DNA of 64,000 nt from Macrostomum lignano (taxonomy: Eukaryota), in contig NIVC01000424.1 of assembly GCA_002269645.1 (NCBI GenBank), positions 361,501 through 425,500 of the forward strand, read 5' to 3'. The notes beneath the pieces are model-generated. The model had not been told where the DNA came from. It made no database searches and saw only the letters and a program-made list of their open reading frames with translations. A program made the translations under genes and the position numbers. How positions within the stretch are numbered: the stretch's first letter is position 1; each line of letters opens with the position of its first letter. This document shows positions 1 to 64,000 of the stretch, piece by piece.

Positions 1-236
1 CAACTGACACTCTGGGAGGCTGGCCCAGCAACTGACACTCTGGGAGGCTGGCCCAGCAACTGACACTCTGGGAGGCTGGCCCAGCAACTGACACTTTGGG
101 AGGCTGGCCCAGCAACTGATACTCTGGGAGGCTGGCCCAGCAACTGAAACTTTTAGAGGCTGGCCTAGCAACTGAGGATCTGGGAGGCTGGCCCAGCAAC
201 TGAGTATCTAGGAGGCTGATTGCCCAGCAACTGAGG
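1..236. repeat. 28-bp minisatellite (CAACTGACACTCTGGGAGGCTGGCCCAG) in NPRL3 intron 1
   Basis: Unit directly visible; same unit recurs at 19090-19770. Confidence 0.95.
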
Positions 237-265
237 AATTGTGAGGATCTAGGAGGCTGACTCAC

Positions 266-941
266 CAACAGCTCCAGCAGCCAGGCTCTCCGAGTAGCCC
301 AGAAACACAACATCGTCCACCTTAATCTCAAAGGCCCGCTGCGTCATCACCGCTTTAGCTGACAGAATCGAAGCCAGAGCCTCATCCCGCAGGCAGACGG
401 TGACTTCCGGTTGGTTTCCGGTTCCAGCCGATCCATTTCCGGCCCCGTTTCCGTTGGCAGTGTGCAGAGAGGAACAGGTTGGTTGAGTGCGGACCAGCAA
501 GCTGAACTGACTGGAGATCGCGGCAGCGTCCGAGTCCAATAAGTCAGATGAGGCGGCGGCGGAGGCTGCAGCGGCGGCAGCTGCAGCAGCCATAGCGTTA
601 GCCCCACTGCTAGATGAAGCTATGGCAGATTCTGCACCTGCCCTCACGCCAGTGTCAATGCTTGAGGAGCCTGCTGCTGCTCCAACGGAATTCACTGTCG
701 ATGACTTGCTGGGACTGGAAGCTGCGGCTGCTGCTGCTGCTGCTGTTGCCGCCGCTGATTCTGCATCCACCGGACGTGAGGCTTGAGAAGCCGAAGCATC
801 GCAGCTTGAAGCCAACGGCAGAGGCGGATAGCGGAATAGCAAGCGATCGCCAGTGGAACCGGAAGTGACTAGAAATATGCTGATTGGGTCTAACTGACCG
901 GCGCCCCAGCGAGCGTAGGAGGTGCCATCGTGTATAGTCAT
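266..941 (-). CDS. NPRL3: GATOR1 subunit NPRL3, first coding exon (gene continues left of window)
   Basis: PISIFLVTSGSTGDRLLFRYP and LASILSAK...AFEIKVDDVVFLGY resemble the NPRL3 N-terminal motifs; donor G|GTGAGT after 266. Confidence 0.85.
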
Positions 942-1134
942 TTAGTATCGAAGCTAGCTTAAGCAGGAGAGTGGGTTAAAGAAATACTTTAGCTACTTAA
1001 CTGTTGAATAAAGAGTAGTCAAGTACGATTATTGGATTTTAATAGGAATTCAGAAGCTTAAAAAAGTTCAACTGTTTTATGAAGTGCTGGAAGTGACCTT
1101 CGTGGATTTTCAGTGAGCTGCCTTCAGGGTCCTT

Positions 1135-2095
1135 CAGTAGGTCACTGTCAAATCCAGGGCCCTTTAAAAAGTCACTGTCACATCCATGATTCTTCAATAG
1201 GTCACTGTCACATCCAGGATCCTTCAATAGGTCACTGTCACATCCAGGATCCTTCAATAGGTCACTGTCACATCTAGGATCCTTCAATAGGTCACTGTCA
1301 CATCCAGGATCCTTCAATAGGTCACTGTCACATCCAGGATCCTTCAATAGGTCACTGTCACATCCATGATCCTTCAATAGGTCACTGTCACATCCATGAT
1401 ATCCATCAATAGGTCACTGTCACATCCATGATTCTTCAATAGGTCACTGTCACATCCAGGATCCTTCAATAGGTCACTGTCACATCCGGGATCCTTCAAT
1501 AGGTCACTGTCACATCCATGATATCCATCAATAGGTCACTGTCACATCCAGGATCCTTCAATAGGTTACTGTCACATCCATGATTCTTCAATAGGTCACT
1601 GTCACATCCAGGATCCTTCAATAGGTCACTGTCACATCCGGGATCCTTCAATAGGTCACTGTCACATCCATGATATCCATCAATAGGTCACTGTCACATC
1701 CAGGATCCTTCAATAGGTTACTGTCACATCCATGATTCTTCAATAGGTCACTGTCACATCCAGGATCCTTCAATAGGTCACTGTCACATCCGGGATCCTT
1801 CAATAGGTCACTGTCACACCCGGGATCCTTCAATAGGTCACTGTTACATCCAGGATCCTTCAATAGGTCACTGTTATATCCGGGATCCTTCAATAGGTCA
1901 CTGTCACATACGGGATCCTTCAATAGGTCACTATCACATCCGGGATCCTTCACATAGGTAACTATCACATCCGGGATCCTTCAATAGGTCACTGTCACAT
2001 ACGGGATCCTTCAATAGGTCACTATCACATCCGGGATCCTTCACATAGGTAACTATCACATCCGGGATCCTTCAATAGGTCACTGTCACATCTAG
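1135..2095. repeat. 30-bp minisatellite (GGTCACTGTCACATCCAGGATCCTTCAATA)
   Basis: Tandem unit visible; source of the spurious KDPGCDSDLL ORFs. Confidence 0.95.
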
Positions 2096-2762
2096 GGTCC
2101 TTTCAGAGGCCGCTGAAAACCCTGTTTAGTTTCGACTACCAAAACAAGGTCTGATAACAACTGTCCTGACTGCAAAAATCAAAGCGATAAAAATTGCCAT
2201 TTTATTTTTCTATTAAAAATTAAATTGGACTGTTTTAAACGCAACATATATTTAGTTATTACTTCAATTATTATTCAAATGCAACATAGAAAAAAACACA
2301 AAAAATTACATGCGATCAAAAGAGAACCAATGCCATTTCGTATATAATTAATAGACATACTGTAACAGGATTACAAATGCTTTTGCAATAGAGAATATTT
2401 ATAATATCATAATTTAAGCAACGACTGCACACAGAACGAAATTGAGTTGAATTACAAAAAAGTACAAAAATGCATTTAGTTTATATAATCTGCTGTCGTA
2501 ATAATTGACACTATAATACCGGTACGACAGTTTAGATGATTACATACATGCGTAACACAAGGCTGGCGAGGTACCCAGCTAAAGTAAGTCGCAAAAATAC
2601 CCACTCGTAGAACTAACTAGATGACGACGCATTTAGCCTTAACAATACAGTTATAGTTACACCCGCCGTTTACCCAAAATTTGTCTAAGCTTCGTTCATA
2701 GGTAAGTCGCATTTTTGGCGGGTGGGGTTTACACATGTATGGATGGTTATAGTTATAATTAC

Positions 2763-3292
2763 TTAGAGAAACTCAATGGTATCAGCCTCAAACGAGACCA
2801 CATTATTTGGCACAGACCAAGGCTTGCTGTTGTCACTGACCTCGGCAGCAACTGGTGTGTCATCAGCATCCTTGCTGCCGGCCTTGTCTTCATCACACGA
2901 TGACGATGGCGCGTGAAACTGAACCAAAGCGTCGACATATGATCGGCGAGGCTGCTGAACTTGTTTCACCGGTGGAACAGGTGTCATCACCGGCTCTACC
3001 GGTGAAGCCTGGCTAGTGTCGCCTTCTTTGTCGTCAGTGCCGGACACAACCGCGTTCATGATGTCATCTAAATCGTCCAGAGTGGCAGTTGGACCGCTGT
3101 TGGCGTCGTTGCTAACATTATTATTGTTAGTGTTCAGCGTTTCAAAGTCTGCCAACGGGTCCTGCGGGCAGAAAGTGATGAATGCGTTGGATGAGGCTGC
3201 AGTGGGTCTGAGATAAGACACTGCCTAAATGTCTGTCTGTTTGTCTTAGTGTCTGTCTGCCTGTCAGTCTGTCTGCCTGTTGTCTGTCTGCC

Positions 3293-3331
<39 letters not shown>

Positions 3332-3368
3332 ATGTATGTGTGTCTGTCTGTCTGCCTGTCTGTCTGCC

Positions 3369-3409
<41 letters not shown>

Positions 3410-3483
3410 GCCTGTTTGTATGTATGTGTGTCTGTCTGTCTGTCTGCCTGCCTGTCTGCCTGTCTGTCTGCCTGTCTGTCTGC

Positions 3484-3525
<42 letters not shown>

Positions 3526-3664
3526 GCCTGCCTGTCTGTCTGTATGTATGTGTGCCTGTCTGTCTGCCTGTCTGTCTGTCTGTCTGTCTGCCTGTCTGTC
3601 TGTCTGTCTGTCTGCCTGTCTTTCTGTATGTATGTGTGTCTGTCTGTCTGCCTGTCTGTCTGCC

Positions 3665-3701
<37 letters not shown>

Positions 3702-3788
3702 GCCTGTCTGTCTGTCTGCCTGTCTTTCTGTATGTATGTGTGTCTGTCTGTCTGCCTGTCTGTCTGCCTGTCTGTCAGCCTGCCTGCC

Positions 3789-3835
<47 letters not shown>

Positions 3836-6006
3836 ATGTATGTGTGTCTGTCTGTCTGTATGTGTGTCGTCTGTCTGTCTTTCTGTGGCTGTGTGTGTCT
3901 GTCTGTCTGTTCGTCCGTGTGTGTCTACCTGCTCAAGCTCGGCATCCTCAGCATCAGCCTCATCGGCCGCCCCCCGCCCTCTGGTCCGCAGGCGCTCCAG
4001 GCACTCCCGGACAGCCGGCAGGAAGGCTTCGAATTCGGCTTCGACCAGAGCCAGCTCAACATCGGCAGCCGTCATCGTTTTGCGACCCTGCGGAGCCGCC
4101 GCCTTCTTGCTGTTCAACGGCTGCTTGCGAAAGACGCGACCTCGAGTAGATCGGTGCTGCCTGGTGTTGCGGGCGAAATTGAGATTGGTGATCATTGAGG
4201 TTGGGGTTGAACTGATGACAGTTAGGCCTACGTCCTCTCCTGTTCTTCTTTCCCACTCTCACTCTCTATCTCGCTATAAAATCTCTCACACTCTACCGGT
4301 GTCTTTTACTCTACCAGTCAAGCATTATATCCTACCTCACTCCTCTATATGTTTCTTCCCCACTCTTTACGTAGCTCTCCTCATACATTACTGTCTGCCC
4401 CCCTCTCTAATTGCCTCTCACTCTCTACCTGTCTCTCCCTCACTCTCAACCTGTCTCTCCCTCACTCTCTACCTGTCTCTCCCTCACTCTCTACCTGTCT
4501 CCCTCACTCTCTACCTGTCTCTCCCTCACTCTCTACCTGTCTCTCCCTCACTCTCTACCTGTCTCCCTCACTCTCTACCTGTCTCCCTCACTCTCTACCT
4601 GTCTCCCTCACTCTCTACCTGTCTCCCTCACTCTCTACCTGTCTCTCCCTCACTCTCTACCTGTCTCTCCCTCACTCTCTACCTGTCTCTCCCTCACTCT
4701 CTACCTGTCTCTCCCTCACTCTCTACCTGTCTCTCCCTCACTCTCTACCTGTCTCTCCCTCACTCTCTACCTGTCTCTCCCTCACTCTCTACCTGTCTCT
4801 CCCTCACTCTCTACCTGTCTCTCCCTCACTCTCTACATGTCTCTCCCTCACTCTCTACCTGTCTCTCCCTCACTCTCTACCTGTCTCTCCCTCACTCTCT
4901 ACATGTCTCTCCTTCACTCTCTACCTGTTTCCCTCACTCTCTACCTGTCTCCCTCACTCTCTACCTGTCTCTCCCTCACTCTCTACCTGTCTCTCCCTCA
5001 CTCTCTACATGTCTCTCCTTCACTCTCTACCTGTCTCCCTCACTCTCTACCTGTCTCTCCCTCACTCTCTACCTGTCTCTCCCTCACTCTCTACCTGTCT
5101 CTCCCCCACTCTCTACCTGTCTCTCCCTCACTCTCTACCTGTCTCTCCCTCACTCTCTACCTGTCTCCCTCACTCTCTACCTGTCTCTCCCTCACTCTCT
5201 ACCTGTCTCTCCCCCACTCTCTACCTGTCTCTCCCTCACTCTCTACATTCTACATGTCTCTCCCCCACTCTCTACCTGTCTCTCCCTCACTCTCTACCTG
5301 TCTCTCCCTCACTCTCTACCTGTCTCCCTCACTCTCAACCTGTCTCTCCCTCACTCTCTACCTGTCTCCCTCACTCTCTACCTGTCTCTCCCTCACTCTC
5401 TACCTGTCTCTCCCTCACTCTCTACCTGTCTCTCCCTCACTCTCAACCTGTCTCTCCCTCACTCTCTACCTGTCTCCCTCACTCTCTACCTGTCTCTCCC
5501 TCACTCTCTACATGTCTCTCCCCCACTCTCTACCTGTCTCTCCCTCACTCTCTACATGTCTCTCCCTCACTCTCTACCTGTCTCTCCCTCACTCTCTACC
5601 TGTCTCTCCCTCACTCTCTACCTGTCTCTCCCTCACTCTCTACCTGTCTCTCCCTCACTCTCTACATGTCTCTCCTTCACTCTCTACATGTCTCTCCCTC
5701 ACTCTACCTGTCTCTCCCTCACTATCTACCTGTCTCTCCCTCACTCTCTACCTGTCTCTCCCTCACTCTCTACCTGTGTCTCCCTCACTCTCACCTGGCA
5801 GCCTCGGCCAGCATGACATCATTAGCGGCCGCAGTCAATCGCAGAGCGAACGCAATCGCACAATCACCAATCAATTTCCTAGCGTCCTTAGCAACGGAAG
5901 CCGAGTCGGGTAGGGAAGACTTAATCAGACGATTGAGCACAGCTTGAGGCAGACCCAGCTGCTCAAACGTTGGACCAGTTTCTTCAGACTGAAACACAGA
6001 CACCAT
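2763..6006 (-). CDS. POLE3: Histone-fold protein, DNA polymerase epsilon subunit 3/CHRAC17-like; exons 6006-5795, 4109-3929, 3161-2763
   Basis: LGLPQAVLNRLIKSSLPDSASVAKDARKLI...AAAND joined to GRKTMTAADVELAL..EFEAFL gives an H2B-type histone fold like POLE3. GT-AG junctions with matching phases found by hand. Exon 3 is low-complexity and less certain. Confidence 0.75.
3230..3912. repeat. (TCTG)n/(CAGA)n microsatellite, POLE3 intron 2
   Basis: Direct. Confidence 0.97.
4420..5790. repeat. 20/22-bp pyrimidine-rich minisatellite (CTCTCTACCTGTCTCTCCCTCA), POLE3 intron 1
   Basis: Direct. Confidence 0.97.
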
Positions 6007-6483
6007 TGTCAACTATAAAATATATTAGAAATTAGCGACACTGACTAATTTCCTATGCTAATGCATTATGAGTCATAATGCAAATAACAAATTCAGAATA
6101 GATATAAGAGTAAGTTATGTATTCTAGATAAATATAATCATTTTTTCATTCTTTATTTTAACAATAACAGGTTCACACAGGATTCACACAGGAAGACAGT
6201 AAAAATGAGACGGCAGAGAGGACTAATCCAAGGGGGGCAGAGGGCCAATGAACGAGTCGCGTCAGAAAATATCTATAAAATGCCATTATGCATCTATCTA
6301 CTGAACTGAGTAGCTTAGACGCGATTTTGTCGAGCGGCCTTTGAGTAGCAATTTTACGATCTGCAGCAAATGAATTTAATATTAGATTTTGAGCAACCTC
6401 AGGCGCGCAACGCCTTCTGGCAACGAAAAGAAAATGCAACAACAACAGAAGGCCTTCTGTGTCAGCTTATTAATTGATAAAAA

Positions 6484-9400
6484 TTATTTCTTCTTGTTCT
6501 TCTTTTTATTGCCAGTTTTCGGTTGCGACTCCGCCGCAGAGGCAGCAGACGCCGGCCGCCTTGACTGCTCCATGTCGTCCAGCCTCGCCTCCAACCGGCG
6601 ATGCAGCTGGGCCCGTCGCACAGCCTCCCTGTTGGATTTTGGCGGCGCCACAGGACCGGAAGTGGCCGAACCGGAAGCGACTCGCCTGGCTGCCTCTCGG
6701 GCAGCCTGACCGCAGCCGTGAACTTCCGGTACGAAATGGCTAAAACAGTAGCGCCTGCGGCAGTGTGCGCAGCCGTGGCCTACAGTGCGGACTGGAGTTT
6801 TACAGTCCGGATAGCCGCACACGGAGTCCATGGCGGCGAATTCGGCTAGAAGGGCGTCGAAATCTTCTTCAGTGTTGTTGTCGACGGCTTCTGCTTGTTG
6901 CTTTTTCTTGTTGGCTTGCTGCTTTTTTATAGCGGACCCGTCCGATTTTTGATTGCTGGCCACGCCAAGGACCACTAATTGGGAGAGTTTTTGGCGGTGG
7001 CAAATTTTGTAATTTTATAAACTACTATTAAAATAAGCTTTAATAGTGCCCATGGCAACAGACTCAAACTATCATACACTGGGTATCCATGACAACAGGC
7101 TCAACTACACTGGGTGTCCATGGCAACGGACTCAACTACTCTGGGTGGCCATGCCAACAAACTCAACTATCATACACTGGGTGTCCATGGCAACATAATC
7201 AACTACGCTGGGTGTCCATGGCAACAGACTCAACTATCATACACTGGGTATCCATGACAACAGACTCAACTACACTGGGTGACCATGGCAACGGACTCAA
7301 CTACTCTGGGTGGCCATGCCAACAAACTCAACTATCATACACTGGGTGTCCATGGCAACAGACTCAACTACACTGGGTGTCCATGGCAACAGACTTAACT
7401 ATCATACACTGGGTATCCACGAAAACAGACTCAACTTCCCAGAGTGTCCATGGCAACAGACTCAACTACACTGGGTGTCCATGGCAACAGAATCAACTGC
7501 TTTGGGTATCCATGGCAACATACTTAACTACATTGGGTGTCCATGGCATCAGGAATCTCTTTGGTGTCCATGGTAACAGAAACTAGACCTACGCCAGTGG
7601 ACGTGACAGCAAAAAAGTCAATCGGTTGCCATGGAAACAGAAACTAAGGTCGCTAGCATAGGCTAAAGCCGGTGCTCGAGTGCATAGCAATCAACTATTT
7701 GTAAAATTCTCTTACCTCCAGTCTTTTTTTGGCTGCCCTTCTTGCCGCCCACAGCTCCAGCGGATTCAACCGCAGCCGAAGCGCCATCAACGGCCGCTCG
7801 CAACTGTCGATTTCGCATTGCCCGATCGCAGGCCACCCGGTGCAGTTCGGCGTTGCCAGGCGGCACCGGCTTGCCGCACACCGGGCAATCAGTGGCGTCA
7901 TTGGCAACCGGGCCGCTTGACAACGGATCGACCTTTGCGTTGCCAGCTGCTGACATTTGGTCAGACTCTGTTGCCATCTTGTCAGACTCTGTTGCCATCT
8001 TGTCAGACTCTGTTGCCATCTTGTCAGACTCTGACGCCGTCTTGTCAGACTCTGTTGCCATCTTGTCAGACTCTGTTGCCGTTTTGTCAGACTCTGACGC
8101 CGTCTTGTCAGACTCTGTTGCCATCTTGTCAGACTCTGATACCATCTTGTCAGACCCTGATGCCATCTTGTCAGACTCTGTTGCCATCTTGTCAGACTCT
8201 GTTGCCGTCTTGTCAGACTCTGCTGCCGTCTTGTCAGACTCTGATACCATCTTGTCAGACCCTGATGCCATCTTGTCAGACTCTGTTGCCATCTTGTCAG
8301 ACTCTGTTGCCGTCTTGTCAGACTCTGCTGCCGTCTTGTCAGACTCTGTTGCCATCTTGTCAGACTCTGTTGCCGTCTTGTCAGACTCTGCTGCGGTCTT
8401 GTCCGACTCTGTTGCCATCTTGTCAGCAGTCGCCCCAGAGACCTTAGATACAAGCAAGACTCTCCCGCCGCCTTCCCCAGCAGAATTTGCAGCATCATCG
8501 TCGACACTTCTGTGCTGAAGCCCGCCGATGCGTTCGCACTCCTGATGGAAAGTTACGAACCAAAGGAAAACTATTGTCAGGGCGATTCTTGAAGGGTAAC
8601 TGAGGGCAATTCTTGAAGGGTAACTGAGGGCGATTTTCAGGAGGAACTGAGGGCGATTCTCAAGGGGGAACTGAGGGAGATTCTCAAGGGGTTACTGAGG
8701 GCGATCCTTAAGGGGAACTGAGGGCGATTCTTAAGGGGGAGCTGAGGGCGATTCTCAAGGGGGAACTGAGGGCGATTCTTACAGGGGAATTGAAGGCGAT
8801 TCTTAAAGGGGAACTGAGGGCGATTTTTGAAAGTGGAACTTAAGGCGATTCTTAAAGGGGAATTGAGGGCGATTCTTGAAGGGGAATTGAAGGCGATTCT
8901 TAAAGGGGAACTGAGGGCGATTCTTGAAGGTGGAACTGAAGGCGATTCTTAAAGGGGAATTGAGGACAATACTCAAGGGGGAACTGAGGGCGATTCTTGA
9001 AGGTGGAACTGAAGGCGATTCTTAAAGGGGAATTGAGGACAATACTCAAGGGGGAACTGAGGGCGATTCTTGAAGGTGGAACTGAAGGCGATTCTTAAAG
9101 GGGTATTGAGGGCGATTCTCAGGGGTAACTGAGGACAATACTCAAGGGGGAGCTGAGGGACATTCTCAAGGGGGAACTGAGGGCGATTCTTAAAGGGGAA
9201 TTGAGGGCGATTCTTAAAGGGGAGTTGGGGGCGATTATTATAGGGGAACTGAGGGCGATTCTTAAGGGGGATTTTGACAGACTTCTCTAGCCGATTAGGC
9301 GTAAAAGGCCAGGGTAAATATGACATTTGTTCCTACATTAGTAAATAAAAGCCTCACCATCTAATTAGTGCTAATAATTAACAAATGCCTTACCTCGTGC

Positions 9401-11091
9401 AGCCTGGCTCTCTCGTAGGGATTCAGTCCGAGAAATCGAAGCTCCCCACCATCTTCTGTGGGAACAAATGCTACTCCGACAGCTGCAGCAGCTGACGACA
9501 AATTATCCAAAGAATAATTGGCTAACAGACGAATAACATTGATTAGCTGTTCGATGCGAGCTTCTTTTGCTTCTTTGTCTAATTTTTGCTGCTTTTTATT
9601 GTTGCCACATTTCTGTTGTTGCTTCTGGCTTTGACCGCCAGCTGATGGTTGAGATGGAGATGCCATCACAATGTCTGGGGAAGAAACAAAGAAAGCATAA
9701 CATAACTGTGCTACTTAGAAGCTTTGATTTTGGGGACTCTGGATACAGGCTTGCAGATCCCTGGATACAGGCCTGGAGATCCCTGGATACAGGCCTGGAG
9801 ATCCCTGGATAGGAGCTTGGAGATCCCTGGATACAGGCCTGGAGATCCCTGGATAGGAGCTTGGAGACCCCTGGATACAGGCCTAGAGATCCCTGGATAC
9901 AGGCCTGGAGATCCCTGGATACAGGCCTGGAGACCCCTGGATAGGAGCTTGGAGACCCCTGGATACAGGCCTAGAGATCCCTGGATACAGGCCTGGAGAT
10001 CCCTGGATACAGGCCTGGAGATCCCTGGATACAGGCCTGGAGATCCCTGGATACAGGCCTGGAGATCCCTGGATAGGAGCTTGGAGACCCCTGGATACAG
10101 GCCTAGAGATCCCTGGATACAGGCCTGGAGATCCCTGGATACAGGCCTGGAGATCCCTGGATAGGAGCTTGGAGACCCCTGGATACAGGCCTAGAGATCC
10201 CTGGATACAGGCCTGGAGATCCCTGGATAGGAGCTTGGAGACCCCTGGATACAGGCCTAGAGATCCCTGGATACAGGCCTGGAGATCCCTGGATACAGGC
10301 CTGGAGATCCCTGGATAGGAGCTTGGAGATCCCTCGATACAGGCCTGGAGATCCCTGGATAAAAGCTTGGAGATCCCTCGATACAGGCCTGGAGATCCCT
10401 GGATAGGAGCTTGGAGATCCCTCGATACAGGCCTGGAGATCCCTGGATATGGGCTTGAAGACACTAAATGATGTTGCGAATGCCAAGATTAATGATGGTC
10501 TGGAAACTCTTATAATGCTATAATAAACTAGCAAGTGAAAACTACATTGCTAAACTTATTAGAGATTAGCACTTAAAGAAAAAATGATTATAATAAATGA
10601 ATACCAATTTCTCACCGTCTAGCACATGCGCAAACTCGCTAGCAGACCTGACCTTCGCATTGGTCAGCAGATACTGAACAAATCCCGCTAGAACGCTGTC
10701 CCCCCGTCCAACTGTATCGCAGTCTCCGATGACGCACAGGTGTCGCCTAGCTCGAGTTACGGCTACATTTAATCGCCTATGCTCGGACAGAAAGCCAACA
10801 ATTCCTTTGCGATTGGATCTCACTAGAGAGATTATAACCGCCTCCTTTTCGCGTCCTTGGAAACCGTCCACTGAGCGAACTTCGACGCTTTGCAAATTGC
10901 TGGACGGAGTGGACTGCTGTTGCTGCTGCTGTTGAATGGCAAGTCGAATGTGTTCGACCTGAAGGTTGTACGGACTGATCACGGCTATGTCTGACGGAGC
11001 GAGACCGCTGGTAACCAGGGCCGATACGTGCTCTGCAAAGGGGCCAGTGTTTTGATTAGTGTAGGCTTTGGAATCTAACTGACTAACTAAT

Positions 11092-11130
<39 letters not shown>

Positions 11131-11211
11131 TTAACTAACTAACTAATTAACTAACTAACTAATTAACTAACTAACTAAATAACTAACTAACTAATTAACT
11201 AACTAACTAAT

Positions 11212-11262
<51 letters not shown>

Positions 11263-11351
11263 TTAACTAACTAACTAATTTACTAACTAACTAATTAACT
11301 AACTAATTAACTAACTAACTAATTAACTAACTAACTAACTAACTAACTAAT

Positions 11352-11386
<35 letters not shown>

Positions 11387-11419
11387 TTAACTAACTAACT
11401 AATTAACTAACTAACTAAT

Positions 11420-11462
<43 letters not shown>

Positions 11463-11705
11463 TTAACTAACTGACTAACTAACTAACTGACAAACTAACT
11501 GACTAACTAACTAACTTAACTAACTAACTGACTAACTAACTAACTGACTAACTAACTAACTAACTGACAAACTAACTGACTAACTAACTGACTAACTAAC
11601 TAACTTAACTAACTAACTGACTAACTAACTAACTAACCAGCTAACTAATTAACTAACTAACTGACTAACTAACTAACTAACTAATTAATTAACTAGCTAA
11701 CTAAT

Positions 11706-11745
<40 letters not shown>

Positions 11746-14700
11746 CAACTAAATAACTAACTAGCTAATTAACTAACCAGCAACAATGGCGGCCTCCCCA
11801 GTATTAGCTTTGGACATCTCAGAATCGTCAGACTCCAGCTCAGCCAAATCGCAGCCAGCAGTATCAACAAGCAGCAGAGGCGGAAACTCGTCGTCGTTTT
11901 CGACGCCATCCGACACGGCGGCGAAGCCGGGAAGATCGGCCAGTCGGTGCCCGGCCACCGACTGGTGAGCAATCAGCTGATTAGAATAGAAAGCTTCCGA
12001 TGACCAGAGCATAATATCGCGATGCATTCGATACTGTACAGTCAGCAGCTGGGTGGCTTCGGCTGATCTAGGCAGCAGGCGCTCCATCAGGGTGACAGCG
12101 AAGCCGGCAGCAACGGCGCGTTCGCTGCGCACAGTCGGCGGCAGCTGGTAGGGGTCGCCGGCCAGGATGCACTTAGGAGCTCGGGGCAACGCCAGCCAGC
12201 AGGCCGCTTCCGTGGCCTGCGAGTGGGTGGGGGCGATGGGTGCACTTTTAATAAAGAACCAAACAAATGTACTTTAATACACCCACCTCACTCCAATAAC
12301 CTACCCCTCACTACACCCACCTCACTCCATTTTCCTACCCCCTCACTACACCCACCTTAATCCACTTTCCTACCCTCTCACTACACCCACCTCACTCCAC
12401 TTTCCTACCCCCTCACTACACCCACCTTAATCCACTTTCCTACCCTCTCACTACACCCACCTCACTCCACTTTCCTACCCCCTCACTACACCCACCTTAA
12501 TCCACTTTCCTACCCTCTCACTACACCCACCTCGCTCCACTTTCCTACCCCTTCACTACACCCACCTCACTCAACTTTCCTGCCCACCCCCAATACACCC
12601 AACTCACTCCACTTTTCTTCACCCCAATACACCCACCTCACTCCACTTTTCTTCACCCCAATACACCCACCTCACTCCACTTTTCTTCACCCCAATACAA
12701 CCACACCACTTCACTCTACTTTTTTTCACCCAAAACACCCACCTCAGTTAACTTCCCCCCCCTTAATACACCCACCTCACTTCACATTTAACCTCCGCCC
12801 AAGGGGGGCCGTAGCCCAGCGGTAGCGCAGCTGCTCTGGTGTGCCAGCGACCCAGGCTCGATTCCAAGTGCAGTCACATTAATTTGGGGCTGAATTGGAA
12901 TCTCGGATTGGCTCTGCTCGTGCAATTTACGGCCTTGAGAGCCAACCCCCCCAAGGCGCAGTGAAGTGTACACGCCTAACGATAATATAAAGTTAGGGCC
13001 GCTGTACACTCCTGTGTGAGTGTGTGCCTGCGTACGTATCCGCGCGCCTGTGTGCCTGCTCAGGGGAGTCGGCGGAATGGGCAGTAATGCCTCTCGCCGG
13101 TTGTGTGCCTATGTCGCTTATTAAGTGCGCCAGGGTGCACACAACCCCCCTGCCTCTAACTAAAAAAAAAACACCGCCAAAATACAACCACCTCACTTTA
13201 CCTTCCTACCCCCCAATACACCCACCTCACTCCACTTTTCTTCACCCCAATACACCCATCTCACTCCACTTTTCTTCACCCCAATACACCCATCTCACTC
13301 CACTTTTCCTCTACCAATACACCCACCTCACTTCACATTTAACCTTCGCCCAAATACACCCACCTCACTCTACCTTCCTGCCCCTCAATACAACCACCTC
13401 CCTCTCCACCCTCCCGCCCCTTAATACATCCACCACCCTCTCCACCCTCCTACCCCTCAATACTAGTACACCCACCTCACTACAATATTCTACCCCAGCA
13501 CATGCATAAGCCCGATCAAAAAGCCCGTGCATTCACCTGAGAGCACTCGTCAATAACAGTGGCATCAAACTGTATTTCTTTCAACGTAGAATCGTCATTC
13601 AAGCCGCCAACAGTGAGAGTGCAGAGCACAGCCTGAGCTCTAGTCAGAATGGCTTTAACACAATTAGCTTCCCGTTGACGCAGCTCAGACCTGAGATTGC
13701 GCAGCTCGGCTCCTATTCGTCGATTCCGACCGCCGCTAAGCAGCTTGTCAATGTCGGCTCGAACGTCGGCAATAATTCGACGATCCTCGCTGCGAGCGAG
13801 TAGAGCGTCGAGCGAATGCTCAACTACCTGAGGCAGCTGTCTGGCCGGGTGACCGAGACGAACGCAGCGAACTCCGGACGCAATCAAGCGCTCGGCCAGA
13901 TTGTCCACCTGTTTGGTGGGTTGTTGTTGAAAAAATTCGTCTAATTTTGTTATTAGAATGCTCTATAAATCTTACTAAAAGTAAGGCTTCAAATGATACT
14001 AGATTTGGAGATGGGGATTATTGCCATCTGGAGATGGGGATTGTTGAAATATGGAGATGATCATTGTCATCTGGAGAGATGGGGTTATTGCCATCTGGAG
14101 AGATGGGGATTATTGAAATCTGAAGATGGGGATTATTGAAATCTGAAGATGGGGATTATTGAAATCTGGAGAGATGGGGATTGTTGAAATCTGGAGAGAT
14201 GGGGATTATTGAAATCTGAAGATGGGGATTATTGAAATCTGGAGAGATGGGGATTATTGAAATCTGTAGAGATGGAGATTGTTGAAATCTGGAGAGATGG
14301 GGATTATTGAAATCTGTAGAGATGGAATTATTGAAATCTGGAGAGATGGGGATTATTGAAATCTGGAGAAGGGGATTATTGAAATCTGGAGAAGGGGATT
14401 ATTGAAATCTTGAGAGATGGGGATTATTGAAATCTGGAGAGATGGGGATTATTGAAATCTGCAGATGGGGATTATTGAAATCTGGAGAGATGGGAATTAT
14501 TGAAATCTGGAGAGATGGGAATTATTGAAATCTGGAGAGATGGGAATTATTGAAATCTGGAGAGATGGGGATTATTGAAATCTGGAGAGATGGGGATTAT
14601 TGAAATCTGGAGAGATGGGAATTATTGAAATCTGGAGATGGAATTATTGAAATCTTGAGAGATGGGGATTATTGAAATCTTGAGAGATGGGAATTATTGA

Positions 14701-16335
14701 AATCTGGAGAGATGGGAATTATAGAAATCTGAAGATGGGGATTATTGAAATCTGGAGAGATGGGGATTATTGAAATCTTGAGAGATGGGGATTATTGAAA
14801 TCTTGAGAGATGGGGATTATTGAAATCTTGAGAGATGGGGATTGTTGAAAGCTGGAGAGATGCGGATTATTGGAATCTGGAGATCGCGTCACTCACAGCC
14901 GTATTAGACGGAGCGCAGCACAGCAATCGTTCGCCCCTAGCAACCAACTGCCGAACTAATTCCACCACAGTGGTAGTCTTGCCAGTGCCCGGCGGTCCGT
15001 GTATCATTACAAGATCGCTTCGACGCAAGCCCAGTTCAACAGCGGCGCGCTGGGATTCGTCTAGATGGGGATTGAAGTACGAGACGCCTCGGCTGCTGCC
15101 GCTGGCTGCCGTTGACTCGCCAGAAGGTGGCGGCAGATCGCGTGTTGGTGCCAGCGACCGCTCGCCAAGCAGCAGGTCGGCAAGTGAGGGCGGCTTCTGC
15201 AGTAGCGCCAGAAGGCCTCTGGGCAGTTTGCGATGGCAGAGTGAAATTTCAATTATTTTTAGTCCTTCGTACTGGCTTGAGACACCCACCCCACTCCGCT
15301 CTCTGCCCCGCTTGAAACACCCCCACTCCTCTTTCTAATTCGCTTCTGAGACATCCACCCCACTCCTCTCTTTGCCTTGCTTCTGAGACACACACCCACT
15401 CTTCGCTCTGCCCCGCTGCTGAGACACCCACACCACTCCGCTCTCTGCTCCGCTCGAGACACCCACCCCACTCCGCTCGCTGCCCTGCTGCTGAGACACC
15501 CACCCCACTCCTCTCTTTGCCTTGCTGCTGAGACACCCACCCCACTCCTCTCTTTGCCTTGCTTCTGAGACACCCACCCCACTCCTCTCTTTGCCTTGCT
15601 TCTGAGACACCCACCCCACTCCTCTCTTTGCCTTGCTGCTGAGACACCCACCCACTCCTCTCTTTGCCTTGCTTCTGAGACACCCACCCCACTCCGCTCG
15701 CTGCCACGCTGCTGAGACACCCACCCTACTCCGCTCTCTGCCACGCTTCTGAGACACCCACCCACTCCGCTCTCTGCCACGCTTCTGAGACACCCACCCA
15801 TTCCGCTCTCTGCTACGCCTCTGAGACACCCACCCCACTCCGATCTTTGCCCCGCTTCTAAGACATTCATCTTTTTTACTCACTTTTTCAATCTCTTAAA
15901 CGTAACATCGGATCCCAGCTTGACAACACTGTACTTATAGCCAACCTCAAGTTGACCATCGCCAGATGATGCAGCACTAGAAGCCTGATCCGTTTCCATG
16001 GCAACGCAGACAGCTCTAGCCAGAACCTTAGTAACAATACCAGAACCAATCTGTTGCTGTTCCTGTTGGGAATGGAAAATTCCGACAATATCGCCGGGTG
16101 CAATAGAATGAGACGGCAAGTCTTTTGCTCTCTGATAAGTCTCAAATTCCAAAACTCGACGGCCGTACATTCCGGTCGCTTGAGAAGCTAAATAAATCTT
16201 GTGCAATGCCAGGCCCTTGTCCTGAAGAGCTCGGGCTGAGGATTTTAATAAATCCTGCTCGGCAGCCATCTCTTCTTGGCGTTCTAGCGATACCAGCTCA
16301 AGCTGACGCTGTACAAACTCTTCCAACTGTTCCAT
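6484..16335 (-). CDS. IGHMBP2: SF1 (UPF1-like) helicase SMUBP-2; exons 16335-15884, 15218-14897, 13908-13537, 12216-11778, 11032-10616, 9674-9394, 8541-7716, 6974-6484
   Basis: N-terminal FVQRQLELVSLER; Walker A GPPGTGKT; DECSQ; GDPYQLPPT; QYRMH; VDGFQGREKE; RRLNVAVTRARR; R3H-like ERARLHE; C-terminal AN1 zinc finger CGYPDC...CAHCRRRYCFSHFVPEVHGC. All seven GT-AG junctions are phase-compatible. Confidence 0.95.
7049..7578. repeat. 31-36-bp minisatellite containing CCATGGCAAC, IGHMBP2 last intron
   Basis: Direct. Confidence 0.92.
7960..8426 (-). repeat. Coding 21-bp minisatellite (ATESDKM/T heptads) inside IGHMBP2 exon 7
   Basis: Lies in the 826-bp exon 8541-7716, whose frame stays open and whose flanking splice phases fit. 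Confidence 0.85.
8578..9270. repeat. ~24-bp minisatellite (GGGAACTGAGGGCGATTCTTAAAG)
   Basis: Direct; intronic. Confidence 0.93.
9740..10447. repeat. 22-bp minisatellite (CCCTGGATACAGGCCTGGAGAT)
   Basis: Direct; intronic. Confidence 0.95.
11075..11777. repeat. (TAAC)n microsatellite
   Basis: Direct; intronic. Confidence 0.97.
12277..13495. repeat. ~34-bp C-rich minisatellite (CACCCACCTCACTCCACTTTTC...), interrupted by a SINE-like insert
   Basis: Direct; the array flanks 12800-13171 on both sides. Confidence 0.88.
12800..13171 (+). mobile_element. tRNA-headed SINE-like element with poly(A) tail
   Basis: A-box-like TAGCCCAGCGGT, B-box-like GGCTCGATTCC, unique body, A-run tail; interrupts a minisatellite unit with an approximate CCGCC(C)AA duplication. 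Confidence 0.55.
14005..14850. repeat. 23-25-bp minisatellite (TGGAGAGATGGGGATTATTGAAATC)
   Basis: Direct; intronic. Confidence 0.95.
15288..15865. repeat. 37-bp minisatellite (GAGACACCCACCCCACTCCTCTCTTTGCCTTGCTTCT)
   Basis: Direct; IGHMBP2 intron 1. Confidence 0.93.
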
Positions 16336-16539
16336 CGTTTTTATTTGTTCTGAATGGAAAATTTTCATTTTAAAATTGTAATTAATTGGTGATTTTAGAG
16401 TTAGTATAGATCACTATCTACATTAGGGCAGGAACGACTCTGTAAATGACATGCAAGATATGCTGGACGAGTCGAGACGTCATGACACGATGCAAAGTTG
16501 TCTAAAATTCTCCAGAGAGGGGAGCCTAGGCATTCTCTA

Positions 16540-18118
16540 AGATGCCGCAAGTGACTCTGGGATGCCGCAAGTGACTCTGGGATGCCGCTAGTGACTCTCT
16601 TGGATGCCGCAAGTGACTCTGGGATACCGCAAGTGACTCTGGGATGCCGCTAGTGACTCTCTTGGATGCCGCAAGTGACTCTCTAGGATGCCGCAAGTGA
16701 TTCTCGGATGCCGCAAGTGACTCTCTAGGATGTCGCAAGTGACTCTCTAGGATGCCGCAAGTGATTCTCTAGGATGCCGCAAGTGACTCTAGGATGCCGC
16801 AAGTGACTCTGGGATGCCGCTAGTGACTCTCTTGGATGCCGCAAGTGACTCTCTAGGATGCCGCAAGTGATTCTCGGATGCCGCAAGTGACTCTCTAGGA
16901 TGTCGCAAGTGACTCTCTAGGATGCCGCAAGTGACTCTCTAGGATGCCGCAAGTGACTCTAGGATGCCGCAAGTGATTCTCTAGGATGCCGCAAGTGACT
17001 CTAGGATGCCGCAAGTGATTCTCTAGGATGCCGCAAGTGATTCTCTAGGATGCAGCAAGTGATTCTCTAGGATGCCGCAAGTGATTCTCTAGGATGCCGC
17101 AAGTGATTCTCTAGGATGCCGCAAGTGATTCTCTAGGATGCCGCAAGTGATTCTCTAGGATGCCGCAAGTGATTCTCTAGGATGCCGCAAGTGATTCTCT
17201 AGGATGCCGCAAGTGACTCTCTAGGATGCCGCAAGGGATTCTCTAGGATGCCGCTAGTGACTCTCTAGGATGCCGCAAGTGACTCTCTAGGATGCCGCAA
17301 GTGACTCTCTAGGATGCCGCAAGTGACTCTCTGGGACGCCGCAAGTGACTCTCTGGGACGCCGCAAGTGACTCTCTAAGATGCCGCAAGTGACTCTCTGG
17401 GATGCCGCAAGTGACTCTCTAAGATGCCGCAAGTGACTCTAGGATGCCGCAAGTGACTCAAGGATGCCGCAAGTGACTCTCTGGGACGCCGCAAGTGACT
17501 CTCTAAGATGCCGCAAGTGACTCTCTGGGATGCCGCAAGTGACTCTCTAGGATGCCGCAAGTGATTCTCTAGGATGCAGCAAGTGACTCTCTAGGATGCC
17601 GCAAGTGATTCTCTAGGATGCCGCAAGTGATTCTCTAAGATGCCGCAAGTGACTCTCTAAGATGCCGCAAGTGACTCTCTAGGATGCCGCAAGTGACTCT
17701 CTAGGATTCCGCAAGTGACTCTCTGGGATGCCGCAAGTGACTCTCTAAGATGCCGCAAGTGACTCTCTAGGATGCCGCAAGTGACTCTCTAGGATGCCGC
17801 TAGTGATTCTCGGATGCCGCAAGTGACTCAAGGATGCCGCAAGTGACTCAAGGATGCCGCAAGTGACTCAAGGATGCCGCAAGTGACTCAAGGATGCCGC
17901 AAGTGACTCAAGGATGCCGCAAGTGACTCAAGGATGCCGCAAGTGACTCAAGGATGCCGCAAGTGACTCAAGGATGCCGCAAGTGACTCAAGGATGCCGC
18001 AAGTGACTCAAGGATGCCGCAAGTGACTCAAGGATGCCGCAAGTGACTCAAGGATGCCGCAAGTGACTCAAGGATGCCGCAAGTGACTCAAGGATGCCGC
18101 AAGTGACTCAAGGATGCC
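16540..18118. repeat. 20/22-bp minisatellite (GGATGCCGCAAGTGACTCTCTA), intergenic
   Basis: Direct; homogeneous 20-bp variant block at 17817-18118. Confidence 0.97.
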
Positions 18119-19089
18119 AAAAAACTCTTAGAAGCTTATAATATCGACACAACGCCAATTGGAAACTAGCATATGGTTGTTAGTACTTTTAGAAAGTTAG
18201 AGCATTAATATCAGAATTATGAATCGTATCACAGAATCGATTAAATGGTTAACAAATCTCACTAAGAGTCACTAGACAGTTATTTACTAACTACGATTGC
18301 TGAACGCAGCTAAATTATTATGGCAACGCCTTGTATCAGGGGAGACTGAAGACACGGGAATTTTCTCTCATCGTCGTATGCTGAGTCTGATACCTGAGTT
18401 TGACCTGGAATCGAACCTAGAACCTTCGGCAGTCGGCACAGAAGATATGTCGCCAAGGCACAAGACAAGCCAATAACTACTATTCTACTAAAAACACTCT
18501 GGACAAATTAAAAAAAATTAAGACAAAAGTTTCATCTGTAGCAATATCTTGTTTCTTTTAGCAACAAAGCCATTTTTTATTTGCTATTTTTCGAAAAAAT
18601 GTTCTCGTCATTATAACAAAACAATACAGCTTTAAGATACAGAACGAAGTTATAGCTGAATTAAGTATAGGAAAGTATCGATAATAAGAATATTACCAGT
18701 AGGTTAATATTAAATAACAGTTTAATTTGGGATTTTTTTCCTTTTAAAATTTTGACCAAAAAGTTTATGGCGTCATTTCTAACCGGACAAGTTGAGAAAT
18801 GCAGACCGAACACTGGGATAAATAATTCCGAAAGCGTTACAACATTTACTTCCTATACTTATTTGAATGTTCGTCTAGTTACCGTGTAATATAGGCTACC
18901 TTTCATTTCAAGTTGTAAACAAAACAAAATACCGACTCTAATTTAGTCAGTGGATGCGAATAGCAAAATTAAACTTAATGCAAATATTAAAAAACCAATA
19001 GATCTTAATAGGTCTTAACAATCCTAGATTTTTTTGTCATTTAAGCGTGTTATTAACGGACAGGAGAAACTTCAGTCACGATTGGCAAA

Positions 19090-19770
19090 TCTGGGGAGGC
19101 TGCTACAGCAACTGGGGATCTGGGAGGCTGGCCCAGCAACTGACACTCTGGGAGGCTGGCCCAGCAACTGAGGATCTGGGAGGCTGGCCCAGCAACTGAC
19201 ACTCTGGGAGGCTGGCCCAGCAACTGAGGATCTGGGAGGCTGGCCCAGCAACTGACACTCTGGGAGGCTAGCCCAGCAACTGAGAATCTGGGAGGCTAGC
19301 CCAGCAACTGAGAATCTGGGAGGCTGGCCCAGCAACTGAGGATCTGGGAGGCTAGCCCAGCAACTGAGGATCTGGGAGGCTGGCCCAGCAACTGAGGATC
19401 TGGGAGGCTGGCCCAGCAACTGAGGATCTGGGAGGCTGGCCCAGCAACTGACACTCTGGGAGGTTGGCCCAGCAACTGACACTCTAGGAGGCTGGCCCAG
19501 CAACTGACACTCTGGGAGGCTGGCCCAGCAACTGAGGATCTGGGAGGCTGGCCCAGCAACTGAGAATCTGGGAGGCTGGCCCAGCAACTGAGAATCTGGG
19601 AGGCTGGCCCAGCAACTGACACTCTAGGAGGCTGGCCCAGCAACTGACACTCTGGGAGGCTGGCCCAGCAACTGAGGATCTGGGAGGCTGGCCCAGCAAC
19701 TGAGAATCTGGGAGGTTGGCCCAGCAACTGAGAATCTGGGAGGTTGGCCCAGCAACTGAGAATCTGGGAG
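19090..19770. repeat. 28-bp minisatellite, same family as 1-236
   Basis: Direct. Confidence 0.96.
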
Positions 19771-19886
19771 CATGTTGTGTATACATCTACACAAAAGAAT
19801 TTCCACAATGTCCCGGACATTTAGCACTCCGTCTCCAATCTTCCAGGGTTAAATAACAGTAACGAATGCAGGTAATAAGATCCGAA

Positions 19887-22800
19887 TCAAGCCGAAGCCA
19901 CCCGTTCATAGCAGTACAAATAGCCCATATGCTTCGGCGGCTCCTCAGACACACAAACTTTGTCGTCGTTAAATATGTACCAGACATTGTTGCGCCGCAG
20001 ATGGCACACGTAGTGGCCGCTATGAGTGGACGCGCCCATATGGCTGATGAAGCCAAGTAGCCGATAGCTCGGCGGGCCATCAGTCAGAGCCCCAGTGTCA
20101 GCGGCGGCAGCGGCAGCTGGCGGCGCCTCATCAGCTGGCGCATTCAATTCGTCCATATGGGAGAAAATCCAATCGACAGCCCGTTCGGGATTGTTGTCCG
20201 TCTGGCTCAGCGCTCTGCTGGCCTGCTCCTGGGTGAAGCCCATGGATACTATTGTTGCTAGGGCTTCCGGGTTCGGTTCGAAGCCGGCTGTCTTCTGCTT
20301 CTGCTGCTGTTGTTGCAGTTGCTGGGGCGGCAGATCGAAGTCCGCGTCCTGACTGTGGTCCATGGCCCAGTTGAGGGCGGCTTCCAATCCGCCGCCTTTG
20401 GTTGCCAGGACAGCCCTGGTGGCGCCGTTCTCGCTGAAGCCCAGCTCGCGCACCTGGGCTACAAGGGACGGGTCCACCTGGAGGGTGTGAGGGGTAACGG
20501 GGTGCCGACGGGATAAGTATAATATATAAATATAAATATTATATTTAGATAAATATAAAATACACGCTCGTATACAAGCCAATAAATCCAAAATCTGCAC
20601 AGGTCTCAAATTCAGAGAGCTCATCTAGATCCTAAAATCTTATAACATTCTAAATGCTTTAAACATTCCACAATCTAAATCTAAATCCCAAATAAAATCC
20701 CAATCTGGATCCTAAATAAAATCCTAATATAGATCCCAAATAAAATCCCAATCTGGATCCCAAATAAAATCTAAATCTAAATCCCAAATAAAATCCCAAT
20801 CTGGATCCTAAATAAAATCCTAATATAGATCCCAAATAAAATCCCAATCTGGATCCCAAATAAAATCCCAATCTGGATCCCAAATAAAATCCCAATCTAG
20901 ATCCTAAATAAAATCCTAATATAGATCCCAAATAAAATCCCAATCTAGATCCTAAATAAAATCCTAATATAGATCCCAAATAAAATCCCAATCTAGATCC
21001 TAAATAAAATCCTAATATAGATCCTAAATAAAATCCTAATATAGATCCCAAATAAAATCCCAATCTAGATTCTAAATAAAATCCCAATCTGGATCCCAAA
21101 TAAAATCCCAATCTAGATTCTAAATAAAATCCCAATCTGGATCCTAAATAAAATCCCAATCTGGATCCTAAATAAAATCCCAATCTGGATCCCAAATAAA
21201 ATCTCAATCTAGATCCCAAATAAAATCCCAATCTAGATTCTAAATAAAATCTCAATCTGGATCCCAAATAAAATCCCAATCTAGATCCCAAATGAAATCC
21301 CAATCTAGATCACAAATAAAATCCCAATCTGGATCCTAAATAAAATACCAATCTGGATCCTAAATAAAATCCCAATCTGGATCCCAAATAAAATCCCAAT
21401 CTGGATCCCAAATAAAATCCCAATCTAGATCCTAAATAAAATCCCAATCTGGATCCCAAATAAAATCCCAATCTGGATCCTAAATAAAATCCCAATCTGG
21501 ATCCTAAATAAAATCCCAATCTGGATCCCAAATAAAATCCCAATCTGGATCCCAAATAAAATCCCAATCTGGATCCTAAATAAAATCCCAATCTGGATCC
21601 TAAATAAAATCCCAATCTAGATCCCAAATGAAATCCCAATCTAGATCCCAAATGAAATCCCAATCTGGATCCCAAATAAAATCCCAATCTAGATTCTAAA
21701 TAAAATCCCAATCTGGATCCCAAATAAAATCCCAATCTAGATTCTAAATAAAATCCTAATATAGATCCTAAATAAAATCCTAATATAGATCCCAAATAAA
21801 ATCCCAATCTAGATCCTAAATAAAATCCTAATATAGATCCTAAATAAAATCCTAATATAGATCCCAAATAAAATCCCAATCTAGATCCTAAATAAAATCC
21901 TAATATAGATCCTAAATAAAATCCTAATATAGATCCCAAATAAAATCCCAATCTAGATCCTAAATAAAATCCTAATATAGATCCTAAATAAAATCCTAAT
22001 ATAGATCCCAAATAAAATCCCAATCTAGATTCTAAATAAAATCCCAATCTGGATCCCAAATAAAATCCCAATCTAGATTCTAAATAAAATCCCAATCTGG
22101 ATCCTAAATAAAATCCCAATCTGGATCCTAAATAAAATCCCAATCTGGATCCCAAATAAAATCTCAATCTAGATCCCAAATAAAATCCCAATCTAGATTC
22201 TAAATAAAATCTCAATCTGGATCCCAAATAAAATCCCAATCTAGATCCCAAATGAAATCCCAATCTAGATCACAAATAAAATCCCAATCTGGATCCCAAA
22301 TAAAATCTCAATCTAGATCCCAAATAAAATCCCAATCCAGATCCCAAATGAAATCCCAATCTAGATCCCAAATGAAATCCCAATCTGGATCCCAAATAAA
22401 ATCCCAATCTGGATTCTAAATCAAATCCCAATCTGGATCCCAAATAAAATCTCAATCAAGATCCCAAATAAAATCCAAATCTGGATCCCAAATAAAATCT
22501 CAATCTAGATCCCAAATGAAATCCCAATCTGGATCACAAATAAAATCCCAATCTAGATCCCAAATGAAATCCCAATCTAGATCCCAAATAAAATCCCAAT
22601 CTAGATCCCAAATAAAATCCCAATCTAGATCCTAAATAAAATCCTAATATAGATCCTAAATAAAATCCTAATATAGATCCCAAATAAAATCCCAATCTAG
22701 ATTCTAAATAAAATCCCAATCTGGATCCCAAATAAAATCCCAATCTGGATCCCAAATAAAATCCCAATCTAGATCCTAAATAAAATCCCAATCTGGATCC

Positions 22801-25800
22801 CAAATAAAATCCCAATCTGGATCCTAAATAAAATCCCAATCTGGATCCTAAATAAAATCCCAATCTGGATCCCAAATAAAATCCCAATCTGGATCCCAAA
22901 TAAAATCCCAATCTGGATCCTAAATAAAATCCCAATCTGGATCCTAAATAAAATCCCAATCTAGATCCCAAATGAAATCCCAATCTAGATCCCAAATGAA
23001 ATCCCAATCTGGATCCCAAATAAAATCCCAATCTAGATTCTAAATAAAATCCCAATCTGGATCCCAAATAAAATCCCAATCTAGATTCTAAATAAAATCC
23101 TAATATAGATCCTAAATAAAATCCTAATATAGATCCCAAATAAAATCCCAATCTAGATCCTAAATAAAATCCTAATATAGATCCTAAATAAAATCCTAAT
23201 ATAGATCCCAAATAAAATCCCAATCTAGATCCTAAATAAAATCCTAATATAGATCCTAAATAAAATCCTAATATAGATCCCAAATAAAATCCCAATCTAG
23301 ATCCTAAATAAAATCCTAATATAGATCCTAAATAAAATCCTAATATAGATCCCAAATAAAATCCCAATCTAGATTCTAAATAAAATCCCAATCTGGATCC
23401 CAAATAAAATCCCAATCTAGATTCTAAATAAAATCCCAATCTGGATCCTAAATAAAATCCCAATCTGGATCCTAAATAAAATCCCAATCTGGATCCCAAA
23501 TAAAATCTCAATCTAGATCCCAAATAAAATCCCAATCTAGATTCTAAATAAAATCTCAATCTGGATCCCAAATAAAATCCCAATCTAGATCCCAAATGAA
23601 ATCCCAATCTAGATCACAAATAAAATCCCAATCTGGATCCCAAATAAAATCTCAATCTAGATCCCAAATAAAATCCCAATCCAGATCCCAAATGAAATCC
23701 CAATCTAGATCCCAAATGAAATCCCAATCTGGATCCCAAATAAAATCCCAATCTGGATTCTAAATCAAATCCCAATCTGGATCCCAAATAAAATCTCAAT
23801 CAAGATCCCAAATAAAATCCAAATCTGGATCCCAAATAAAATCTCAATCTAGATCCCAAATGAAATCCCAATCTGGATCACAAATAAAATCCCAATCTAG
23901 ATCCCAAATGAAATCCCAATCTAGATCCCAAATAAAATCCCAATCTAGATCCCAAATGAAATCCCAATCTAGATCCCAAATGAAATCCCAATCTGGATCC
24001 CAAATAAAATCCCAATCTGGATTCTAAATCAAATCCCAATCTGGATTCTAAATAAAATCCCAATCTGGATCCTAAATAAAATCCCAATCTGGATCCCAAA
24101 TAAAATCCCAATCTGGATCCCAAATAAAATCCCAATCTAGATCCCAAATGAAATCCCAATCTGGATCCCAAATGAAATCCCAATCTGGATCACAAATAAA
24201 ATCCCAATCTGGATCCTAAATAAAATCCCAATCTGGATCCCAAATAAAATCCCAATCAGGATCCTAAATAAAATCCCAATCTGGATCCTAAATAAAATCC
24301 CAATCTAGATCCCAAATGAAATCCCAATCTGGATCACAAATAAAATCCCAATCTGGATCCTAAATAAAATCCCAATCTAGATTCTAAATAAAATCCCAAT
24401 CTGGATCCCAAATAAAATCTCAATCTAGATCCCAAATGAAATCCCAATCTGGATCACAAATAAAATCCCAATCTGGATCCCAAATAAAATCCCAATCTGG
24501 ATTCTAAATCAAATCCCTAAAATCCTACAATCCAGATCCCTCAAATCCCTAAAATCCCACAATCCAGATCTTCAAAAATATGAGAAGTTTCTCAATTCTT
24601 AATCTAAATTCCCAAAATCCCAAAGCCGAGAATCCTCTCACCAGCTCAGCAGCAGATTCGGGCTGATCCGCAGGAAATTTGAGCTCGACTTCGCCCGGCT
24701 GCAAACCGCCGCAACCGCGCAAAAATCCGATATCGATAAACTCCGGCACGTCTAATTCTACGTCTAATTTCTTCGGGCACCAATTATTATCGATGGTGAA
24801 CTTTCTGGCGTGCAACAGCAGATAGTCGGGAAAGCTGGCCAAGCGACTCTGCTTACTAGCCGGTCCTTTAGCTTTAGTGGCTGGACTATAGAAATCTTCG
24901 ATGCATTCAACAGCACTGAAGGCTTCTAGACAGGCTTTGAGAGACACCCGAGGCGGCGGGGCGCCGGAATCTCCAGTGCCAGCTCCATCCAAGGGAATGG
25001 GGAATGACAGGGACAATTCCCGGCGACTCTTGTAGGCCACCTGACCCGACTGGCCGCACTGAAGCCGGTCTTCGACATCGAAAGCGAACACTCGGCCGGG
25101 GTTGTCGGCCTGAGCCAGGCTGCTGCTTCGCTCCACCAGGGTGAGCAGGTGGAGAAAGAACTCGAAGGAGTCCTGCTGACGGCTGGTTGAGAACTCCGGG
25201 TGGCCGCGACCCACCTGTCGAGGTTTGCGTGGGTCAGCTGGGTCAGCTAGTGGGTCACTAGTGTCAGCTGGGTCAGCTAGTGGGTCATTGATATGTTTCA
25301 GCTGGGTCAGCTAGTGGGTCATTGTCATTGATATCCATCAGATAGGTCAGCTGGTGGTTCATTGATGTGTCAGCTAGTGGGTCATTGATGTGTCAGCTAG
25401 TGGGTCATTGATGTGTCAGCTAGTAGATCATTGATGTGTCAGCTAGTGGGTCATTGATGTGTCAGCTAGTAGGTCATTGATGTGTCAGCTAGTGGTTCAT
25501 TGATGTGTCAGCTAGTGGTTCATTGATGTGTCAACTAGTGGTTCATTGATGTGCCAGCTAGTAGGTCATTGATGTGTCAGCTAGTGGGTCATTGATGTGT
25601 CAGCTAGTGGGTCATTGATGTGTCAGCTTGGGTCATTGATGTGTCAGCTAGTGGGTCATTGATGTGTCAGCTAGTAGGTCATTGATATGCATCAGATGGG
25701 TCAGCTGGTGGGTCAGCAAAGTTAACCATAAATAATGTCAGCACAGTGAGTCAACACTAAAACGAGTCCAACATCCCTGACTCACCAGAGTCCTCAGCAT

Positions 25801-27670
25801 CTGCGGCCGGATACCATAAGCTGGAGCCAGATCACCCGGTTTCGGAGGCTGCTCAGGCTGCTGACCCTTAGCGGGTGCCGAGTACTTTCCAGACAGAAGT
25901 CCATCAGCCAGCTTAGCCAACTGAATATCCAGACTCGATACGGGATCGGACCTTTCCCTCTCCAATATGCTCGATCTACCATCGTAGTACCTTCGCACAA
26001 ATGATGGCACAGCGAACAGCAGCTGCAGCACCGAGTTGATGTAGCAGGAGTTACCCAGATTGCGCAGACCGGTGAGACCCGGCCCACCAGCGGGCACCAG
26101 GGCTTTGCCAGTCTCCTGAATCGAATCCCACTCGCGCATGTTGGCTTCAATCTCCAACTCATTCATAGTTTTATCAACTTTTCTCATAGCATTTAAATCG
26201 ATACCAAAATGGTTAAGATGCTGCTCAAGCTTACTATCCAGCACCATATTATCCTCGGCATAAGAGTACACATCGGCGCCTTGAGCACAGATGGTGCCCA
26301 GTTTAACAGCCAGAGGATAGCCAGTCTTCTCATAGTGCTCAACAGCGTGGTTGTTGCCGCCGGAGCCGTCAAAGTAGCGCCGGCCGCACAGGATGGTGCC
26401 GTCAGTCAGGTTTAGCCAGAGATTGTCGCGCTTGTCACACTTGGCGCACTGCCAACCACTGGGCGGGATTTTAATCCCATTGTCCAGCTGGACTAGGCTG
26501 GAAGCGTGCTTGGACTCTTGGCGAGTCTCGCCCTCCCACGTGTTGCTGGCCTGGAAGGGTAAAGTACATATTAACAACTTATTTTGTAGCTCAATATGCA
26601 ACCTTGTACTTCTGGTCTGCTGAATATCCTGCTGAATTCTAAATTCAAAACTCAAAACTCGAAACAGCGGTCGAACTTTCCATATTACCGCAATACAAAG
26701 TGGGCTATCTAGGGAATATTAAGATCTATGATTGTAGCCTAGTGGTTAGAGCATCAGACTCACGACTAAAAGGTCGGGGGTTCGATTCTTAATCAATCCA
26801 CTCGGAAAAATTTGTGACTTTATTGAAGCCAGACACTTAACTCTCTGCATTGCTTCAGTTCCCCCAGCTGTAAAATGGGTGCCAGCATTAGCTGGGGTAA
26901 TTGAGGGTGCGCTTAGCGACCCACGACTTCTTGGATTGAACAGCCAGCAAGCGCCAGCAAAAAAATGCCCACTTAAAAATTACAATTACAGACGTCCAAC
27001 TAATTAGATGACGAGGTAATTAGCCCTAATAATTAAGTTGAAGTTACTCCTGCCGTTTACCTAAAATTACGGTAATTTTTGCTGTTTTCTTCATAAGGTA
27101 CGCCGCAGTTTTGGTGTAATCAGTTATTATTATTGTGTTTGTAAAAGTACAGTATGCTCTTTCCACTCTTTCCAGATGAACAATTCTCACCTGAGCCAAA
27201 AGCTCCAAAGTGTGAGCCGATTGAGCAGCCAAAACTCCATCAATGCTTAATCTAATCCGTTCCGGCAAACAGTCATTTGGCAACGGCATAGCAACAGCTT
27301 CCGGCATCAGGTACAAAGAGTTGGATTCTTCAAACGAATACTGAGACTCATTGCCAGCAAAGCCATCGGCTGTGCCAATAGCCAATCTAGTTGGTTTCTT
27401 AGCTGGCGGATCTTCAACAACATTCGCTGGCACCTCTTTCCATCGACGAATGCGGCGATGCTGCAGGTACAGTCTATGGCCGAACCTGGAGTAATACAAC
27501 GGCAAGAAGTCTAGACCGACGCCGTGAAACGATTTCAAACAGATAAATAAGCCGTTAGGGCTCTCGGGATTGTCGCACGAATAGAGGCATTCGTCTTTGT
27601 AGACCCGACTGTGCTCAGTTGGAATTGAGCAGTGGCTATCCGCTAGGCTTGCTAGGAGTTGAGCGTCCAT
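19887..27670 (-). CDS. USP5: Ubiquitin carboxyl-terminal hydrolase 5/13 (isopeptidase T); exons 27670-27191, 26550-25786, 25214-24642, 20477-19887
   Basis: VYKDEC cryptic ZnF; Zn[13 protein letters not shown]...CGR...GGNNHA; Cys box GLRNLGNSCYINSV; QQDSFEF; two UBA domains (LGF, MGF); His box HMGASTHSGHYVCH. Phase-compatible GT-AG junctions. Confidence 0.93.
20660..24560. repeat. 24-bp satellite (GGATCCCAAATAAAATCCCAATCT), ~3.9 kb, with higher-order duplication; USP5 intron 3
   Basis: Direct; the variant GATCACAAAT recurs at 1344-bp spacing. Confidence 0.97.
25229..25717. repeat. 23-bp minisatellite (CAGCTAGTGGGTCATTGATGTGT), USP5 intron 2
   Basis: Direct. Confidence 0.93.
26728..26966 (+). 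mobile_element. tRNA(Val)-like-headed SINE in USP5 intron 1
   Basis: A box TAGCCTAGTGG, anticodon-like loop CTCACGA, B box GGTTCGATTC, degenerate acceptor stem, central CCCAGCTGTAAAATGGGT motif typical of invertebrate SINE cores, A7 tail. Confidence 0.6.
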
Positions 27671-27834
27671 GGCTTAGGTTGAAGTTTTTAGTAAGCTCAG
27701 TTGCTTTGCGTTGGCTTAATATAGTAGTAAAATAAGCAGAAAGATAAAGTGATAAAGTTTAAGTTGGTTTTAATTAAGGACATTTCCAATGATGAATAAA
27801 CATTTCCGAATAGGAACTGGAAAATGCTTTTTAC

Positions 27835-28580
27835 AGATGGAAACGGACATTTCCACAATGGAAGCGGACATTTCTACAATGGAAGCGGACATTTTCACAA
27901 TGGAAACGGACATTTCCACAATGGAAACGGACATTTTCACAATGGAAACGGACATTTCCACGATGGAAACGGACATTTTCACAATGGAAACGGACATTTT
28001 CACAATGGAAAGCGGACATTTCCACAATGAAAACGGACATTTTCACAATGGAAACGGACATTTCCACAATGGAAACGGACATTTTCACAATGGAAAGCGG
28101 ACATTTCCACAATGGAAACGGACATTTTCACAATGGAAAGCGGACATTTCCACAATGGAAACGGACATTTTCACAATGGAAAGCGGACATTTCCACAATG
28201 GAAACGGACATTTTCGGAATTGAAACAGACATTTCCACAATGGAAGCGAGCATTTCCGCAATTGAAACAGACATTTCCACAATGGAAACGAACATTTCCA
28301 CAATGGAAGCGAGCATTTCCGGAATTGAAACAGACATTTCTACAATGGAAGCGAGCATTTCCACAATGGAAAGCGGACATTTCCACAATGGAAAGCGGAC
28401 ATTTCCACAATGGAAAGCGGACATTTCCACAATGGAAAGCGGACATTTCCACAATGGAAAGCGGACATTTCCACAATGGAAAGCGGACATTTCCACAATG
28501 GAAAGCGGACATTTCCACAATGGAAAGCGGACATTTCCACAATGGAAAGCGGACATTTCCACAATGGAAACAGACATTTC
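27835..28580. repeat. 21/22-bp minisatellite (CGGACATTTCCACAATGGAAA) just upstream of USP5
   Basis: Direct. Confidence 0.95.
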
Positions 28581-29224
28581 CGCAGTCGAAATTTTCAAAA
28601 CTAAAACGAAATTTAGAATTTCGGAAACCAGCACCACTAACAACTGATTATGGCAATTATTTATCCTAATTAATTAACTACATCAAAGCTTCATCACTCA
28701 GGATAAAAAAAGACGTTTAACAAAACAAAGCTTTGCTAGAACAGAAAGTAAAAAGCTATTTATTAAGCTCTTTAAATTCACTATTGCACTATTTACTTAA
28801 GCTTTATATAGTTTAAAACAGTATAACAGTTGTGAACTTAGATGTAAGAAAATAAGTCAAAAAGTGCAAAAAAAACTATTAAATAGAGAAGCTTGATAAA
28901 ATAATATTATGACTAAGTATATAGAGGCACAGAAAACATTACTTGTTCAAAATGAAATAGTGATAAAAATATCAGAAAAATTCGGGCAATGTCTGCAGTG
29001 TACTATTGAAAATCAATGCTAGTTAGGCAAGAAGACTGCAATATACTGCAGTAAACGCTTAATATAACAGATAATAGAAATATAAAATATAAAGATTGTC
29101 TTTGAAATACTTATTGTATAAAATCGCATATATAAAGAAAACCTTACTAATTTCAGAAACTATATATATATAAAAGACTGACGAACAGTTAAGATTGCGT
29201 AAATTGGGTGATGTCACGTGTCTT

Positions 29225-29580
29225 CTGTACGGGCAAGCCGGTAAGAGTGGGGGGATGGTGGGTCTAGCGTGTACACTAAGGGGCAGGCGGGTAGAAGTGA
29301 GGTGGTGGGTCCTAAGTGTACATTAAGGGCATGCAGGCAGGCCGGTAGGAGTAGGGTGGTGGATCTTGCGTGTACACTAAGGGGCAGGCGGGTAGAAGTG
29401 AGGTGGTGGGTCCTAAGTGTACATTAAGGGCATGCAGGCAGGCCGGTAGGAGTAGGGTGGTGGATCTTGCGTGTACACTAAGGGGCAGGCGGGTAGAAGT
29501 GAGGTGGTGGGTCCTAAGTGTACATTAAGGGCATGCAGGCAGGCCGGTAGGAGTGGGGTGGTGGGTCTTAAGTGTACAAA
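29225..29580. repeat. G-rich ~101-bp tandem repeat, ~3.5 copies
   Basis: GCCGGTAGGAG recurs at 29341 and 29442. Confidence 0.85.
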
Positions 29581-29779
29581 TTAAGAGGCAGGCGGCTGTT
29601 TTGTAATAATAAACTGGCAACCTCAAGATCACTCGGTTCAGATAGATAACACGACACAGACGGTGAAAAAGCAGGTAGAAGTAAATCAACTAGAATAAGC
29701 ATTGACTAGAAGATTTTTGATTGATTATATCAGGTTCCGAAAAGCAATCGATAAAAAAATCGATCGACTTATTTATTAA

Positions 29780-30181
29780 TCAACCCTGATGCTGATCGGC
29801 CTGCAGCTCGGCAACAGACTTCTCCGACTTTTTCATTTTGGCCATATCGATACCAAAATGCTTGAGATGCTGCTCAAGCTTACTATCCAACACCATATTA
29901 TCCTCGGCATAAGAGTACACATCGGCGCCTGGAGCACAGATGGTGCCCAGTTTAACAGCCAGAGGATAGCCAGTCTTCTCATAGTGCTCAACAGCGTGGT
30001 TGTTTCCGCCTGAACCGTCAAAGTAGCGCCGGCCGCACAGGATGGTGCCATCTGTCAGGTTTAGCCAGAGGTTGTCACGCTTGTCACACATGGCGCACTG
30101 CCAACCACTGGGCGGGATTTTAATCCCATTGTCCAGCTGGACTAGGCTGGAAGCGTGCTTGGACTCTTGCAGGTCGGACAT
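29780..30181 (-). CDS. Stand-alone ZnF-UBP ORF (133 aa), duplicate of USP5 exon-2 domain; small gene or pseudogene fragment
   Basis: ESKHASSL...HFGID is nearly identical in DNA to 26520-26200. It has its own ATG (30181), stop (29780), downstream AATAAA and an upstream TTTTTTTTCAG acceptor. Confidence 0.6.
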
Positions 30182-30299
30182 GTTTACCGGTATCGAATAA
30201 AGCAGCTGAGCTGAAAAAAAACAATAAGAAATAATACCTAACGCAGCAATATCTTCGTAGGCTTTGATTTGCATATTTAATGGGTCTTTAAGTGCCCCT

Positions 30300-30560
30300 C
30301 TACCATTCCCTGATGCTTCGGCTGGTTCTGTCTCTACCCCCTCCCGATGCTTCAGCTGGTTCTCTACCCCCTCCCTGATGCTTCAGCTGGCTGTCTCTAC
30401 CCCCTCCCTGATGCTTCAGCTGGTGTTCTCTACCCCCTCCCGATGCTTCAGCTGGCTGTCTCTACCCCCTCCCTGATGCTTCAGCTGGTGTTCTCTACCC
30501 CCCCCCCTGATCCTTTAGCTGGCTGTCTCTACCCCCTCCTGATGCTTCAGCTGGTGTTGC
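30300..30560. repeat. ~35-bp minisatellite (TGATGCTTCAGCTGG...TCTACCCCCTCCC)
   Basis: Direct. Confidence 0.88.
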
Positions 30561-31009
30561 CTCTACTCTACTCAACAGTCTTACTCTGTCTCACGCATCC
30601 TCCTCCTCACAGCTGTTTCTTAATCACTGAATAAAAGCAAACATTGTTGGTATAATAATCAATGGAAACTAAAACACTGAAAAAGCTACATCAAATAAGT
30701 TGTAATTCTGAATACTCATTCTAGCATTTATTTTTTCGTTAATTCCAGTCTAAAACGAGCAAGCAACTAAATTCAGGTCAAAGACTGACAGAACATTTAA
30801 CAGGTTTGAAATCGCATTAAAATGATTGAAAAAATGCATGTTTGCCATAAAGACAGCATATCAATACGGCTACGATAACGTTTTCTACTATAAAATATAA
30901 AATATTACACTAGTAAGCAACCAGACACCAATCTCTTTCAACAGCGACCCAATAAACTCTAATACCATTAATTGACTTTTTGATCTTATTAACTGACATT
31001 TAAATCTTA

Positions 31010-31740
31010 ATCTCATTAACTAATCTCTCAATCTCACCTGTACGGTCCATCTCTAATTCTTACCTGTAGAATCCATCTATCAATCTCACCTGCACAATCA
31101 TTCTAACGATCTCACCAGTAAAATCAATCTATCAATCTCACCTGTACAATCAATATATTAATCTATCGATCTCCCCTGTAAAATCAATTAATCTCACCTG
31201 TACAATCAGCTTATCAATCTCACCTACTACAATCAATCTATCAATCTCACCTGTAAAATCAATCTATCAATCTCCCCTGTAAAATCAATAAATCTCACCT
31301 GTACAATCAATTTATCAATCTCACCTGTACAATCAGCTTATCAATCTCACCTGCTACAATCAATCTATCAATCTCCCCTGTAAAATCAATAAATCTCACC
31401 TGTACAATCAATCTCTCAATCTCACCTGTAGAGTCAATCTCTCAATTTCACCTGTGAAATCAATTTATCAATCTCCCCTGTAAAATCAATAAATCTCACC
31501 TGTACAATCAATTTATCAATCTCACCTGTACAATCAGCTTATCAATCTCACCTGCTACAATCAATCTATCAATCTCCCCTGTAAAATCAATAAATCTCAC
31601 CTGTACAATCAATCTCTCAATCTCACCTACTACAATCAATCTATCAATCTCACCTGTAAAATCAATCTATCAATCTCACCAGTACAATCAATCTGTCAAT
31701 CTCACCTGTACAATTAATCTATCAATCTCACCTGTAAAGT
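31010..31740. repeat. ~26-bp minisatellite (AATCTCACCTGTACAATCAATCTATC)
   Basis: Direct. Confidence 0.9.
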
Positions 31741-31835
31741 CTAACTCTCAAAATCGCTCTCATTGAATTGAACTATTCTAAAAACCCTGTCAAAAAAGAG
31801 AGTACATGAAGTACCTACATACACTGGTAGCTTTA

Positions 31836-32419
31836 TTAAACACTTAAATCGATTTTTCTCAACCATTTACACAGCAGCAATCGGGCAGGCGACACCAGCG
31901 TAGCCTCGGGCCTGTGCAAGCTTCTCAAACTCAGCCAGACATAATTGGCCCGATCAATCTGCCACAGCAGAGACCGATAGCCAATCAGCGGCAGGAAGCA
32001 CAGGCGGGCATCAGCTGATAGGCAGCCAGTAGCTGCTGCTTTTTCCAGATCGGCACTCAGGCACTGGTGATGCGCCTCGGCAGATCCGACAATCTCCTTG
32101 ATCAGATTGGCCAAGCTGTTGCCATGCTCATTCGGCTGCTCGGCGGTGGCTTTTGCGGCCGAGTGTAAGTTCTCCGGCGAGGCAATGCCGTGCCGTCGGA
32201 GTTCGGCTTCGGGTAGTTCGCAGCGACCACGGTTGATCATTATGTTGGCTGAGGCTGACAGGAAGCGGAGGAGACCGACCAGCCTGGATGAAGGAGTTGT
32301 GGGGCGGCGACAGAATGCAGGCAAAGACAGACACAGAAAAAAAACAGAAAGACAGACAGACAGCCACAGACAGATAGATAGACAGACAGAGAGACACAGA
32401 CAGACAGAAAGACAGACGC

Positions 32420-32464
<45 letters not shown>

Positions 32465-32491
32465 CAGACAGACAGACAGATAGACAGAAAT

Positions 32492-32532
<41 letters not shown>

Positions 32533-32679
32533 TACAGACAGACAGACAGACAGACAGACAGATACAGACAGACAGACACTACGAGCGTAAGACAGACAGA
32601 CAGACAGATAGACAGAAATACAGACAGACAGACAGACAGACAGATACAGACAGACACTACGAGCGTAAGACAGACATAC

Positions 32680-32718
<39 letters not shown>

Positions 32719-33343
32719 TACACAGACAGACAGACAGACAGACAGAGCTGCTCTTACCTGCCAGCGTGACTAGCGGCCGAAAAGGCGGCCGGACAAGAGT
32801 CCTTAGTGACGCCGGCAGACAGCAGCATACAGTAATAAACAGGCGAGAATGCGGCCTCGCAGTAGCGATGCAGCTCAGCCAAGTCCGAGCAGATCCGGCC
32901 GCCAAGATAGCGCTCCCTAGAGATGAGCAGCTTCTCTAAATAATGCTTAGGCAGCTGATTACGGCGCACCACCTGTTCAAGCTCCCTAACAACCGGATAT
33001 TCTCCAGGTAGGATAACAGGCCGATCAGCCTCATCAGGACCAGCATAGATCAGATCTAAACAATCTCTCCAGTACTGCAGCCTCATCTGTGCCAGCTGTG
33101 CATCAGATGCAGCATCGCGAATCTGCGACAGTTCAATACTGTAGGCAGTCAGAGCCAGAGCGCACCGGCGCACTGCACTTGGCATTAGCAGTGCACAAGA
33201 ATGAAAATGCGCATCGGTAGTGCGTACAATATTCGAACAGTATTCGCTAGGATTTTGATACTGACTATCTGTTGATGATTGTGTTGCTAGGCAACGAGTG
33301 GCTAGCCTAGCAACTGGAAGCCCAGTCGCTAGCAGAAAGTATC
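31836..33343 (-). CDS. NDUFAF6: Complex I assembly factor 6 (phytoene/squalene synthase-like); exons ~33343-32758 and 32283-31836, 5' end unresolved
   Basis: [10 protein letters not shown]...[14 protein letters not shown]...MRLQYWRD...PVVREL...AASHAGR..GLLR resembles NDUFAF6. The phase-2 GT-AG intron 32757-32284 fits. The frame extends upstream of the annotated ATG through an Arg/Leu/Ala-rich presequence-like segment. Confidence 0.8.
32325..32745. repeat. (GACA)n microsatellite in NDUFAF6 intron
   Basis: Direct. Confidence 0.97.
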
Positions 33344-34216
33344 TGGTAATAATAGCCTTAAATAATTTAAAGTTTTCAGGTGATGATTTGATTTTGAAAA
33401 AAATGTTTTATATTACTGTAAGTAGGACAGGCATTAAAAAAATTATCTTTTACAGATGCTTAGAGAATTTGTTGCGCCAGCATGACAGTGGCACCCACAA
33501 TTTGGTGGCAGTAAATGAGTATATTTAATAAGCATACCTTAAAAAAAGTTGCTTGCATGCTGCAACACACCTAAAAATTACCTTAGGTGTCTACTGTACT
33601 AGTATATTTTGAAAAAGGTACTGGTCTAACATAGCATATCTAAAATTTGTAGATATATATGTTTGCATCCACAGGTTTATCTAAAAGCTCCTTGTACATA
33701 TCTGCACATTTTTGAAAAGCATAATCACAATACATACCTTTTCTACTTGATTTTGTCTTAAAATTCAGACTGTTAATGGTCAATAGGATATACACAATTC
33801 TTACAAGCATGCTTTTAAAAAGATTAGTTTCAAACAAACAGATACTTAATATTTATATATACTAAAAGCTATCAAAATTAATTAACTAGGCCTCTCATAG
33901 CCTTAGCATGTCTAGTAGAGTCTATACAAGTACCATAATTGACTTGATACTCAAAAGTTGAGTAATCAACATTATTTTTTAATTTAAACTTGAGGAATCT
34001 CATACAATGTTGCTTTATACTAGAGTAGTTGAGTTGAGTCAAGTAGTTGATAAGATTTGAAATAGCTTATTTGATTATAACTTTTAAATGTAAACACTAC
34101 TATATTCTAAGAAAAAGTAATTAAAAATTCTTATTATGCTTGAAACAAAATGTTTTATTTATCAATATATTTTCACTATAGAAATCAGGTAAAGTGGCTC
34201 GCTTGATGAAGAGTAG

Positions 34217-34372
34217 ATAAATAAAGGTAAATATCAACATGAAGTACCATTTGAGCCGCCGATGCACCTCGTCCATTTGCATTACGAAAACGATGACGAT
34301 GTCCTAATGCAAATGGACGAAATGCATCGGCAACTCAAATAATATTTCATGTTAATATTTACCTTTATTTAT
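34217..34372. repeat. Inverted repeat: 68-bp arms, 20-nt loop
   Basis: Arms 34217-34284 and 34305-34372 differ at 8 positions, all transitions. Confidence 0.9.
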
Positions 34373-35409
34373 TTTCACTATAATATAAGGGGTCTTTAAT
34401 ATACTTGATACAAAATCATCATATATTGAGGTTGCTCAGTTGCAACTATTTTGAAAATGATGGTACAAAATATATTATTATGTAGAAAGCTTAATCTTAT
34501 CTGCATTTGTAAATGTTTAATTTCTATGTATATTTAAAAGTTGATGTAGGGGGCCTTGCTTTATAGGTTAAGACACAAAAAAGGAATTATGATTAGCTTT
34601 ATCATAGTTAATTTGGTAATAACTGTGTTGATAACAGGTTACTTTAGAAGTTCAGTGCTAAATGTATATAGACTCAGAGAACATTCAATGCCAATTATTT
34701 TAAAGTTTTTGTTTTTTAAAGGTAATTAAAACATATATGAATTTAGGAATTCTGTTTGTTTCGCCCTCAAACCATTTTGGCCATGGACGTTTCACCCCTA
34801 GAAACTTTTGGCCCATAGTCTGTTTTGCCCATAAACCAGTGTGGCTATAGTACATATTTTAACCAAAATGGTGATTATATAATTAAGAGATATAGCCATA
34901 TATATATGTATTTAATTTTGTCTTTTTTCTATGCTAATTTTTAGTTTGAATGTCTAACAAAATATGAATTGTTGCTATAACATGAGTTATTATAATTGTG
35001 AATTATTACAATTTTTATTCTAAGAAAATCTCCTTTCAAAGTGTGATAAGCCTCTTTAATTAGAGGATGAGAAAGGGTTATGGTAAAACCAAAAACACTA
35101 AAAGAATAGATTTGTCAACTTTTTCCAAGTTAGGCATTCTTTGCCACCTTGGCCAAACTGGTTCAATTGGCTTAGAGTAAAAATGATCAATAGTCAAAAT
35201 AATCTATGGGCAAAATTGTCTATAGGCAAAATGGTCTGGGGACAAAATATCAATGCTAAAATAGTTTATAGGTGAAATAACTAGCTACCAATTTGGACTA
35301 CTTACCAAATTGAAGAGGACAACACAAATATTTTATTGCATGTATATTATATAAAATTATAATTTGAATTCTAATTACAAATATATACATCAATTAGGCT
35401 GCATATGCA

Positions 35410-35514
35410 TACACAGATGGATGGACAGATAGACAGACAGACAGGCAGACAGACAGACAAGCAGACACACAGACAGACTGACAGACAGAAAGACAGATAG
35501 ACAAACAGATAGGC

Positions 35515-35551
<37 letters not shown>

Positions 35552-35650
35552 GGCAGACACACAGACAGACACACAGACAGATAGACAGACAGACAAGCAG
35601 ACACACAGACAGACTGACAGACAGAAAGACAGATAGACAAACAGATAGGC

Positions 35651-35683
<33 letters not shown>

Positions 35684-35737
35684 GGCAGACACACAGACAG
35701 ACACACAGACAGATAGACAGACAGACACACACACACA
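35410..35737. repeat. (GACA)n compound microsatellite
   Basis: Direct. Confidence 0.96.
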
Positions 35738-37241
35738 TTATGCATAAAGTAAAACAATAGGCCTAAAATCAAATAATAGCTAAGTTAATAAATTAATAAT
35801 AATAAATAGAAATAAAAGCAAACAGTTAATCTAGAAAATAAATACAGAATAGAAAAGTTAAAGAATTATCAAGACTCAAAATTAAACATCATCTTAAAAA
35901 TGGTAAAAATTGTAAAAGATTATAAAAATATTATAAATAATATTACAATAAAATTTGTAAATAATAGACACTCAATGACTAATGTTTTATAAAATATACA
36001 TTTGGCCAAAAATACCCTATTACCAATTGGAAATATCTGAATATCTAATCTCTTTAAGTAACATTGACATCAATAAGAAATGTATAGTCATTACTAACCA
36101 TGGCTTCTTTTAGAGACATATTTCATTACAAAGTGGTTACTGTCCTATCTGCCCCTTATGTGATTAATAGAAGGAAATATTGATTATTATTTTTTATGAC
36201 ATAACCAGAGAATGTTATTTTCTAGTTGAGTTGACAATCATTTTATTTGTTGCCAGTTTGTCTGGCACTCTTTTGTCTACCAAAATATGATGCAATCATT
36301 TTGTCAACAAAATATTAAATACAATGTCAGTCTAAAAGAAATATCTAGATTGTATATCTTAAAAATATTCAAAACTAAAAATAAGGAACTCATTTTTAAA
36401 GTATGAGTATAGTTATACATACTATTTTAAGACTCACCAAATGTTGACTTGACATATAGGTCTACTTAAGTATATAATTTGAAGTTAAGTTTATATAAAC
36501 TTTGCAACAGGATAGCAAATATTTTATTATCATTGGATTGGGATAGGGCCAGGAATCATAAAAATGCTTATAATCATATTTAACTACAAACTACTTTATC
36601 TTCTAATTCACTAACAACTAACTGTCACAAAATTTTTTTTCAACAAATGTTTATATTAAATATATTTTTTGAAATATTGCATTGAACAATATTATGCATG
36701 AAAAAAAGATATCCCTGATCCCATGACTCTTTACATAACTTGCTAGATAAACTCACCATCCTAGATTGCATCCATAACCTACATTTGTGATTTTTAGGGC
36801 TCTAGATTAGAGGTCGGATGGGATTGAAATCTTCGGGCGAGATCGGGATCGGGAATAATTTTTTTCTTGGGATCGGGATTGGGATCGGGATTCAGGAATT
36901 GGGATCAGGTCTTTTAGTGTATTGTCCATGTAAAGTTAAACAAAATTGAGAAAAGATTATCCAGATCAAGAAGTAAAACACAACGAAATTGATATGTGTA
37001 GTGTACGCTCTGTGCGGTAATAATGTACTTGGCTTGGTCGATGAACTAACTCGTAGCAATACTCTTATTACGCAATGCTCTCGTGCCTATAAATATATTG
37101 AATTGAGCAATCGGCTCATTTAAGTGCATCGTTTCTCTCGCCAAACTAAATAGCTAGTCTGAGTCATTACATGGCGTCGCAAGCAAACTCTCAGTGAGGC
37201 CAACCCCCCGCGCACTGATAACGACCGGTGATTCAGCAAAT

Positions 37242-38759
37242 ATGGCACAGGCCCTGCAACTCGCGGCACCAGACGCCTTTGACCTCGAAGGCGATCCTCT
37301 GACAAGAGCTCAGCGATGGAAAACCTGGACGCGAAGGTTCAACAGCTACATACACGCAGCTGGCATCACAGATGCGACACAGCTGCTGGAGCTCTTAGTT
37401 TACACTGCGGGCGAGAAGCTGGAAGACTTCATGGACGATAACGGCGTCAAGAAAGGAGAGTCTGCGGAGGAGCTCATCAAAGAGTTGCAGGGTATCTTCG
37501 ACCAAAAGAACAGCGTTGTCTTCCTCAGGTACCAGTTTGAAATATGCCGGCAGGAGGAAGGAGAGTCAATTGAGGCCTGGTATCATCGGCTACGCAAGGC
37601 TGCGGACCAATGCACATTCGGCGAACTCCGAGACTCGCTCATCAGGGACAAGATCGTGGCTCATTACCGGTCCGAGAGGATCAGGAGGGAACTCCTGCAG
37701 CTCAACGATGTCTCCTTAGACGACGTTTTGAAGCGAATCCGAGCGAGGGAGGCAGCGGAGCAGCAGGCCCAGGCCATGGAGATCGGCGCCGCAGCCGACA
37801 CGGGCCATCCTTCCGCTTCGAATGTGGCGGCGCTGCGTCCACCTCGTAACCGACCATCCCATACAACCAGGCCGGCTGCCGCGGCAAGAGACAGCGGCAT
37901 CAACTGCGATCGCTGCGGGCGACCAGGACATCAGACGTGCGAGGCAGCCCGTAACAAGGCGTGTCGACGCTGCGGCAAGATGGGTCATTTCGCTTGGGCG
38001 TGTCGAGGAGCAGCTAAAGTCCCTCTGAGGACCGTTGACGAACCGCAGGAGGAGGCTCCGCCGGGTCGAGTCGAATATCTGCAAGACGACCCCGTCGAGC
38101 ACGAGCTATTCACCCTGAGGAACTGCGGCTCAGCTTGGACGCCTGCGACAATTAATGGGCTCAAGACAAAGGTGCTCATCGACAGCGGCGCGGCCTGCAA
38201 CATCATCGACAGGGCGGCCTACGACAGGATGCCGCAAAAAGCCGCGCTGCAGCCCGCCAGCGACAAGGTCTACCCATACAGAAGCCAAGAGCCGCTGAGA
38301 TTGCTGGGCAAGGCAGACCTGCAAGTCAGCGTGTTCGAGATCCACGAGACACTACCGTTCTTGGTGCTCGACGGTGAGGGCGCTTGCATCATTGGCCGGA
38401 GAAGCGCTGAAAGACTTCAGATTCTGCGAGTCGGCCCGGAGAACAAGGTGGCATACCAGCTGCGTCCGTCTCCCGAGGTCTCGCTAGACAGCATGCTAAC
38501 AGGGATCCCAAAGGACGTCCTACATGCGCCGGGGGCACCGGCCCTGCACGAACTCCTAACGGAGAACGCACTAGTCTTCAGCGGAATCGGCAGGCTCAAA
38601 AACTATGCCGCCCGCATCTTCCTGGAGGAGGGAGCCAGGCCGGTCTGTCATCCCCATCAAGGGTGCCAATACATCTCGCACAGGCAGTCGACGCCGAGCT
38701 GCAGTGCCTCGAGGACCAAGGCATCATCGAGCCGGTGGAAGGCCCCTGTCCGTGGGTAG
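37242..38759 (+). CDS. gag: Gag (tandem zinc knuckles) plus aspartic protease
   Basis: CDRCGRPGHQTC...CRRCGKMGHFAWAC; protease LIDSGA. Confidence 0.9.
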   Translation: MAQALQLAAPDAFDLEGDPLTRAQRWKTWTRRFNSYIHAAGITDATQLLELLVYTAGEKLEDFMDDNGVKKGESAEELIKELQGIFDQKNSVVFLRYQFEICRQEEGESIEAWYHRLRKAADQCTFGELRDSLIRDKIVAHYRSERIRRELLQLNDVSLDDVLKRIRAREAAEQQAQAMEIGAAADTGHPSASNVAALRPPRNRPSHTTRPAAAARDSGINCDRCGRPGHQTCEAARNKACRRCGKMGHFAWACRGAAKVPLRTVDEPQEEAPPGRVEYLQDDPVEHELFTLRNCGSAWTPATINGLKTKVLIDSGAACNIIDRAAYDRMPQKAALQPASDKVYPYRSQEPLRLLGKADLQVSVFEIHETLPFLVLDGEGACIIGRRSAERLQILRVGPENKVAYQLRPSPEVSLDSMLTGIPKDVLHAPGAPALHELLTENALVFSGIGRLKNYAARIFLEEGARPVCHPHQGCQYISHRQSTPSCSASRTKASSSRWKAPVRG

Positions 38760-41239
38760 CCCGCATCGTCGTCGTGCCCAAGCAGACTCCAGGCGAGATC
38801 AGGATTACGCAGGACTTGAGAGACCTGAACAAGTCGGTCGTTAGAGAGCGGCATCCCATCCCGACATTCGAGGAGGTGACGGGAGACATGGCAGGAGCGC
38901 AGCTATTCTCAGAGCTCGACATCGCGAAGGCATTTTATCAAATCCCAGTCGCCGACGAATGCCGCCATCTTCTGACTTTTTCGACACCACGAGGCCTGCG
39001 GCGGCTGACACGGCTCTGTATGGGACTGTCTACGGCCCAGGAAATTCTCCAGGCGGTCATGTCATCCGTGCTAGCTGGACTCCCGAAAGTAAAATGGATT
39101 CACGACGACATCATCGTGTATGGGCACAGCGTGGCGGAGCACCACAGCAACCTGCAGGCATGTCTGCGACGACTGGCACAGCACGGGCTGACGCTGAATC
39201 CGTTAAAATGCAAGCTCGCCCGTACCGAGGTCACGTTTATGGGGATGCAGCTGTCCAGTGAAGGTGTCAGACCAACCCAGTCCAAGTTGGAAGCCATCCA
39301 CGCATTTGCCGAGCCAAAGACTGCCACAGAGGTGCGCTCGTTCCTAGGCCTGGTCAACTATCTGGCCTCATTCACCCCCGGTCTGGCGGATGTAGCGAGG
39401 CCACTGCGCAATCTGACTAGGAAAGGCGACCCCTGGGCATGGACCGACCTCGAGAAACGAGCTTTTGACGACGTGAAGACCCGGATTGCGACCAGCGGCA
39501 CCCTCGCCTTCTTCAACCACCGCCTAGCGACGCAACTCATCGTCGACGCCGGCCCAGCGGGCCTGGGCGCGATCCTAACGCAGACGCAAGCGGACGGCAC
39601 CAACCGGCCTGTCGCGTACGCCAGCCGGACGCTATCCGATGTTGAGCAGCGCTACTCCCAGACTGAGAAGGAGGCGCTGGCCGTCAAATACGGCTGCTTG
39701 AAATTTCAGTACTATCTGCACGGCGCTCCGACATTTACGGTGGTGACAGACCACAAGCCGCTCATCGCATTGTTCAGCAGTGGCTCAAGGCCTCCCCCGA
39801 GGATCGAAAGAATGGCGCTGCGCATTCAGCACATGAAATTTACAGTCGAATATCAGCCTGGCCCACTTAACCCAGCGGACGTGCTGAGCCAGCAGCCGCT
39901 GCCAACACGAGGAAGAAATGTCGGCGAAGAGCTCGACACCCTCTGCATCGCTGCAATCGTCCAGGCGGCCATACCGAACGCGCTGTCGCTGTCCTCAGTG
40001 CAAGAGAGTTCGCTGCAAGATGCAACAATTCAAGCCGCTATTCGATCGCTGGAGACAGGACGATGGAGCCTCGAGTCGGCGGAGATGCGATCGCTCCACG
40101 CCCTACGGAATGAGCTATCGGCAGCGGACGGCGTGCTCCTGCGGGGCCAGAGAATCGTAGTTCCAATGGCGCTTCGGCGCCTGGTTTTGGACCTGGCACA
40201 CCGCGGTCATCAGTGCCTGCGCAAGACGGTTGACCGTTTGAGCACCAAAGTCTGGTGGCCAAGGGTGCAGGAGCTCTTCGTGCGTGCCTGCCGAGCCTGT
40301 GCAGCTACGTCGCACGCGGCCGACGTGACCGCCGCGCCGCTGAAGCCGACGCCGATCCCGAAAGCTGCATGGCTAACACTAGGGGCAGACCTGCTAGGCC
40401 CCATTCAAGGCAGCATGCTGCTCGTCTGCGTTGACCACTACTCGCGCTTCCCTGAAGTCGAGATCGTCCAGACCACAACGGCCGAAGCGCTGATTCCCAA
40501 GCTGAGGAATTCGTTCGCCAGATTCGGCATCCCACAGGTACTGGTCACCGATAACGGCCCGCCATTCTCCTCGGCCCAGTTCAAAGGCTTTCTGGACAGC
40601 CACGGAATCCGGCAGCGTCTCATCACACCGCTGCATCCGCAGGCCAACGGCATCACTGAGCGCCTGAACCGCTCCATCAATAAGGTTGTACGAGCTGCCA
40701 TTGCCCAGAAGCGCGACTGGAGGGCGGCCCTTGACGAGTGGCTGCTGGCCTACCGTTGCACGCCGCAGCGAACCACCAACCGGGCACCAGCCGAGCTGCT
40801 CTTGGGTCGCGTCCCAAACGATGCCATCCCGTCAATCAGGCCGTCGAGACCGGTGGCCATCGCAGACAGGAGGCTCCGACAGCAGGACGCCAGCAGCAAG
40901 GCAAAGGGCAAGCGCTACACGGACAAGCGACGGCAGGCGAGACCGCATGGGCTCAAAGTCGGCGACACGGTGCTCCGGTGCCGACTAAATCCGCTCAAGG
41001 GCGAGGCTCCATTCGAGTGGACACCCTGGCTGGTCGAGAGTGTCAAGGGCGACTCGATGACCATTCGGCAGGGCGCCAGAGTTTGCAGGCGGCACTGCAC
41101 TGACCTGAAGCGGGTAGCACCAGATGCAGAGCCTGATTTTCCTGTTGGGGAGACCGCACCGCCGATCTTGCAAGCTGCGGGGAGCGAACCCGCGACCCCT
41201 CCAATTGCGCTGCGACCACACCCCGAGAGGCCAAGGTGA
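38663..41239 (+). CDS. pol: Pol: RT, RNase H, integrase (out of frame with gag-PR by one base near 38655)
   Basis: RT ELDIAKAFYQ, WIHDDI; RNase H VDAG, EKEALA, TDHKPL; integrase H..H..C..C, ADLLG, TDNGP, TERLNR; Gypsy domain order RT-RH-IN. Confidence 0.95.
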   Translation: MPIHLAQAVDAELQCLEDQGIIEPVEGPCPWVARIVVVPKQTPGEIRITQDLRDLNKSVVRERHPIPTFEEVTGDMAGAQLFSELDIAKAFYQIPVADECRHLLTFSTPRGLRRLTRLCMGLSTAQEILQAVMSSVLAGLPKVKWIHDDIIVYGHSVAEHHSNLQACLRRLAQHGLTLNPLKCKLARTEVTFMGMQLSSEGVRPTQSKLEAIHAFAEPKTATEVRSFLGLVNYLASFTPGLADVARPLRNLTRKGDPWAWTDLEKRAFDDVKTRIATSGTLAFFNHRLATQLIVDAGPAGLGAILTQTQADGTNRPVAYASRTLSDVEQRYSQTEKEALAVKYGCLKFQYYLHGAPTFTVVTDHKPLIALFSSGSRPPPRIERMALRIQHMKFTVEYQPGPLNPADVLSQQPLPTRGRNVGEELDTLCIAAIVQAAIPNALSLSSVQESSLQDATIQAAIRSLETGRWSLESAEMRSLHALRNELSAADGVLLRGQRIVVPMALRRLVLDLAHRGHQCLRKTVDRLSTKVWWPRVQELFVRACRACAATSHAADVTAAPLKPTPIPKAAWLTLGADLLGPIQGSMLLVCVDHYSRFPEVEIVQTTTAEALIPKLRNSFARFGIPQVLVTDNGPPFSSAQFKGFLDSHGIRQRLITPLHPQANGITERLNRSINKVVRAAIAQKRDWRAALDEWLLAYRCTPQRTTNRAPAELLLGRVPNDAIPSIRPSRPVAIADRRLRQQDASSKAKGKRYTDKRRQARPHGLKVGDTVLRCRLNPLKGEAPFEWTPWLVESVKGDSMTIRQGARVCRRHCTDLKRVAPDAEPDFPVGETAPPILQAAGSEPATPPIALRPHPERPR

Positions 41240-42007
41240 AAGTGAACTATAGGGTTTAACTATAACTCGCGCTTGGCAGACTGACGCTAATATCTTGTTT
41301 GATTTTGCTTTTGCGTCTTGAGATTGCGGATAGAAAATTGTTCATTCTCCAGCTAAGGCATTACATGTACAATCAGTAACATTTTCTCTATTAATGTTTC
41401 TTCTTTGCAAGATTTTACTCGTATTTGTGGTAATTTTCAGTTTTTAAAAAAACCTTTTGCAGTAAAACTTTTAATCCAAAATGAGGAGAGATGTAGTGTA
41501 CGCTCTGCGCGGTAATAATGTACTTGGCTTGGTCGATGAACTAACTCGTAGCAATACTCTTATTACGCAATGCTCTCGTGCCTATAAATATATTGAATTG
41601 AGCAATCGGCTCATTTAAGTGCATCGTTTCTCTCGCCAAACTAAATAGCTAGTCTGAGTCATTACAATATGAAGTTTTGTAACCAACAAAGTAAATAATG
41701 TAACAAGTACAAGTTAAAGCAAAATACCTTCTAGTAATCACTAATTGTATAAATTTTTAATCAAAAGACCTGTTCCCAAATCTCGAGTTTTTTAGGGTTA
41801 GGATTCTGGTCCCGCGGGAATTCAATTTTCCTTGGGATCCCGAGATTTTGGGATTGGGATTGGGATCCCGTCCGACCTCTACTCTAGATTGATGAAGATC
41901 CTTGGACTAGATGCCACTTTTGCAAGCTTTTCTGTTGCTTGCATGGGACAGGTCATAGGTGGGTGTGGCCCTAAGTAAGGGCAAGGCTAAAGATACCTTT
42001 CTATTTG

Positions 42008-42597
42008 CCATAGTCCGGATGGTGTAATGTGGTACGCCGGAAGGAAAAAGGAGGATTCCCAAGTGGTACGCCAGTGGTACGCCAAAAGAAAGACGTGGGG
42101 GTCCCTTAGTGTATAACGTTGCGGCACTAAAAATTTCGACTTTGAAAACGGTAAAAATATGGCGGACAAACTTTAACAATTATTAAAAAATAACAGATAT
42201 AATCAGCGCTCAGAAATTTATTTACCAATAATACTAGGCTAAATTATTTTATTAATATATTTATAAAATGATTAATCAAGTTATACAATGCAGGAAAAAA
42301 TATATGCAATTTTTTACGTAAAATACATTGTCGTGTGATGTAGTCGTATCTTGTATGTCGTAATTTACGCATAATTACAAAAAGTTTTTACTCTGGCAAC
42401 GATTTTTTTGCCTGGTGGTGCCAATGGTACGCTAAAAGTGGTACGCCAATTCAACTTCAGCTTGGTGGTACGCCAAAGGTGGTACGCCAAATGCTTTTTC
42501 GAATCGGTGGTACGCCAATGGTGGTACGCCAATTTTTCGGAAAACTCATTTGGTACGCCGGAAATCTCCGGCGTACCAGTCACCTTCCGGAGTATGG
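42008..42597. mobile_element. 590-bp MITE with 8-bp TSD and repeated TGGTACGCC motifs (superfamily unassigned)
   Basis: Imperfect TIRs CCATAGTCCGGATGGTG / CACCTTCCGGAGTATGG; TCTATTTG duplicated at 42000-42007 and 42598-42605; about 10 TGGTACGCC copies near both ends. Confidence 0.8.
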
Positions 42598-45002
42598 TCT
42601 ATTTGTAGCTTAAGTTCATAGGTTGCAAATTGCAATAGGGGCTTTGCGGCTTTAGCCTAGGGCCTATTGTAGCATTTTGCCCCCTAGCATAAGACAGTAA
42701 ATAAAAAAGTAATCTATCACCAAACTTTTAAAAAATAATTATTTTGTGCTAGGCCTAACCTAAGGCCTATTCCTAGTATGTGCATAGTGCATAGAAGTAT
42801 ATATATAGACCCTAAGACTAGGGGAATAAGATCAAGTAAGTAATATAGATCATAGGCCTATTCATGGTGTTAGGGGCCTATATAATAATACAAAATGACT
42901 CATGAGTTCATAGGATGATAGGACTTTAGGAGTATATAGAACTACTCATGTTCTTATACAAGAGACTTAGGCCTAATATTGTGCTATTGTAAACATAAAA
43001 AATTGCCTATAATCTTCTAGCTAGGCCTAGGTAGGCCTAGTAAATCTACATAACATTCACATAATATTTAGGCCTAAAGTAAAAGACATCCAATACTAGG
43101 CCTACTGTCATTGACTCATTAGAATTTATGGTTAGACCAAGCATACTGCATTGCATAGCAAATTAGCAGTGCATACTGGGATGATACTGCCTAGGCTAGG
43201 CCTACTCAAATATAGGCCTAATTCTAATTCGATGCCAAATACCAGATGCCAGATGACTATAAATATAATGACAATGACAATTAGTATATCCGTAGGTAGG
43301 CTTGCGTACATATACATGGCAAGGACCTTGAAGGACGACTTAGTACTACTTATGTCGTCCTTGATATGATACAAGGCGCGTGAAGGCGGTAGAAGTATAG
43401 TCCTTGGACGATAAATGACCATCTTCTTGTTAAACGTAACCCCGTAACCAACAATTACTCTTAACTTAAAAATACGCCGTAGAAGGCTGAAACTAACGTT
43501 GATTACATTATTTGATCACCCTTTATTTAAAAAAAGTGAGTAGATTAAGTAACTACATGAATCATTAGTAAATTTGTTATTATTTCCCTTTAAAGGCTAT
43601 AAAATATCAAAATGCGGCGTATTTTGTAGAATTCTGACCATACCAAGGACTATACAAACATCTATTAAATTAGCTTGCTACTATTTTACCCTCACTACCC
43701 CGGTAGCAATAATCAATACACACCGATATGGATTTTTGCACTTCTTATGGATCTGCTGTCCTAGCTCCCAAACCTTATCTCCCCTATTGCTTTTAGGGAA
43801 TTACCCACCTTTTTATTTCTTTTTCGTAGAATCTTAATGTACAATATTCTTTTATCTGCTTTCCACCTAGCCAAGGACCTATATATATAATTGGTCCTTG
43901 ATCTTAGCTAGCACATGCGCAAAAGCGCACACTGCCCAGCTCTTTCACTGCGCAATTATCACAGCCTGCAATTATCATTTACTGTAGCACAATTGTAGCA
44001 TGGGAACACTCGATCAGTTTGCATGATCTGTGATCCCCGCCTAGCCTTTCTCACTCCATTTAACTACTCGAGCAAATAATCATCTTCTATACTTCTCAAC
44101 TTTGTTAAGTGACTAACTATAAATGCTCGCAAAACCCTTGCCAGAGTTGCTCGCTATACAGCAATGTTTCCTTCTTATTTCCTGCTGTTATTTCTACTTG
44201 TAGACATGGAGCATTTGGCAGACACTCCCACACTTTTTACCTGCGCACCCAACTGTCCATGCAATTCTTCCCATGTTTGTTTTCAACTCCCCGCCAATTT
44301 ATTTCATTTTCTTCTGCTATTACTCTGAGTCTGACTGCTCACTATTGTGTACATGTATGTTCCTCCCGAATTCTCTTTTAAACTCAACTGCACATACAGA
44401 GTGCTTAACTAGTAGAGTCGCACACCCTACTCGCGTGATCAGGCTGGCCCACATCCTCTCCATTTCTTCATTATTTCAGCAGTCCTGCCCCCCTCCCAAT
44501 TTTTGTGCACCCTTCCTCTTCCCCTGTGACTCATGCTTCTCATGCTTATCGCCTAAACACCACTATATGCTTCGAGCACCAACCCCACTTTTCTATATTT
44601 CAAAATAATTCATGCGTGTGACAATTAATTTATATCATCCCCTATCTCCCCAAGCCTTAATCTTCCTGCAGCTGTTATGTAATCCCCCATCATAAATCAT
44701 TTTCTTCGTTGTGCCCCACCCCAATTTCTCGGCTAATCGCAGCACGTCTGGCAGGTGACGTCACCAGGTTTGCTTGGTGACGGAGGGCAAAGACAAGTCA
44801 CGGCTTTTAAATATCACGCATCATATGCGCCTCACGTGATCGCGTGGCACGTGATCTGAGGATGATCTTGTAGATAAGAGCTCGTTTTGAGCCCTGAGCT
44901 GTCAAAACCTGTCCTAACCTGTCTGAACCTGTCCACTGGACTTTCTCCTTTCTCCCACTCAGGGACTACTCAAACACCGGGACGGGAAACTAGGAGTTTT
45001 TC

Positions 45003-45119
45003 ACGAGGCTGGTCTTTTAGCAGCTGACGAGGCTGGCTGGTTTATTTTCATAGAGCGATGCGCTGCGTTTCTTTGTTGTTTATGGTCATTTTCTACTGCT
45101 GCTAAAAGACCAGCCTCGT
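45003..45119. repeat. Short inverted repeat (22-bp perfect arms), possible tiny MITE
   Basis: ACGAGGCTGGTCTTTTAGCAGC at 45003-45024 and its reverse complement at 45098-45119; outer CAGGGACTACT pair. Confidence 0.6.
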
Positions 45120-46372
45120 AAAAAGTTCCTAAGTAGTCCCTGCTCCCACTCTCGTTTTACCCCGGCCCCTGACACCCGACCTCTTTTCTGACTCACTGCT
45201 TTTCCTCTGAAAGTGGCACTTCTTGATTTTACTCCCGTCTCTCCCCTTTACGAGTAACTATGCACCCTTCCGACGTGTTTCGGCTGGGCTGATTGTCCGT
45301 GTGACTGCAGCCGCCACCGTGACCATCCGATGGACCACCGCGTCAAGCGCAGCAGCCCTGCCCGCCGGCCGCGTCTGTATAAGGTATTTTTTGTCTGTTG
45401 CGCTGCCCTTGAGTATAGTCAGCCCCGGTCTTCTCCCCCCTATTGCTCACCATCTTCTAATCTTTAAATCATAGCTTATTAATTAAATCCGTTAGGGCCA
45501 AGTTTAGGGCCAGTAATTCAGAGTATTAGCTATATATTCAATTTACTATGAGTCGTGGTAGATGAAATATGAATAGTAAGTGCGCCTGTCGCAGGGCATG
45601 GAATCGAAGCTGAGGATCAGAGTGGAGGATCACCGAGTATGAGCCGAATTTAACAACTAATAGTCGTGTAGCAGCAACAATACGAGCTACTTATAAATAA
45701 GTCGCGTTAGGATGTGCACTACGAGAGAGCTCTGGGACCTGCCATTCCCCATCCCTGCTGCATCGAACCTTTCTATAGGAGGAAAGACATTAAGATAACG
45801 TTATCTACTATCCACCCTTGGAATCCTGGGGCTTAGGAGGGAATCGTAGTCCAGGGTCGCTCACCAGCTGAAAGATCCCGCCTATGCAAGAGTCCTCATT
45901 TGCAGCACTGACTAGACTGTGCTTGTAAGCCTCGCATTGAGTCACTTAACTTTAAGCTGCCGAATGATCAGCAGAGCTGACCCGAACTTGCTGTCCAGAT
46001 AATGGGATCTTGTTGGCCGCAACGCCAGCTACCGCACCATTCGGAGGCAGACAAAGTCTAGGGTACGAGGCCTGGCGGCTGTACCTTTCATCGTCAGAGC
46101 CCAGGGGTTTCACAGGTGTTTTCATATATACAGCCCGGGTTACGTCATTCATTTTCTGATACTCACCCCATTGACACGCCATTGTTCTCTCCTTTCACTC
46201 TATTGTTCTCGTTAGTTTTGCCGCATTTGATCTCGAACGGCATCATATCTATCAGTTCCTCAGAATTGCGTCACTGCCTACCTGGATCTATCTTAATTTT
46301 CCACTTGTGACACGTGATGGCCCTATACTTTTAGAAACAGGTCCGTGACGTCAGAATTAAGACCAGAGGCCA

Positions 46373-46376
<4 letters not shown>

Positions 46377-46402
<26 letters not shown>
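46377..46402. repeat. (AG)n microsatellite
   Basis: Direct. Confidence 0.95.
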
Positions 46403-46407
<5 letters not shown>

Positions 46408-48783
46408 TCGTGTGACTTGGACTCGGATAGGACGCCATATGTCAGCTGAACGTCGGTTGTAATGTAAAAGTACATACTTTTAGACACTGGATTGCTGTGC
46501 TGGTAACCTAACTGAACCCTACGGATTTGACCGACGACAGAGAGTACTGCTCGTCCTAACGCGCAGTCCACTTCAGCCATTTCACTGCTGCTTTTTGCAG
46601 CTGTCATGCTGACGTTTTGATCGACTTAAAAAAAATACAAATTGAATCAGTTTGCAATAATTATTGGCTAAAAAATTTACCGCCTAAGCTTTAATAGAGT
46701 TGAATTTTGCACCATATGTATTTTGATTTATTGTAGGTCAAAATCGATCCGAAAATAAAAATGGATTAGCAAACCAGCTCACATCTGAGCACACCAGTTA
46801 ACAAGTGCAACAACACCCTAGGCAGTCGCTGACATCAAGGCTGTGAGGTCGCTGGCAGCAGCGGGTCCTGCTGGCCCAACAGAAGCTGGCGACAATTTAG
46901 GCCCAATAAAATAAACTGGGGAGGTCAGCTTCATGGAAATGGGCAGAGAGGGCAAGTTCAAGTGCATGTATAGCGATGAAGCTGCACGCAGATTCCCATG
47001 ATTCCCACAAAAGGCGCAGGCCAAGCAAGACTTGGGATTGGAAGATGGGGAAGCCTATCCAAGAACATGCATCACGTGACCACTGAACAGACCATAAAAC
47101 CGCCGCATAGGCAACCTGTGATGTCATCATACCAGTACAGCCGCGGTTGGCTGGGATGCGATGGGACTTTGGGGAGCAGCGCTATCATAGCGTGCAAAAA
47201 AAACAAAAAAAACAAAAAAAAATTTGGGCATCAAATTGATTAAACAAATAATTACAAAAATCTTGGATAAGCAGGAGTAAGCGTGAGGAAAAACAAGCAA
47301 AGGTTTGGGTTGAGCTATTTTTTTAGTCAAAAGATGTACCGTCACGGAAAAATAGTTCGAAGAAAATCGGTTCAGCCATTTTTGCTAAAATCGATCGCTA
47401 CCTAAGATAGATATCATAGATAGATACCTACCGACAGACCATTTTTAGTATTGAAGATTCGCTCTCACTAGCTACCACTAAATAAACATTGTTTTGTGTG
47501 CAGATTCCACGTCATTAAATATTTCCTCGTTGCTCTATGCATCTGCAGTCGCGTGATTTGACGCCAGTTTTTATGGCAGTCTGAACGAGTCTTAAGAACT
47601 TTACACGCTTTGGTGGGTCCAGGGTCATGTTAGAAGTGATCGTTACGCGCACGTGGGGTCTCATCCTAAGGTCTTAAGATAGGAAGAATTTGTTTGGCAA
47701 TATTTAACATGACATATAACATTAATATAACATAACAAAACACAACATAACACATTAACAAACGGAGGAGAAAATCGTGAATCCAAGGTGACAATTATAT
47801 GTTAAAGTTCGATAAGGCAAGGTTTTTTAGGAAACTTATTTGGGGTCAGAAGTCTCACCAAGAATGACAGAATTCAATGTGTATAGGTAACAGCGAACTA
47901 AGATACCAATAAATTTAAATATCATCTTTAATATTTAATTCACTGGGAATTAGCAATTTGATTCCATTAACTAGCTACACAAACACAATGCGCAGGAAGA
48001 CAAATTCAAATTCATGAAATTAGAAATATTATTAAGGTTTACAATAAAACAGCAAATTAGAAAAAAAACTGGGTTTGAAATAGCTAGTATCAAATAATTC
48101 TTCGTAGATTTCGACAGTTCTCAATAAAAAAATCAAGACAGAGGAAAAGGTGATGAGGGATAATATGCGCTAATGCTGGATAGCTAAGTTACAAAAATTA
48201 GCAATATTCCACCCCACTTTTGAATACTCTGGAACATTTTTAGCAACATAATCGATTGAACTAATCACAACCGGGATTTGCAATGCCAATAAAATAATTT
48301 AAATAAAATAATTATTTAGTTGCAACTTCTGGTGAATCGAACACGAACAGCATAAGCACCGCCAATAAAAGGATCAGCATTTAAAAATCCTATTTAGCAG
48401 CATTTGCACAGAAAAGTCAATCAGCCCTTGCACAAAACCGACTTCATTACCTCTATTATGAAATGCCATGCCTATAGTAGCTACGAGCTAACAAATATTT
48501 ACTATAGCGGCTGGCGTCATATGGTGGTTTAACCATTTTTTTATTAGAGGCAGGGGGGCAAGGACCACTAGAAGTTTTCTTACAATTTTACGAGAATATT
48601 CGCAATTTTACCACTTGTATTTCATTCCTAACTATAAAATGCTTCAATTCAAACTACTTGTAGTTATCTTCACTTACGGTTTTAAGCTTACTTTAAGCTA
48701 GCAACATAAACAACCAACCAAACATTACCAACAGAAACCTCCAGTGAAAAATACAGTCAGTTGGTTTGCCTTTAGCCTCAAAA

Positions 48784-49231
48784 TTACCTTCTTAACTTAA
48801 AAATGTTGGCTATTGCGTCAGAAAAGACAACACGATTTGTGCGACCAAAACTTGACAGCCGATCGAAAACCGGCCTGCTCTGAAATTGTTCGCAGATTGA
48901 TAAAACTGACCGACTTGAACTATCTCTGTCCGTGAGACAGTCTGGTCCGAGCTCGTTCACCAGCCACTCGAGTGCTGAGCTGCTCACTTTATTGCATGCA
49001 GCACAGTGCACTGCACTCTTGTTTTGCCTTCCTCTCAGCTTGAAACACTCGACTCCATTCATCTTCTCTTTGATGAACTGCATTGATTCCGCCTTCTGGA
49101 ACTGAGCCGCAATGTGGATGACTGTGTTATTGTCTGCATCTCTGTCCGTGAAACAACCTCGTCCGAGCTCGTTCACCAGCCACTTAAGTGCTGAGCTGCT
49201 CACAGCATTGAAAGCAGCACAGTGCACTGCA
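48784..49231 (-). pseudogene. Ankyrin-repeat coding exon, 3' part, interrupted by the Polinton insertion
   Basis: Two similar units: AVHCAA.N.VSSSAL.WLVNELG..C.TDRD and NNTVIHIAAQ (ankyrin-like). The frame is cut at 49232 by the AGTAGT terminus. Confidence 0.7.
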
Positions 49232-49334
49232 AGTAGTATACGTTTTTTTGACACAAAGCCGATTTCCTTATGGCGAAATACATAGTAAGTACAGGCCCAA
49301 AAAAATGGCAGAGTCTGAAATTTGCCGTGCACGC
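49232..49334. repeat. Left terminal inverted repeat of the Polinton
   Basis: AGTAGTATACGTTTTTTTGACACAAAGCCGATTTCC...GTGCACGC. Confidence 0.93.
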
Positions 49335-49561
49335 AAACTAGCTTTTACGCAATGAATTAACCAATTAGCTGAATCACTTTTACGCAAACACCTGTCTATC
49401 CACCTAAATTCTATCCGCAATGAATGCAGCTAATTACAAGCCCAACCAAAATACACAAAGCTTATTTCGCGTATAACTTAACACATTTAAATTCTTCTTT
49501 TCAAGCAGTATTGTATATTTCAACTAGATCCAAACACAATTTGACGCACAAATTAGCGAGT

Positions 49562-50125
49562 TTACAAATATTGAGGCAGCACTCGAAAAACAAAATTGCG
49601 TAATTTAGCATACAAGTATCGAAACGAACCAGTGCGAATTATATTCCGTTTAAAAACGCTTCGAATAAAACACTCTAGGTTTTCTCTGGTAGTCAACTTA
49701 TGAAAAATATAAAAAATTACCCAAAATCCACAACTTCCACTCTGTGGGTCTTGGATAGCAAAGCGACTATAACACCAATTTTTCGAATTTCCACATTCTT
49801 TTCCTAGCCATTTTGCTATTCTTGGCAATGGTACTAGACCAAGAGAATCAAAATATTCACCAAGTCGTTTGCTACCGCGACCTGCTGGATGACCATAAAC
49901 CCAAACGCATACCCAATGTTTTCCGGGCAGGTTGGAGACGTCAGTATTAACGATAAAAAAATAGTTTTTACCGTCTAAAGGTAAGCGTCTAAGTCCACCA
50001 ACAAAGTTTTGAGGAAAAACACCAAGACATACAACATTTAAAAAATGTGCGCACAATTTCGATACAACATTGCGAAGGAAGCGATCTGTTACACCACGAT
50101 CTAGGATAGAATCAATTACTTCCAT
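49562..50125 (-). CDS. Adenain-like maturation cysteine protease
   Basis: IVNTD...GKHW (His), YFDSLG (Asp), IQ....SCG (Gln/Cys); ATG overlaps the MCP stop. Confidence 0.92.
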   Translation of the reverse strand: MEVIDSILDRGVTDRFLRNVVSKLCAHFLNVVCLGVFPQNFVGGLRRLPLDGKNYFFIVNTDVSNLPGKHWVCVWVYGHPAGRGSKRLGEYFDSLGLVPLPRIAKWLGKECGNSKNWCYSRFAIQDPQSGSCGFWVIFYIFHKLTTRENLECFIRSVFKRNIIRTGSFRYLYAKLRNFVFRVLPQYL

Positions 50126-51438
50126 ACTGTGCCAGGAACAATGTCGCGAAGTTCAGTCAGTTGCAGTTGCTTGTCAAATATACCTCCAAATATGACGTTG
50201 TACACGGTACTAGTTGCAGCATTGAAGCGTAACTCTAGTTTTACATTTCCTTCCTTATACAGTTGCACTCCCCGTCCGACACCAGGTTCACTTCCAAGAC
50301 TGAATGCAAAAATTGAGTAACCATTGGCGTAATCCAGCATATTAAATCCAATATCTCGTCCCTGTAGATAGATTCCAAGCTGTTGTAGCAAAAAATTATA
50401 CTCTGTCACACAATCATCTCCAAAGTTTGTCTGCAGCGGACGCGATGGTACCGAGTCTCCATTCACAAACACACCAATGCTGCTCACATTTGCATGCTCA
50501 AAGTTGAACGGATTTGTGTCCATGCTTCCATTGAATGCCTTGTTGCTTACGATTGCCATCAATAAAAGCCGTGGTACCCCACTAGGAAACAAATTTTCAT
50601 GCGTATGGCTAGACGATCCTCGGGGTATAGTAAACGTACCAAGGCTTAGACTTCGGTGCGGATATAATGCATTGTGACTTTTAAGTCCATGAGCATGTGC
50701 ACTGATAACACTCGGCGAGGGTTGAACAAACCGCAATCGTAGTTCTGCACGCAAAAACTTGATCTCATAGTCTTTTAAAACCGCACCAGCTTCTAATGTT
50801 GACCCGCTCAGGACAAATTTACTTTTTGCCGGTATGAGCTTGATCCGTAGTGGTGTCTTTGATAGTAGATACCGAGGCTGACGAAACAAATCCAAGAATA
50901 ACGGCCCCGATACAGTGCACCGCCTATTGTTAGCAATGAGCGCCTGCCTCTTTGTTCGTCCATCGTTTTCACTTGTTGCATTCATTTTACCAGCTGTATC
51001 CTTGTAAAACCCCCACGGCAGTAAACCAGCCTTCTGAGCTGTATGTCCATATTCCAGTAATGTAAGAAGCATAGCCTTGTATGGATACATAAAACTACCA
51101 CCTTCAACTACAGTATCGCCAATAGTAAATTGAACGTCCTCAAACAATGTTCCAATAACCAAATTATTCAAACAAACAAAATTTTTCGTTGCATCTATAG
51201 GTTCACCTTCACTATCACTAACGCTGAAGCATACCGTGAGCACAGTTTCTTGTAGATCCAAATACAAATCGCCTGCAGGCACAACTTCAAATTCGATAGG
51301 TGATCCTTTTGTAATACCATGTTGCGGTTGAATGTTAGTATATCGATTATCCAAAACACTAAACTGAACAGGACTTTGATCAAATAGCGACAATTCACTT
51401 TTAAGAGCAGCAATATCAGGTCCAAGCAAATGATTCAT
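50116..51438 (-). CDS. Major capsid protein (double jelly-roll, Polinton type)
   Basis: KSELSLF...PIEFEV...YLDLQET, YPYKAML.TLL.Y, NPFNFEH, GNVKLELRF: typical Maverick MCP motifs; ~440 aa. Confidence 0.9.
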   Translation of the reverse strand: MNHLLGPDIAALKSELSLFDQSPVQFSVLDNRYTNIQPQHGITKGSPIEFEVVPAGDLYLDLQETVLTVCFSVSDSEGEPIDATKNFVCLNNLVIGTLFEDVQFTIGDTVVEGGSFMYPYKAMLLTLLEYGHTAQKAGLLPWGFYKDTAGKMNATSENDGRTKRQALIANNRRCTVSGPLFLDLFRQPRYLLSKTPLRIKLIPAKSKFVLSGSTLEAGAVLKDYEIKFLRAELRLRFVQPSPSVISAHAHGLKSHNALYPHRSLSLGTFTIPRGSSSHTHENLFPSGVPRLLLMAIVSNKAFNGSMDTNPFNFEHANVSSIGVFVNGDSVPSRPLQTNFGDDCVTEYNFLLQQLGIYLQGRDIGFNMLDYANGYSIFAFSLGSEPGVGRGVQLYKEGNVKLELRFNAATSTVYNVIFGGIFDKQLQLTELRDIVPGTVWK

Positions 51439-51439
51439 G

Positions 51440-51898
51440 CTACTTTTCAAACAGACTAAAAAGTTTCTTGCTTGCAGTAGCAGTTCGACGTTTTCCTATA
51501 CCACCGGTCTTCTTGCGTTTTCTTTTGTTCACGCGTCCCTTTCCACACTGTCTTGTTCGTCGTTTCTTTTGCCGTTTCTTCTTTCCTAAGCTTATAGCCA
51601 CTCCACTGGTTCTTTTCCTTCGCTTTGGTCTCGAAACTGCAGTTGTATTAAACATCTCTTCGCTCGATTCTGTGTCCAAGTGACGCTTCCGACCCATACC
51701 AATTTTTGCTGTCGCACTTTTCAAATACTCCAGACCACGATCCAAGAAATCTTTCTTTGCGTTGCGTAGTACAGGATACACCAATCTGTCCGCCAAATTT
51801 GACAAAAAACCGTAACCTTCGTAAACAGGAATGCCATATCCACCTCCACCTTCAGCAGATCTATTCGGACCAGAATAAAAAGCAAAAATAGGATCCAT
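51440..51898 (-). CDS. Small Lys/Arg-rich core-like protein
   Basis: GGGG.G.PVY.G.G motif, amphipathic segment, highly basic C-terminus; lies between INT and MCP as in other Mavericks. Confidence 0.65.
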   Translation of the reverse strand: MDPIFAFYSGPNRSAEGGGGYGIPVYEGYGFLSNLADRLVYPVLRNAKKDFLDRGLEYLKSATAKIGMGRKRHLDTESSEEMFNTTAVSRPKRRKRTSGVAISLGKKKRQKKRRTRQCGKGRVNKRKRKKTGGIGKRRTATASKKLFSLFEK

Positions 51899-51939
51899 TT
51901 CAACAGTCTTCTCTTCGTCATGCAATCCCAATTCATGTG

Positions 51940-53100
51940 TTACTTATACACTTTAGAAAATAGTTTAGCAGTCTTTGCGTCAAGATCATTTTCGTTTAAC
52001 CACTGACTTCTTGAGATTGGCATACCTTTCCATTTTACTAGATACAGACGACTTCCATTTTTCGCTCGATCAGTTTCAATAACTTTTTCAATTTCATTAG
52101 GTGTTTCATCTGTCTCGTTTACCAACATTAGTTCCGCTTGGTTAAACCTTCCTTTCAGCACTTCAAATCCATCTTCAGGGTCCACTAATTCGTACATTGG
52201 CGGGTCTGTCAAGTGTACACGATGAATGCGATATTTTGAATTACTCCAAGTCGTAGTGTATCCTTTTTCAAATGTTCCTCGACGTCGTGTAATTCTAACC
52301 CAATCACCAACTTTAAATTTATTCTCATTCTTTTTAGTGTACGACTTCGCAAACATTTTGTCCCACAAAATTCCTTGTAAATGCGGGTCTGTCTCTACCC
52401 GTTTTGGTGTTTCTCCACTCAAGGATCGATGAGGACTAGAGTTGAAATTATCTTCCAATTGCGGTAAAATGTCAAACCATCGAGGTAAATTTTTTGCTCG
52501 AAAGTATCGTAATAGACGTTCCTTTAACGAGCGGATAAATCGTTCAGCCATGCTTGCCTTGTAATTGCTTTGGCTAACAAAAAATCGAACTCCTTCCTGT
52601 TTCAGCATTTGACGTGTAGCTCTTCCGAGAAACTCCATACCAGCATCACCTTGTAAATAAACAGGCTTAAAACCACTTCGAAAAATCTCTAGTAATACTT
52701 GACTAACTTCTGAAGGCTTCTTTGTACGCAATGGTCTTAGTCGTACAACTCTAGTAAAACAGTCGATAAGAACAAGTATGTAACGATAACCTCGATTTTC
52801 CGTCTTGTATTGAGGTAAATCTGCCAAATCGATTTGAAACTGAAACTTTGCAACTGGTGGCACACTAATTTTTGGAGTTGGAAAGTTTCGTCGTGTTTTT
52901 CGAAATAAATGATGCTCATTTGTTGATCGCACCCAATTATCAACTTCGCGCTTTGCAACTTTGTTCGTAATCTGTGGAAACTTTTTACGTACTTCACGAA
53001 CAAGTATAGTCTTGTTACCACTAAATGAAGTAGGCCTGTTCAAGTTAAAAAAAGCATCCGTCAAAAATTCTTCAATTTCCTTACGCACTCGCTTCATCAT
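51940..53100 (-). CDS. Retroviral-like (c-)integrase with C-terminal chromodomain
   Basis: DDE triad QIDLAD, GDAGMEF, AERFIR; chromodomain EIEKVI...YLVKWKG.P.S.SQW.....L. Confidence 0.95.
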   Translation of the reverse strand: MMKRVRKEIEEFLTDAFFNLNRPTSFSGNKTILVREVRKKFPQITNKVAKREVDNWVRSTNEHHLFRKTRRNFPTPKISVPPVAKFQFQIDLADLPQYKTENRGYRYILVLIDCFTRVVRLRPLRTKKPSEVSQVLLEIFRSGFKPVYLQGDAGMEFLGRATRQMLKQEGVRFFVSQSNYKASMAERFIRSLKERLLRYFRAKNLPRWFDILPQLEDNFNSSPHRSLSGETPKRVETDPHLQGILWDKMFAKSYTKKNENKFKVGDWVRITRRRGTFEKGYTTTWSNSKYRIHRVHLTDPPMYELVDPEDGFEVLKGRFNQAELMLVNETDETPNEIEKVIETDRAKNGSRLYLVKWKGMPISRSQWLNENDLDAKTAKLFSKVYK

Positions 53101-53269
53101 CAGTTAGATTGATGCTAGTCGTTTGACAGTTGCAACAAAAGAACGAAGCCTCGATCGAATCTCCGTCAGTATCCTCGTTGTGCTCCTTTCCCAGAAACGG
53201 CACACATTCAGATTTTATGCAAAAAAACTCACAGAGACGAATCAAAAGTTTTTGGAAGATAGATGACAT
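53081..53269 (-). CDS. Small Cys-rich ORF overlapping the integrase start
   Basis: ATG-initiated 62 aa with CCNC; packed like the neighbouring viral genes. Confidence 0.45.
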   Translation of the reverse strand: MSSIFQKLLIRLCEFFCIKSECVPFLGKEHNEDTDGDSIEASFFCCNCQTTSINLTDDEASA

Positions 53270-53381
53270 GGTTTGTCTTATTAAACTATATATTTTTCAT
53301 AAACAAAAAATTAACCTTTTTAAAAAGCTTATAGTGCTCGAATCAATTTTGTTAAAACGTAATCTGTAATTTTAAAACAAC

Positions 53382-54071
53382 TTAATTCAGTGTTTGATAA
53401 TTTTCAAACAGACTAAGATCCTCCTTTGCAACAGTTTTTGGAGCAGACATTAGCTCGTTTCGTACATGACGCCCGATTTGGTTTGCTGCGATTCCACGTT
53501 TTCGAAGAAAGTCTAAAAATGTTTTTAGTCCACTAGGCGGTTGAGTCTCGTGTCGCTTAAGCGGTCTGTCTCGAACAACATATTCCATGAGATCTTGTAT
53601 CTCGGCATCAGTCAAATTAGCCAGCATTGGTTCTGCATTCTTGTCCATGTCCGAAAATAGGTTTTGAGCGAGAGCTTCGAAACGTGGTAAAAAAACTTTA
53701 GGAATTTCCCTTGATTCGCTGGCATATGAACTTCTTACAGTAGTCCCTTTGCGAACAAGTGACAGATTGTCCTCGTCTCCAGTGCGATAGACTTTGCGCA
53801 ATTTTAAAAGTTTGTCTTCCAATCTGCTTCGTTTCAATTGAGCTGTGTAATTTGGCTCCTTTTCCATTTCCTTGTCCAAGTTATCCATTTGGTCTCTCAT
53901 TTCCACCATATTTTTTGCCAGAGCATCTTGCGGTGCGTCTAAAACTTCAGTTTTTCGAGGTGTCTCAGCAGTTGGTGACGATCCTTGCTCTGCACCTTGA
54001 CATGCAGATTGATACACAGATTCAGGTACTAGATACATTCGTTGAAAACTACTACTCTCGTTAGTTCGCAT
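53382..54071 (-). CDS. Uncharacterised Polinton protein (229 aa)
   Basis: N-terminal RMYLVPE motif seen in Maverick accessory ORFs; intact ATG-stop ORF. Confidence 0.7.
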   Translation of the reverse strand: MRTNESSSFQRMYLVPESVYQSACQGAEQGSSPTAETPRKTEVLDAPQDALAKNMVEMRDQMDNLDKEMEKEPNYTAQLKRSRLEDKLLKLRKVYRTGDEDNLSLVRKGTTVRSSYASESREIPKVFLPRFEALAQNLFSDMDKNAEPMLANLTDAEIQDLMEYVVRDRPLKRHETQPPSGLKTFLDFLRKRGIAANQIGRHVRNELMSAPKTVAKEDLSLFENYQTLN

Positions 54072-54081
54072 TATATTCCTA

Positions 54082-54510
54082 CTACTTTCGTTGAATTGAT
54101 CGTATTAAATTCGCTGCTCCCGCGGCGGTACCAACTACTCCAGACGTTATCCCAAGCGCAGTGCTTATAGCAGGTAGAGCGGCAATAATTGGAGCCAAAA
54201 AAGGTAAAAATCCTCCGTGTTGGACAAGTATTTTCCTTTTTGCAGTAATTGGAGTCTTCTGTTCCAAAAGCTGGCGTATATATCTGCGATGCTTCTCAAG
54301 TCGTCTTTTGTTACAGTTACTAATTTTAATACGTCCACTAATAATATTAAACAGAAAGTCTACTAGACATCGTATCTCCGACTCTGAAAGTGTTTGTAAA
54401 AAACTTTTTCTCTGCTTTGGATGCTTTAGCCGATAAACAATTTGTAGTAAAAAAGCACACTGACACAATGAGCGAGCATTTTGTTTTCCTTTTTCTGTTA
54501 GTTCGCTCAT
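54082..54510 (-). CDS. Conserved Polinton small protein with QHGGFL amphipathic/hydrophobic tail
   Basis: EIRCL..FLFNI..G.I.IS...KRRL.KHR..IR.L...KRKILVQHGGFLPFLAPII is a recurrent Maverick ORF type. Confidence 0.8.
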   Translation of the reverse strand: MSELTEKGKQNARSLCQCAFLLQIVYRLKHPKQRKSFLQTLSESEIRCLVDFLFNIISGRIKISNCNKRRLEKHRRYIRQLLEQKTPITAKRKILVQHGGFLPFLAPIIAALPAISTALGITSGVVGTAAGAANLIRSIQRK

Positions 54511-54566
54511 TCTTACAAAACAAATTCACAAAATTTTCTATTACACAATTAATCTTTGCTTATAAA

Positions 54567-55556
54567 TTAGTCCGACCTATGTTTAAAATGCAGTACGACA
54601 ACAACGTGTGCTCCCGGATCAAAATTAAACGGTTTTCCGCGCTGGTCCGATAGTCGAATCGAAATCTCGTGAATTTGTTGTCGATTTGTTTTCAAGTAGT
54701 AGGGTGTTTGCAATGCACTGCTATCGCGTATAAGTTCTCCGTTTTTCTTTTGTTGGAGTTCCACAACTCGAAGCAACGGTACTGATGTACTTCCCACTGC
54801 TTGATACTCGATTATATCTGTGTAACAGTACATGTAAACCGTTTTACTAGGCATCGGAGAAGGTAGCACAGCATCCAAGTAGGTTTTGTTAATGCGCCAA
54901 ACACGATTTCTCAACCAATATTGGTGTACTTTGATGTACACTTCTCCTTCCGTTTTTCGAAGATAGTCTCCATGCGAAACAAGTCGTATAGCTTCACCAG
55001 GCGATAGAACACAATAAAAAACATAATAGTTCTCAGGTACTAGCGCTAGAGTATTGTCGAGACTTTTTATCAAATCCAAGTATGAACCATCCGGTGGTTG
55101 TACACTACCAGCGGCAGGTTTTGATAATTTTTCCGAGACAAGTCCAGAAAGTTTCTTCCAAGAGTCAAATTTGAAAGCGTCCATAAATGTAACTGGTAGT
55201 TCTAATCCAATAGTTTTTTCGCCTGAATTTCGTAAAAGCCAGGCAAATTTTTCATCTGTACCAGACGGTTGCCAGGAAACGTAAGCATCCAAGTCTGCCT
55301 CTGCCCAAACACGACCCCAATAGTTTTTCTTTAATCGTATTATTGAGTCAATGTCCGCAAAATATGGAACTTCAAATCGACGCTCACGATGAGCATTTGG
55401 CGTCGTAATTGCTCCATGGCACAGTAATTCAACTAGTGCAACCTCGAAGAATCCGTTCAATAAATTTATTGGTTCAGTTAGTCGCACTCGAAATTCATTA
55501 GGCGAGTTGGTTTCGTAACTGATATCGTTTGACGGCAAAAAAACGTAAAAACTCAT
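54567..55556 (-). CDS. Minor capsid protein (penton, single jelly-roll)
   Basis: FYVFLPSN...N....FRVRL..PI.L...EVALVE and Y.YTDIIEYQ.VG....PLLRVV...I.EISIRL.D..G.P..F motifs. Confidence 0.85.
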   Translation of the reverse strand: MSFYVFLPSNDISYETNSPNEFRVRLTEPINLLNGFFEVALVELLCHGAITTPNAHRERRFEVPYFADIDSIIRLKKNYWGRVWAEADLDAYVSWQPSGTDEKFAWLLRNSGEKTIGLELPVTFMDAFKFDSWKKLSGLVSEKLSKPAAGSVQPPDGSYLDLIKSLDNTLALVPENYYVFYCVLSPGEAIRLVSHGDYLRKTEGEVYIKVHQYWLRNRVWRINKTYLDAVLPSPMPSKTVYMYCYTDIIEYQAVGSTSVPLLRVVELQQKKNGELIRDSSALQTPYYLKTNRQQIHEISIRLSDQRGKPFNFDPGAHVVVVLHFKHRSD

Positions 55557-55613
55557 TTTGAAATAAAACACAAACTAATATTGACAACAGTTTATAATTT
55601 GCTTATAATAATA

Positions 55614-56303
55614 TTACACAAACTTTGCATCACATTCACGAGTATAGACAACTTGTTCATCACCAGAAAATATTCCTGTTCTCAATCGTAAAAAATCTGG
55701 TGTCACTTGCCGCAGGTCAATGAATAAATATGAAAAAGGTTTGTTATTTGTTGCGTCTTCATACACATTCACTAGAAACCTACTATTACGCGGATACATT
55801 TGTCGACCGAGATGTTCAACTGTGGTTCGATCGCGCACACTACGAGTTAGACAAATATAACTAGCTGATAAACTTCGCATGCGTGCTTCTGGATCAGACT
55901 TGTTAAAAAGACCTTGACAAAGGTACAGACAAGTCAAAGGGATATGATGCGCATGCTTTGTAAACATACTAGTAAATTCTGGCAACTTAGCAATCTCGCT
56001 TTGCAAGTCGTCAACAACAACCAAATCGTGTGGTAAAAAACGATTAATCATCTGTGGTGTGAATTCGGGTACAAAAACAATAGGGTCAAGACCGCTTTTT
56101 TGCCAGCATGTTCTAATTCGTTGTTGATCGTCTGGTTTCAAACTTGATCCATGGCACCAAACAAGACGGCACGGTTTTTTATCAAATAATTCTTTTCGTT
56201 CAGTCAACAAACGCAACGTCCATTCAGTTTTACCCGAGTTTGAAGGTCCAGCAATAATAAATGTAGAATCGTGAGCTAGTTGCATATTGTATGGCTGCTG
56301 CAT
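55614..56303 (-). CDS. FtsK/HerA (A32-like) genome-packaging ATPase
   Basis: Walker A GPSNSGKT, Walker B VVVDDL, F.K..HH and LCQGLF motifs. Confidence 0.93.
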   Translation of the reverse strand: MQQPYNMQLAHDSTFIIAGPSNSGKTEWTLRLLTERKELFDKKPCRLVWCHGSSLKPDDQQRIRTCWQKSGLDPIVFVPEFTPQMINRFLPHDLVVVDDLQSEIAKLPEFTSMFTKHAHHIPLTCLYLCQGLFNKSDPEARMRSLSASYICLTRSVRDRTTVEHLGRQMYPRNSRFLVNVYEDATNNKPFSYLFIDLRQVTPDFLRLRTGIFSGDEQVVYTRECDAKFV

Positions 56304-56305
56304 TT

Positions 56306-56749
56306 TCAAGCACCAAAGCGTTGCTTAACTTGCATAACCTTGGTAACCAACTTCGCAGCTAGTTTTTCTTTCCAACCAGTAGACGGATCGTGGGCAATCT
56401 CTCGTGCACCAGATTCTAATAGCTTATCAGCTTTTAACCTCTCTTGCACGTCAGAATTTTTATCATAGGCCACGTCGTGAAGCATGCACAAATTGTCAAG
56501 CCGATTAATTCCTCGTTGTCCTTTTGCTAGCCTAGCTTGCAGTTGCGTACCTGGACCACAAAACTGATATCCGCCGGGTAAATGTGCTTCAAATGGTAAA
56601 TGATTAATTAACCAATTTACGACACCATAACCTTGTTGCTTTTTATTAATCTTTCTAATAGATTTCTTCTTTTTACGAATGCTCTTCTTTTTCTTTTTAA
56701 AACCTCGATCTTTCGCTGGAGACATTTTTACAACATATATTTTAGGCAT
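56306..56749 (-). CDS. Parvovirus-type phospholipase A2 domain protein with Lys-rich N-terminus
   Basis: Ca-binding loop HLPGGYQFCGPG and catalytic LDNLCMLHDVAY, then R..AD..L. Confidence 0.88.
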   Translation of the reverse strand: MPKIYVVKMSPAKDRGFKKKKKSIRKKKKSIRKINKKQQGYGVVNWLINHLPFEAHLPGGYQFCGPGTQLQARLAKGQRGINRLDNLCMLHDVAYDKNSDVQERLKADKLLESGAREIAHDPSTGWKEKLAAKLVTKVMQVKQRFGA

Positions 56750-56840
56750 AAATTTTTAAAATTGCTTATAGTATTTACAAAGCTCTCGCATAGTGCACCA
56801 ATCACCAAAGAAAAAAATCAGTTTATTATTATTATTATAC

Positions 56841-57323
56841 TTATTGGCCAGTGCTGCCAAAGCCGCCAAAGCCGCGCCGCTTGGTCGGCGGCTCAATCAT
56901 CCGAATCGAATTGTCTGCTTCAGTCACATAGACTGAAGCAAGCACGGCCTGCTCCAGAACCAGTTGTGCAATACTGAGCCCGGCATAGTACTCAAAGTCT
57001 TCCGGACTGTAATTAAACAAGACTATACAGATTTCACCAGTATAGTCGGGGTCGATTACGCCACCGCCAACAAATAAGCTGTGCAGAGCCATGCTGGAAC
57101 GTCCCGCTATCCTGCCATAGGTACCAGGCGGTAAGCGAATTTTGAGTCCGGTTCGCACACTCCGGGACTCGTAGGCCGGAATGGTACCATCGACGCCAGC
57201 GCAAAGATCATACCCGATCGACCCGACAGTTTTTCGGGTCGGAATCGTTGCCGAATCGTATAGACGTTCAACTAAAAGCTTACGATCAGTTAGTTGTTGT
57301 TGCTGCTGCTGCTCGGGATTCAT
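56841..57323 (-). CDS. dut: Trimeric dUTPase
   Basis: All five motifs: GYDL, RSS, GVIDPDYTGEI, IAQL, RGFGGFGSTG; N-terminal poly-Q. Confidence 0.93.
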   Translation of the reverse strand: MNPEQQQQQQLTDRKLLVERLYDSATIPTRKTVGSIGYDLCAGVDGTIPAYESRSVRTGLKIRLPPGTYGRIAGRSSMALHSLFVGGGVIDPDYTGEICIVLFNYSPEDFEYYAGLSIAQLVLEQAVLASVYVTEADNSIRMIEPPTKRRGFGGFGSTGQ

Positions 57324-57599
57324 GTCGATTCTTGTAGCTGAAAGTTTAAAAAAAAGTTTTTTTTCTTGAAACATGAACGATAGCACTACATTTACGTCTA
57401 CTACAAACACAAGCTTAGTCTTGAGAATCTAACTATAAAAAATATACTTTTTCAAATAATTAAACACAAAAAAGTGCTAAAATTATAATTTAAACGAATG
57501 CCGGTATCATTTATTTATTGTAAATAATGATCAATGAAAAAATTAATGATGGGTTACAGTCTTCTATAGCATGCTATTACTTTGTACAACAAAAGAGAT

Positions 57600-57946
57600 C
57601 AGAGCATATTGTTAATTAATTAGCCAAGTGCCAGTGTCCAAAGGGTAGCGAATTAATTGAACTTGTCCAGGATCGCTTCGTATCGAAGAAGCTTAGTGCA
57701 AGTTTTCTTTGTTGCATCAAAAAAAACTTTCTGTTTTCGAGAACGAATGGACTGCATGCGCGAAAACACAAGTTGTCGCTTGTGTAAGACTCTTAAATAG
57801 TCTTGATGCTTTAAACTGCTCTGTGCGGCTTTAGAAGCAGTACTGCTCCAGCTTTGCGACCGATTGAGACTGGAACTTTAAACGATTGCTGCTTAACCAG
57901 ACCGGACCGGACTGGACCGGACCGGACTGGACCGGACTCCCCGCGC

Positions 57947-57978
<32 letters not shown>

Positions 57979-58716
57979 ACCACCACCACCGCCGCCACCA
58001 CCACCACCACCACCGCCGCCACCACCACCACTGCCGCCGCCCGCCCCCACACCACCGTGGGACGTATTTGTTGACAGTGTGCTTGCATGGCTTTTGCGAT
58101 AAACGCAGAGCATCAAGTCTAGCTGCTCGATTGCTCTATATTGCCAATTACTACCTCGAGATTGAAAATTGTCAATTTTTATTAACAACTGATTAATAAC
58201 GCGTGCGAACCAGTCATTGTAGGCCTCGGGAGATAACAGCATGTCACTGTTTGCAATCGTCTCATCAAATGATATTGTCGCAATGTTGGTATTAAAATAG
58301 ACCGAAATGATCTCTTCGCTGCTCGAGCCATCGTTGTCGTCTGCTGCTGTTTTCGGTCGAAATAGTGTCACTTTCAAGTGAAAGCAGACTCTTATTAATA
58401 AACTGGGTGAGCCAATTTTTTCCAATATTTTAAATATTGGTTCTCTTAAAGACGCAATCAACTCGCCAGGAAGTAACTCGCCAGAGCTGTTGCCTTGTTG
58501 TTCAAGAGTGGGAGTAAATTCGACAAAATTTACCCGACCACGATGAGCTGACTCGCGCAAAGCGATGGACCACCCATCTGGTGGGTTTTCGATCAGGTTT
58601 TGCAGCGATCCGGTCAGTAATCGTTGCGGTGAAAAACAAGCACCATGCGAGTGAGCATGCAGCTCGGCTTGATTACTGAACTTTTTTCTGCAGATTTGGC
58701 ATTGTGCACGCGGCAT
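57600..58716 (-). pseudogene. Relic of the pPolB N-terminal region (C2H2 finger ORF 58716-57811 plus decayed tail); no polymerase core
   Basis: CQIC...H...H finger; IDNFQSRGSNW...I..L.L; SFKVP.SI...AV and, in the same frame after two TAA stops, DNLCF. These are motifs of the region that precedes pPolB in Mavericks. Confidence 0.6.
57890..58055. repeat. (GCC/ACC)n triplet and ACCGG repeats encoding poly-Gly and GPVRS
   Basis: Direct. Confidence 0.93.
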
Positions 58717-58937
58717 TGTGTGCACCTAGCTCGACAACGAGCGTATCGAGCATAATATTAATAGATGATCCGGTTTGTCATTTGCGGCTGTAAGAAAAAT
58801 GATGATTTGGTTAGTTATAGGTATAGCTGACACGTTTACTATTAGAGAAAACAATTGGTAAATAAAAAAAAAGACAAAATGTTTGTAAAAGAATGCATCG
58901 CAACTGCGATTTGACAGCAATTGTTTACTTGTTAAGT

Positions 58938-59495
58938 TTAGTTATTAACAGAGATTAAAAAATCCTTGACATGGTTAAGAATATTATTCAATTCATGAGT
59001 GTTTTGAACGCCCATAATAACAAACTTTTTCGAAAAAAATATGTTACAAAAAAGCCTTGGTTTTGATGCTGATCTAACAGAAACTGCTTGTGGGAAATTT
59101 TCTGCATCGTATCCAACCAGATAATTCGAATAGTAGCCTGCATATCTTTTTAGACTAGAGAAACCGAATTTTGGCCAAAGATGACCAATAAAGCCGACAT
59201 AGGTACTGCTCTGAATTTTTACTGAATCAAAATCTACACAATTAATAGTGTCGTTGATAAATCGTAAAACTGAGACTATCTGAGAATTTGATTTACAGCC
59301 ATATATAGTTAGTTTTCCTGCTGGATAAAGTTGGATTTTAGCATTTGAATAAATTGTCTTTAGCATTGTTGGTCGGCTTAGGAATAGTTTGCAAAACCGG
59401 TTTCTGGTCTGTAGCTTCTGTTTGGTCTGCTTTAAATCAAATTTTTCAAACGGGTGCAGCTTCAGACTCGCAGTAACTATTAATAGGACAAGTCG
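58938..59495 (-). CDS. TATA-binding-protein-like protein (185-aa open frame after a splice acceptor; first in-frame ATG 59366)
   Basis: Two TBP-like half-repeats: LIVTASL...FDLK...IQLYPAGKLTIYGCKS and VKIQS...YDAENFP...KPRLFCNIFFSKKFVIMG. Confidence 0.75.
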   Translation of the reverse strand, partial: RLVLLIVTASLKLHPFEKFDLKQTKQKLQTRNRFCKLFLSRPTMLKTIYSNAKIQLYPAGKLTIYGCKSNSQIVSVLRFINDTINCVDFDSVKIQSSTYVGFIGHLWPKFGFSSLKRYAGYYSNYLVGYDAENFPQAVSVRSASKPRLFCNIFFSKKFVIMGVQNTHELNNILNHVKDFLISVNN

Positions 59496-59705
59496 CTAAA
59501 ACGGAAAATAAATAATAAGAAAAGTTAAACATGACTATACTATCGTAAATTCTAATATTAAATTACAAAACCTGGTTAGCGTACAAGGAGTAGCAAAAAA
59601 TGTTTTGAGCTTTTCCCTAAAAAATAATATTTCCCTAGCCAAAAATTTGATAAATATAGTGGAATAAGTTAGTTAAAACTTGGATAAAATTAGTCAAAAA
59701 TTTTG

Positions 59706-60904
59706 TTACTCATCATCAGAGCTGCTGTACGAGTCGTCCGATGAAGACACGCTAGCTGTAGTAGCGTCCGCAGCAGCACGCTTTAAAAATGCTGTCTCCT
59801 TGGACGCTACCCTGGTTCCAGAGGCAGGTGTACTCACCAAGATCTTTGCTGGTGGAGCCTCCACCCAGTCTGTGCCATCTGCACCAGCTTCGGCAGAATT
59901 GTTTTGCTGTTTTGCACCGCTGCGTTTTCGAACTTGCTTTTTAGGCGGCGGTTCAATAGAGGCTGGCGCTGCATTCGATGTAGTCGACTTCTTCGATACG
60001 GTGGTGGTAGACCGACGCTTTGCAGGTGACTTGGCAGGTGTCACCTGGCTTGAATTCTGCAGGCTTTGTTCATTTGCTTCTTCTTGCTCACAGGTAGATG
60101 TTGGGGACGGACTCCTGCTTCTAATTGCTGACTTGGTCGCGGGTAGGTGTGCAAGCACTCCCTTGAACATGTCGAGGCGCTGCAACATGTTGTCGGAAGA
60201 TTCTATGAGTGTCAGAGAGCGCACAGCGAATGTAATGCGCCAGACGAGGCAGCCTTTTGGACAATACAAGCTCGTTGCTTGCACTGTCATTTGGTAGGTA
60301 CCGCTGACACCTTTGAAATCGGAAATGGACACCTCCTTCCCGTGTGGATGATCGTTGCTGATCCTGATTGTGGCACAAGGGTAAGCAGGCTTTATAGCCA
60401 GCCATTGTTGAGGCACAAACTCGAGGACGTCGTTAGCATGCTGATGAGCTGGTTTTGTTAGTCGTGCCAAGGGTCGAGCATCTTGAATCTCGTTCAACTT
60501 GACCGATAGACCTTTTTCGACTTGACTGCAAAACATTATATAAATTATGAATATAGTTTCCTAAAATTAATTGTATAAATTTAATATGGTGCTCACCGGA
60601 GAGAGTGGAAGAGTTCCTTATCGCAGCTGTCTGGATGAAATTGGACACTTACTGCGTCGCGAGAGTCGTGTCTGCAAGACGGATGATCGAGCTCTGGCCT
60701 TTCTGCGATTCCACGAAAAAGCTCCATTGGAGCCTTGGTTTGCAATATAATTGGGTACCATTTTGTACACTCGATTGATGGTTTCCACGCAATAGATCGA
60801 AACTGGCAGGACGAACCAGTCGTGGTTGTAGACTGCTCTCCAACGTAAAAAATCGGACTCGAGTCGGAGCGTACAATTGACTCCGTCTTGATGCAAGCTG
60901 CCAT
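59706..60904 (-). CDS. Spliced gene (exons 60904-60597, 60525-59706; 375 aa), putative OB-fold ssDNA-binding protein with acidic tail
   Basis: A 71-bp GTGAG...TTTTGCAG intron joins two ORFs in phase 2. PIILQT..., ELF..LRQVE, and the strand pattern TVQATSLYC...WRITFAVRSL resemble viral T7-gp2.5-like SSBs; C-terminus SSSDDE. Confidence 0.6.
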
Positions 60905-60982
60905 GTCTTACAAGCAATTGAATATAGTATTTCTTTTGCTGTAATGATTGAGCTCATGAAAAATTGACCATTTCGGGTCTTG

Positions 60983-60990
60983 TATTTATA
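60983..60990 (-). promoter_or_regulatory. Candidate TATA box (TATAAATA) upstream of the SSB-like gene
   Basis: Consensus match ~80 nt upstream of ATG 60904. Confidence 0.4.
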
Positions 60991-61589
60991 GCAAGCATTG
61001 CATGCTGTTTGTGAACTAGTAAACAAATTTAATTGTTGCGTGCTGATTAAGACATTGTTGCGTGCCAAAGGTGGCATAAGTTTCTAGGGTGGGTTGCATG
61101 ATTAGGTCTAATTTTACGCAAATGTAGGTTGATATTTTATAAAATAAAATTAATGAATCTTAGGCACACTAGTTATAAATTTGCAAGAGTAACACGATGG
61201 CAAGCGTTTAATAAGAAGACTGCTGGTTGCTGCTTCATTAGATTGGTTTTGTTCTCAAGTAGAATGTAATTAAAATATTTTGCGACTTGAAAAATTAGCA
61301 ATCTTGGATTTTAGAGTAAAAATAAGCTGCACGCGGTGCTATGAAATTAATTTATTGAAAGTTTTGCTTGCATGTTGGAATTTTTTAGCTCGCACGGTGA
61401 CAAGAGATTGCTTGAGTAACCTATATATAGAGTGTTACTTTTCAAACAGAAAAAGGTATAGTTGTAACTCAGCTTTTGCAGTCCTATATTGAGCAGAAGC
61501 TATATAGAGTTACACTATCATGCTGCGACGCGCAGCTTGTTGGGACTATAATGACTGCCGCTGCTATAACCGCATGCAGTCAGTGCAGT

Positions 61590-62335
61590 TGACACACAAA
61601 TGCTGTTTGGACTAAGCTAAATTACTGTGTTGAGACAGTTAAGCTGGACCACGGCTAAATCACTATTGATACGGTTAATTGCTACTAGACCCATGGCTAA
61701 ATCACTGTACGTTGAGACGGTTAAGCTGGACCACGACTAAATCGCTGTACGTTGAGACGGTGGTTAAGCTGGACCATGGTTATAAAACTGGACGGGTGGT
61801 TAAGCTGGACGACTACAGCTAAAATTACTGTTGAGTCAGTTATGCTAGACCACAGCAGCCAAATCACAGTTGAGGTAAAGCTGACCATAGCTAATTCTCA
61901 CTGTTGAGACGGGTGCTGCTGCTTGGCTCACAGCTAAATAACTGGACAGTTAAGCTAATCGGACTACAGCTAAATCCCTGTTGAGACAGTTGCCTGGACC
62001 ACAGCTAAAATCACTGTTGAGGCAGTTAAGTCTGGACAACAGCTAAAATTACTGTTGAGACAGTTAAGCCTTGACTATAGCTAAATCATCGTTGAGGTAG
62101 TTAAGCCTGGACTATAGCTAAATCACTGTTGATGCAGTTTTAAGCTAGACCACAGCTAAATCATACTGTGAGGCAAAAAAGCCGGACCACAGCTAAAAAC
62201 TGTTGAGGCAAAAGCTGGACCACAGCTAAATCATACTGTTGAGGCAAAAGCTGGACCACAGCTAAATCATACTGTTGAGGCAAAAGCTGGACCACAGCTA
62301 AATCATACTGTTGAGGCAAAAGCCAGACCATGGCT
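61590..62335. repeat. ~36-bp tandem array (GCTGGACCACAGCTAAATCATACTGTTGAGGCAAAA) inside the Polinton
   Basis: About 20 degenerate copies, most homogeneous at 62200-62330. Confidence 0.88.
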
Positions 62336-62587
62336 AAAGAAACGTATGAAAAAAAATTATTTGCATGGATTAATAATTTTTGTTTAATGATGACTGTACA
62401 AGATATTGACTTTATATTGAATTAAATAATTTCAATGAATGGCGAATAAAATTGAAAGAATTTTTTAGAATAATGAATTTATAGAGATTATATTATTGAT
62501 TACAGACTTGTTTGATATATACTAAAAGAGCAATTACTTGGACACATTGCTGGCAAAATTTTATGAAGAGTTAGAAAAAATGTCTTT

Positions 62588-63448
62588 TTAAGATAGGTCC
62601 CAATATTCAAATACTTGAGTTGTATTACAGGTCTTTGCTAATTCTACTTGGTAGAAGCCTGTGCTCATTTGAGAGACTTTTACAGACTTGATGTCCTTCT
62701 GTACAATAATTGGCGAGTTTAGCAGCGGTTGAACTTGGGTAGAAATAGCAATTGATGATGATGGTGTTTCAGTTGCTGTCGTTGGTTTGGTACTTGTAGG
62801 CTTACTGCAAGTTTGCTTTGTTGGGTCATTGTAGCTGGTTGGTGATGGTGGTGGTGGTGCATACTGCAGTTGGTCAGTTGGTCGTGGGTTCGATTGCTGC
62901 CTAATTGACTGAATAACATCAGTTCTTGTGTAAATGCGATCTAGCTCAGTTGTCTGTCTCTCGACATGAATCGAGGTTACTCTGGCGAGAGATGTAGAAT
63001 ATGATGCTCTTGCAGCAGAATTGGATGTGGTGGTGTCGTGGCAAATGCGTTTGCACTGATCTGGAGGTGGCCGCGTGAAGAAACCATTCTTGAATGCTAT
63101 AATAATGGATAAGATGAGGGAAATTTGGTATAGGTGCATGTATACAATGTATATAGAAACTGAACTAGCAGAGAATCAGTCTAAACAGAAACCGAACTAG
63201 CAGACAATCAATCTAGAAATTCTGAACTAGCAGAGTATTAGTCTAAACAGAAACCGAACTAGCAGAAATCAATCTAGAGACTGAACAAACAGAGGATCGG
63301 TCTAAACAGAAACCGAACTAACAATCAATCTAGAAACTAAACTATAGCGAACAGTCAATCTAAAAAAGAAAACTGAACTAGAGTAGGTGATTATCTTACC
63401 TTGTTTAACATAGCGCTCGGCCAATTCCTGCTGACGTGATCGCTTCAT
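62588..63448 (-). CDS. Probable spliced gene (exons 63448-63400, 63096-62588; 185 aa), Thr/Pro-rich, unknown function
   Basis: ATG...CAA G|GTAAGA donor and TTCCCTCATCTTATCCATTATTATAG| acceptor are both phase 1, giving MKRSRQQELAERYVKQAFKNGFFTRPPP. Confidence 0.55.
63155..63385. repeat. ~50-bp degenerate repeat (AAACAGAAACCGAACTAGCAGA...ATCAATCTAGA) within the predicted intron
   Basis: About 4 copies. Confidence 0.75.
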
Positions 63449-63903
63449 TTCACTTAAGATGTAAGTATAGTTGAACAAGTAGTATAATGTAAACTTGGTT
63501 TAAGTTATTTAATATTTTCTGTGTCAGTGTGTTCGTATATATATATATATAAAGAAGAAGCATGTTGACGCAGTTGTTGACATAGTATCTGTAAACCATC
63601 TGCTCAAGTTGGTGCAAAAATTCTATAGGCACTCAAGAATAGATCATTTACTATCTTTCTTCAAAAGGGTGATAATATTCACAAGTTTTCAATATTTCAA
63701 AAACACTTGAAATGTGTGAATAGCTTTGGAGTAAATTTGTCTTGAATGGAATCCTTTGAAGTGTGTTTGTGTCACCATTGCTAGAATCGGTTACTTGTAT
63801 TTTGGACAGGTGGATATGCAATTCGTCTGAATAATCACGTTGCGTAAAAGATATTTAGCGTGCACTTGGAATTTCAGACTGCGTGCACATGGAATTTCAG
63901 ACT

Positions 63904-64000
63904 GCGTGCACATGAAATTTCGGACTCTGCCATTTTTTTGGGCCTGTACTTACTATGTATTTCGCCATAAGGAAATCGGCTTTGTGTCAAAAAAACGTAT
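63904..64000. repeat. Right terminal inverted repeat of the Polinton (last 6 nt outside window)
   Basis: Reverse complement of 49238-49334; differs only in the innermost ~20 nt. Confidence 0.93.

Follow-up and report, generated by a model that had tools for sequence, protein, structure and literature searches.

Does the Polinton/Maverick-like element at the end of a 64,000-nt stretch of the Macrostomum lignano genome (the whole stretch analysed, hereafter the window) belong to a viral lineage that does without a polymerase, or is it a derivative of one that has it, and how might its genes be turned on? The initial annotation described near-identical ∼100-bp terminal inverted repeats (TIRs) beginning AGTAGT, a minus-strand gene set with TBP-like and SSB-like genes and introns, and no polymerase.

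A deletion derivative inserted at many sites

The element is a real insertion, bounded by 104-bp TIRs and a 6-bp target-site duplication (TSD) that was confirmed via a second contig (Table 1). The repeats are as claimed, with AGTAGT at 49232 and 98-nt arms (49238-49335 vs. 63903-64000) that are 96% complementary. The source contig stops at the window end, 6 bp before the right terminus. The terminal ACTACT expected there lies beyond this contig and is present on contig C2693, where ...ACTACT is followed by ACTGCA and by the continuation of the same 216-bp host repeat as in the window. The element thus shows the Polinton/Maverick hallmarks of a 6-bp TSD, an rve integrase and (AGT)2//(ACT)2 ends, which the accessible text of PMC8097293 gives, with (AG)3, as the Polinton termini. 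The minus-strand ORF set matches our ORF listing, the capsid and integrase ORFs are open, and the reading of a recent insertion with an open structural module was borne out.

Table 1. Features of the element and its borders (window coordinates)
Feature	Position	Strand	Details
TSD, left copy, ACTGCA, 6 bp	49226..49231	+	identical hexamer past right terminus on contig C2693
Left TIR	49232..49335	+	begins AGTAGT
Maturation cysteine protease, 187 aa	49562..50125	-	ASFV S273R E 0.008
Putative major capsid protein (MCP), 440 aa	50116..51438	-	from homologues and position
Basic K/R-rich putative core protein, 152 aa	51440..51898	-	kept in related families
TATAAG boxes, candidate late promoters	51590..56770	-	+ coordinates 51591, 51943, 53328, 54164, 54559, 55602, 56765; also 50254
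rve integrase with chromodomain, 386 aa	51940..53100	-	PF00665 E 4.5e-8, PF00385 E 1e-6
Small Cys-containing ORF, 62 aa	53081..53269	-	matches no family
Conserved 229-aa ORF	53382..54071	-	homologues in related families and metagenomic Polintons
QHGGFL protein with adenovirus pX-like segment, 142 aa	54082..54510	-	PF05829 E 2.3e-6
Putative penton/minor capsid protein, 329 aa	54567..55556	-	conserved across families
Packaging ATPase, 229 aa	55614..56303	-	Walker A in sequence
PLA2-domain protein	56306..56749	-	PF08398 E 3.4e-9; Met common with sister at 56725
dUTPase	56841..57337	-	ATG 57323; PF00692 E 1.5e-29; behind trans-splice acceptor
dUTPase trans-splice acceptor	57338/57337	-	leader joined here; loose end in run X19
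Remaining pPolB N-terminus	57811..58716	-	C2H2-like finger, probable terminal-protein domain, Gly linker
3.16-kb pPolB deletion junction	57817..57818	.	
pPolB mRNA trans-splice acceptor	58787..58790	-	leader joined 58788/58787; loose end in run X19
TBP-fold protein (predicted), 185 codons	58938..59495	-	opens right after polypyrimidine and TAG acceptor
SSB gene, 375 aa	59706..60904	-	exon 1 60904-60597, intron 60596-60526 (GT-AG), exon 2 60525-59706
TATAAA box before SSB gene, candidate early promoter	60985..60990	-	
Tandem array, 36-40 nt unit	61616..62338	.	
Second junction	62347..62350	.	+1.6 kb in undeleted sisters
Spliced Thr/Pro-rich gene	62588..63448	-	intron about 63097-63399; 185 aa if start 63448 (presumed start)
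Right TIR	63903..64000	-	terminal 6 bp absent at contig end

In a Pfam scan of the window ORFs, rve with chromo, PLA2, dUTPase, TBP and Adeno_PX were over the cut-off, and the protease, MCP, penton and SSB ORFs found no match. Metagenomic homologues of the protease match Peptidase_C5/C48, mostly under the cut-off, and these weak matches point to an adenain-like enzyme. His, Asp, Gln and Cys are present in its sequence, and we take them to fill the corresponding motif roles. The putative MCP has 113 homologues, several named F54H12.2-like, and lies where the MCP lies in other Polintons; sequence family and gene context fit a double jelly-roll protein, and no match was found by profile in Pfam or PDB or among phage proteins. 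The penton candidate likewise had no profile match in Pfam or PDB. The window ATPase itself did not match Pox_A32 in Pfam, and its A32/FtsK-like character comes from homologues, four of five of which match Pox_A32, one over the cut-off (best E 6e-6). Between the window element and a sister, dN was below dS in 15/15 segments; for the MCP against an undeleted sister dN was 0.002 and dS 0.048. Flags of ORFs as not full or open in the copies reflect in part genes cut at stretch borders, and were left out of the lesion count.

An autonomous Polinton is defined by a protein-primed PolB (pPolB; PMC5499653). With 3.16 kb of this gene deleted, the window copy is filed as a derivative; the polymerase is found in sister copies and related families. 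Sisters C84, C1136 and C2373 (95.6-95.9% blastn identity to the window element) have the 3.16 kb that this copy has lost, in which the exonuclease, EndoVII and polymerase regions of pPolB lie, and the undeleted sisters have pPolB motifs together with PF03175/PF02945. PF03175 was over the cut-off in four of the five sister or family pPolB frames scanned (E 2.5e-25 to 5.8e-12) and below it in the fifth, an N-terminal piece. Related families (66-80% MCP identity) retain TBP, SSB and a 1272-1478-aa pPolB frame. A distinct autonomous lineage that never had or needed a polymerase would fit a window copy without polymerase motifs, but it is already refuted by the sharp common junction and by pPolB in sisters and related families, and its probability is close to nil. 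Of the gene set claimed, the TBP-like and SSB-like genes and the introns stand, and the missing polymerase does not characterize the lineage. Unrelated Polintons of metagenomic origin have TBP-like genes as well.

Alignment to sister pPolBs places the cut immediately before the conserved Cys of the next, probably vOTU, domain. Because an Atlas search with the pPolB N-terminus gave no usable match, the remnant was assigned as a probable terminal-protein domain from the alignment and from the order of domains in PMC11071308. An intron was considered for the missing segment and ruled out, the removed DNA being without GT-AG ends. The shortened form, which may resemble a defective-interfering one, has kept every structural gene along with the probable terminal-protein domain.

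The junction at 57817 is common to copies: 30/40 scored matches cross it whole and 10/40 end there. The window differs by 0.10-0.18% from four deletion copies and by 3.2% from two undeleted ones. Contig counts overstate the copies, because opposite ends of different insertions are joined in some contigs. Of the flanking hexamers, 19/20 were present at both ends (17 deletion form, 2 undeleted). If a few insertions had been multiplied by assembly or haplotype redundancy, this would account for several sites lying on two contigs (C2542/C3539, C4247/C4373) and for the chimeric contigs, but the 17 TSD hexamers all differ, and each was found at both ends and with different flanks, which makes redundancy very improbable. 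The window copy derives from a Polinton/Maverick lineage by internal deletion, is non-autonomous and has very recently been inserted at many sites. Retained in it are the TIRs, integrase, capsid module, dUTPase, TBP and SSB, together with at most the N-terminal third of pPolB.

The ratio of 17 deletion-form to 2 undeleted sites makes multiplication by a helper polymerase the most likely route. The undeleted sisters, whose TIRs are near-identical, would supply the polymerase in trans, and integration would proceed via the derivative's own integrase or the helper's; we hold this with good confidence. The same ratio would also be compatible with spread without a helper, by host replication and repair enzymes together with the element's own integrase, SSB and retained terminal-protein domain. 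A second family of the same genome (∼10.5 kb between TIRs) had no pPolB detected in 2/2 copies examined, and the assembled undeleted copies, being 3.2% away, do not include the exact parent. We nevertheless consider helper-free spread improbable, since undeleted sisters with near-identical TIRs exist, in two of the three the pPolB frame is long and open across the stretches fetched, and the sisters' pPolB sequence, leader included, occurs in presumed RNA runs, with helper-type sequence as loose ends at 57817 in 3/3 of them.

Right-arm genes, introns and the host leader

An SSB-like gene is present as annotated, but the single ORF given for it is exon 2 of a two-exon gene. The intron joint was seen in three presumed RNA runs, the spliced frame is open and an identical UniRef protein exists. 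The predicted model (mean pLDDT 58) is most like ASFV CP312R (Z 10.8, rmsd 4.6, 178 aligned, 7-8% identity), followed by T7 gp2.5 (Z 5.2); these SSBs are its best structural matches, and an acidic tail is shared. Unlike that of CP312R, the gene is split by a conserved intron, and the identity is low as given. Homologues in BFVD are iridovirus P31K and giant-virus proteins; the SSB profile had no match among PDB sequences. The introns claimed earlier were recovered, the CT..AC joints of both being present in 3/3 presumed RNA runs and 0/1 presumed DNA run. Here the run type RNA is a computed guess, no run being recorded as RNA, and contig depth gives no ranking of expression. The tandem array was also confirmed, with a 36-nt unit at about 61616-62338.

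At least two mRNAs, those of dUTPase and pPolB, carry a non-templated host leader at unpaired AG acceptors; its source is separate SL RNA genes, which have a GT donor. The leader (22-23 nt) is identical at the two acceptors, was seen in 1/3 presumed RNA runs only, and is identical to the published flatworm SL (PMC8629364). Its sequence has 58 genomic matches vs. 0 for a control, and in 10/16 cluster sites fetched it is followed by G, GTAAG and one common downstream sequence. Rfam found no SL family at four leader loci, all four being leader-bearing sequences without the GTAAG donor. According to the accessible text of PMC9851317, the AUG of this leader is able to start translation in flatworms. 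Flatworm SL-resolved operons, as described in the accessible parts of PMC8629364 and PMC9851317, agree with the present case in leader, in type of acceptor and in the logic of an in-frame AUG; there they are known for host genes, and here they occur in a virus-like element.

The TBP-fold protein and candidate promoters

The TBP-like gene is predicted to encode a true TBP fold, a saddle of two repeats: the model has a pLDDT of 89, the top 44 Foldseek PDB ranks are all TBP (best E 8.9e-10, TM 0.71), and 35 of the 37 entries matched in a profile search are TBP. Y57, F134 and F153 are invariant in seven TBP-like sequences, and the fourth aromatic position varies. From the profile alignment, these three may correspond to the DNA-intercalating phenylalanines of TBP. 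A profile search for relatives of the TBP-like protein recovered 136 proteins, whereas the ORF gave nothing in a word-indexed search, and no relatives were found in viral_contigs with two alignments as query. A tree from a quick search gave an RPxM clade with SH-aLRT 92; because it is a quick search only, no TBP donor is claimed.

The first ATG of the TBP ORF is only at codon 44. A YAG acceptor with 11-16 of 17 pyrimidines stands at the same codon in 8/8 loci, and an upstream in-frame ATG is absent in seven of them, the C1680 family having one 33 nt before the acceptor. From this arrangement we infer that the AUG of the leader, in frame with the ORF, serves as the start codon. Among the 20 of 23 loose ends listed, no leader was found at the TBP acceptor, which X17 and X18 contigs cross unspliced. 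GTRAG donors lie 259-619 nt upstream in 8/8 loci, so that cis-splicing of the TBP mRNA is possible.

TATAAA or TATATA is found 50-100 nt upstream of SSB in 5/5 related loci checked, and TATATAAG precedes the early SSB gene in two families. TATAAG boxes lie 40-153 nt ahead of eight structural-module ORFs, at 40-59 nt from four starts. TATAAGC occurs 6, 4, 5, 3 and 5 times on the coding strand of five families and 0 times on the other, a bias reached by at most 1/300 shuffles, and TTATAAGCAA before the QHGG gene is invariant in 5/5 families. On the other side, TATAAGC shows no enrichment across the window as a whole (8 seen vs. 9.2 expected), and the 90 nt next to the starts of MCP, protease, ATPase and integrase did not show the box as a common motif.

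These data are best explained, at a probability of roughly 0.7, by a deletion derivative copied by a helper, with an early unit and a TBP-dependent late switch. Its parts are of unequal strength: (i) SSB, TBP, pPolB and dUTPase in the right arm are likely to form a single early unit, transcribed from the TATAAA box ahead of SSB and divided by host leader trans-splicing, as found for pPolB and dUTPase, the leader's terminal AUG supplying the TBP start codon; and (ii) there is about an even chance that the viral TBP activates the capsid module at the TATAAG(C) boxes, by analogy with herpesvirus TBP mimics at late genes.

Host TBP and Pol II might instead read all promoters of the deletion derivative, the viral TBP being an accessory factor or a decoy, for example competing for host TFIIB/TAFs. 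TATAAG is one base away from TATAAA and sits at normal TATA distance (the four starts above), and a distant family of the same genome has TATAAATA before structural genes. C4948 has the boxes and no TBP detected in the stretches fetched, where another element appears to replace the right arm. Against this, the G-C after TATAA is invariant across families with saturated synonymous sites, the element's early gene uses TATAAA, and TTAAGC or TATAAG also stands 35-47 nt before structural genes of metagenomic TBP-bearing Polintons (5 sites; L123, L125, L127). We judge the host-factor alternative rather unlikely. The distant C976/C261 family was set aside as a TBP-less control for the boxes, since one of its ORFs (131 aa) bears a weak likeness to TBP (E 0.0016; hhalign 43%); C261 also carries TATAAGC sites.

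Only tentatively do we extend the favoured explanation to a two-stage programme with a leader-AUG-dependent TBP, a private TATAAGC late promoter, a defective-interfering-like form outnumbering its helper about 8 to 1, and TBP-directed late transcription recurrent in many Polintons.

Relation to known elements

Closest are Polintons, Mavericks and adintoviruses (Polintoviricetes) of the PLA2-bearing 'Alpha virion module' or group 2 type (accessible text of PMC8502044, 10.64898/2026.06.19.733378 and PMC8097293). Common to them are (AGT)2 termini, the 6-bp TSD, rve integrase, ATPase, protease, capsid, PLA2 and pX-like genes and, in the sisters, a pfam03175-type pPolB. Unlike typical Polintons, the window copy is without most of pPolB, and the lineage adds TBP, a CP312R-like SSB, dUTPase and often dNK. 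Intact vertebrate Mavericks, in the portions of the literature accessible, are described as intronless, whereas this element has introns and leader trans-splicing. Alpha adintoviruses are set apart by an OTU+pfam03175 PolB and by a virion module of PLA2X type that groups with the Mayetiola reference; PLA2, PF03175 and conserved Cys and His at the OTU position are present in this lineage.

MELD viruses also have a gene labelled 'TBP' in figure legends (Fig. 5 of PMC8502044; Figs. 5 and 6 of 10.1101/697771) within a section on non-animal datasets. The text around these legends holds no fold test, promoter or start-codon analysis, and one supplement file of PMC8502044 had no match for TBP. In the accessible literature, this legend label was the only Polinton TBP-like gene found in print. 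Nor did the accessible part of the literature yield a paper on what a Polinton TBP does, on Polinton genes spliced to a leader or on any Polinton from this host. The viral TBP fold is shared with Nucleocytoviricota TBP-like proteins and with KSHV ORF24, a mimic that directs host Pol II to late promoters (accessible text of PMC12529657); the late-promoter role in our element is a proposal by analogy. Unlike ORF24, its TBP is a bare core of ∼185 aa with no known partner proteins. Virions of Maverick-Polintons have not been observed, according to the accessible text of 10.64898/2026.06.19.733378.

The locus offers young, near-identical copies with open structural genes and spliced transcripts in a laboratory-model flatworm. 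To our knowledge, how Maverick-Polinton genes are activated is largely unknown. As handles, the locus supplies a candidate transcription factor of viral origin, mRNAs with defined 5′ ends, a late promoter candidate and a pair of helper and defective forms. Should the TBP need the leader's AUG, the element would be tied to hosts having such a leader, and TBP-directed late transcription, if true, would be a recurrent and undescribed trait of many Polintons.

Copies of the element and the pPolB deletion

A search of the host genome with the MCP returned 97 matches, 17 of them full-length at 100% rounded identity, and further identity groups at about 80, 75, 70, 66 and 30%. The comparison covered stretches of 10 near-identical copies and further stretches. 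Sister copies were sought across the host genome, and both deletion-type and undeleted copies were found. Two breaks interrupt the alignment of the undeleted sisters (contigs C84, C1136 and C2373) to the window: these sisters have 3.16 kb of additional DNA at 57817 and 1.6 kb at 62347/62350. The 3.16-kb segment encodes the rest of pPolB. Long open pPolB frames were present in two of the three fetched undeleted stretches, and the third was interrupted as assembled. A 156-bp query across the 57817 junction matched whole at 30 of 40 scored places and by half at the other 10, and 6 of 22 matches to a 1-kb query from the deleted segment were full-length at 98–100%. The window copy differed by 0.10–0.18% from four deletion copies, but by 3.2% from two undeleted copies. 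Insertion sites rather than contigs were counted, because some contigs combine the termini of separate insertions. At the termini of the fetched loci, flanking hexamers were present at both ends in 19 of 20 cases (17 deletion-type and 2 undeleted).

The initial annotation had proposed a lineage without a polymerase. This reading was not upheld: pPolB is carried by the undeleted sisters and by related families, which retain the order SSB-TBP-(dNK)-pPolB-dUTPase-PLA2-ATPase-penton, and the missing polymerase therefore marks a deletion subfamily, not the lineage. The element is derived from a Polinton and resembles one in how it works. In the available part of PMC5499653, pPolB is a membership criterion for Polintons, and the window copy, which lacks most of it, is thus filed as a non-autonomous derivative.

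When aligned with the sister polymerases, the pPolB remnant has a Cys/His finger, then a domain with a conserved GS[NG]W at its end, then a glycine linker, and is cut a few residues ahead of a conserved Cys. The accessible text of PMC11071308 gives the pPolB order as terminal protein, vOTU protease, exonuclease and polymerase, with a Ser or Tyr near Gly as the link residue. We infer that the terminal-protein domain is retained and that the protease and catalytic domains are gone. The remnant gave no match in the Atlas.

The dUTPase region adjoining the deletion junction differs by 10–14% from an undeleted sister (dS 0.66) vs. ∼3% elsewhere. It is probably a recombinant patch; its donor was not found. 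Local duplications are seen in two deletion-type copies, C593 (L041; 2.3 kb, right end) and C877 (L047; 1.8 kb, MCP region), and may be assembly artefacts. Related families on five fetched stretches (L064, L067, L070, L076 and L092) encode a deoxynucleoside kinase that lies between the TBP and pPolB genes; the kinase shares one frame with TBP in contig C297 and is absent from the window subfamily. A second family is more distant (MCP identity 30%; about 25 of the genome-search matches) and spans ∼10.5 kb between TIRs of 570–665 bp. It encodes integrase, penton, MCP, protease and ATPase, and has a 131-aa ORF with weak similarity to TBP and a putative Fic-motif ORF. No pPolB was detected in either of the two copies examined.

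Ends, insertion site and gene content

The TIRs initially annotated were recovered. The inverted arms are 98 nt long and 96% complementary, and a pattern search gave one exact match to the right terminus plus the left-flank hexamer, on contig C2693. The TSD ACTGCA is confirmed, because the C2693 flank past the right terminus carries on the same 216-bp host repeat as at the window site. Depth of this repeat in the runs guessed to be RNA was ∼1000–2000, vs. 10–30 for the element. ORF calling bore out the ORFs originally listed, and Pfam named integrase plus chromo, PLA2, dUTPase, TBP and a pX-like segment. The protease weakly matched ASFV S273R, and homologues of the ATPase matched Pox_A32. The MCP and penton are putative, assigned from family and gene context; in the part of PMC4028283 available, PY and PX are defined as MCP and penton. 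The PLA2 points to an Alpha-module or group 2 type Polinton. We conclude that the element is real and young.

Coordinates of the element and of neighbouring or related features
Feature	Coordinates	Remark
Element	window 49232 to window end	window end is also the end of contig C424, 6 bp before the right terminus
Insertion site	window 48922–49231	216-bp host tandem repeat
ORFs read as gag and pol	window 37158–41239	presumably a Gypsy-like LTR retrotransposon, from motifs
Divergent dUTPase region	window 56832–57632	
Distant family, first copy	C976 136034–146601	L080/L081
Distant family, second copy	C261 112484–122657	L078/L079
Other element with Pox_A32 ATPase	C4948 (L072 1827–8858)	also has a DJR-like capsid gene; lies at the expected place of the TBP/SSB arm
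Signal-anchor protein, weak FkbM methyltransferase match	L077 1797–2984	near right arm of 66% family
LRAT-domain ORF	L084 230–889	near right arm of 66% family

RNA processing and the spliced leader

Four of 24 sequencing runs were compared, three guessed to be RNA and one guessed to be DNA. The introns of the initial annotation were verified as two GT-AG joints, seen in the three presumed RNA runs only. The SSB gene consists of two exons, with the joint present in all three of these runs; its spliced frame is open for 375 aa and is identical to a 375-aa UniRef record labelled Macrostomum lignano. The SSB protein model, of modest quality (mean pLDDT 58, tail disordered), best matches ASFV CP312R among 48,161 chains (Z 10.8, rmsd 4.6, 178 aligned), followed by T7 gp2.5 (Z 5.2).

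In presumed RNA run X19, the same extra 22–23 nt were found at the AG acceptors ahead of dUTPase (57338) and pPolB (58788). They equal the published leader, ending in ATG, in the available part of PMC8629364; the leader is thus joined at two acceptors. The motif had 58 exact genomic matches (0 for the control). Of 16 cluster sites fetched, 10 continue past the motif with G, GTAAG and the same downstream stretch, which contains a T-rich Sm-like site. Other genomic copies (L103, L104, L105, L113, L114 and L118) share an upstream motif and continue with GAACC and differing sequence; they may represent a mobile family that carries the leader. At the pPolB acceptor (window 58779–58787), the leader AUG creates a 10-codon upstream ORF, which precedes the ATG of pPolB and might slow translation of the polymerase.

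In each of the three presumed RNA runs, loose ends at 57817 correspond to sequence of the undeleted sisters, and contigs cover the deletion-type dUTPase with 1–2 differences (86% identity to the undeleted allele). Both forms are thus represented in these runs, though unspliced contigs could be DNA carry-over. The element is transcribed, at least in part.

The TBP-like gene, the candidate box and a proposed mechanism

The assignment of a TBP-like gene was corroborated by its protein model (pLDDT 89), for which the top 44 PDB ranks were all TBP and the BFVD list was headed by viral TBP-like proteins. A profile search gave 136 proteins, of which 4, from ENA and Logan contigs, were close; a larger set of divergent proteins sharing an RPxM motif joined the window TBP family with SH-aLRT 92 (quick tree, 131 rows; profile match 99.7%). 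A metagenome scan with 9 of the TBP sequences found 12 loci. TBP adjoined Polinton protease, MCP, penton or integrase in 7 of 8 loci examined, which include two near-duplicate pairs, and is therefore a recurrent accessory gene of Polintons. The adintovirus papers (PMC8502044; 10.1101/697771) label a gene TBP in figure legends.

The TBP ORF begins at a polypyrimidine plus YAG acceptor, at the same codon, in 8/8 loci; an upstream in-frame ATG is absent in 7/8. The first Met within the ORF is at codon 21–44. The AUG of the leader, which would be in frame with this ORF, rather likely supplies the TBP start, as is documented for host genes of flatworms in the available part of PMC9851317. No leader was found at the TBP acceptor (59495) among the 20 of 23 loose ends listed, unspliced contigs run over it, and donor-like sites are present upstream. 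Trans-splicing in the accessible part of 10.1101/2024.01.15.575659 is repeat-mediated, unlike the leader splicing here.

The element has eight coding-strand TATAAG motifs: each sits 40–153 nt ahead of an ORF of the structural module, and the right arm has none. TATAAGC precedes the QHGG and penton genes in 7/7 lineage loci of five independent families, in each of which it is strand-biased and exceeds shuffles; TTATAAGCAA is invariant in one spacer. At the SSB gene the motif is instead TATAAA or TATATA. Against a late box count the occurrence of TATATAAG ahead of SSB in two families, the lack of TATAAGC enrichment over the whole window, and the lack of a clean TBP-less control among the families compared. 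There is an even chance that the viral TBP acts on the candidate TATAAGC box. KSHV ORF24, a herpesvirus TBP mimic (available part of PMC12529657), would be a functional analogue of this role. 'TATA' was not found in PMC11071308, PMC10748475, PMC8097293, PMC11131425, 10.64898/2026.06.19.733378 or 10.1101/2025.04.19.649669.

Beyond the element structure, deletion, copy sites, folds, introns and leader at two acceptors established here, we propose as the most likely course that (i) the right arm would be read by host Pol II as an early unit resolved by the spliced leader; (ii) a helper pPolB would copy both forms from their shared TIRs, the deletion form depending on that polymerase (probability about 0.8); (iii) the viral TBP would raise late transcription at TATAAGC; and (iv) the integrase would place new copies, with 6-bp TSDs. 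The regulatory anatomy formed by the TBP, the box and the leader is the part that merits follow-up.

Follow-up and report, generated by a model that had tools for sequence, protein, structure and literature searches.

Canonical Polintons (Mavericks) have AGTAGT ends, an rve integrase, protease, ATPase and capsid-type genes, and a polymerase, pPolB, of the domain order TP-vOTU-(EndoVII)-EXO-PALM. In the accessible text of bioRxiv 10.1101/2024.03.18.585575, domain D1 of pPolB is a PRD1-like terminal protein (TP) of LF/PAD fold with a Ser or Tyr in the loop from helix 2 to strand 4; vOTU cleavage between TP and vOTU probably releases it. Adenoviruses, PRD1 and a Stylophora polinton have a free TP gene that ends between TP and vOTU, as does a metagenome locus analyzed here (L069), and in all of them the same genome also encodes the polymerase, as a gene of its own. 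Defective Maverick copies are the rule in vertebrates (PMC8097293, available sections). Polintons that lost polB and were apparently amplified beside polB-bearing near-relatives have been reported in the butterfly Pieris mannii and in a second insect group, the loss accompanying LINE or Gypsy cargo; the authors left the mobilisation of the Pieris mannii elements open, and the TP is not mentioned in the section on polB-less polintons, as far as its accessible text extends (bioRxiv 10.1101/2025.02.07.637071). Tlr1 elements and PLVs, sometimes termed non-autonomous polintons, likewise have no active pPolB and carry a helicase fused to a derived polymerase (PMC5499653, available sections), and the accessible parts of PMC10748475 and PMC3014272 report no non-autonomous polinton families. 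Our literature search, in which subscription journals were mostly outside coverage, found neither a TP-only polinton nor a report of a Macrostomum Maverick.

Short non-autonomous Polintons are present in Repbase, and a deletion derivative that keeps its ends and outnumbers the intact partner is familiar from Ds, the P-element KP and defective interfering viruses. The element studied here lies in a stretch of 64,000 nucleotides of Macrostomum lignano DNA (the window, to which all positions refer); it differs from those derivatives in keeping its integrase and virion genes, and would outsource replication only. It has in common with the canonical Polinton the AGTAGT ends, the integrase, protease, ATPase and capsid-type genes, and an N-terminal TP of LF/PAD-like fold with a Ser between helix 2 and strand 4, but the vOTU core, exonuclease and palm are deleted, and the TP appears to have been freed by a deletion accident and not by vOTU cleavage. 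Whereas the insect losses came with cargo, this one looks like a plain internal deletion that kept the TP and a C-terminal stub; unlike adenoviruses, PRD1, the Stylophora polinton and L069, the element has no separate polymerase gene; and unlike Tlr1 elements and PLVs, it showed no helicase family among 18 ORFs scanned with Pfam. Mobile polintons without polB are already known from the butterfly; what is new here is that a free TP has been retained.

TIRs with a short terminal repeat motif, an rve integrase and a morphogenetic module place the element among the Polintons/Mavericks. It spans 49232 to the end of the window, ~14.8 kb, its right tip lying outside the window, and all its genes are on the minus strand:

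49226..49231, plus strand: candidate 6-bp target-site duplication inside an ankyrin-repeat ORF (Pfam Ank); the right counterpart lies beyond the window
49232..49335, plus strand: left TIR, starting AGTAGT; in run X17 three contigs diverge exactly before 49232
49562..50125, minus strand: Ulp1/adenain-like protease with His, Asp and Cys motifs; ASFV S273R match at E 0.008; 3 matches in related loci
50116..51438, minus strand: what we take, from the gene layout, to be the major capsid protein; 30-36% over ~420 aa against ORFs of pPolB-bearing loci
51940..53100, minus strand: rve integrase with chromo domain (Pfam PF00665, above cut-off, and PF00385); 22 matches in related loci
54082..54510, minus strand: adenovirus protein X-like core protein (Pfam PF05829)
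54567..55556, minus strand: probable minor capsid protein, a name we assume; 4 ORFs of related loci match its last ~90 aa
55614..56303, minus strand: packaging ATPase, Walker A present; 31-37% over ~210 aa
56306..56749, minus strand: PLA2-like protein (Pfam PF08398)
56841..57374, minus strand: dUTPase (Pfam PF00692)
58938..59366, minus strand: TBP-like protein (Pfam PF00352); 2 matches in related loci (L010, L061); adjoins pPolB
59706..60536, minus strand: possible viral SSB, a lead only; Atlas links it to a DUF2738 cluster (score 0.90; 10% of members) and a Pox_I3 cluster (0.87)
63903..64000, minus strand: right TIR, cut by the window end

Homology of the capsid, ATPase, protease and integrase genes was drawn from 81 related loci bearing pPolB-neighbour ORFs. 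The integrase ORF is full length and, like the ORFs for protease, capsid, ATPase and PLA2, it is open and aligns with its relatives along most of its length, in agreement with a preliminary description of this DNA that had called the genes other than the polymerase intact; its claim of near-identical TIRs also held, with 94 of 98 positions identical between the arms 49238-49335 and 63903-64000. The major capsid ORF had no match in Pfam, PHROG or solved-structure searches, the ATPase none in the solved-structure search, and the SSB candidate none in Pfam or PHROG; the predicted structure of the latter has a pLDDT of 32, and the SSB earlier credited to the element is, on this and the Atlas score, just a lead. 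Exact matches in the protein collection were found for 0 of 8 window ORFs, scans of viral contigs with the capsid ORF, P0005 and P0008 gave no match, and neither did a metagenome scan with P0005. Elsewhere within the element, 36-bp and 62-bp tandem arrays occupy 61600-63450, and a Ser/Thr/Pro-rich ORF of 183 aa (62588-63139), without match in Pfam, PHROG or Atlas, may have an upstream exon near 63400-63450, as judged by eye. The window also holds an LTR retrotransposon at 37194-41239 (plus strand) with gag-protease and RT-RNaseH-integrase ORFs, probably Ty3/Gypsy from its domain order.

On the left, the element disrupts an ankyrin-repeat ORF (48784-49332, minus strand). Contig depth in the bin 48940-49259 is 930-34,700, so the ankyrin family at the insertion is very high-copy. 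Contigs without the element continue through the ankyrin region in X17 and X2, and these may be paralogues. Between 49450 and 50030, 6 substitutions and an 8-nt indel separate the window from all four runs described below, so the left end of the window is not the common form and may reflect either an uncommon variant or an error in the consensus.

The preliminary description had seen no polymerase or exonuclease core between the TIRs, and this was confirmed with a profile built from 23 pPolBs and run on 2,422 stop-to-stop segments in six frames of the whole window. Matches below E 1 amounted to three pieces (57814-58725, 57656-57877 and 57619-57792), N- and C-terminal only, and none of the three covers the exonuclease or the palm. 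The complete pPolB with exonuclease and palm motifs that characterizes autonomous Polintons/Mavericks is absent; judged on sequence, the element is a deletion derivative and not an autonomous member. Its pPolB region comprises:

57616..57817, minus strand: pPolB C-terminal remnant, 66 codons in two frames, corresponding to P0034 residues ~1358-1421
57719..57726, no strand assigned: A-run at which the C-terminal remnant changes frame (tblastn); the window form makes up 64-86% of contig depth in 4/4 runs
57811..58716, minus strand: open ORF of 301 aa with a C2H2 finger, TP, Gly-rich linker and the first ~25 vOTU residues, then a stop
57817..57818, minus strand: deletion junction; the P0009 and P0034 matches end at 57817
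57896..58057, minus strand: Gly-rich and SGPVR repeat linker, its SGPVR end common to the sister P0009
58096..58584, minus strand: TP domain (aa 45-207), predicted priming Ser189 at 58152-58150

The ORF at 58716-57811 had been likened to a pPolB N-terminus, and indeed 58719-57817 corresponds to residues 1-298 of P0034, a pPolB of 1,422 aa, at 38% identity. The missing portion amounts to ~1,060 codons (vOTU core, EndoVII-like domain, exonuclease and palm) and extends from five residues before the vOTU Cys (P0034 C303) to just past the K-G-V motif. Homology had been said to run out beyond this point; instead, 57817-57616 is the pPolB C-terminus, matching P0034 residues ~1358-1390 in one frame and 1386-1421 in another. 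With an X at the break it shares 58% identity with the final 66 residues of P0004, and it is matched by 22 of 23 pPolB homologues (P0009 being the exception), which were retrieved with a C-terminal query and are thus selected for having a C-terminus. The two TAA stops result from the out-of-frame joining of the TP ORF to the C-terminus, not from nonsense decay. The A-run frameshift severs a motif at least 90% conserved in 12 pPolBs, and would presumably by itself disable a polymerase. Instead of the gradual decay pictured earlier, the middle of pPolB was lost in one event, with the TP intact and both gene ends kept.

The preliminary description had also continued the homology past the stops to DNLCF (57777-57763), a candidate vOTU remnant that we rejected: the vOTU Cys sits 5 residues after H-R-A in P0034 and P0009 and the DNLCF Cys 17 codons after, and the same DNA codes for the pPolB C-terminus in another frame. 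DNLCF is the sole D..CF match among 29,534 translated positions of the element. Two database candidates were likewise set aside, P0003 (a Chlorobium repeat protein) as a spurious match, and P0004 (a TP piece with a polymerase tail), considered as an independent deletion in another family, as a probable spliced gene model, its accession being adjacent to that of P0032 and its contig equal in length.

The TP domain is no decayed N-terminus: its reading frame is open and its predicted structure is good, with a pLDDT of 84 over residues 1-217. The predicted model has the traits of a PRD1-like TP, a 4-stranded sheet with two helices in an LF/PAD-like fold, and places G188-S189 in the loop between helix 163-186 and strand 192-207; a Ser occupies the predicted priming position in 15 of 15 aligned sequences. 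Compared with 48,161 chains, the model had Y-family polymerases as all of its top 9 matches (Z 5.0-7.0, rmsd 3.0-4.9, 96-115 aligned), where a Z under 8 by itself can reflect a common arrangement; the scores are modest, but Y-family polymerases are the family that bioRxiv 10.1101/2024.03.18.585575 points to. Of the four BFVD matches at E <=0.001, three carry names: a C2H2 protein from an adintovirus, PolB of a MELD virus and a polymerase labelled as densoviral. By every test available the TP is intact.

A protein search with the TP at similar length gave no match and one at longer length gave P0002 only, neither of which demonstrates absence. Among the related loci, 38 of 81 carry TP-bearing ORFs, 39 in number: in 27 the TP is joined to both vOTU and core, in 5 to just one of these, and 7 stand alone. 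Of the 7, five belong to fragmented genes; in L069 the TP is cleanly split off, and L005 holds an extra copy. In L069, from a metagenome, the free TP ORF (2098-2784, 228 aa) has a Tyr at the priming position and is accompanied by a vOTU-polymerase ORF (3178-6336, 1,052 aa); in L005 the additional stand-alone TP-like ORF (4962-5438) lies downstream of a long pPolB ORF. P0005 and P0030 are TP-only records of 199 aa. Free TP genes are viable in the wider group.

The stretch is present in 17 of the 20 sequencing runs listed, and contigs of four of them, X15, X17, X2 and X5, each from a different study, were aligned on 48300-57890. At the A-run at 57719 the window form has a depth share of 0.77, 0.86, 0.73 and 0.64 in X15, X17, X2 and X5, respectively, the remainder being indel variants. 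In both X15 and X17 a single contig reproduces 56549-57779 exactly, with depths of 109.5 and 58.5, respectively, near those of the rest of the element. X5 is fixed for SNP alleles (e.g. at 51643, 53923 and 55667) that are minor in X2, and the majority form at 57719 is the same; X2 has five minor variants at 0.11-0.19. Median element depth is 4.3, 9.5, 5.7 and 2.5 times that of the flank bin in the four runs, and 4.0-6.5 times that of a diverged TIR-sharing contig found in 4/4 runs, with the reservation that contig depth is not copy number and that contigs omit rare variants. The longest records aligned measure 17.6-21.9 kb. One contig per run in X15, X2 and X5 matches 50545-53730 in short patches over the capsid and integrase genes, and probably belongs to a second, diverged Maverick family.

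More than one insertion site is indicated. The three X17 contigs that diverge at 49232 agree with one another at 0.56, the expectation for three unrelated sequences, though these flanks may belong to sister elements. In the gene model P0002 the exons within the element equal the window sequence but the downstream exons are absent from the window, which suggests a second insertion site. The pol-broken form is thereby indicated as the majority form of the family, at several sites. Among the contigs listed, none bridges 57817/57818 and the identical ones end at 57779, so that sharing of the large deletion among copies is something we infer from the linked frameshift.

Candidate helpers are also at hand. 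The nearest named pPolB proteins are Macrostomum lignano records, P0009 and P0034. P0009 is identical in 41 of 46 aa (89%) up to 57817 and continues with vOTU, exonuclease-region and palm motifs; its record ends in non-homologous residues after R-P-K, and it may itself be broken. P0034 is a complete pPolB, more distant, with 38% identity in the TP. One X15 contig departs at 57817 into K-G-V-type polymerase sequence (by eye), which implies that a longer relative exists in the X15 sample, and the A-run of a minority of contigs deviates from that of the window. P0009, P0034 and the TIR-sharing diverged contig are separate records, none joining TIR and pPolB on one molecule.

We lean slightly towards a non-autonomous Maverick family that carries one pPolB deletion, spread after the loss and is helped in trans. 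The earlier proposal that the lineage lost its polymerase, still multiplied and has an autonomous helper draws fair support from the pol-broken majority form in four studies, the several sites and the polymerase-bearing relatives; this support does not extend to sharing of the exact junction. That gap gives room to the main competing account, which we consider rather unlikely: the depth would come from polyploidy or duplication of the ankyrin array, or the large deletion would be private to one copy, its sisters sharing the frameshift only. The host, a neopolyploid, combines three subgenomes and reaches up to hexaploidy (PMC10733133, available text), the insertion lies in the very high-copy ankyrin family, 96% of vertebrate Maverick loci are degraded (PMC8097293, available sections), and 57817/57818 is unspanned among the contigs listed. 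Against this, flank depth is 2.5-9.5x below element depth, and contigs of 4,261 and 4,508 nt are unbranched at full depth, where a subgenome divergence of 1.39-2.41% (PMC10733133, available text) would give ~59-103 differences over such contigs; the point is weakened in that the assembler drops variants, but unbranched contigs and low flank depth together argue against polyploidy as the cause. The three unrelated flanks and the other flank of P0002 speak for more sites, and among the loose ends listed none falls at 57817 in X17, X2 or X5.

Multiplication by the integrase alone seems improbable. Here the open, full-length rve integrase would move the element by cut-and-paste, copies arising via host replication and gap repair, and TP, dUTPase and SSB candidate would be leftovers; Ginger transposons, with a related integrase, use cut-and-paste (PMC2836005, available text), and the closest sister polymerase record, P0009, may be broken. 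We found no direct evidence for this route, nor direct support for the related suggestion of host replication with the element's own SSB and dUTPase; the SSB assignment is weak, and in Pieris mannii, as here, polB-less mobile polintons are accompanied by near-relatives that bear polB (bioRxiv 10.1101/2025.02.07.637071, accessible text). Loss of the polymerase core by assembly collapse, which had been named as a refuting case, is very improbable. The junction has a GC-rich repeat 80 bp away, the left end of the window is at odds with all four runs, and the listed contigs leave 57817/57818 unspanned; the junction itself, on the other hand, is in unique sequence outside that repeat, and contigs of two other studies reproduce 56549-57779 letter for letter, down to the frameshift, so that the common form is pol-broken whether or not there is an artefact.

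Under the favoured reading of a deletion family helped in trans, the single internal deletion, which removed vOTU through palm and left the open TP ORF and an out-of-frame, frameshifted C-terminal stub, would have founded the family. Copies would be excised and re-inserted by the integrase that the element itself encodes, and the pPolB of a rarer sister with similar TIRs would act in trans, carrying out the protein-primed synthesis that starts at the AGTAGT ends as well as second-strand synthesis. The retained TP may prime for the borrowed polymerase, or may be a passenger. The more specific version, a satellite Maverick that keeps a working free-standing TP and borrows only the catalytic polymerase from the rarer sister, we regard as unlikely on present evidence. 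With the break immediately ahead of the vOTU active site, the ORF resembles the TP thought to be cut off by vOTU; since TP is consumed once per genome end and the polymerase is catalytic, TP supply alone could let the deleted form outnumber its helper ~2-6:1; and a TP-supplying satellite is consistent with the viability of free TP genes in the wider group.

Should the junction prove private to one copy, this would be an ordinary defective Maverick. In the literature reviewed we found no demonstration of Maverick replication and movement. The locus offers a cleanly mapped deletion in what is probably a laboratory flatworm and a candidate helper of distinguishable sequence, so that observation alone could test two points, the action of pPolB in trans and the origin of the TP that caps the DNA ends. 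A TP satellite, if true, would be a natural replay of the split between TP and polymerase that gave rise to the adenovirus arrangement, here with TP and polymerase carried by separate genomes.

Follow-up and report, generated by a model that had tools for sequence, protein, structure and literature searches.

Vertebrate Mavericks have been reported to be intronless (PMC8097293), and one study of nematode Mavericks describes intronless core genes, with introns in cargo genes only (10.1101/2022.07.12.499685). The legend of one adintovirus figure names a TBP-like gene (PMC8502044), and in Schistosoma the AUG of the spliced leader is described as serving as start (Cheng 2006, cited in PMC9851317). 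The copy described here, from Macrostomum lignano, bears on gene expression in animal Mavericks and on the question of a viral early/late cycle in them. The window (the whole 64,000-nucleotide stretch of contig NIVC01000424.1 that was analysed) holds such an element, and the stretch from 63448 to 58938 is part of the early arm of this Maverick/Polinton. Its ends and overall layout are as follows.

49232..49335, no strand: terminal inverted repeat with AGTAGT terminus; 98-nt arms, 96% complementary
63903..64000, no strand: second terminal inverted repeat; the contig stops about 6 nt before the terminus
61616..62338, no strand: array of 36-40-nt tandem repeats upstream of the early unit (repeat analysis)
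49562..56725, minus strand: structural arm with PLA2, ATPase, putative minor capsid, core, 229-aa ORF, rve integrase-chromodomain, 152-aa ORF, putative major capsid and protease (Pfam for PLA2, Adeno_PX, rve and Chromo)

Inverted-repeat ends starting with AG(TAGT), as in Mavericks/Polintons, were found together with an rve integrase and chromodomain (rve E 4.5e-08, Pfam). Target-site duplications were assessed in sister copies, the contig of the window copy ending about 6 nt short of the element terminus; a 6-bp duplication was present in three of four copies with both ends read, one of them inside a tandem repeat, and one further copy with both ends compared had no matching 6-bp duplication. 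The capsid and ATPase labels are presumptive and derive from gene order and known motifs, with gene order, size and 65-80% conservation as the basis for the putative capsid. The capsid ORFs gave no match in Pfam, PHROGs or NCBIfam, and the 440-aa ORF none among PDB sequences or phages. The protease weakly matched ASFV S273R (E 0.008), and the putative ATPase has a Walker A-like GPSNSGKT and no library match. No related loci were found in viral and metagenome collections.

The first two genes of the early arm are interrupted by introns.

63400..63448, minus strand: gene 1 exon 1, 49 nt with ATG; TATATATA 95-103 nt upstream
63097..63399, minus strand: intron 2, 303 nt, GTAAGA...TTATAG, phase 1; contains a 32/62-nt tandem repeat
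62588..63096, minus strand: gene 1 exon 2, Thr/Pro-rich, no family; spliced frame of 185 aa
60983..60990, minus strand: canonical TATA box (TATAAATA), 86 nt before the ATG of the SSB-like gene
60597..60904, minus strand: SSB-like gene exon 1 (spliced frame, fold)
60526..60596, minus strand: intron 1, 71 nt, GTGAGC...TTGCAG, 21% GC, phase 2
59706..60525, minus strand: SSB-like gene exon 2 with C-terminal disordered region and acidic tail (spliced frame, model)

Introns 1 and 2 are real and cis-spliced. An earlier note on this DNA had proposed a 71-bp AT-rich intron (60596-60526) that fuses two ORFs in phase and a 303-bp intron (63399-63097) that joins a 49-nt ATG exon to a T/P-rich ORF; all coordinates of the note were right, and removal of the former yields a frame of 375 aa, that of the latter 185 aa in phase. 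Exact CT..AC joints were detected at 60597/60525 in contigs of three of four runs (3 studies) and at 63400/63096 in contigs of all four (4 studies), with one contig per run and a shorter side of 23-30 nt; these runs are presumed to be RNA by a guess, none being recorded as RNA, and their contigs also cover introns and repeats. No intron-lacking genomic copy was present among the scored candidates (37/37 for intron 1 and 40/43 for intron 2). Of 27 loci, 17 from six groups have intron 1 at phase 2, with a length of 71-101 nt, and its position is common to groups that share only about 25-40% protein identity. The UniRef gene model P0001 shares the intron-1 junction exactly; its name there, 'VASt domain', was set aside as it is without Pfam support. 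Joints of 184, 1102 and 153 nt lacked canonical ends and were treated as DNA variants. Gene 1 occurs in the window's own group only, among the loci compared, and profile and database searches found no protein family for it.

Removal of intron 1 completes a predicted ssDNA-binding (OB-type SSB) fold, which spans the intron (alignment over residues 1-211, intron at residue 103). The model, of modest confidence (mean pLDDT 54), aligned to ASFV CP312R with Z 10.5 (rmsd 4.8, 179 aligned), well above the 3.0 of unrelated entries, and to Enc34 SSB with Z 5.6. The TATA box before this gene was found at the matching place in all six sister loci aligned.

Further downstream, the early arm ends with a polymerase remnant and a dUTPase.

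58788..58800, minus strand: spliced-leader acceptor of pPolB; 23-nt leader loose end, one run (X7)
57811..58716, minus strand: N-terminal pPolB remnant with zinc finger and Gly run; about 3.1 kb missing at 57817
57338..57355, minus strand: spliced-leader acceptor of dUTPase; 22-nt leader loose end, one run (X7)
56841..57323, minus strand: dUTPase (Pfam PF00692, E 2e-29)

The AUG-ending spliced leader of the host is joined to the pPolB and dUTPase acceptors in one run. The identical 22-23-nt loose ends at the two AG acceptors correspond to the 3' end of the M. lignano leader, published as a 35-nt sequence (PMC8629364), and were seen in 1/7 runs, likewise presumed RNA, with one contig per site. 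Both genomic matches of the leader retrieved are SL RNA genes with GTAAG directly after. A retro-copied template as source of these junctions was considered and rejected, as no dUTPase or pPolB copy starting at the acceptor was found among the scored genomic copies (40/42 candidates each). The pPolB acceptor (TTCCAG, phase 0) lies 9-27 nt before the zinc finger in 13/13 matched sister loci, eight of which are without an upstream in-frame Met, the first Met following at least 108 codons later; in the other five (groups C and D) an in-frame Met precedes the zinc finger by 39 and 18 codons. In two sister groups, B and F, pPolB lacks a start codon of its own, so that one is likely provided by the leader AUG. 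The window pPolB has its own ATG 71 nt past the acceptor, out of frame with the leader AUG, and the dUTPase acceptor lies 4-22 nt before the ATG in 6/6 groups. The polymerase family was assigned from a 95%-identical copy (PF03175, E 6e-20), and pPolB is reduced to its N-terminal part in the window copy and in 30/33 copies. The earlier note had noticed neither the trans-splicing nor the absence of most of pPolB from the window copy.

Between the SSB-like gene and pPolB lies a third gene with an acceptor.

59832..59837, minus strand: internal GTGAGT, phase 0, candidate alternative donor to the TBP acceptor; conserved as GTRAGY
59496..59511, minus strand: phase-0 AG acceptor of the TBP-like exon with its polypyrimidine tract (sequence, conservation)
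58938..59495, minus strand: TBP-like domain, complete two-repeat saddle from the acceptor onward (fold model)

The observation that the TBP-like frame starts directly after an acceptor, ahead of its first ATG, held up, with the AG at 59497-59496 in phase 0 and the first Met at codon 44. This acceptor is conserved at phase 0 in 23/27 loci of all six groups, and an in-frame Met upstream of the frame was found in group E only (27 loci). The model (pLDDT 94.6) has its first strand beginning at residue 2, and Foldseek led to TBP (E 1e-9, TM 0.73-0.77). At the four intercalating-Phe positions of TBP, the second repeat retains F134 and F153; the first has a Tyr (Y57) at one position and an invariant P42 near the other, with no clear Phe. 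ORF callers miss such genes, the SSB and TBP being whole only once splicing is allowed.

The structural arm is marked by a recurrent motif.

56764..56770, minus strand: TATAAGC, 45 nt before PLA2; ATPase follows without a motif of its own
55601..55607, minus strand: TATAAGC, 51 nt before the putative minor capsid gene
54558..54564, minus strand: TATAAGC, 54 nt before the mu/pX-like core gene
54163..54169, minus strand: TATAAGC within the core gene, 98 nt before the 229-aa ORF
53327..53333, minus strand: TATAAGC, 233 nt before the integrase
51943..51948, minus strand: TATAAG(T), 50 nt before the 152-aa ORF
51590..51596, minus strand: TATAAGC within the 152-aa ORF, 158 nt before the putative major capsid gene
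50254..50259, minus strand: TATAAG(G) within the capsid ORF, 134 nt ahead of the protease and perhaps a coding effect

In this motif scan, eight of nine structural-arm genes of the window copy are preceded by TATAAG. The motif, which was first spotted by eye in the window and then counted, occurs there 8 times in sense and once in antisense in the structural arm and not at all in the early arm (shuffle mean 1.8, 0/200). TATAAGC is the top 7-mer in five arms (25 vs 1.8 expected), counts that are not independent because the arms are related, and two arms retrieved afterwards had 8 and 7 sense matches at corresponding places. In sister groups C and E the motif stands ahead of dUTPase as well, and in B and C PLA2 has none. 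TATAAG is likely a late promoter read by the element's TBP-like protein. The proposed two-tier layout of expression is supported, more strongly than in the earlier note: splice acceptors and the host leader mark the early arm, and TATAAG, strand-specific, marks the structural genes.

The explanation that we favour, and consider probable, is a spliced, leader-receiving early arm, likely one host-Pol II operon making the predicted ssDNA-binding and TBP-like proteins, of which the latter likely activates the structural genes via TATAAG. One transcript from the TATA box at 60990 would be cut into SSB-like, TBP-like, (in sister groups) dNK, pPolB and dUTPase mRNAs, and the TBP-like protein would then bind TATAAG as late promoter and switch on the structural genes. 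The early-arm genes lie on the same strand with spacing below 1 kb, fitting the operon definition given in PMC8629364, but each could instead have its own promoter and outron. If so, a group that most descriptions call intronless would have an early/late programme that depends on its host. We propose more tentatively, as something short of probable, that in this Maverick lineage the host leader has taken over the start codons of both DNA polymerase and TBP-like late factor, together with a one-protein TBP-mimic switch on a TATAAG late promoter. If true, replication and late transcription would be conditional on flatworm trans-splicing, the need for a leader that ends in AUG would bind the element to flatworm hosts, and an animal Polinton would have a self-contained early/late programme. 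Candidate late promoter, candidate late factor and core genes processed by host trans-splicing are parts testable in a laboratory flatworm.

At the TBP acceptor itself the balance tips slightly towards receipt of the leader; a 186-aa TBP would then begin at the terminal AUG of the leader. A less probable but serious alternative is that this acceptor is used in cis only, with 59837 as alternative donor; the resulting 517-aa SSB-TBP fusion would couple late transcription to DNA under replication, and the unspliced form would be a 375-aa SSB with acidic tail; about as plausible is such a 517-aa isoform arising by cis-splicing at this acceptor, and both forms may be made. GTRAGY is found at K-x-L-V-S (cut between L and V), phase 0, in 24/27 loci of six groups, 259-622 nt before the acceptor, against a background of 15/62 Val-Ser pairs (15/27 where Ser is AGY), which favours cis-splicing to TBP over leader-only use, and the top donor motif of the host is given as GT[G/A]AG (PMC8629364). 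However, GTRAGY may be kept as a peptide motif with AGY fixed by descent, the TBP saddle is already complete from the acceptor, and two adjacent acceptors receive the leader. The acceptor motif fails to distinguish cis from trans sites here. Neither the joint 59495/59838 nor a leader at 59496 was among the loose ends and joints listed for contigs of seven runs, which drop rare forms, and a weak search found no longer TBP-bearing protein. Long open frames around sister TBPs, considered as a sign of upstream fusion, proved to be downstream read-through.

Two other readings concern the motif. TATAAG might be a variant TATA box for the host TBP, the early/structural split reflecting gene history and leader addition passive use of acceptors; this appears unlikely, for although in groups D and E the SSB-like gene has TATATAAG as its TATA box and 30% of host genes are reported as trans-spliced (PMC8629364), the exact G(C) is preserved even in coding sequence before the capsid gene, and the Met-less phase-0 acceptors before pPolB require the leader or another exon. 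Still less likely is a large DNA virus acting as helper, whose RNA polymerase would recognise TATAAG (TAAG of baculovirus/nudivirus type), in line with the view that virophages match their promoters to their helpers; the TBP-like protein would then have another role. TATAAG does include [A/T/G]TAAG and contains the baculovirus late motif ATAAG (PMC13483298), and endogenous mavirus-like elements are described as bearing motifs that implicate giant-virus partners (PMC8547959); against this, TATAAG is TATA-like and mostly 43-60 nt before the ATG, the distance expected of a Pol II TATA box followed by a short leader, and a conserved TBP fold is encoded by the element itself.

The structural ORFs of the window copy are collinear with those of sister copies (insertions of at most 10 aa in the main alignments, and one of 21 aa in a single secondary frameshifted HSP), in keeping with the view of the earlier note that they look intronless. 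Their proposed mutual overlap is partial: PLA2/ATPase, integrase and 152-aa ORF/MCP/protease abut or overlap and others are 10-280 nt apart. No canonical joint was found in the structural arm in contigs of four runs, which drop rare forms, and the sole joint there (3300 nt, CA..TA) had non-canonical ends and was taken as a DNA variant. Confinement of introns to the non-structural arm applies to the window copy but is not strict across the clade: in group D, PLA2 has a 78-nt in-phase GT-AG intron in 7 copies, as read from DNA, and the TATAAG before dUTPase in groups C and E likewise departs from a strict split. Besides PLA2, pPolB also gained introns in sister groups. Adenovirus late genes are expressed from a single heavily spliced major late transcript. 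An adenovirus-like strategy with introns strictly in non-structural genes, as the earlier note had suggested, is consistent with both spliced introns of the window copy lying in the early arm and its collinear structural ORFs, but is very improbable given the group D PLA2 intron, the separate motif before 8/9 structural genes and the trans-splicing.

Compared with known systems, the element shares with animal Mavericks/Polintons (adintoviruses) the AGTAGT inverted termini, 6-bp duplications, pPolB, rve integrase and PLA2, together with a putative protease, a putative ATPase and a capsid-like block; unlike vertebrate and nematode Mavericks, it has an old intron in a conserved replication gene, and core genes take a spliced leader. 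Dinoflagellate Polinton-like proviruses also carry spliceosomal-type introns, described as mostly recent mobile insertions (introners; PMC11957031), whereas intron 1 is position-conserved across divergent groups. The SSB-like protein resembles NCLDV and phage SSBs (ASFV CP312R, iridovirus p31K, Enc34 SSB) in the predicted fold of residues 1-213 and the acidic tail, but is only 7-14% identical, with predicted DNA binding and a gene split by a spliceosomal intron. The literature searched, outside subscription journals, Repbase and supplements, held nothing on trans-spliced Mavericks or TATAAG in Polintons. Flatworm trans-splicing and operons use the same leader and the same [T/C]TNCAG acceptors (PMC8629364) and are known for host genes, whereas the genes that receive the leader here, that of the polymerase among them, belong to a virus-like mobile element. 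Late transcription in beta- and gammaherpesviruses likewise combines an encoded TBP fold (the TBP mimic BcRF1/ORF24) with a variant TATA motif (TATT box) before structural genes (PMC4893493; PMC12529657); here it is a bare 185-aa TBP core without other recognised complex members, a candidate for binding TATAAG, with no homology claimed, and no viral RNA polymerase gene was found in the element. By analogy, the arrangement resembles herpesvirus TBP-mimic late transcription combined with a flatworm operon, and not an adenovirus.

All three splice sites that the earlier note had described were found again when the sequence was re-read. They lie in an element of 14.8 kb whose inverted termini carry AGTAGT; it spans 49232 to the contig end and is laid out as follows.

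Early side, minus strand, in order: gene 1, tandem repeats, a two-exon (SSB-like) gene, a TBP-like ORF, a zinc-finger ORF, dUTPase
Structural side (49562..56725), minus strand, in order: PLA2, ATPase, putative minor capsid, mu/pX-like core, 229-aa ORF, rve integrase with chromodomain, 152-aa ORF, putative major capsid, protease
63097-63399, minus strand: intron 2, 303 nt, in gene 1
60526-60596, minus strand: intron 1, 71 nt, in the SSB-like gene
59496, minus strand: AG acceptor, with the TBP-like frame from 59495

The capsid and ATPase labels are our assumption from motifs and gene order. A protein-primed polymerase (pPolB) starts with the zinc-finger ORF, because a 95%-identical copy continues for an extra 3.1 kb at 57817 containing PF03175.

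Contigs from public runs, whose RNA type is the tool's guess, joined 60525/60597 (3 of 4 runs) and 63096/63400 (4 of 4), both with CT..AC ends, and no genomic copy lacking either intron was found among the scored candidates (37/37 and 40/43 scored). Five sites checked were identical in 30/30 close copies, which carries little weight at 95-100% identity. A stricter test was offered by sister elements with TBPs that share 40-46% identity with the one in the window, sorted by eye, without a tree, into groups B-F (A being the window's). Intron 1 occupies the same position, in phase 2, in all six groups; both sites were recovered 71-101 nt apart in 17/27 loci, the other 10 being degraded, rearranged or not reaching the place. 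Gene 1 was found in group A only among the loci compared, with the intron 2 acceptor conserved in 6/6 aligned copies and the donor in all 4 copies with exon 1 found. The proposed confinement of introns to the non-structural arm held for the window copy and failed for the clade, as group D PLA2 carries a 78-nt in-phase GT-AG insertion, identical in 7 copies (locus L054:4066-4143; DNA only). Groups B and C also have a phase-0 pPolB intron of 70-83 nt (L049:2777-2848, L089-L091; DNA only), with a mutated donor in 2/5 copies read.

In one run of seven (X7), two contigs, one per site, stop exactly at AG acceptors at 58788 (before pPolB) and 57338 (before dUTPase), and beyond both carry the same 22-23 foreign bases, identical to the 3' end of the 35-nt M. 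lignano spliced leader (PMC8629364). This leader match, together with UniRef names, identifies Macrostomum lignano as the host. The leader has 58 genome matches; among 6 that were read, a GTAAG donor follows in 2, which are SL genes, and the other 4 continue into other sequence. The leader copies with non-donor sequence (L044-L047, three with the same upstream flank) are likely retro-copied trans-spliced RNAs. No genomic dUTPase or pPolB copy beginning at the acceptor was found among the scored copies. A pyrimidine-rich acceptor lies 4-22 nt upstream of the dUTPase ATG in 6/6 groups and just upstream of a deoxynucleoside kinase (dNK) gene in 4/5 of groups B-F. For pPolB, compared in groups B, C, D and F, TTCCAG stands in phase 0, 9-27 nt upstream of the zinc finger, in 13/13 matched loci; the 8 loci of B and F lack any in-frame Met upstream, and the next one downstream comes only after at least 108 codons, and in 5 loci of C and D one lies 39 and 18 codons upstream. 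Such acceptor conservation before dUTPase, dNK and pPolB supports trans-splicing. In group A an ATG is encoded by pPolB itself, and a short frame upstream of it begins at the leader AUG; a leader AUG serves as initiator in Schistosoma host genes, as cited in PMC9851317.

The TBP-like exon is predicted to form a complete TBP saddle (pLDDT 94.6; TM 0.73-0.77 to TBPs). Since its first strand starts from the second codon past the acceptor, the first Met is codon 44, and the phase-0 acceptor is conserved in 23/27 loci of all six groups (the search pattern required AG, and the 4 misses stay in the denominator), the N-terminus must come by splicing. Two relatives from other samples have L-Q-R/K at the corresponding place, as a CAG acceptor would leave it. 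One fitting source is a candidate internal donor at 59837, which would give a 517-aa product; its place, found by peptide motif alone, reads GTRAGY in 24/27 loci versus 15/62 background Val-Ser pairs. The AUG-ending host leader, which would give a 186-aa product, fits as well, and the RNA contigs favour neither. In sister groups dNK lies between TBP and pPolB (L048, L051, L053, L055, L058) and is lost in group A; the group F gene shares a reading frame with TBP (460 aa, Pfam TBP + dNK), possibly with an in-frame intron.

The 375-aa product of the intron-1 gene equals UniRef model P0001. Its predicted structure (mean pLDDT 54) matched the ASFV ssDNA-binding protein CP312R, of solved structure (Foldseek E 6.6e-4; Z 10.5, rmsd 4.8, 179 aligned, residues 1-211), phage Enc34 SSB (Z 5.6) and many giant-virus proteins, with DUF5871, DUF2738 and Pox_I3 as further leads. 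Intron 1 falls at residue 103, within the SSB-like fold. From the model, we infer that the product may bind DNA.

TATAAG, first spotted by eye and then counted, occurs 8 times sense and once antisense in 49562-56840 (shuffle mean 1.8; 8 reached in 0/200) and 0 times in 56841-63900. Sites lie 45-233 nt upstream of 8/9 structural-arm ORFs, the ATPase, after PLA2, having none of its own. Structural arms of four other groups hold 5-7 sense sites each (a number that at most 1 of 200 shuffles reached), across pooled arms TATAAGC ranks first among 7-mers (25 vs 1.8), and two arms fetched later have 8 and 7 at corresponding places. About 160 nt upstream of the putative capsid gene the motif is conserved within coding sequence. 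Exceptions to the early/structural split are a site upstream of dUTPase in C and E and its absence before PLA2 in B and C. In every locus inspected, an ordinary TATA box precedes the early gene. Host Pol II would likely initiate near 60990, at this TATA box; the SSB-like mRNA would arise by cis-splicing, and leader addition would release the genes further downstream, much as host operons are resolved. The TBP-like protein would then likely steer host Pol II to the TATAAG sites of the structural genes and of the integrase. That TATAAG is a plain variant TATA box is unlikely, and that it is read by a helper-virus polymerase recognising TAAG is somewhat less likely still. The earlier observation is confirmed, and its interpretation, spliced early genes and compact late genes in a manner reminiscent of adenoviruses, is partly supported.

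The window element is a polymerase-deleted Maverick that spread recently: the short pPolB spacing is common to 30/33 close copies, a 6-bp duplication occurs in 3/4 copies whose two ends were both read, and flanking sequence varies from copy to copy. Missing from the window copy are about 3.1 kb of pPolB (57817) and 1.6 kb of left arm (62348); its structural ORFs are still open despite the pPolB deletion. This non-autonomous subfamily outnumbers its parent, in counts possibly inflated by assembly duplication. In the 1.6-kb segment (L039:5650-7250), pieces of ORF on the opposite strand include a hydrophobic stretch, and a small membrane-protein-like ORF of similar kind occurs in group F (L080:3648-4058), so full elements are not entirely one-stranded. 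A low-complexity Gly-coding repeat within pPolB (57896-58057) is present in all groups inspected, with frequent frameshifts between copies. A 3300-nt skip (50259/53560) with non-canonical ends, in contigs of 3/4 runs, probably reflects another deletion derivative. In degraded, rearranged copies, about 80% identical (L031/L032, L035, L038), the SSB-TBP-pPolB start lies outside a terminal repeat, and a deletion has removed the intron-1 donor (observed in L035). An ankyrin-repeat frame (48784-49231) adjoins the element end, and insertion may interrupt a host gene. Elsewhere in the window, long plus-strand frames lie at 37158-41239 (533 + 942 aa) and, in strongly skewed sequence, at 3195-5947 (873 + 555 aa).

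Neither trans-spliced Mavericks nor the TATAAG motif in them were found in the open-access literature searched, and a paper on nematode Polintons yielded nothing relevant. Vertebrate Mavericks are reported intronless (PMC8097293), nematode Mavericks have introns in cargo only (10.1101/2022.07.12.499685), dinoflagellate elements contain introners (PMC11957031), and a TBP-like gene is labelled in one adintovirus figure legend (PMC8502044). The proposed action of the TBP-like protein on TATAAG would resemble that of the beta- and gammaherpesvirus TBP mimics on TATT (PMC4893493, PMC12529657), although the Macrostomum element is no member of that system.
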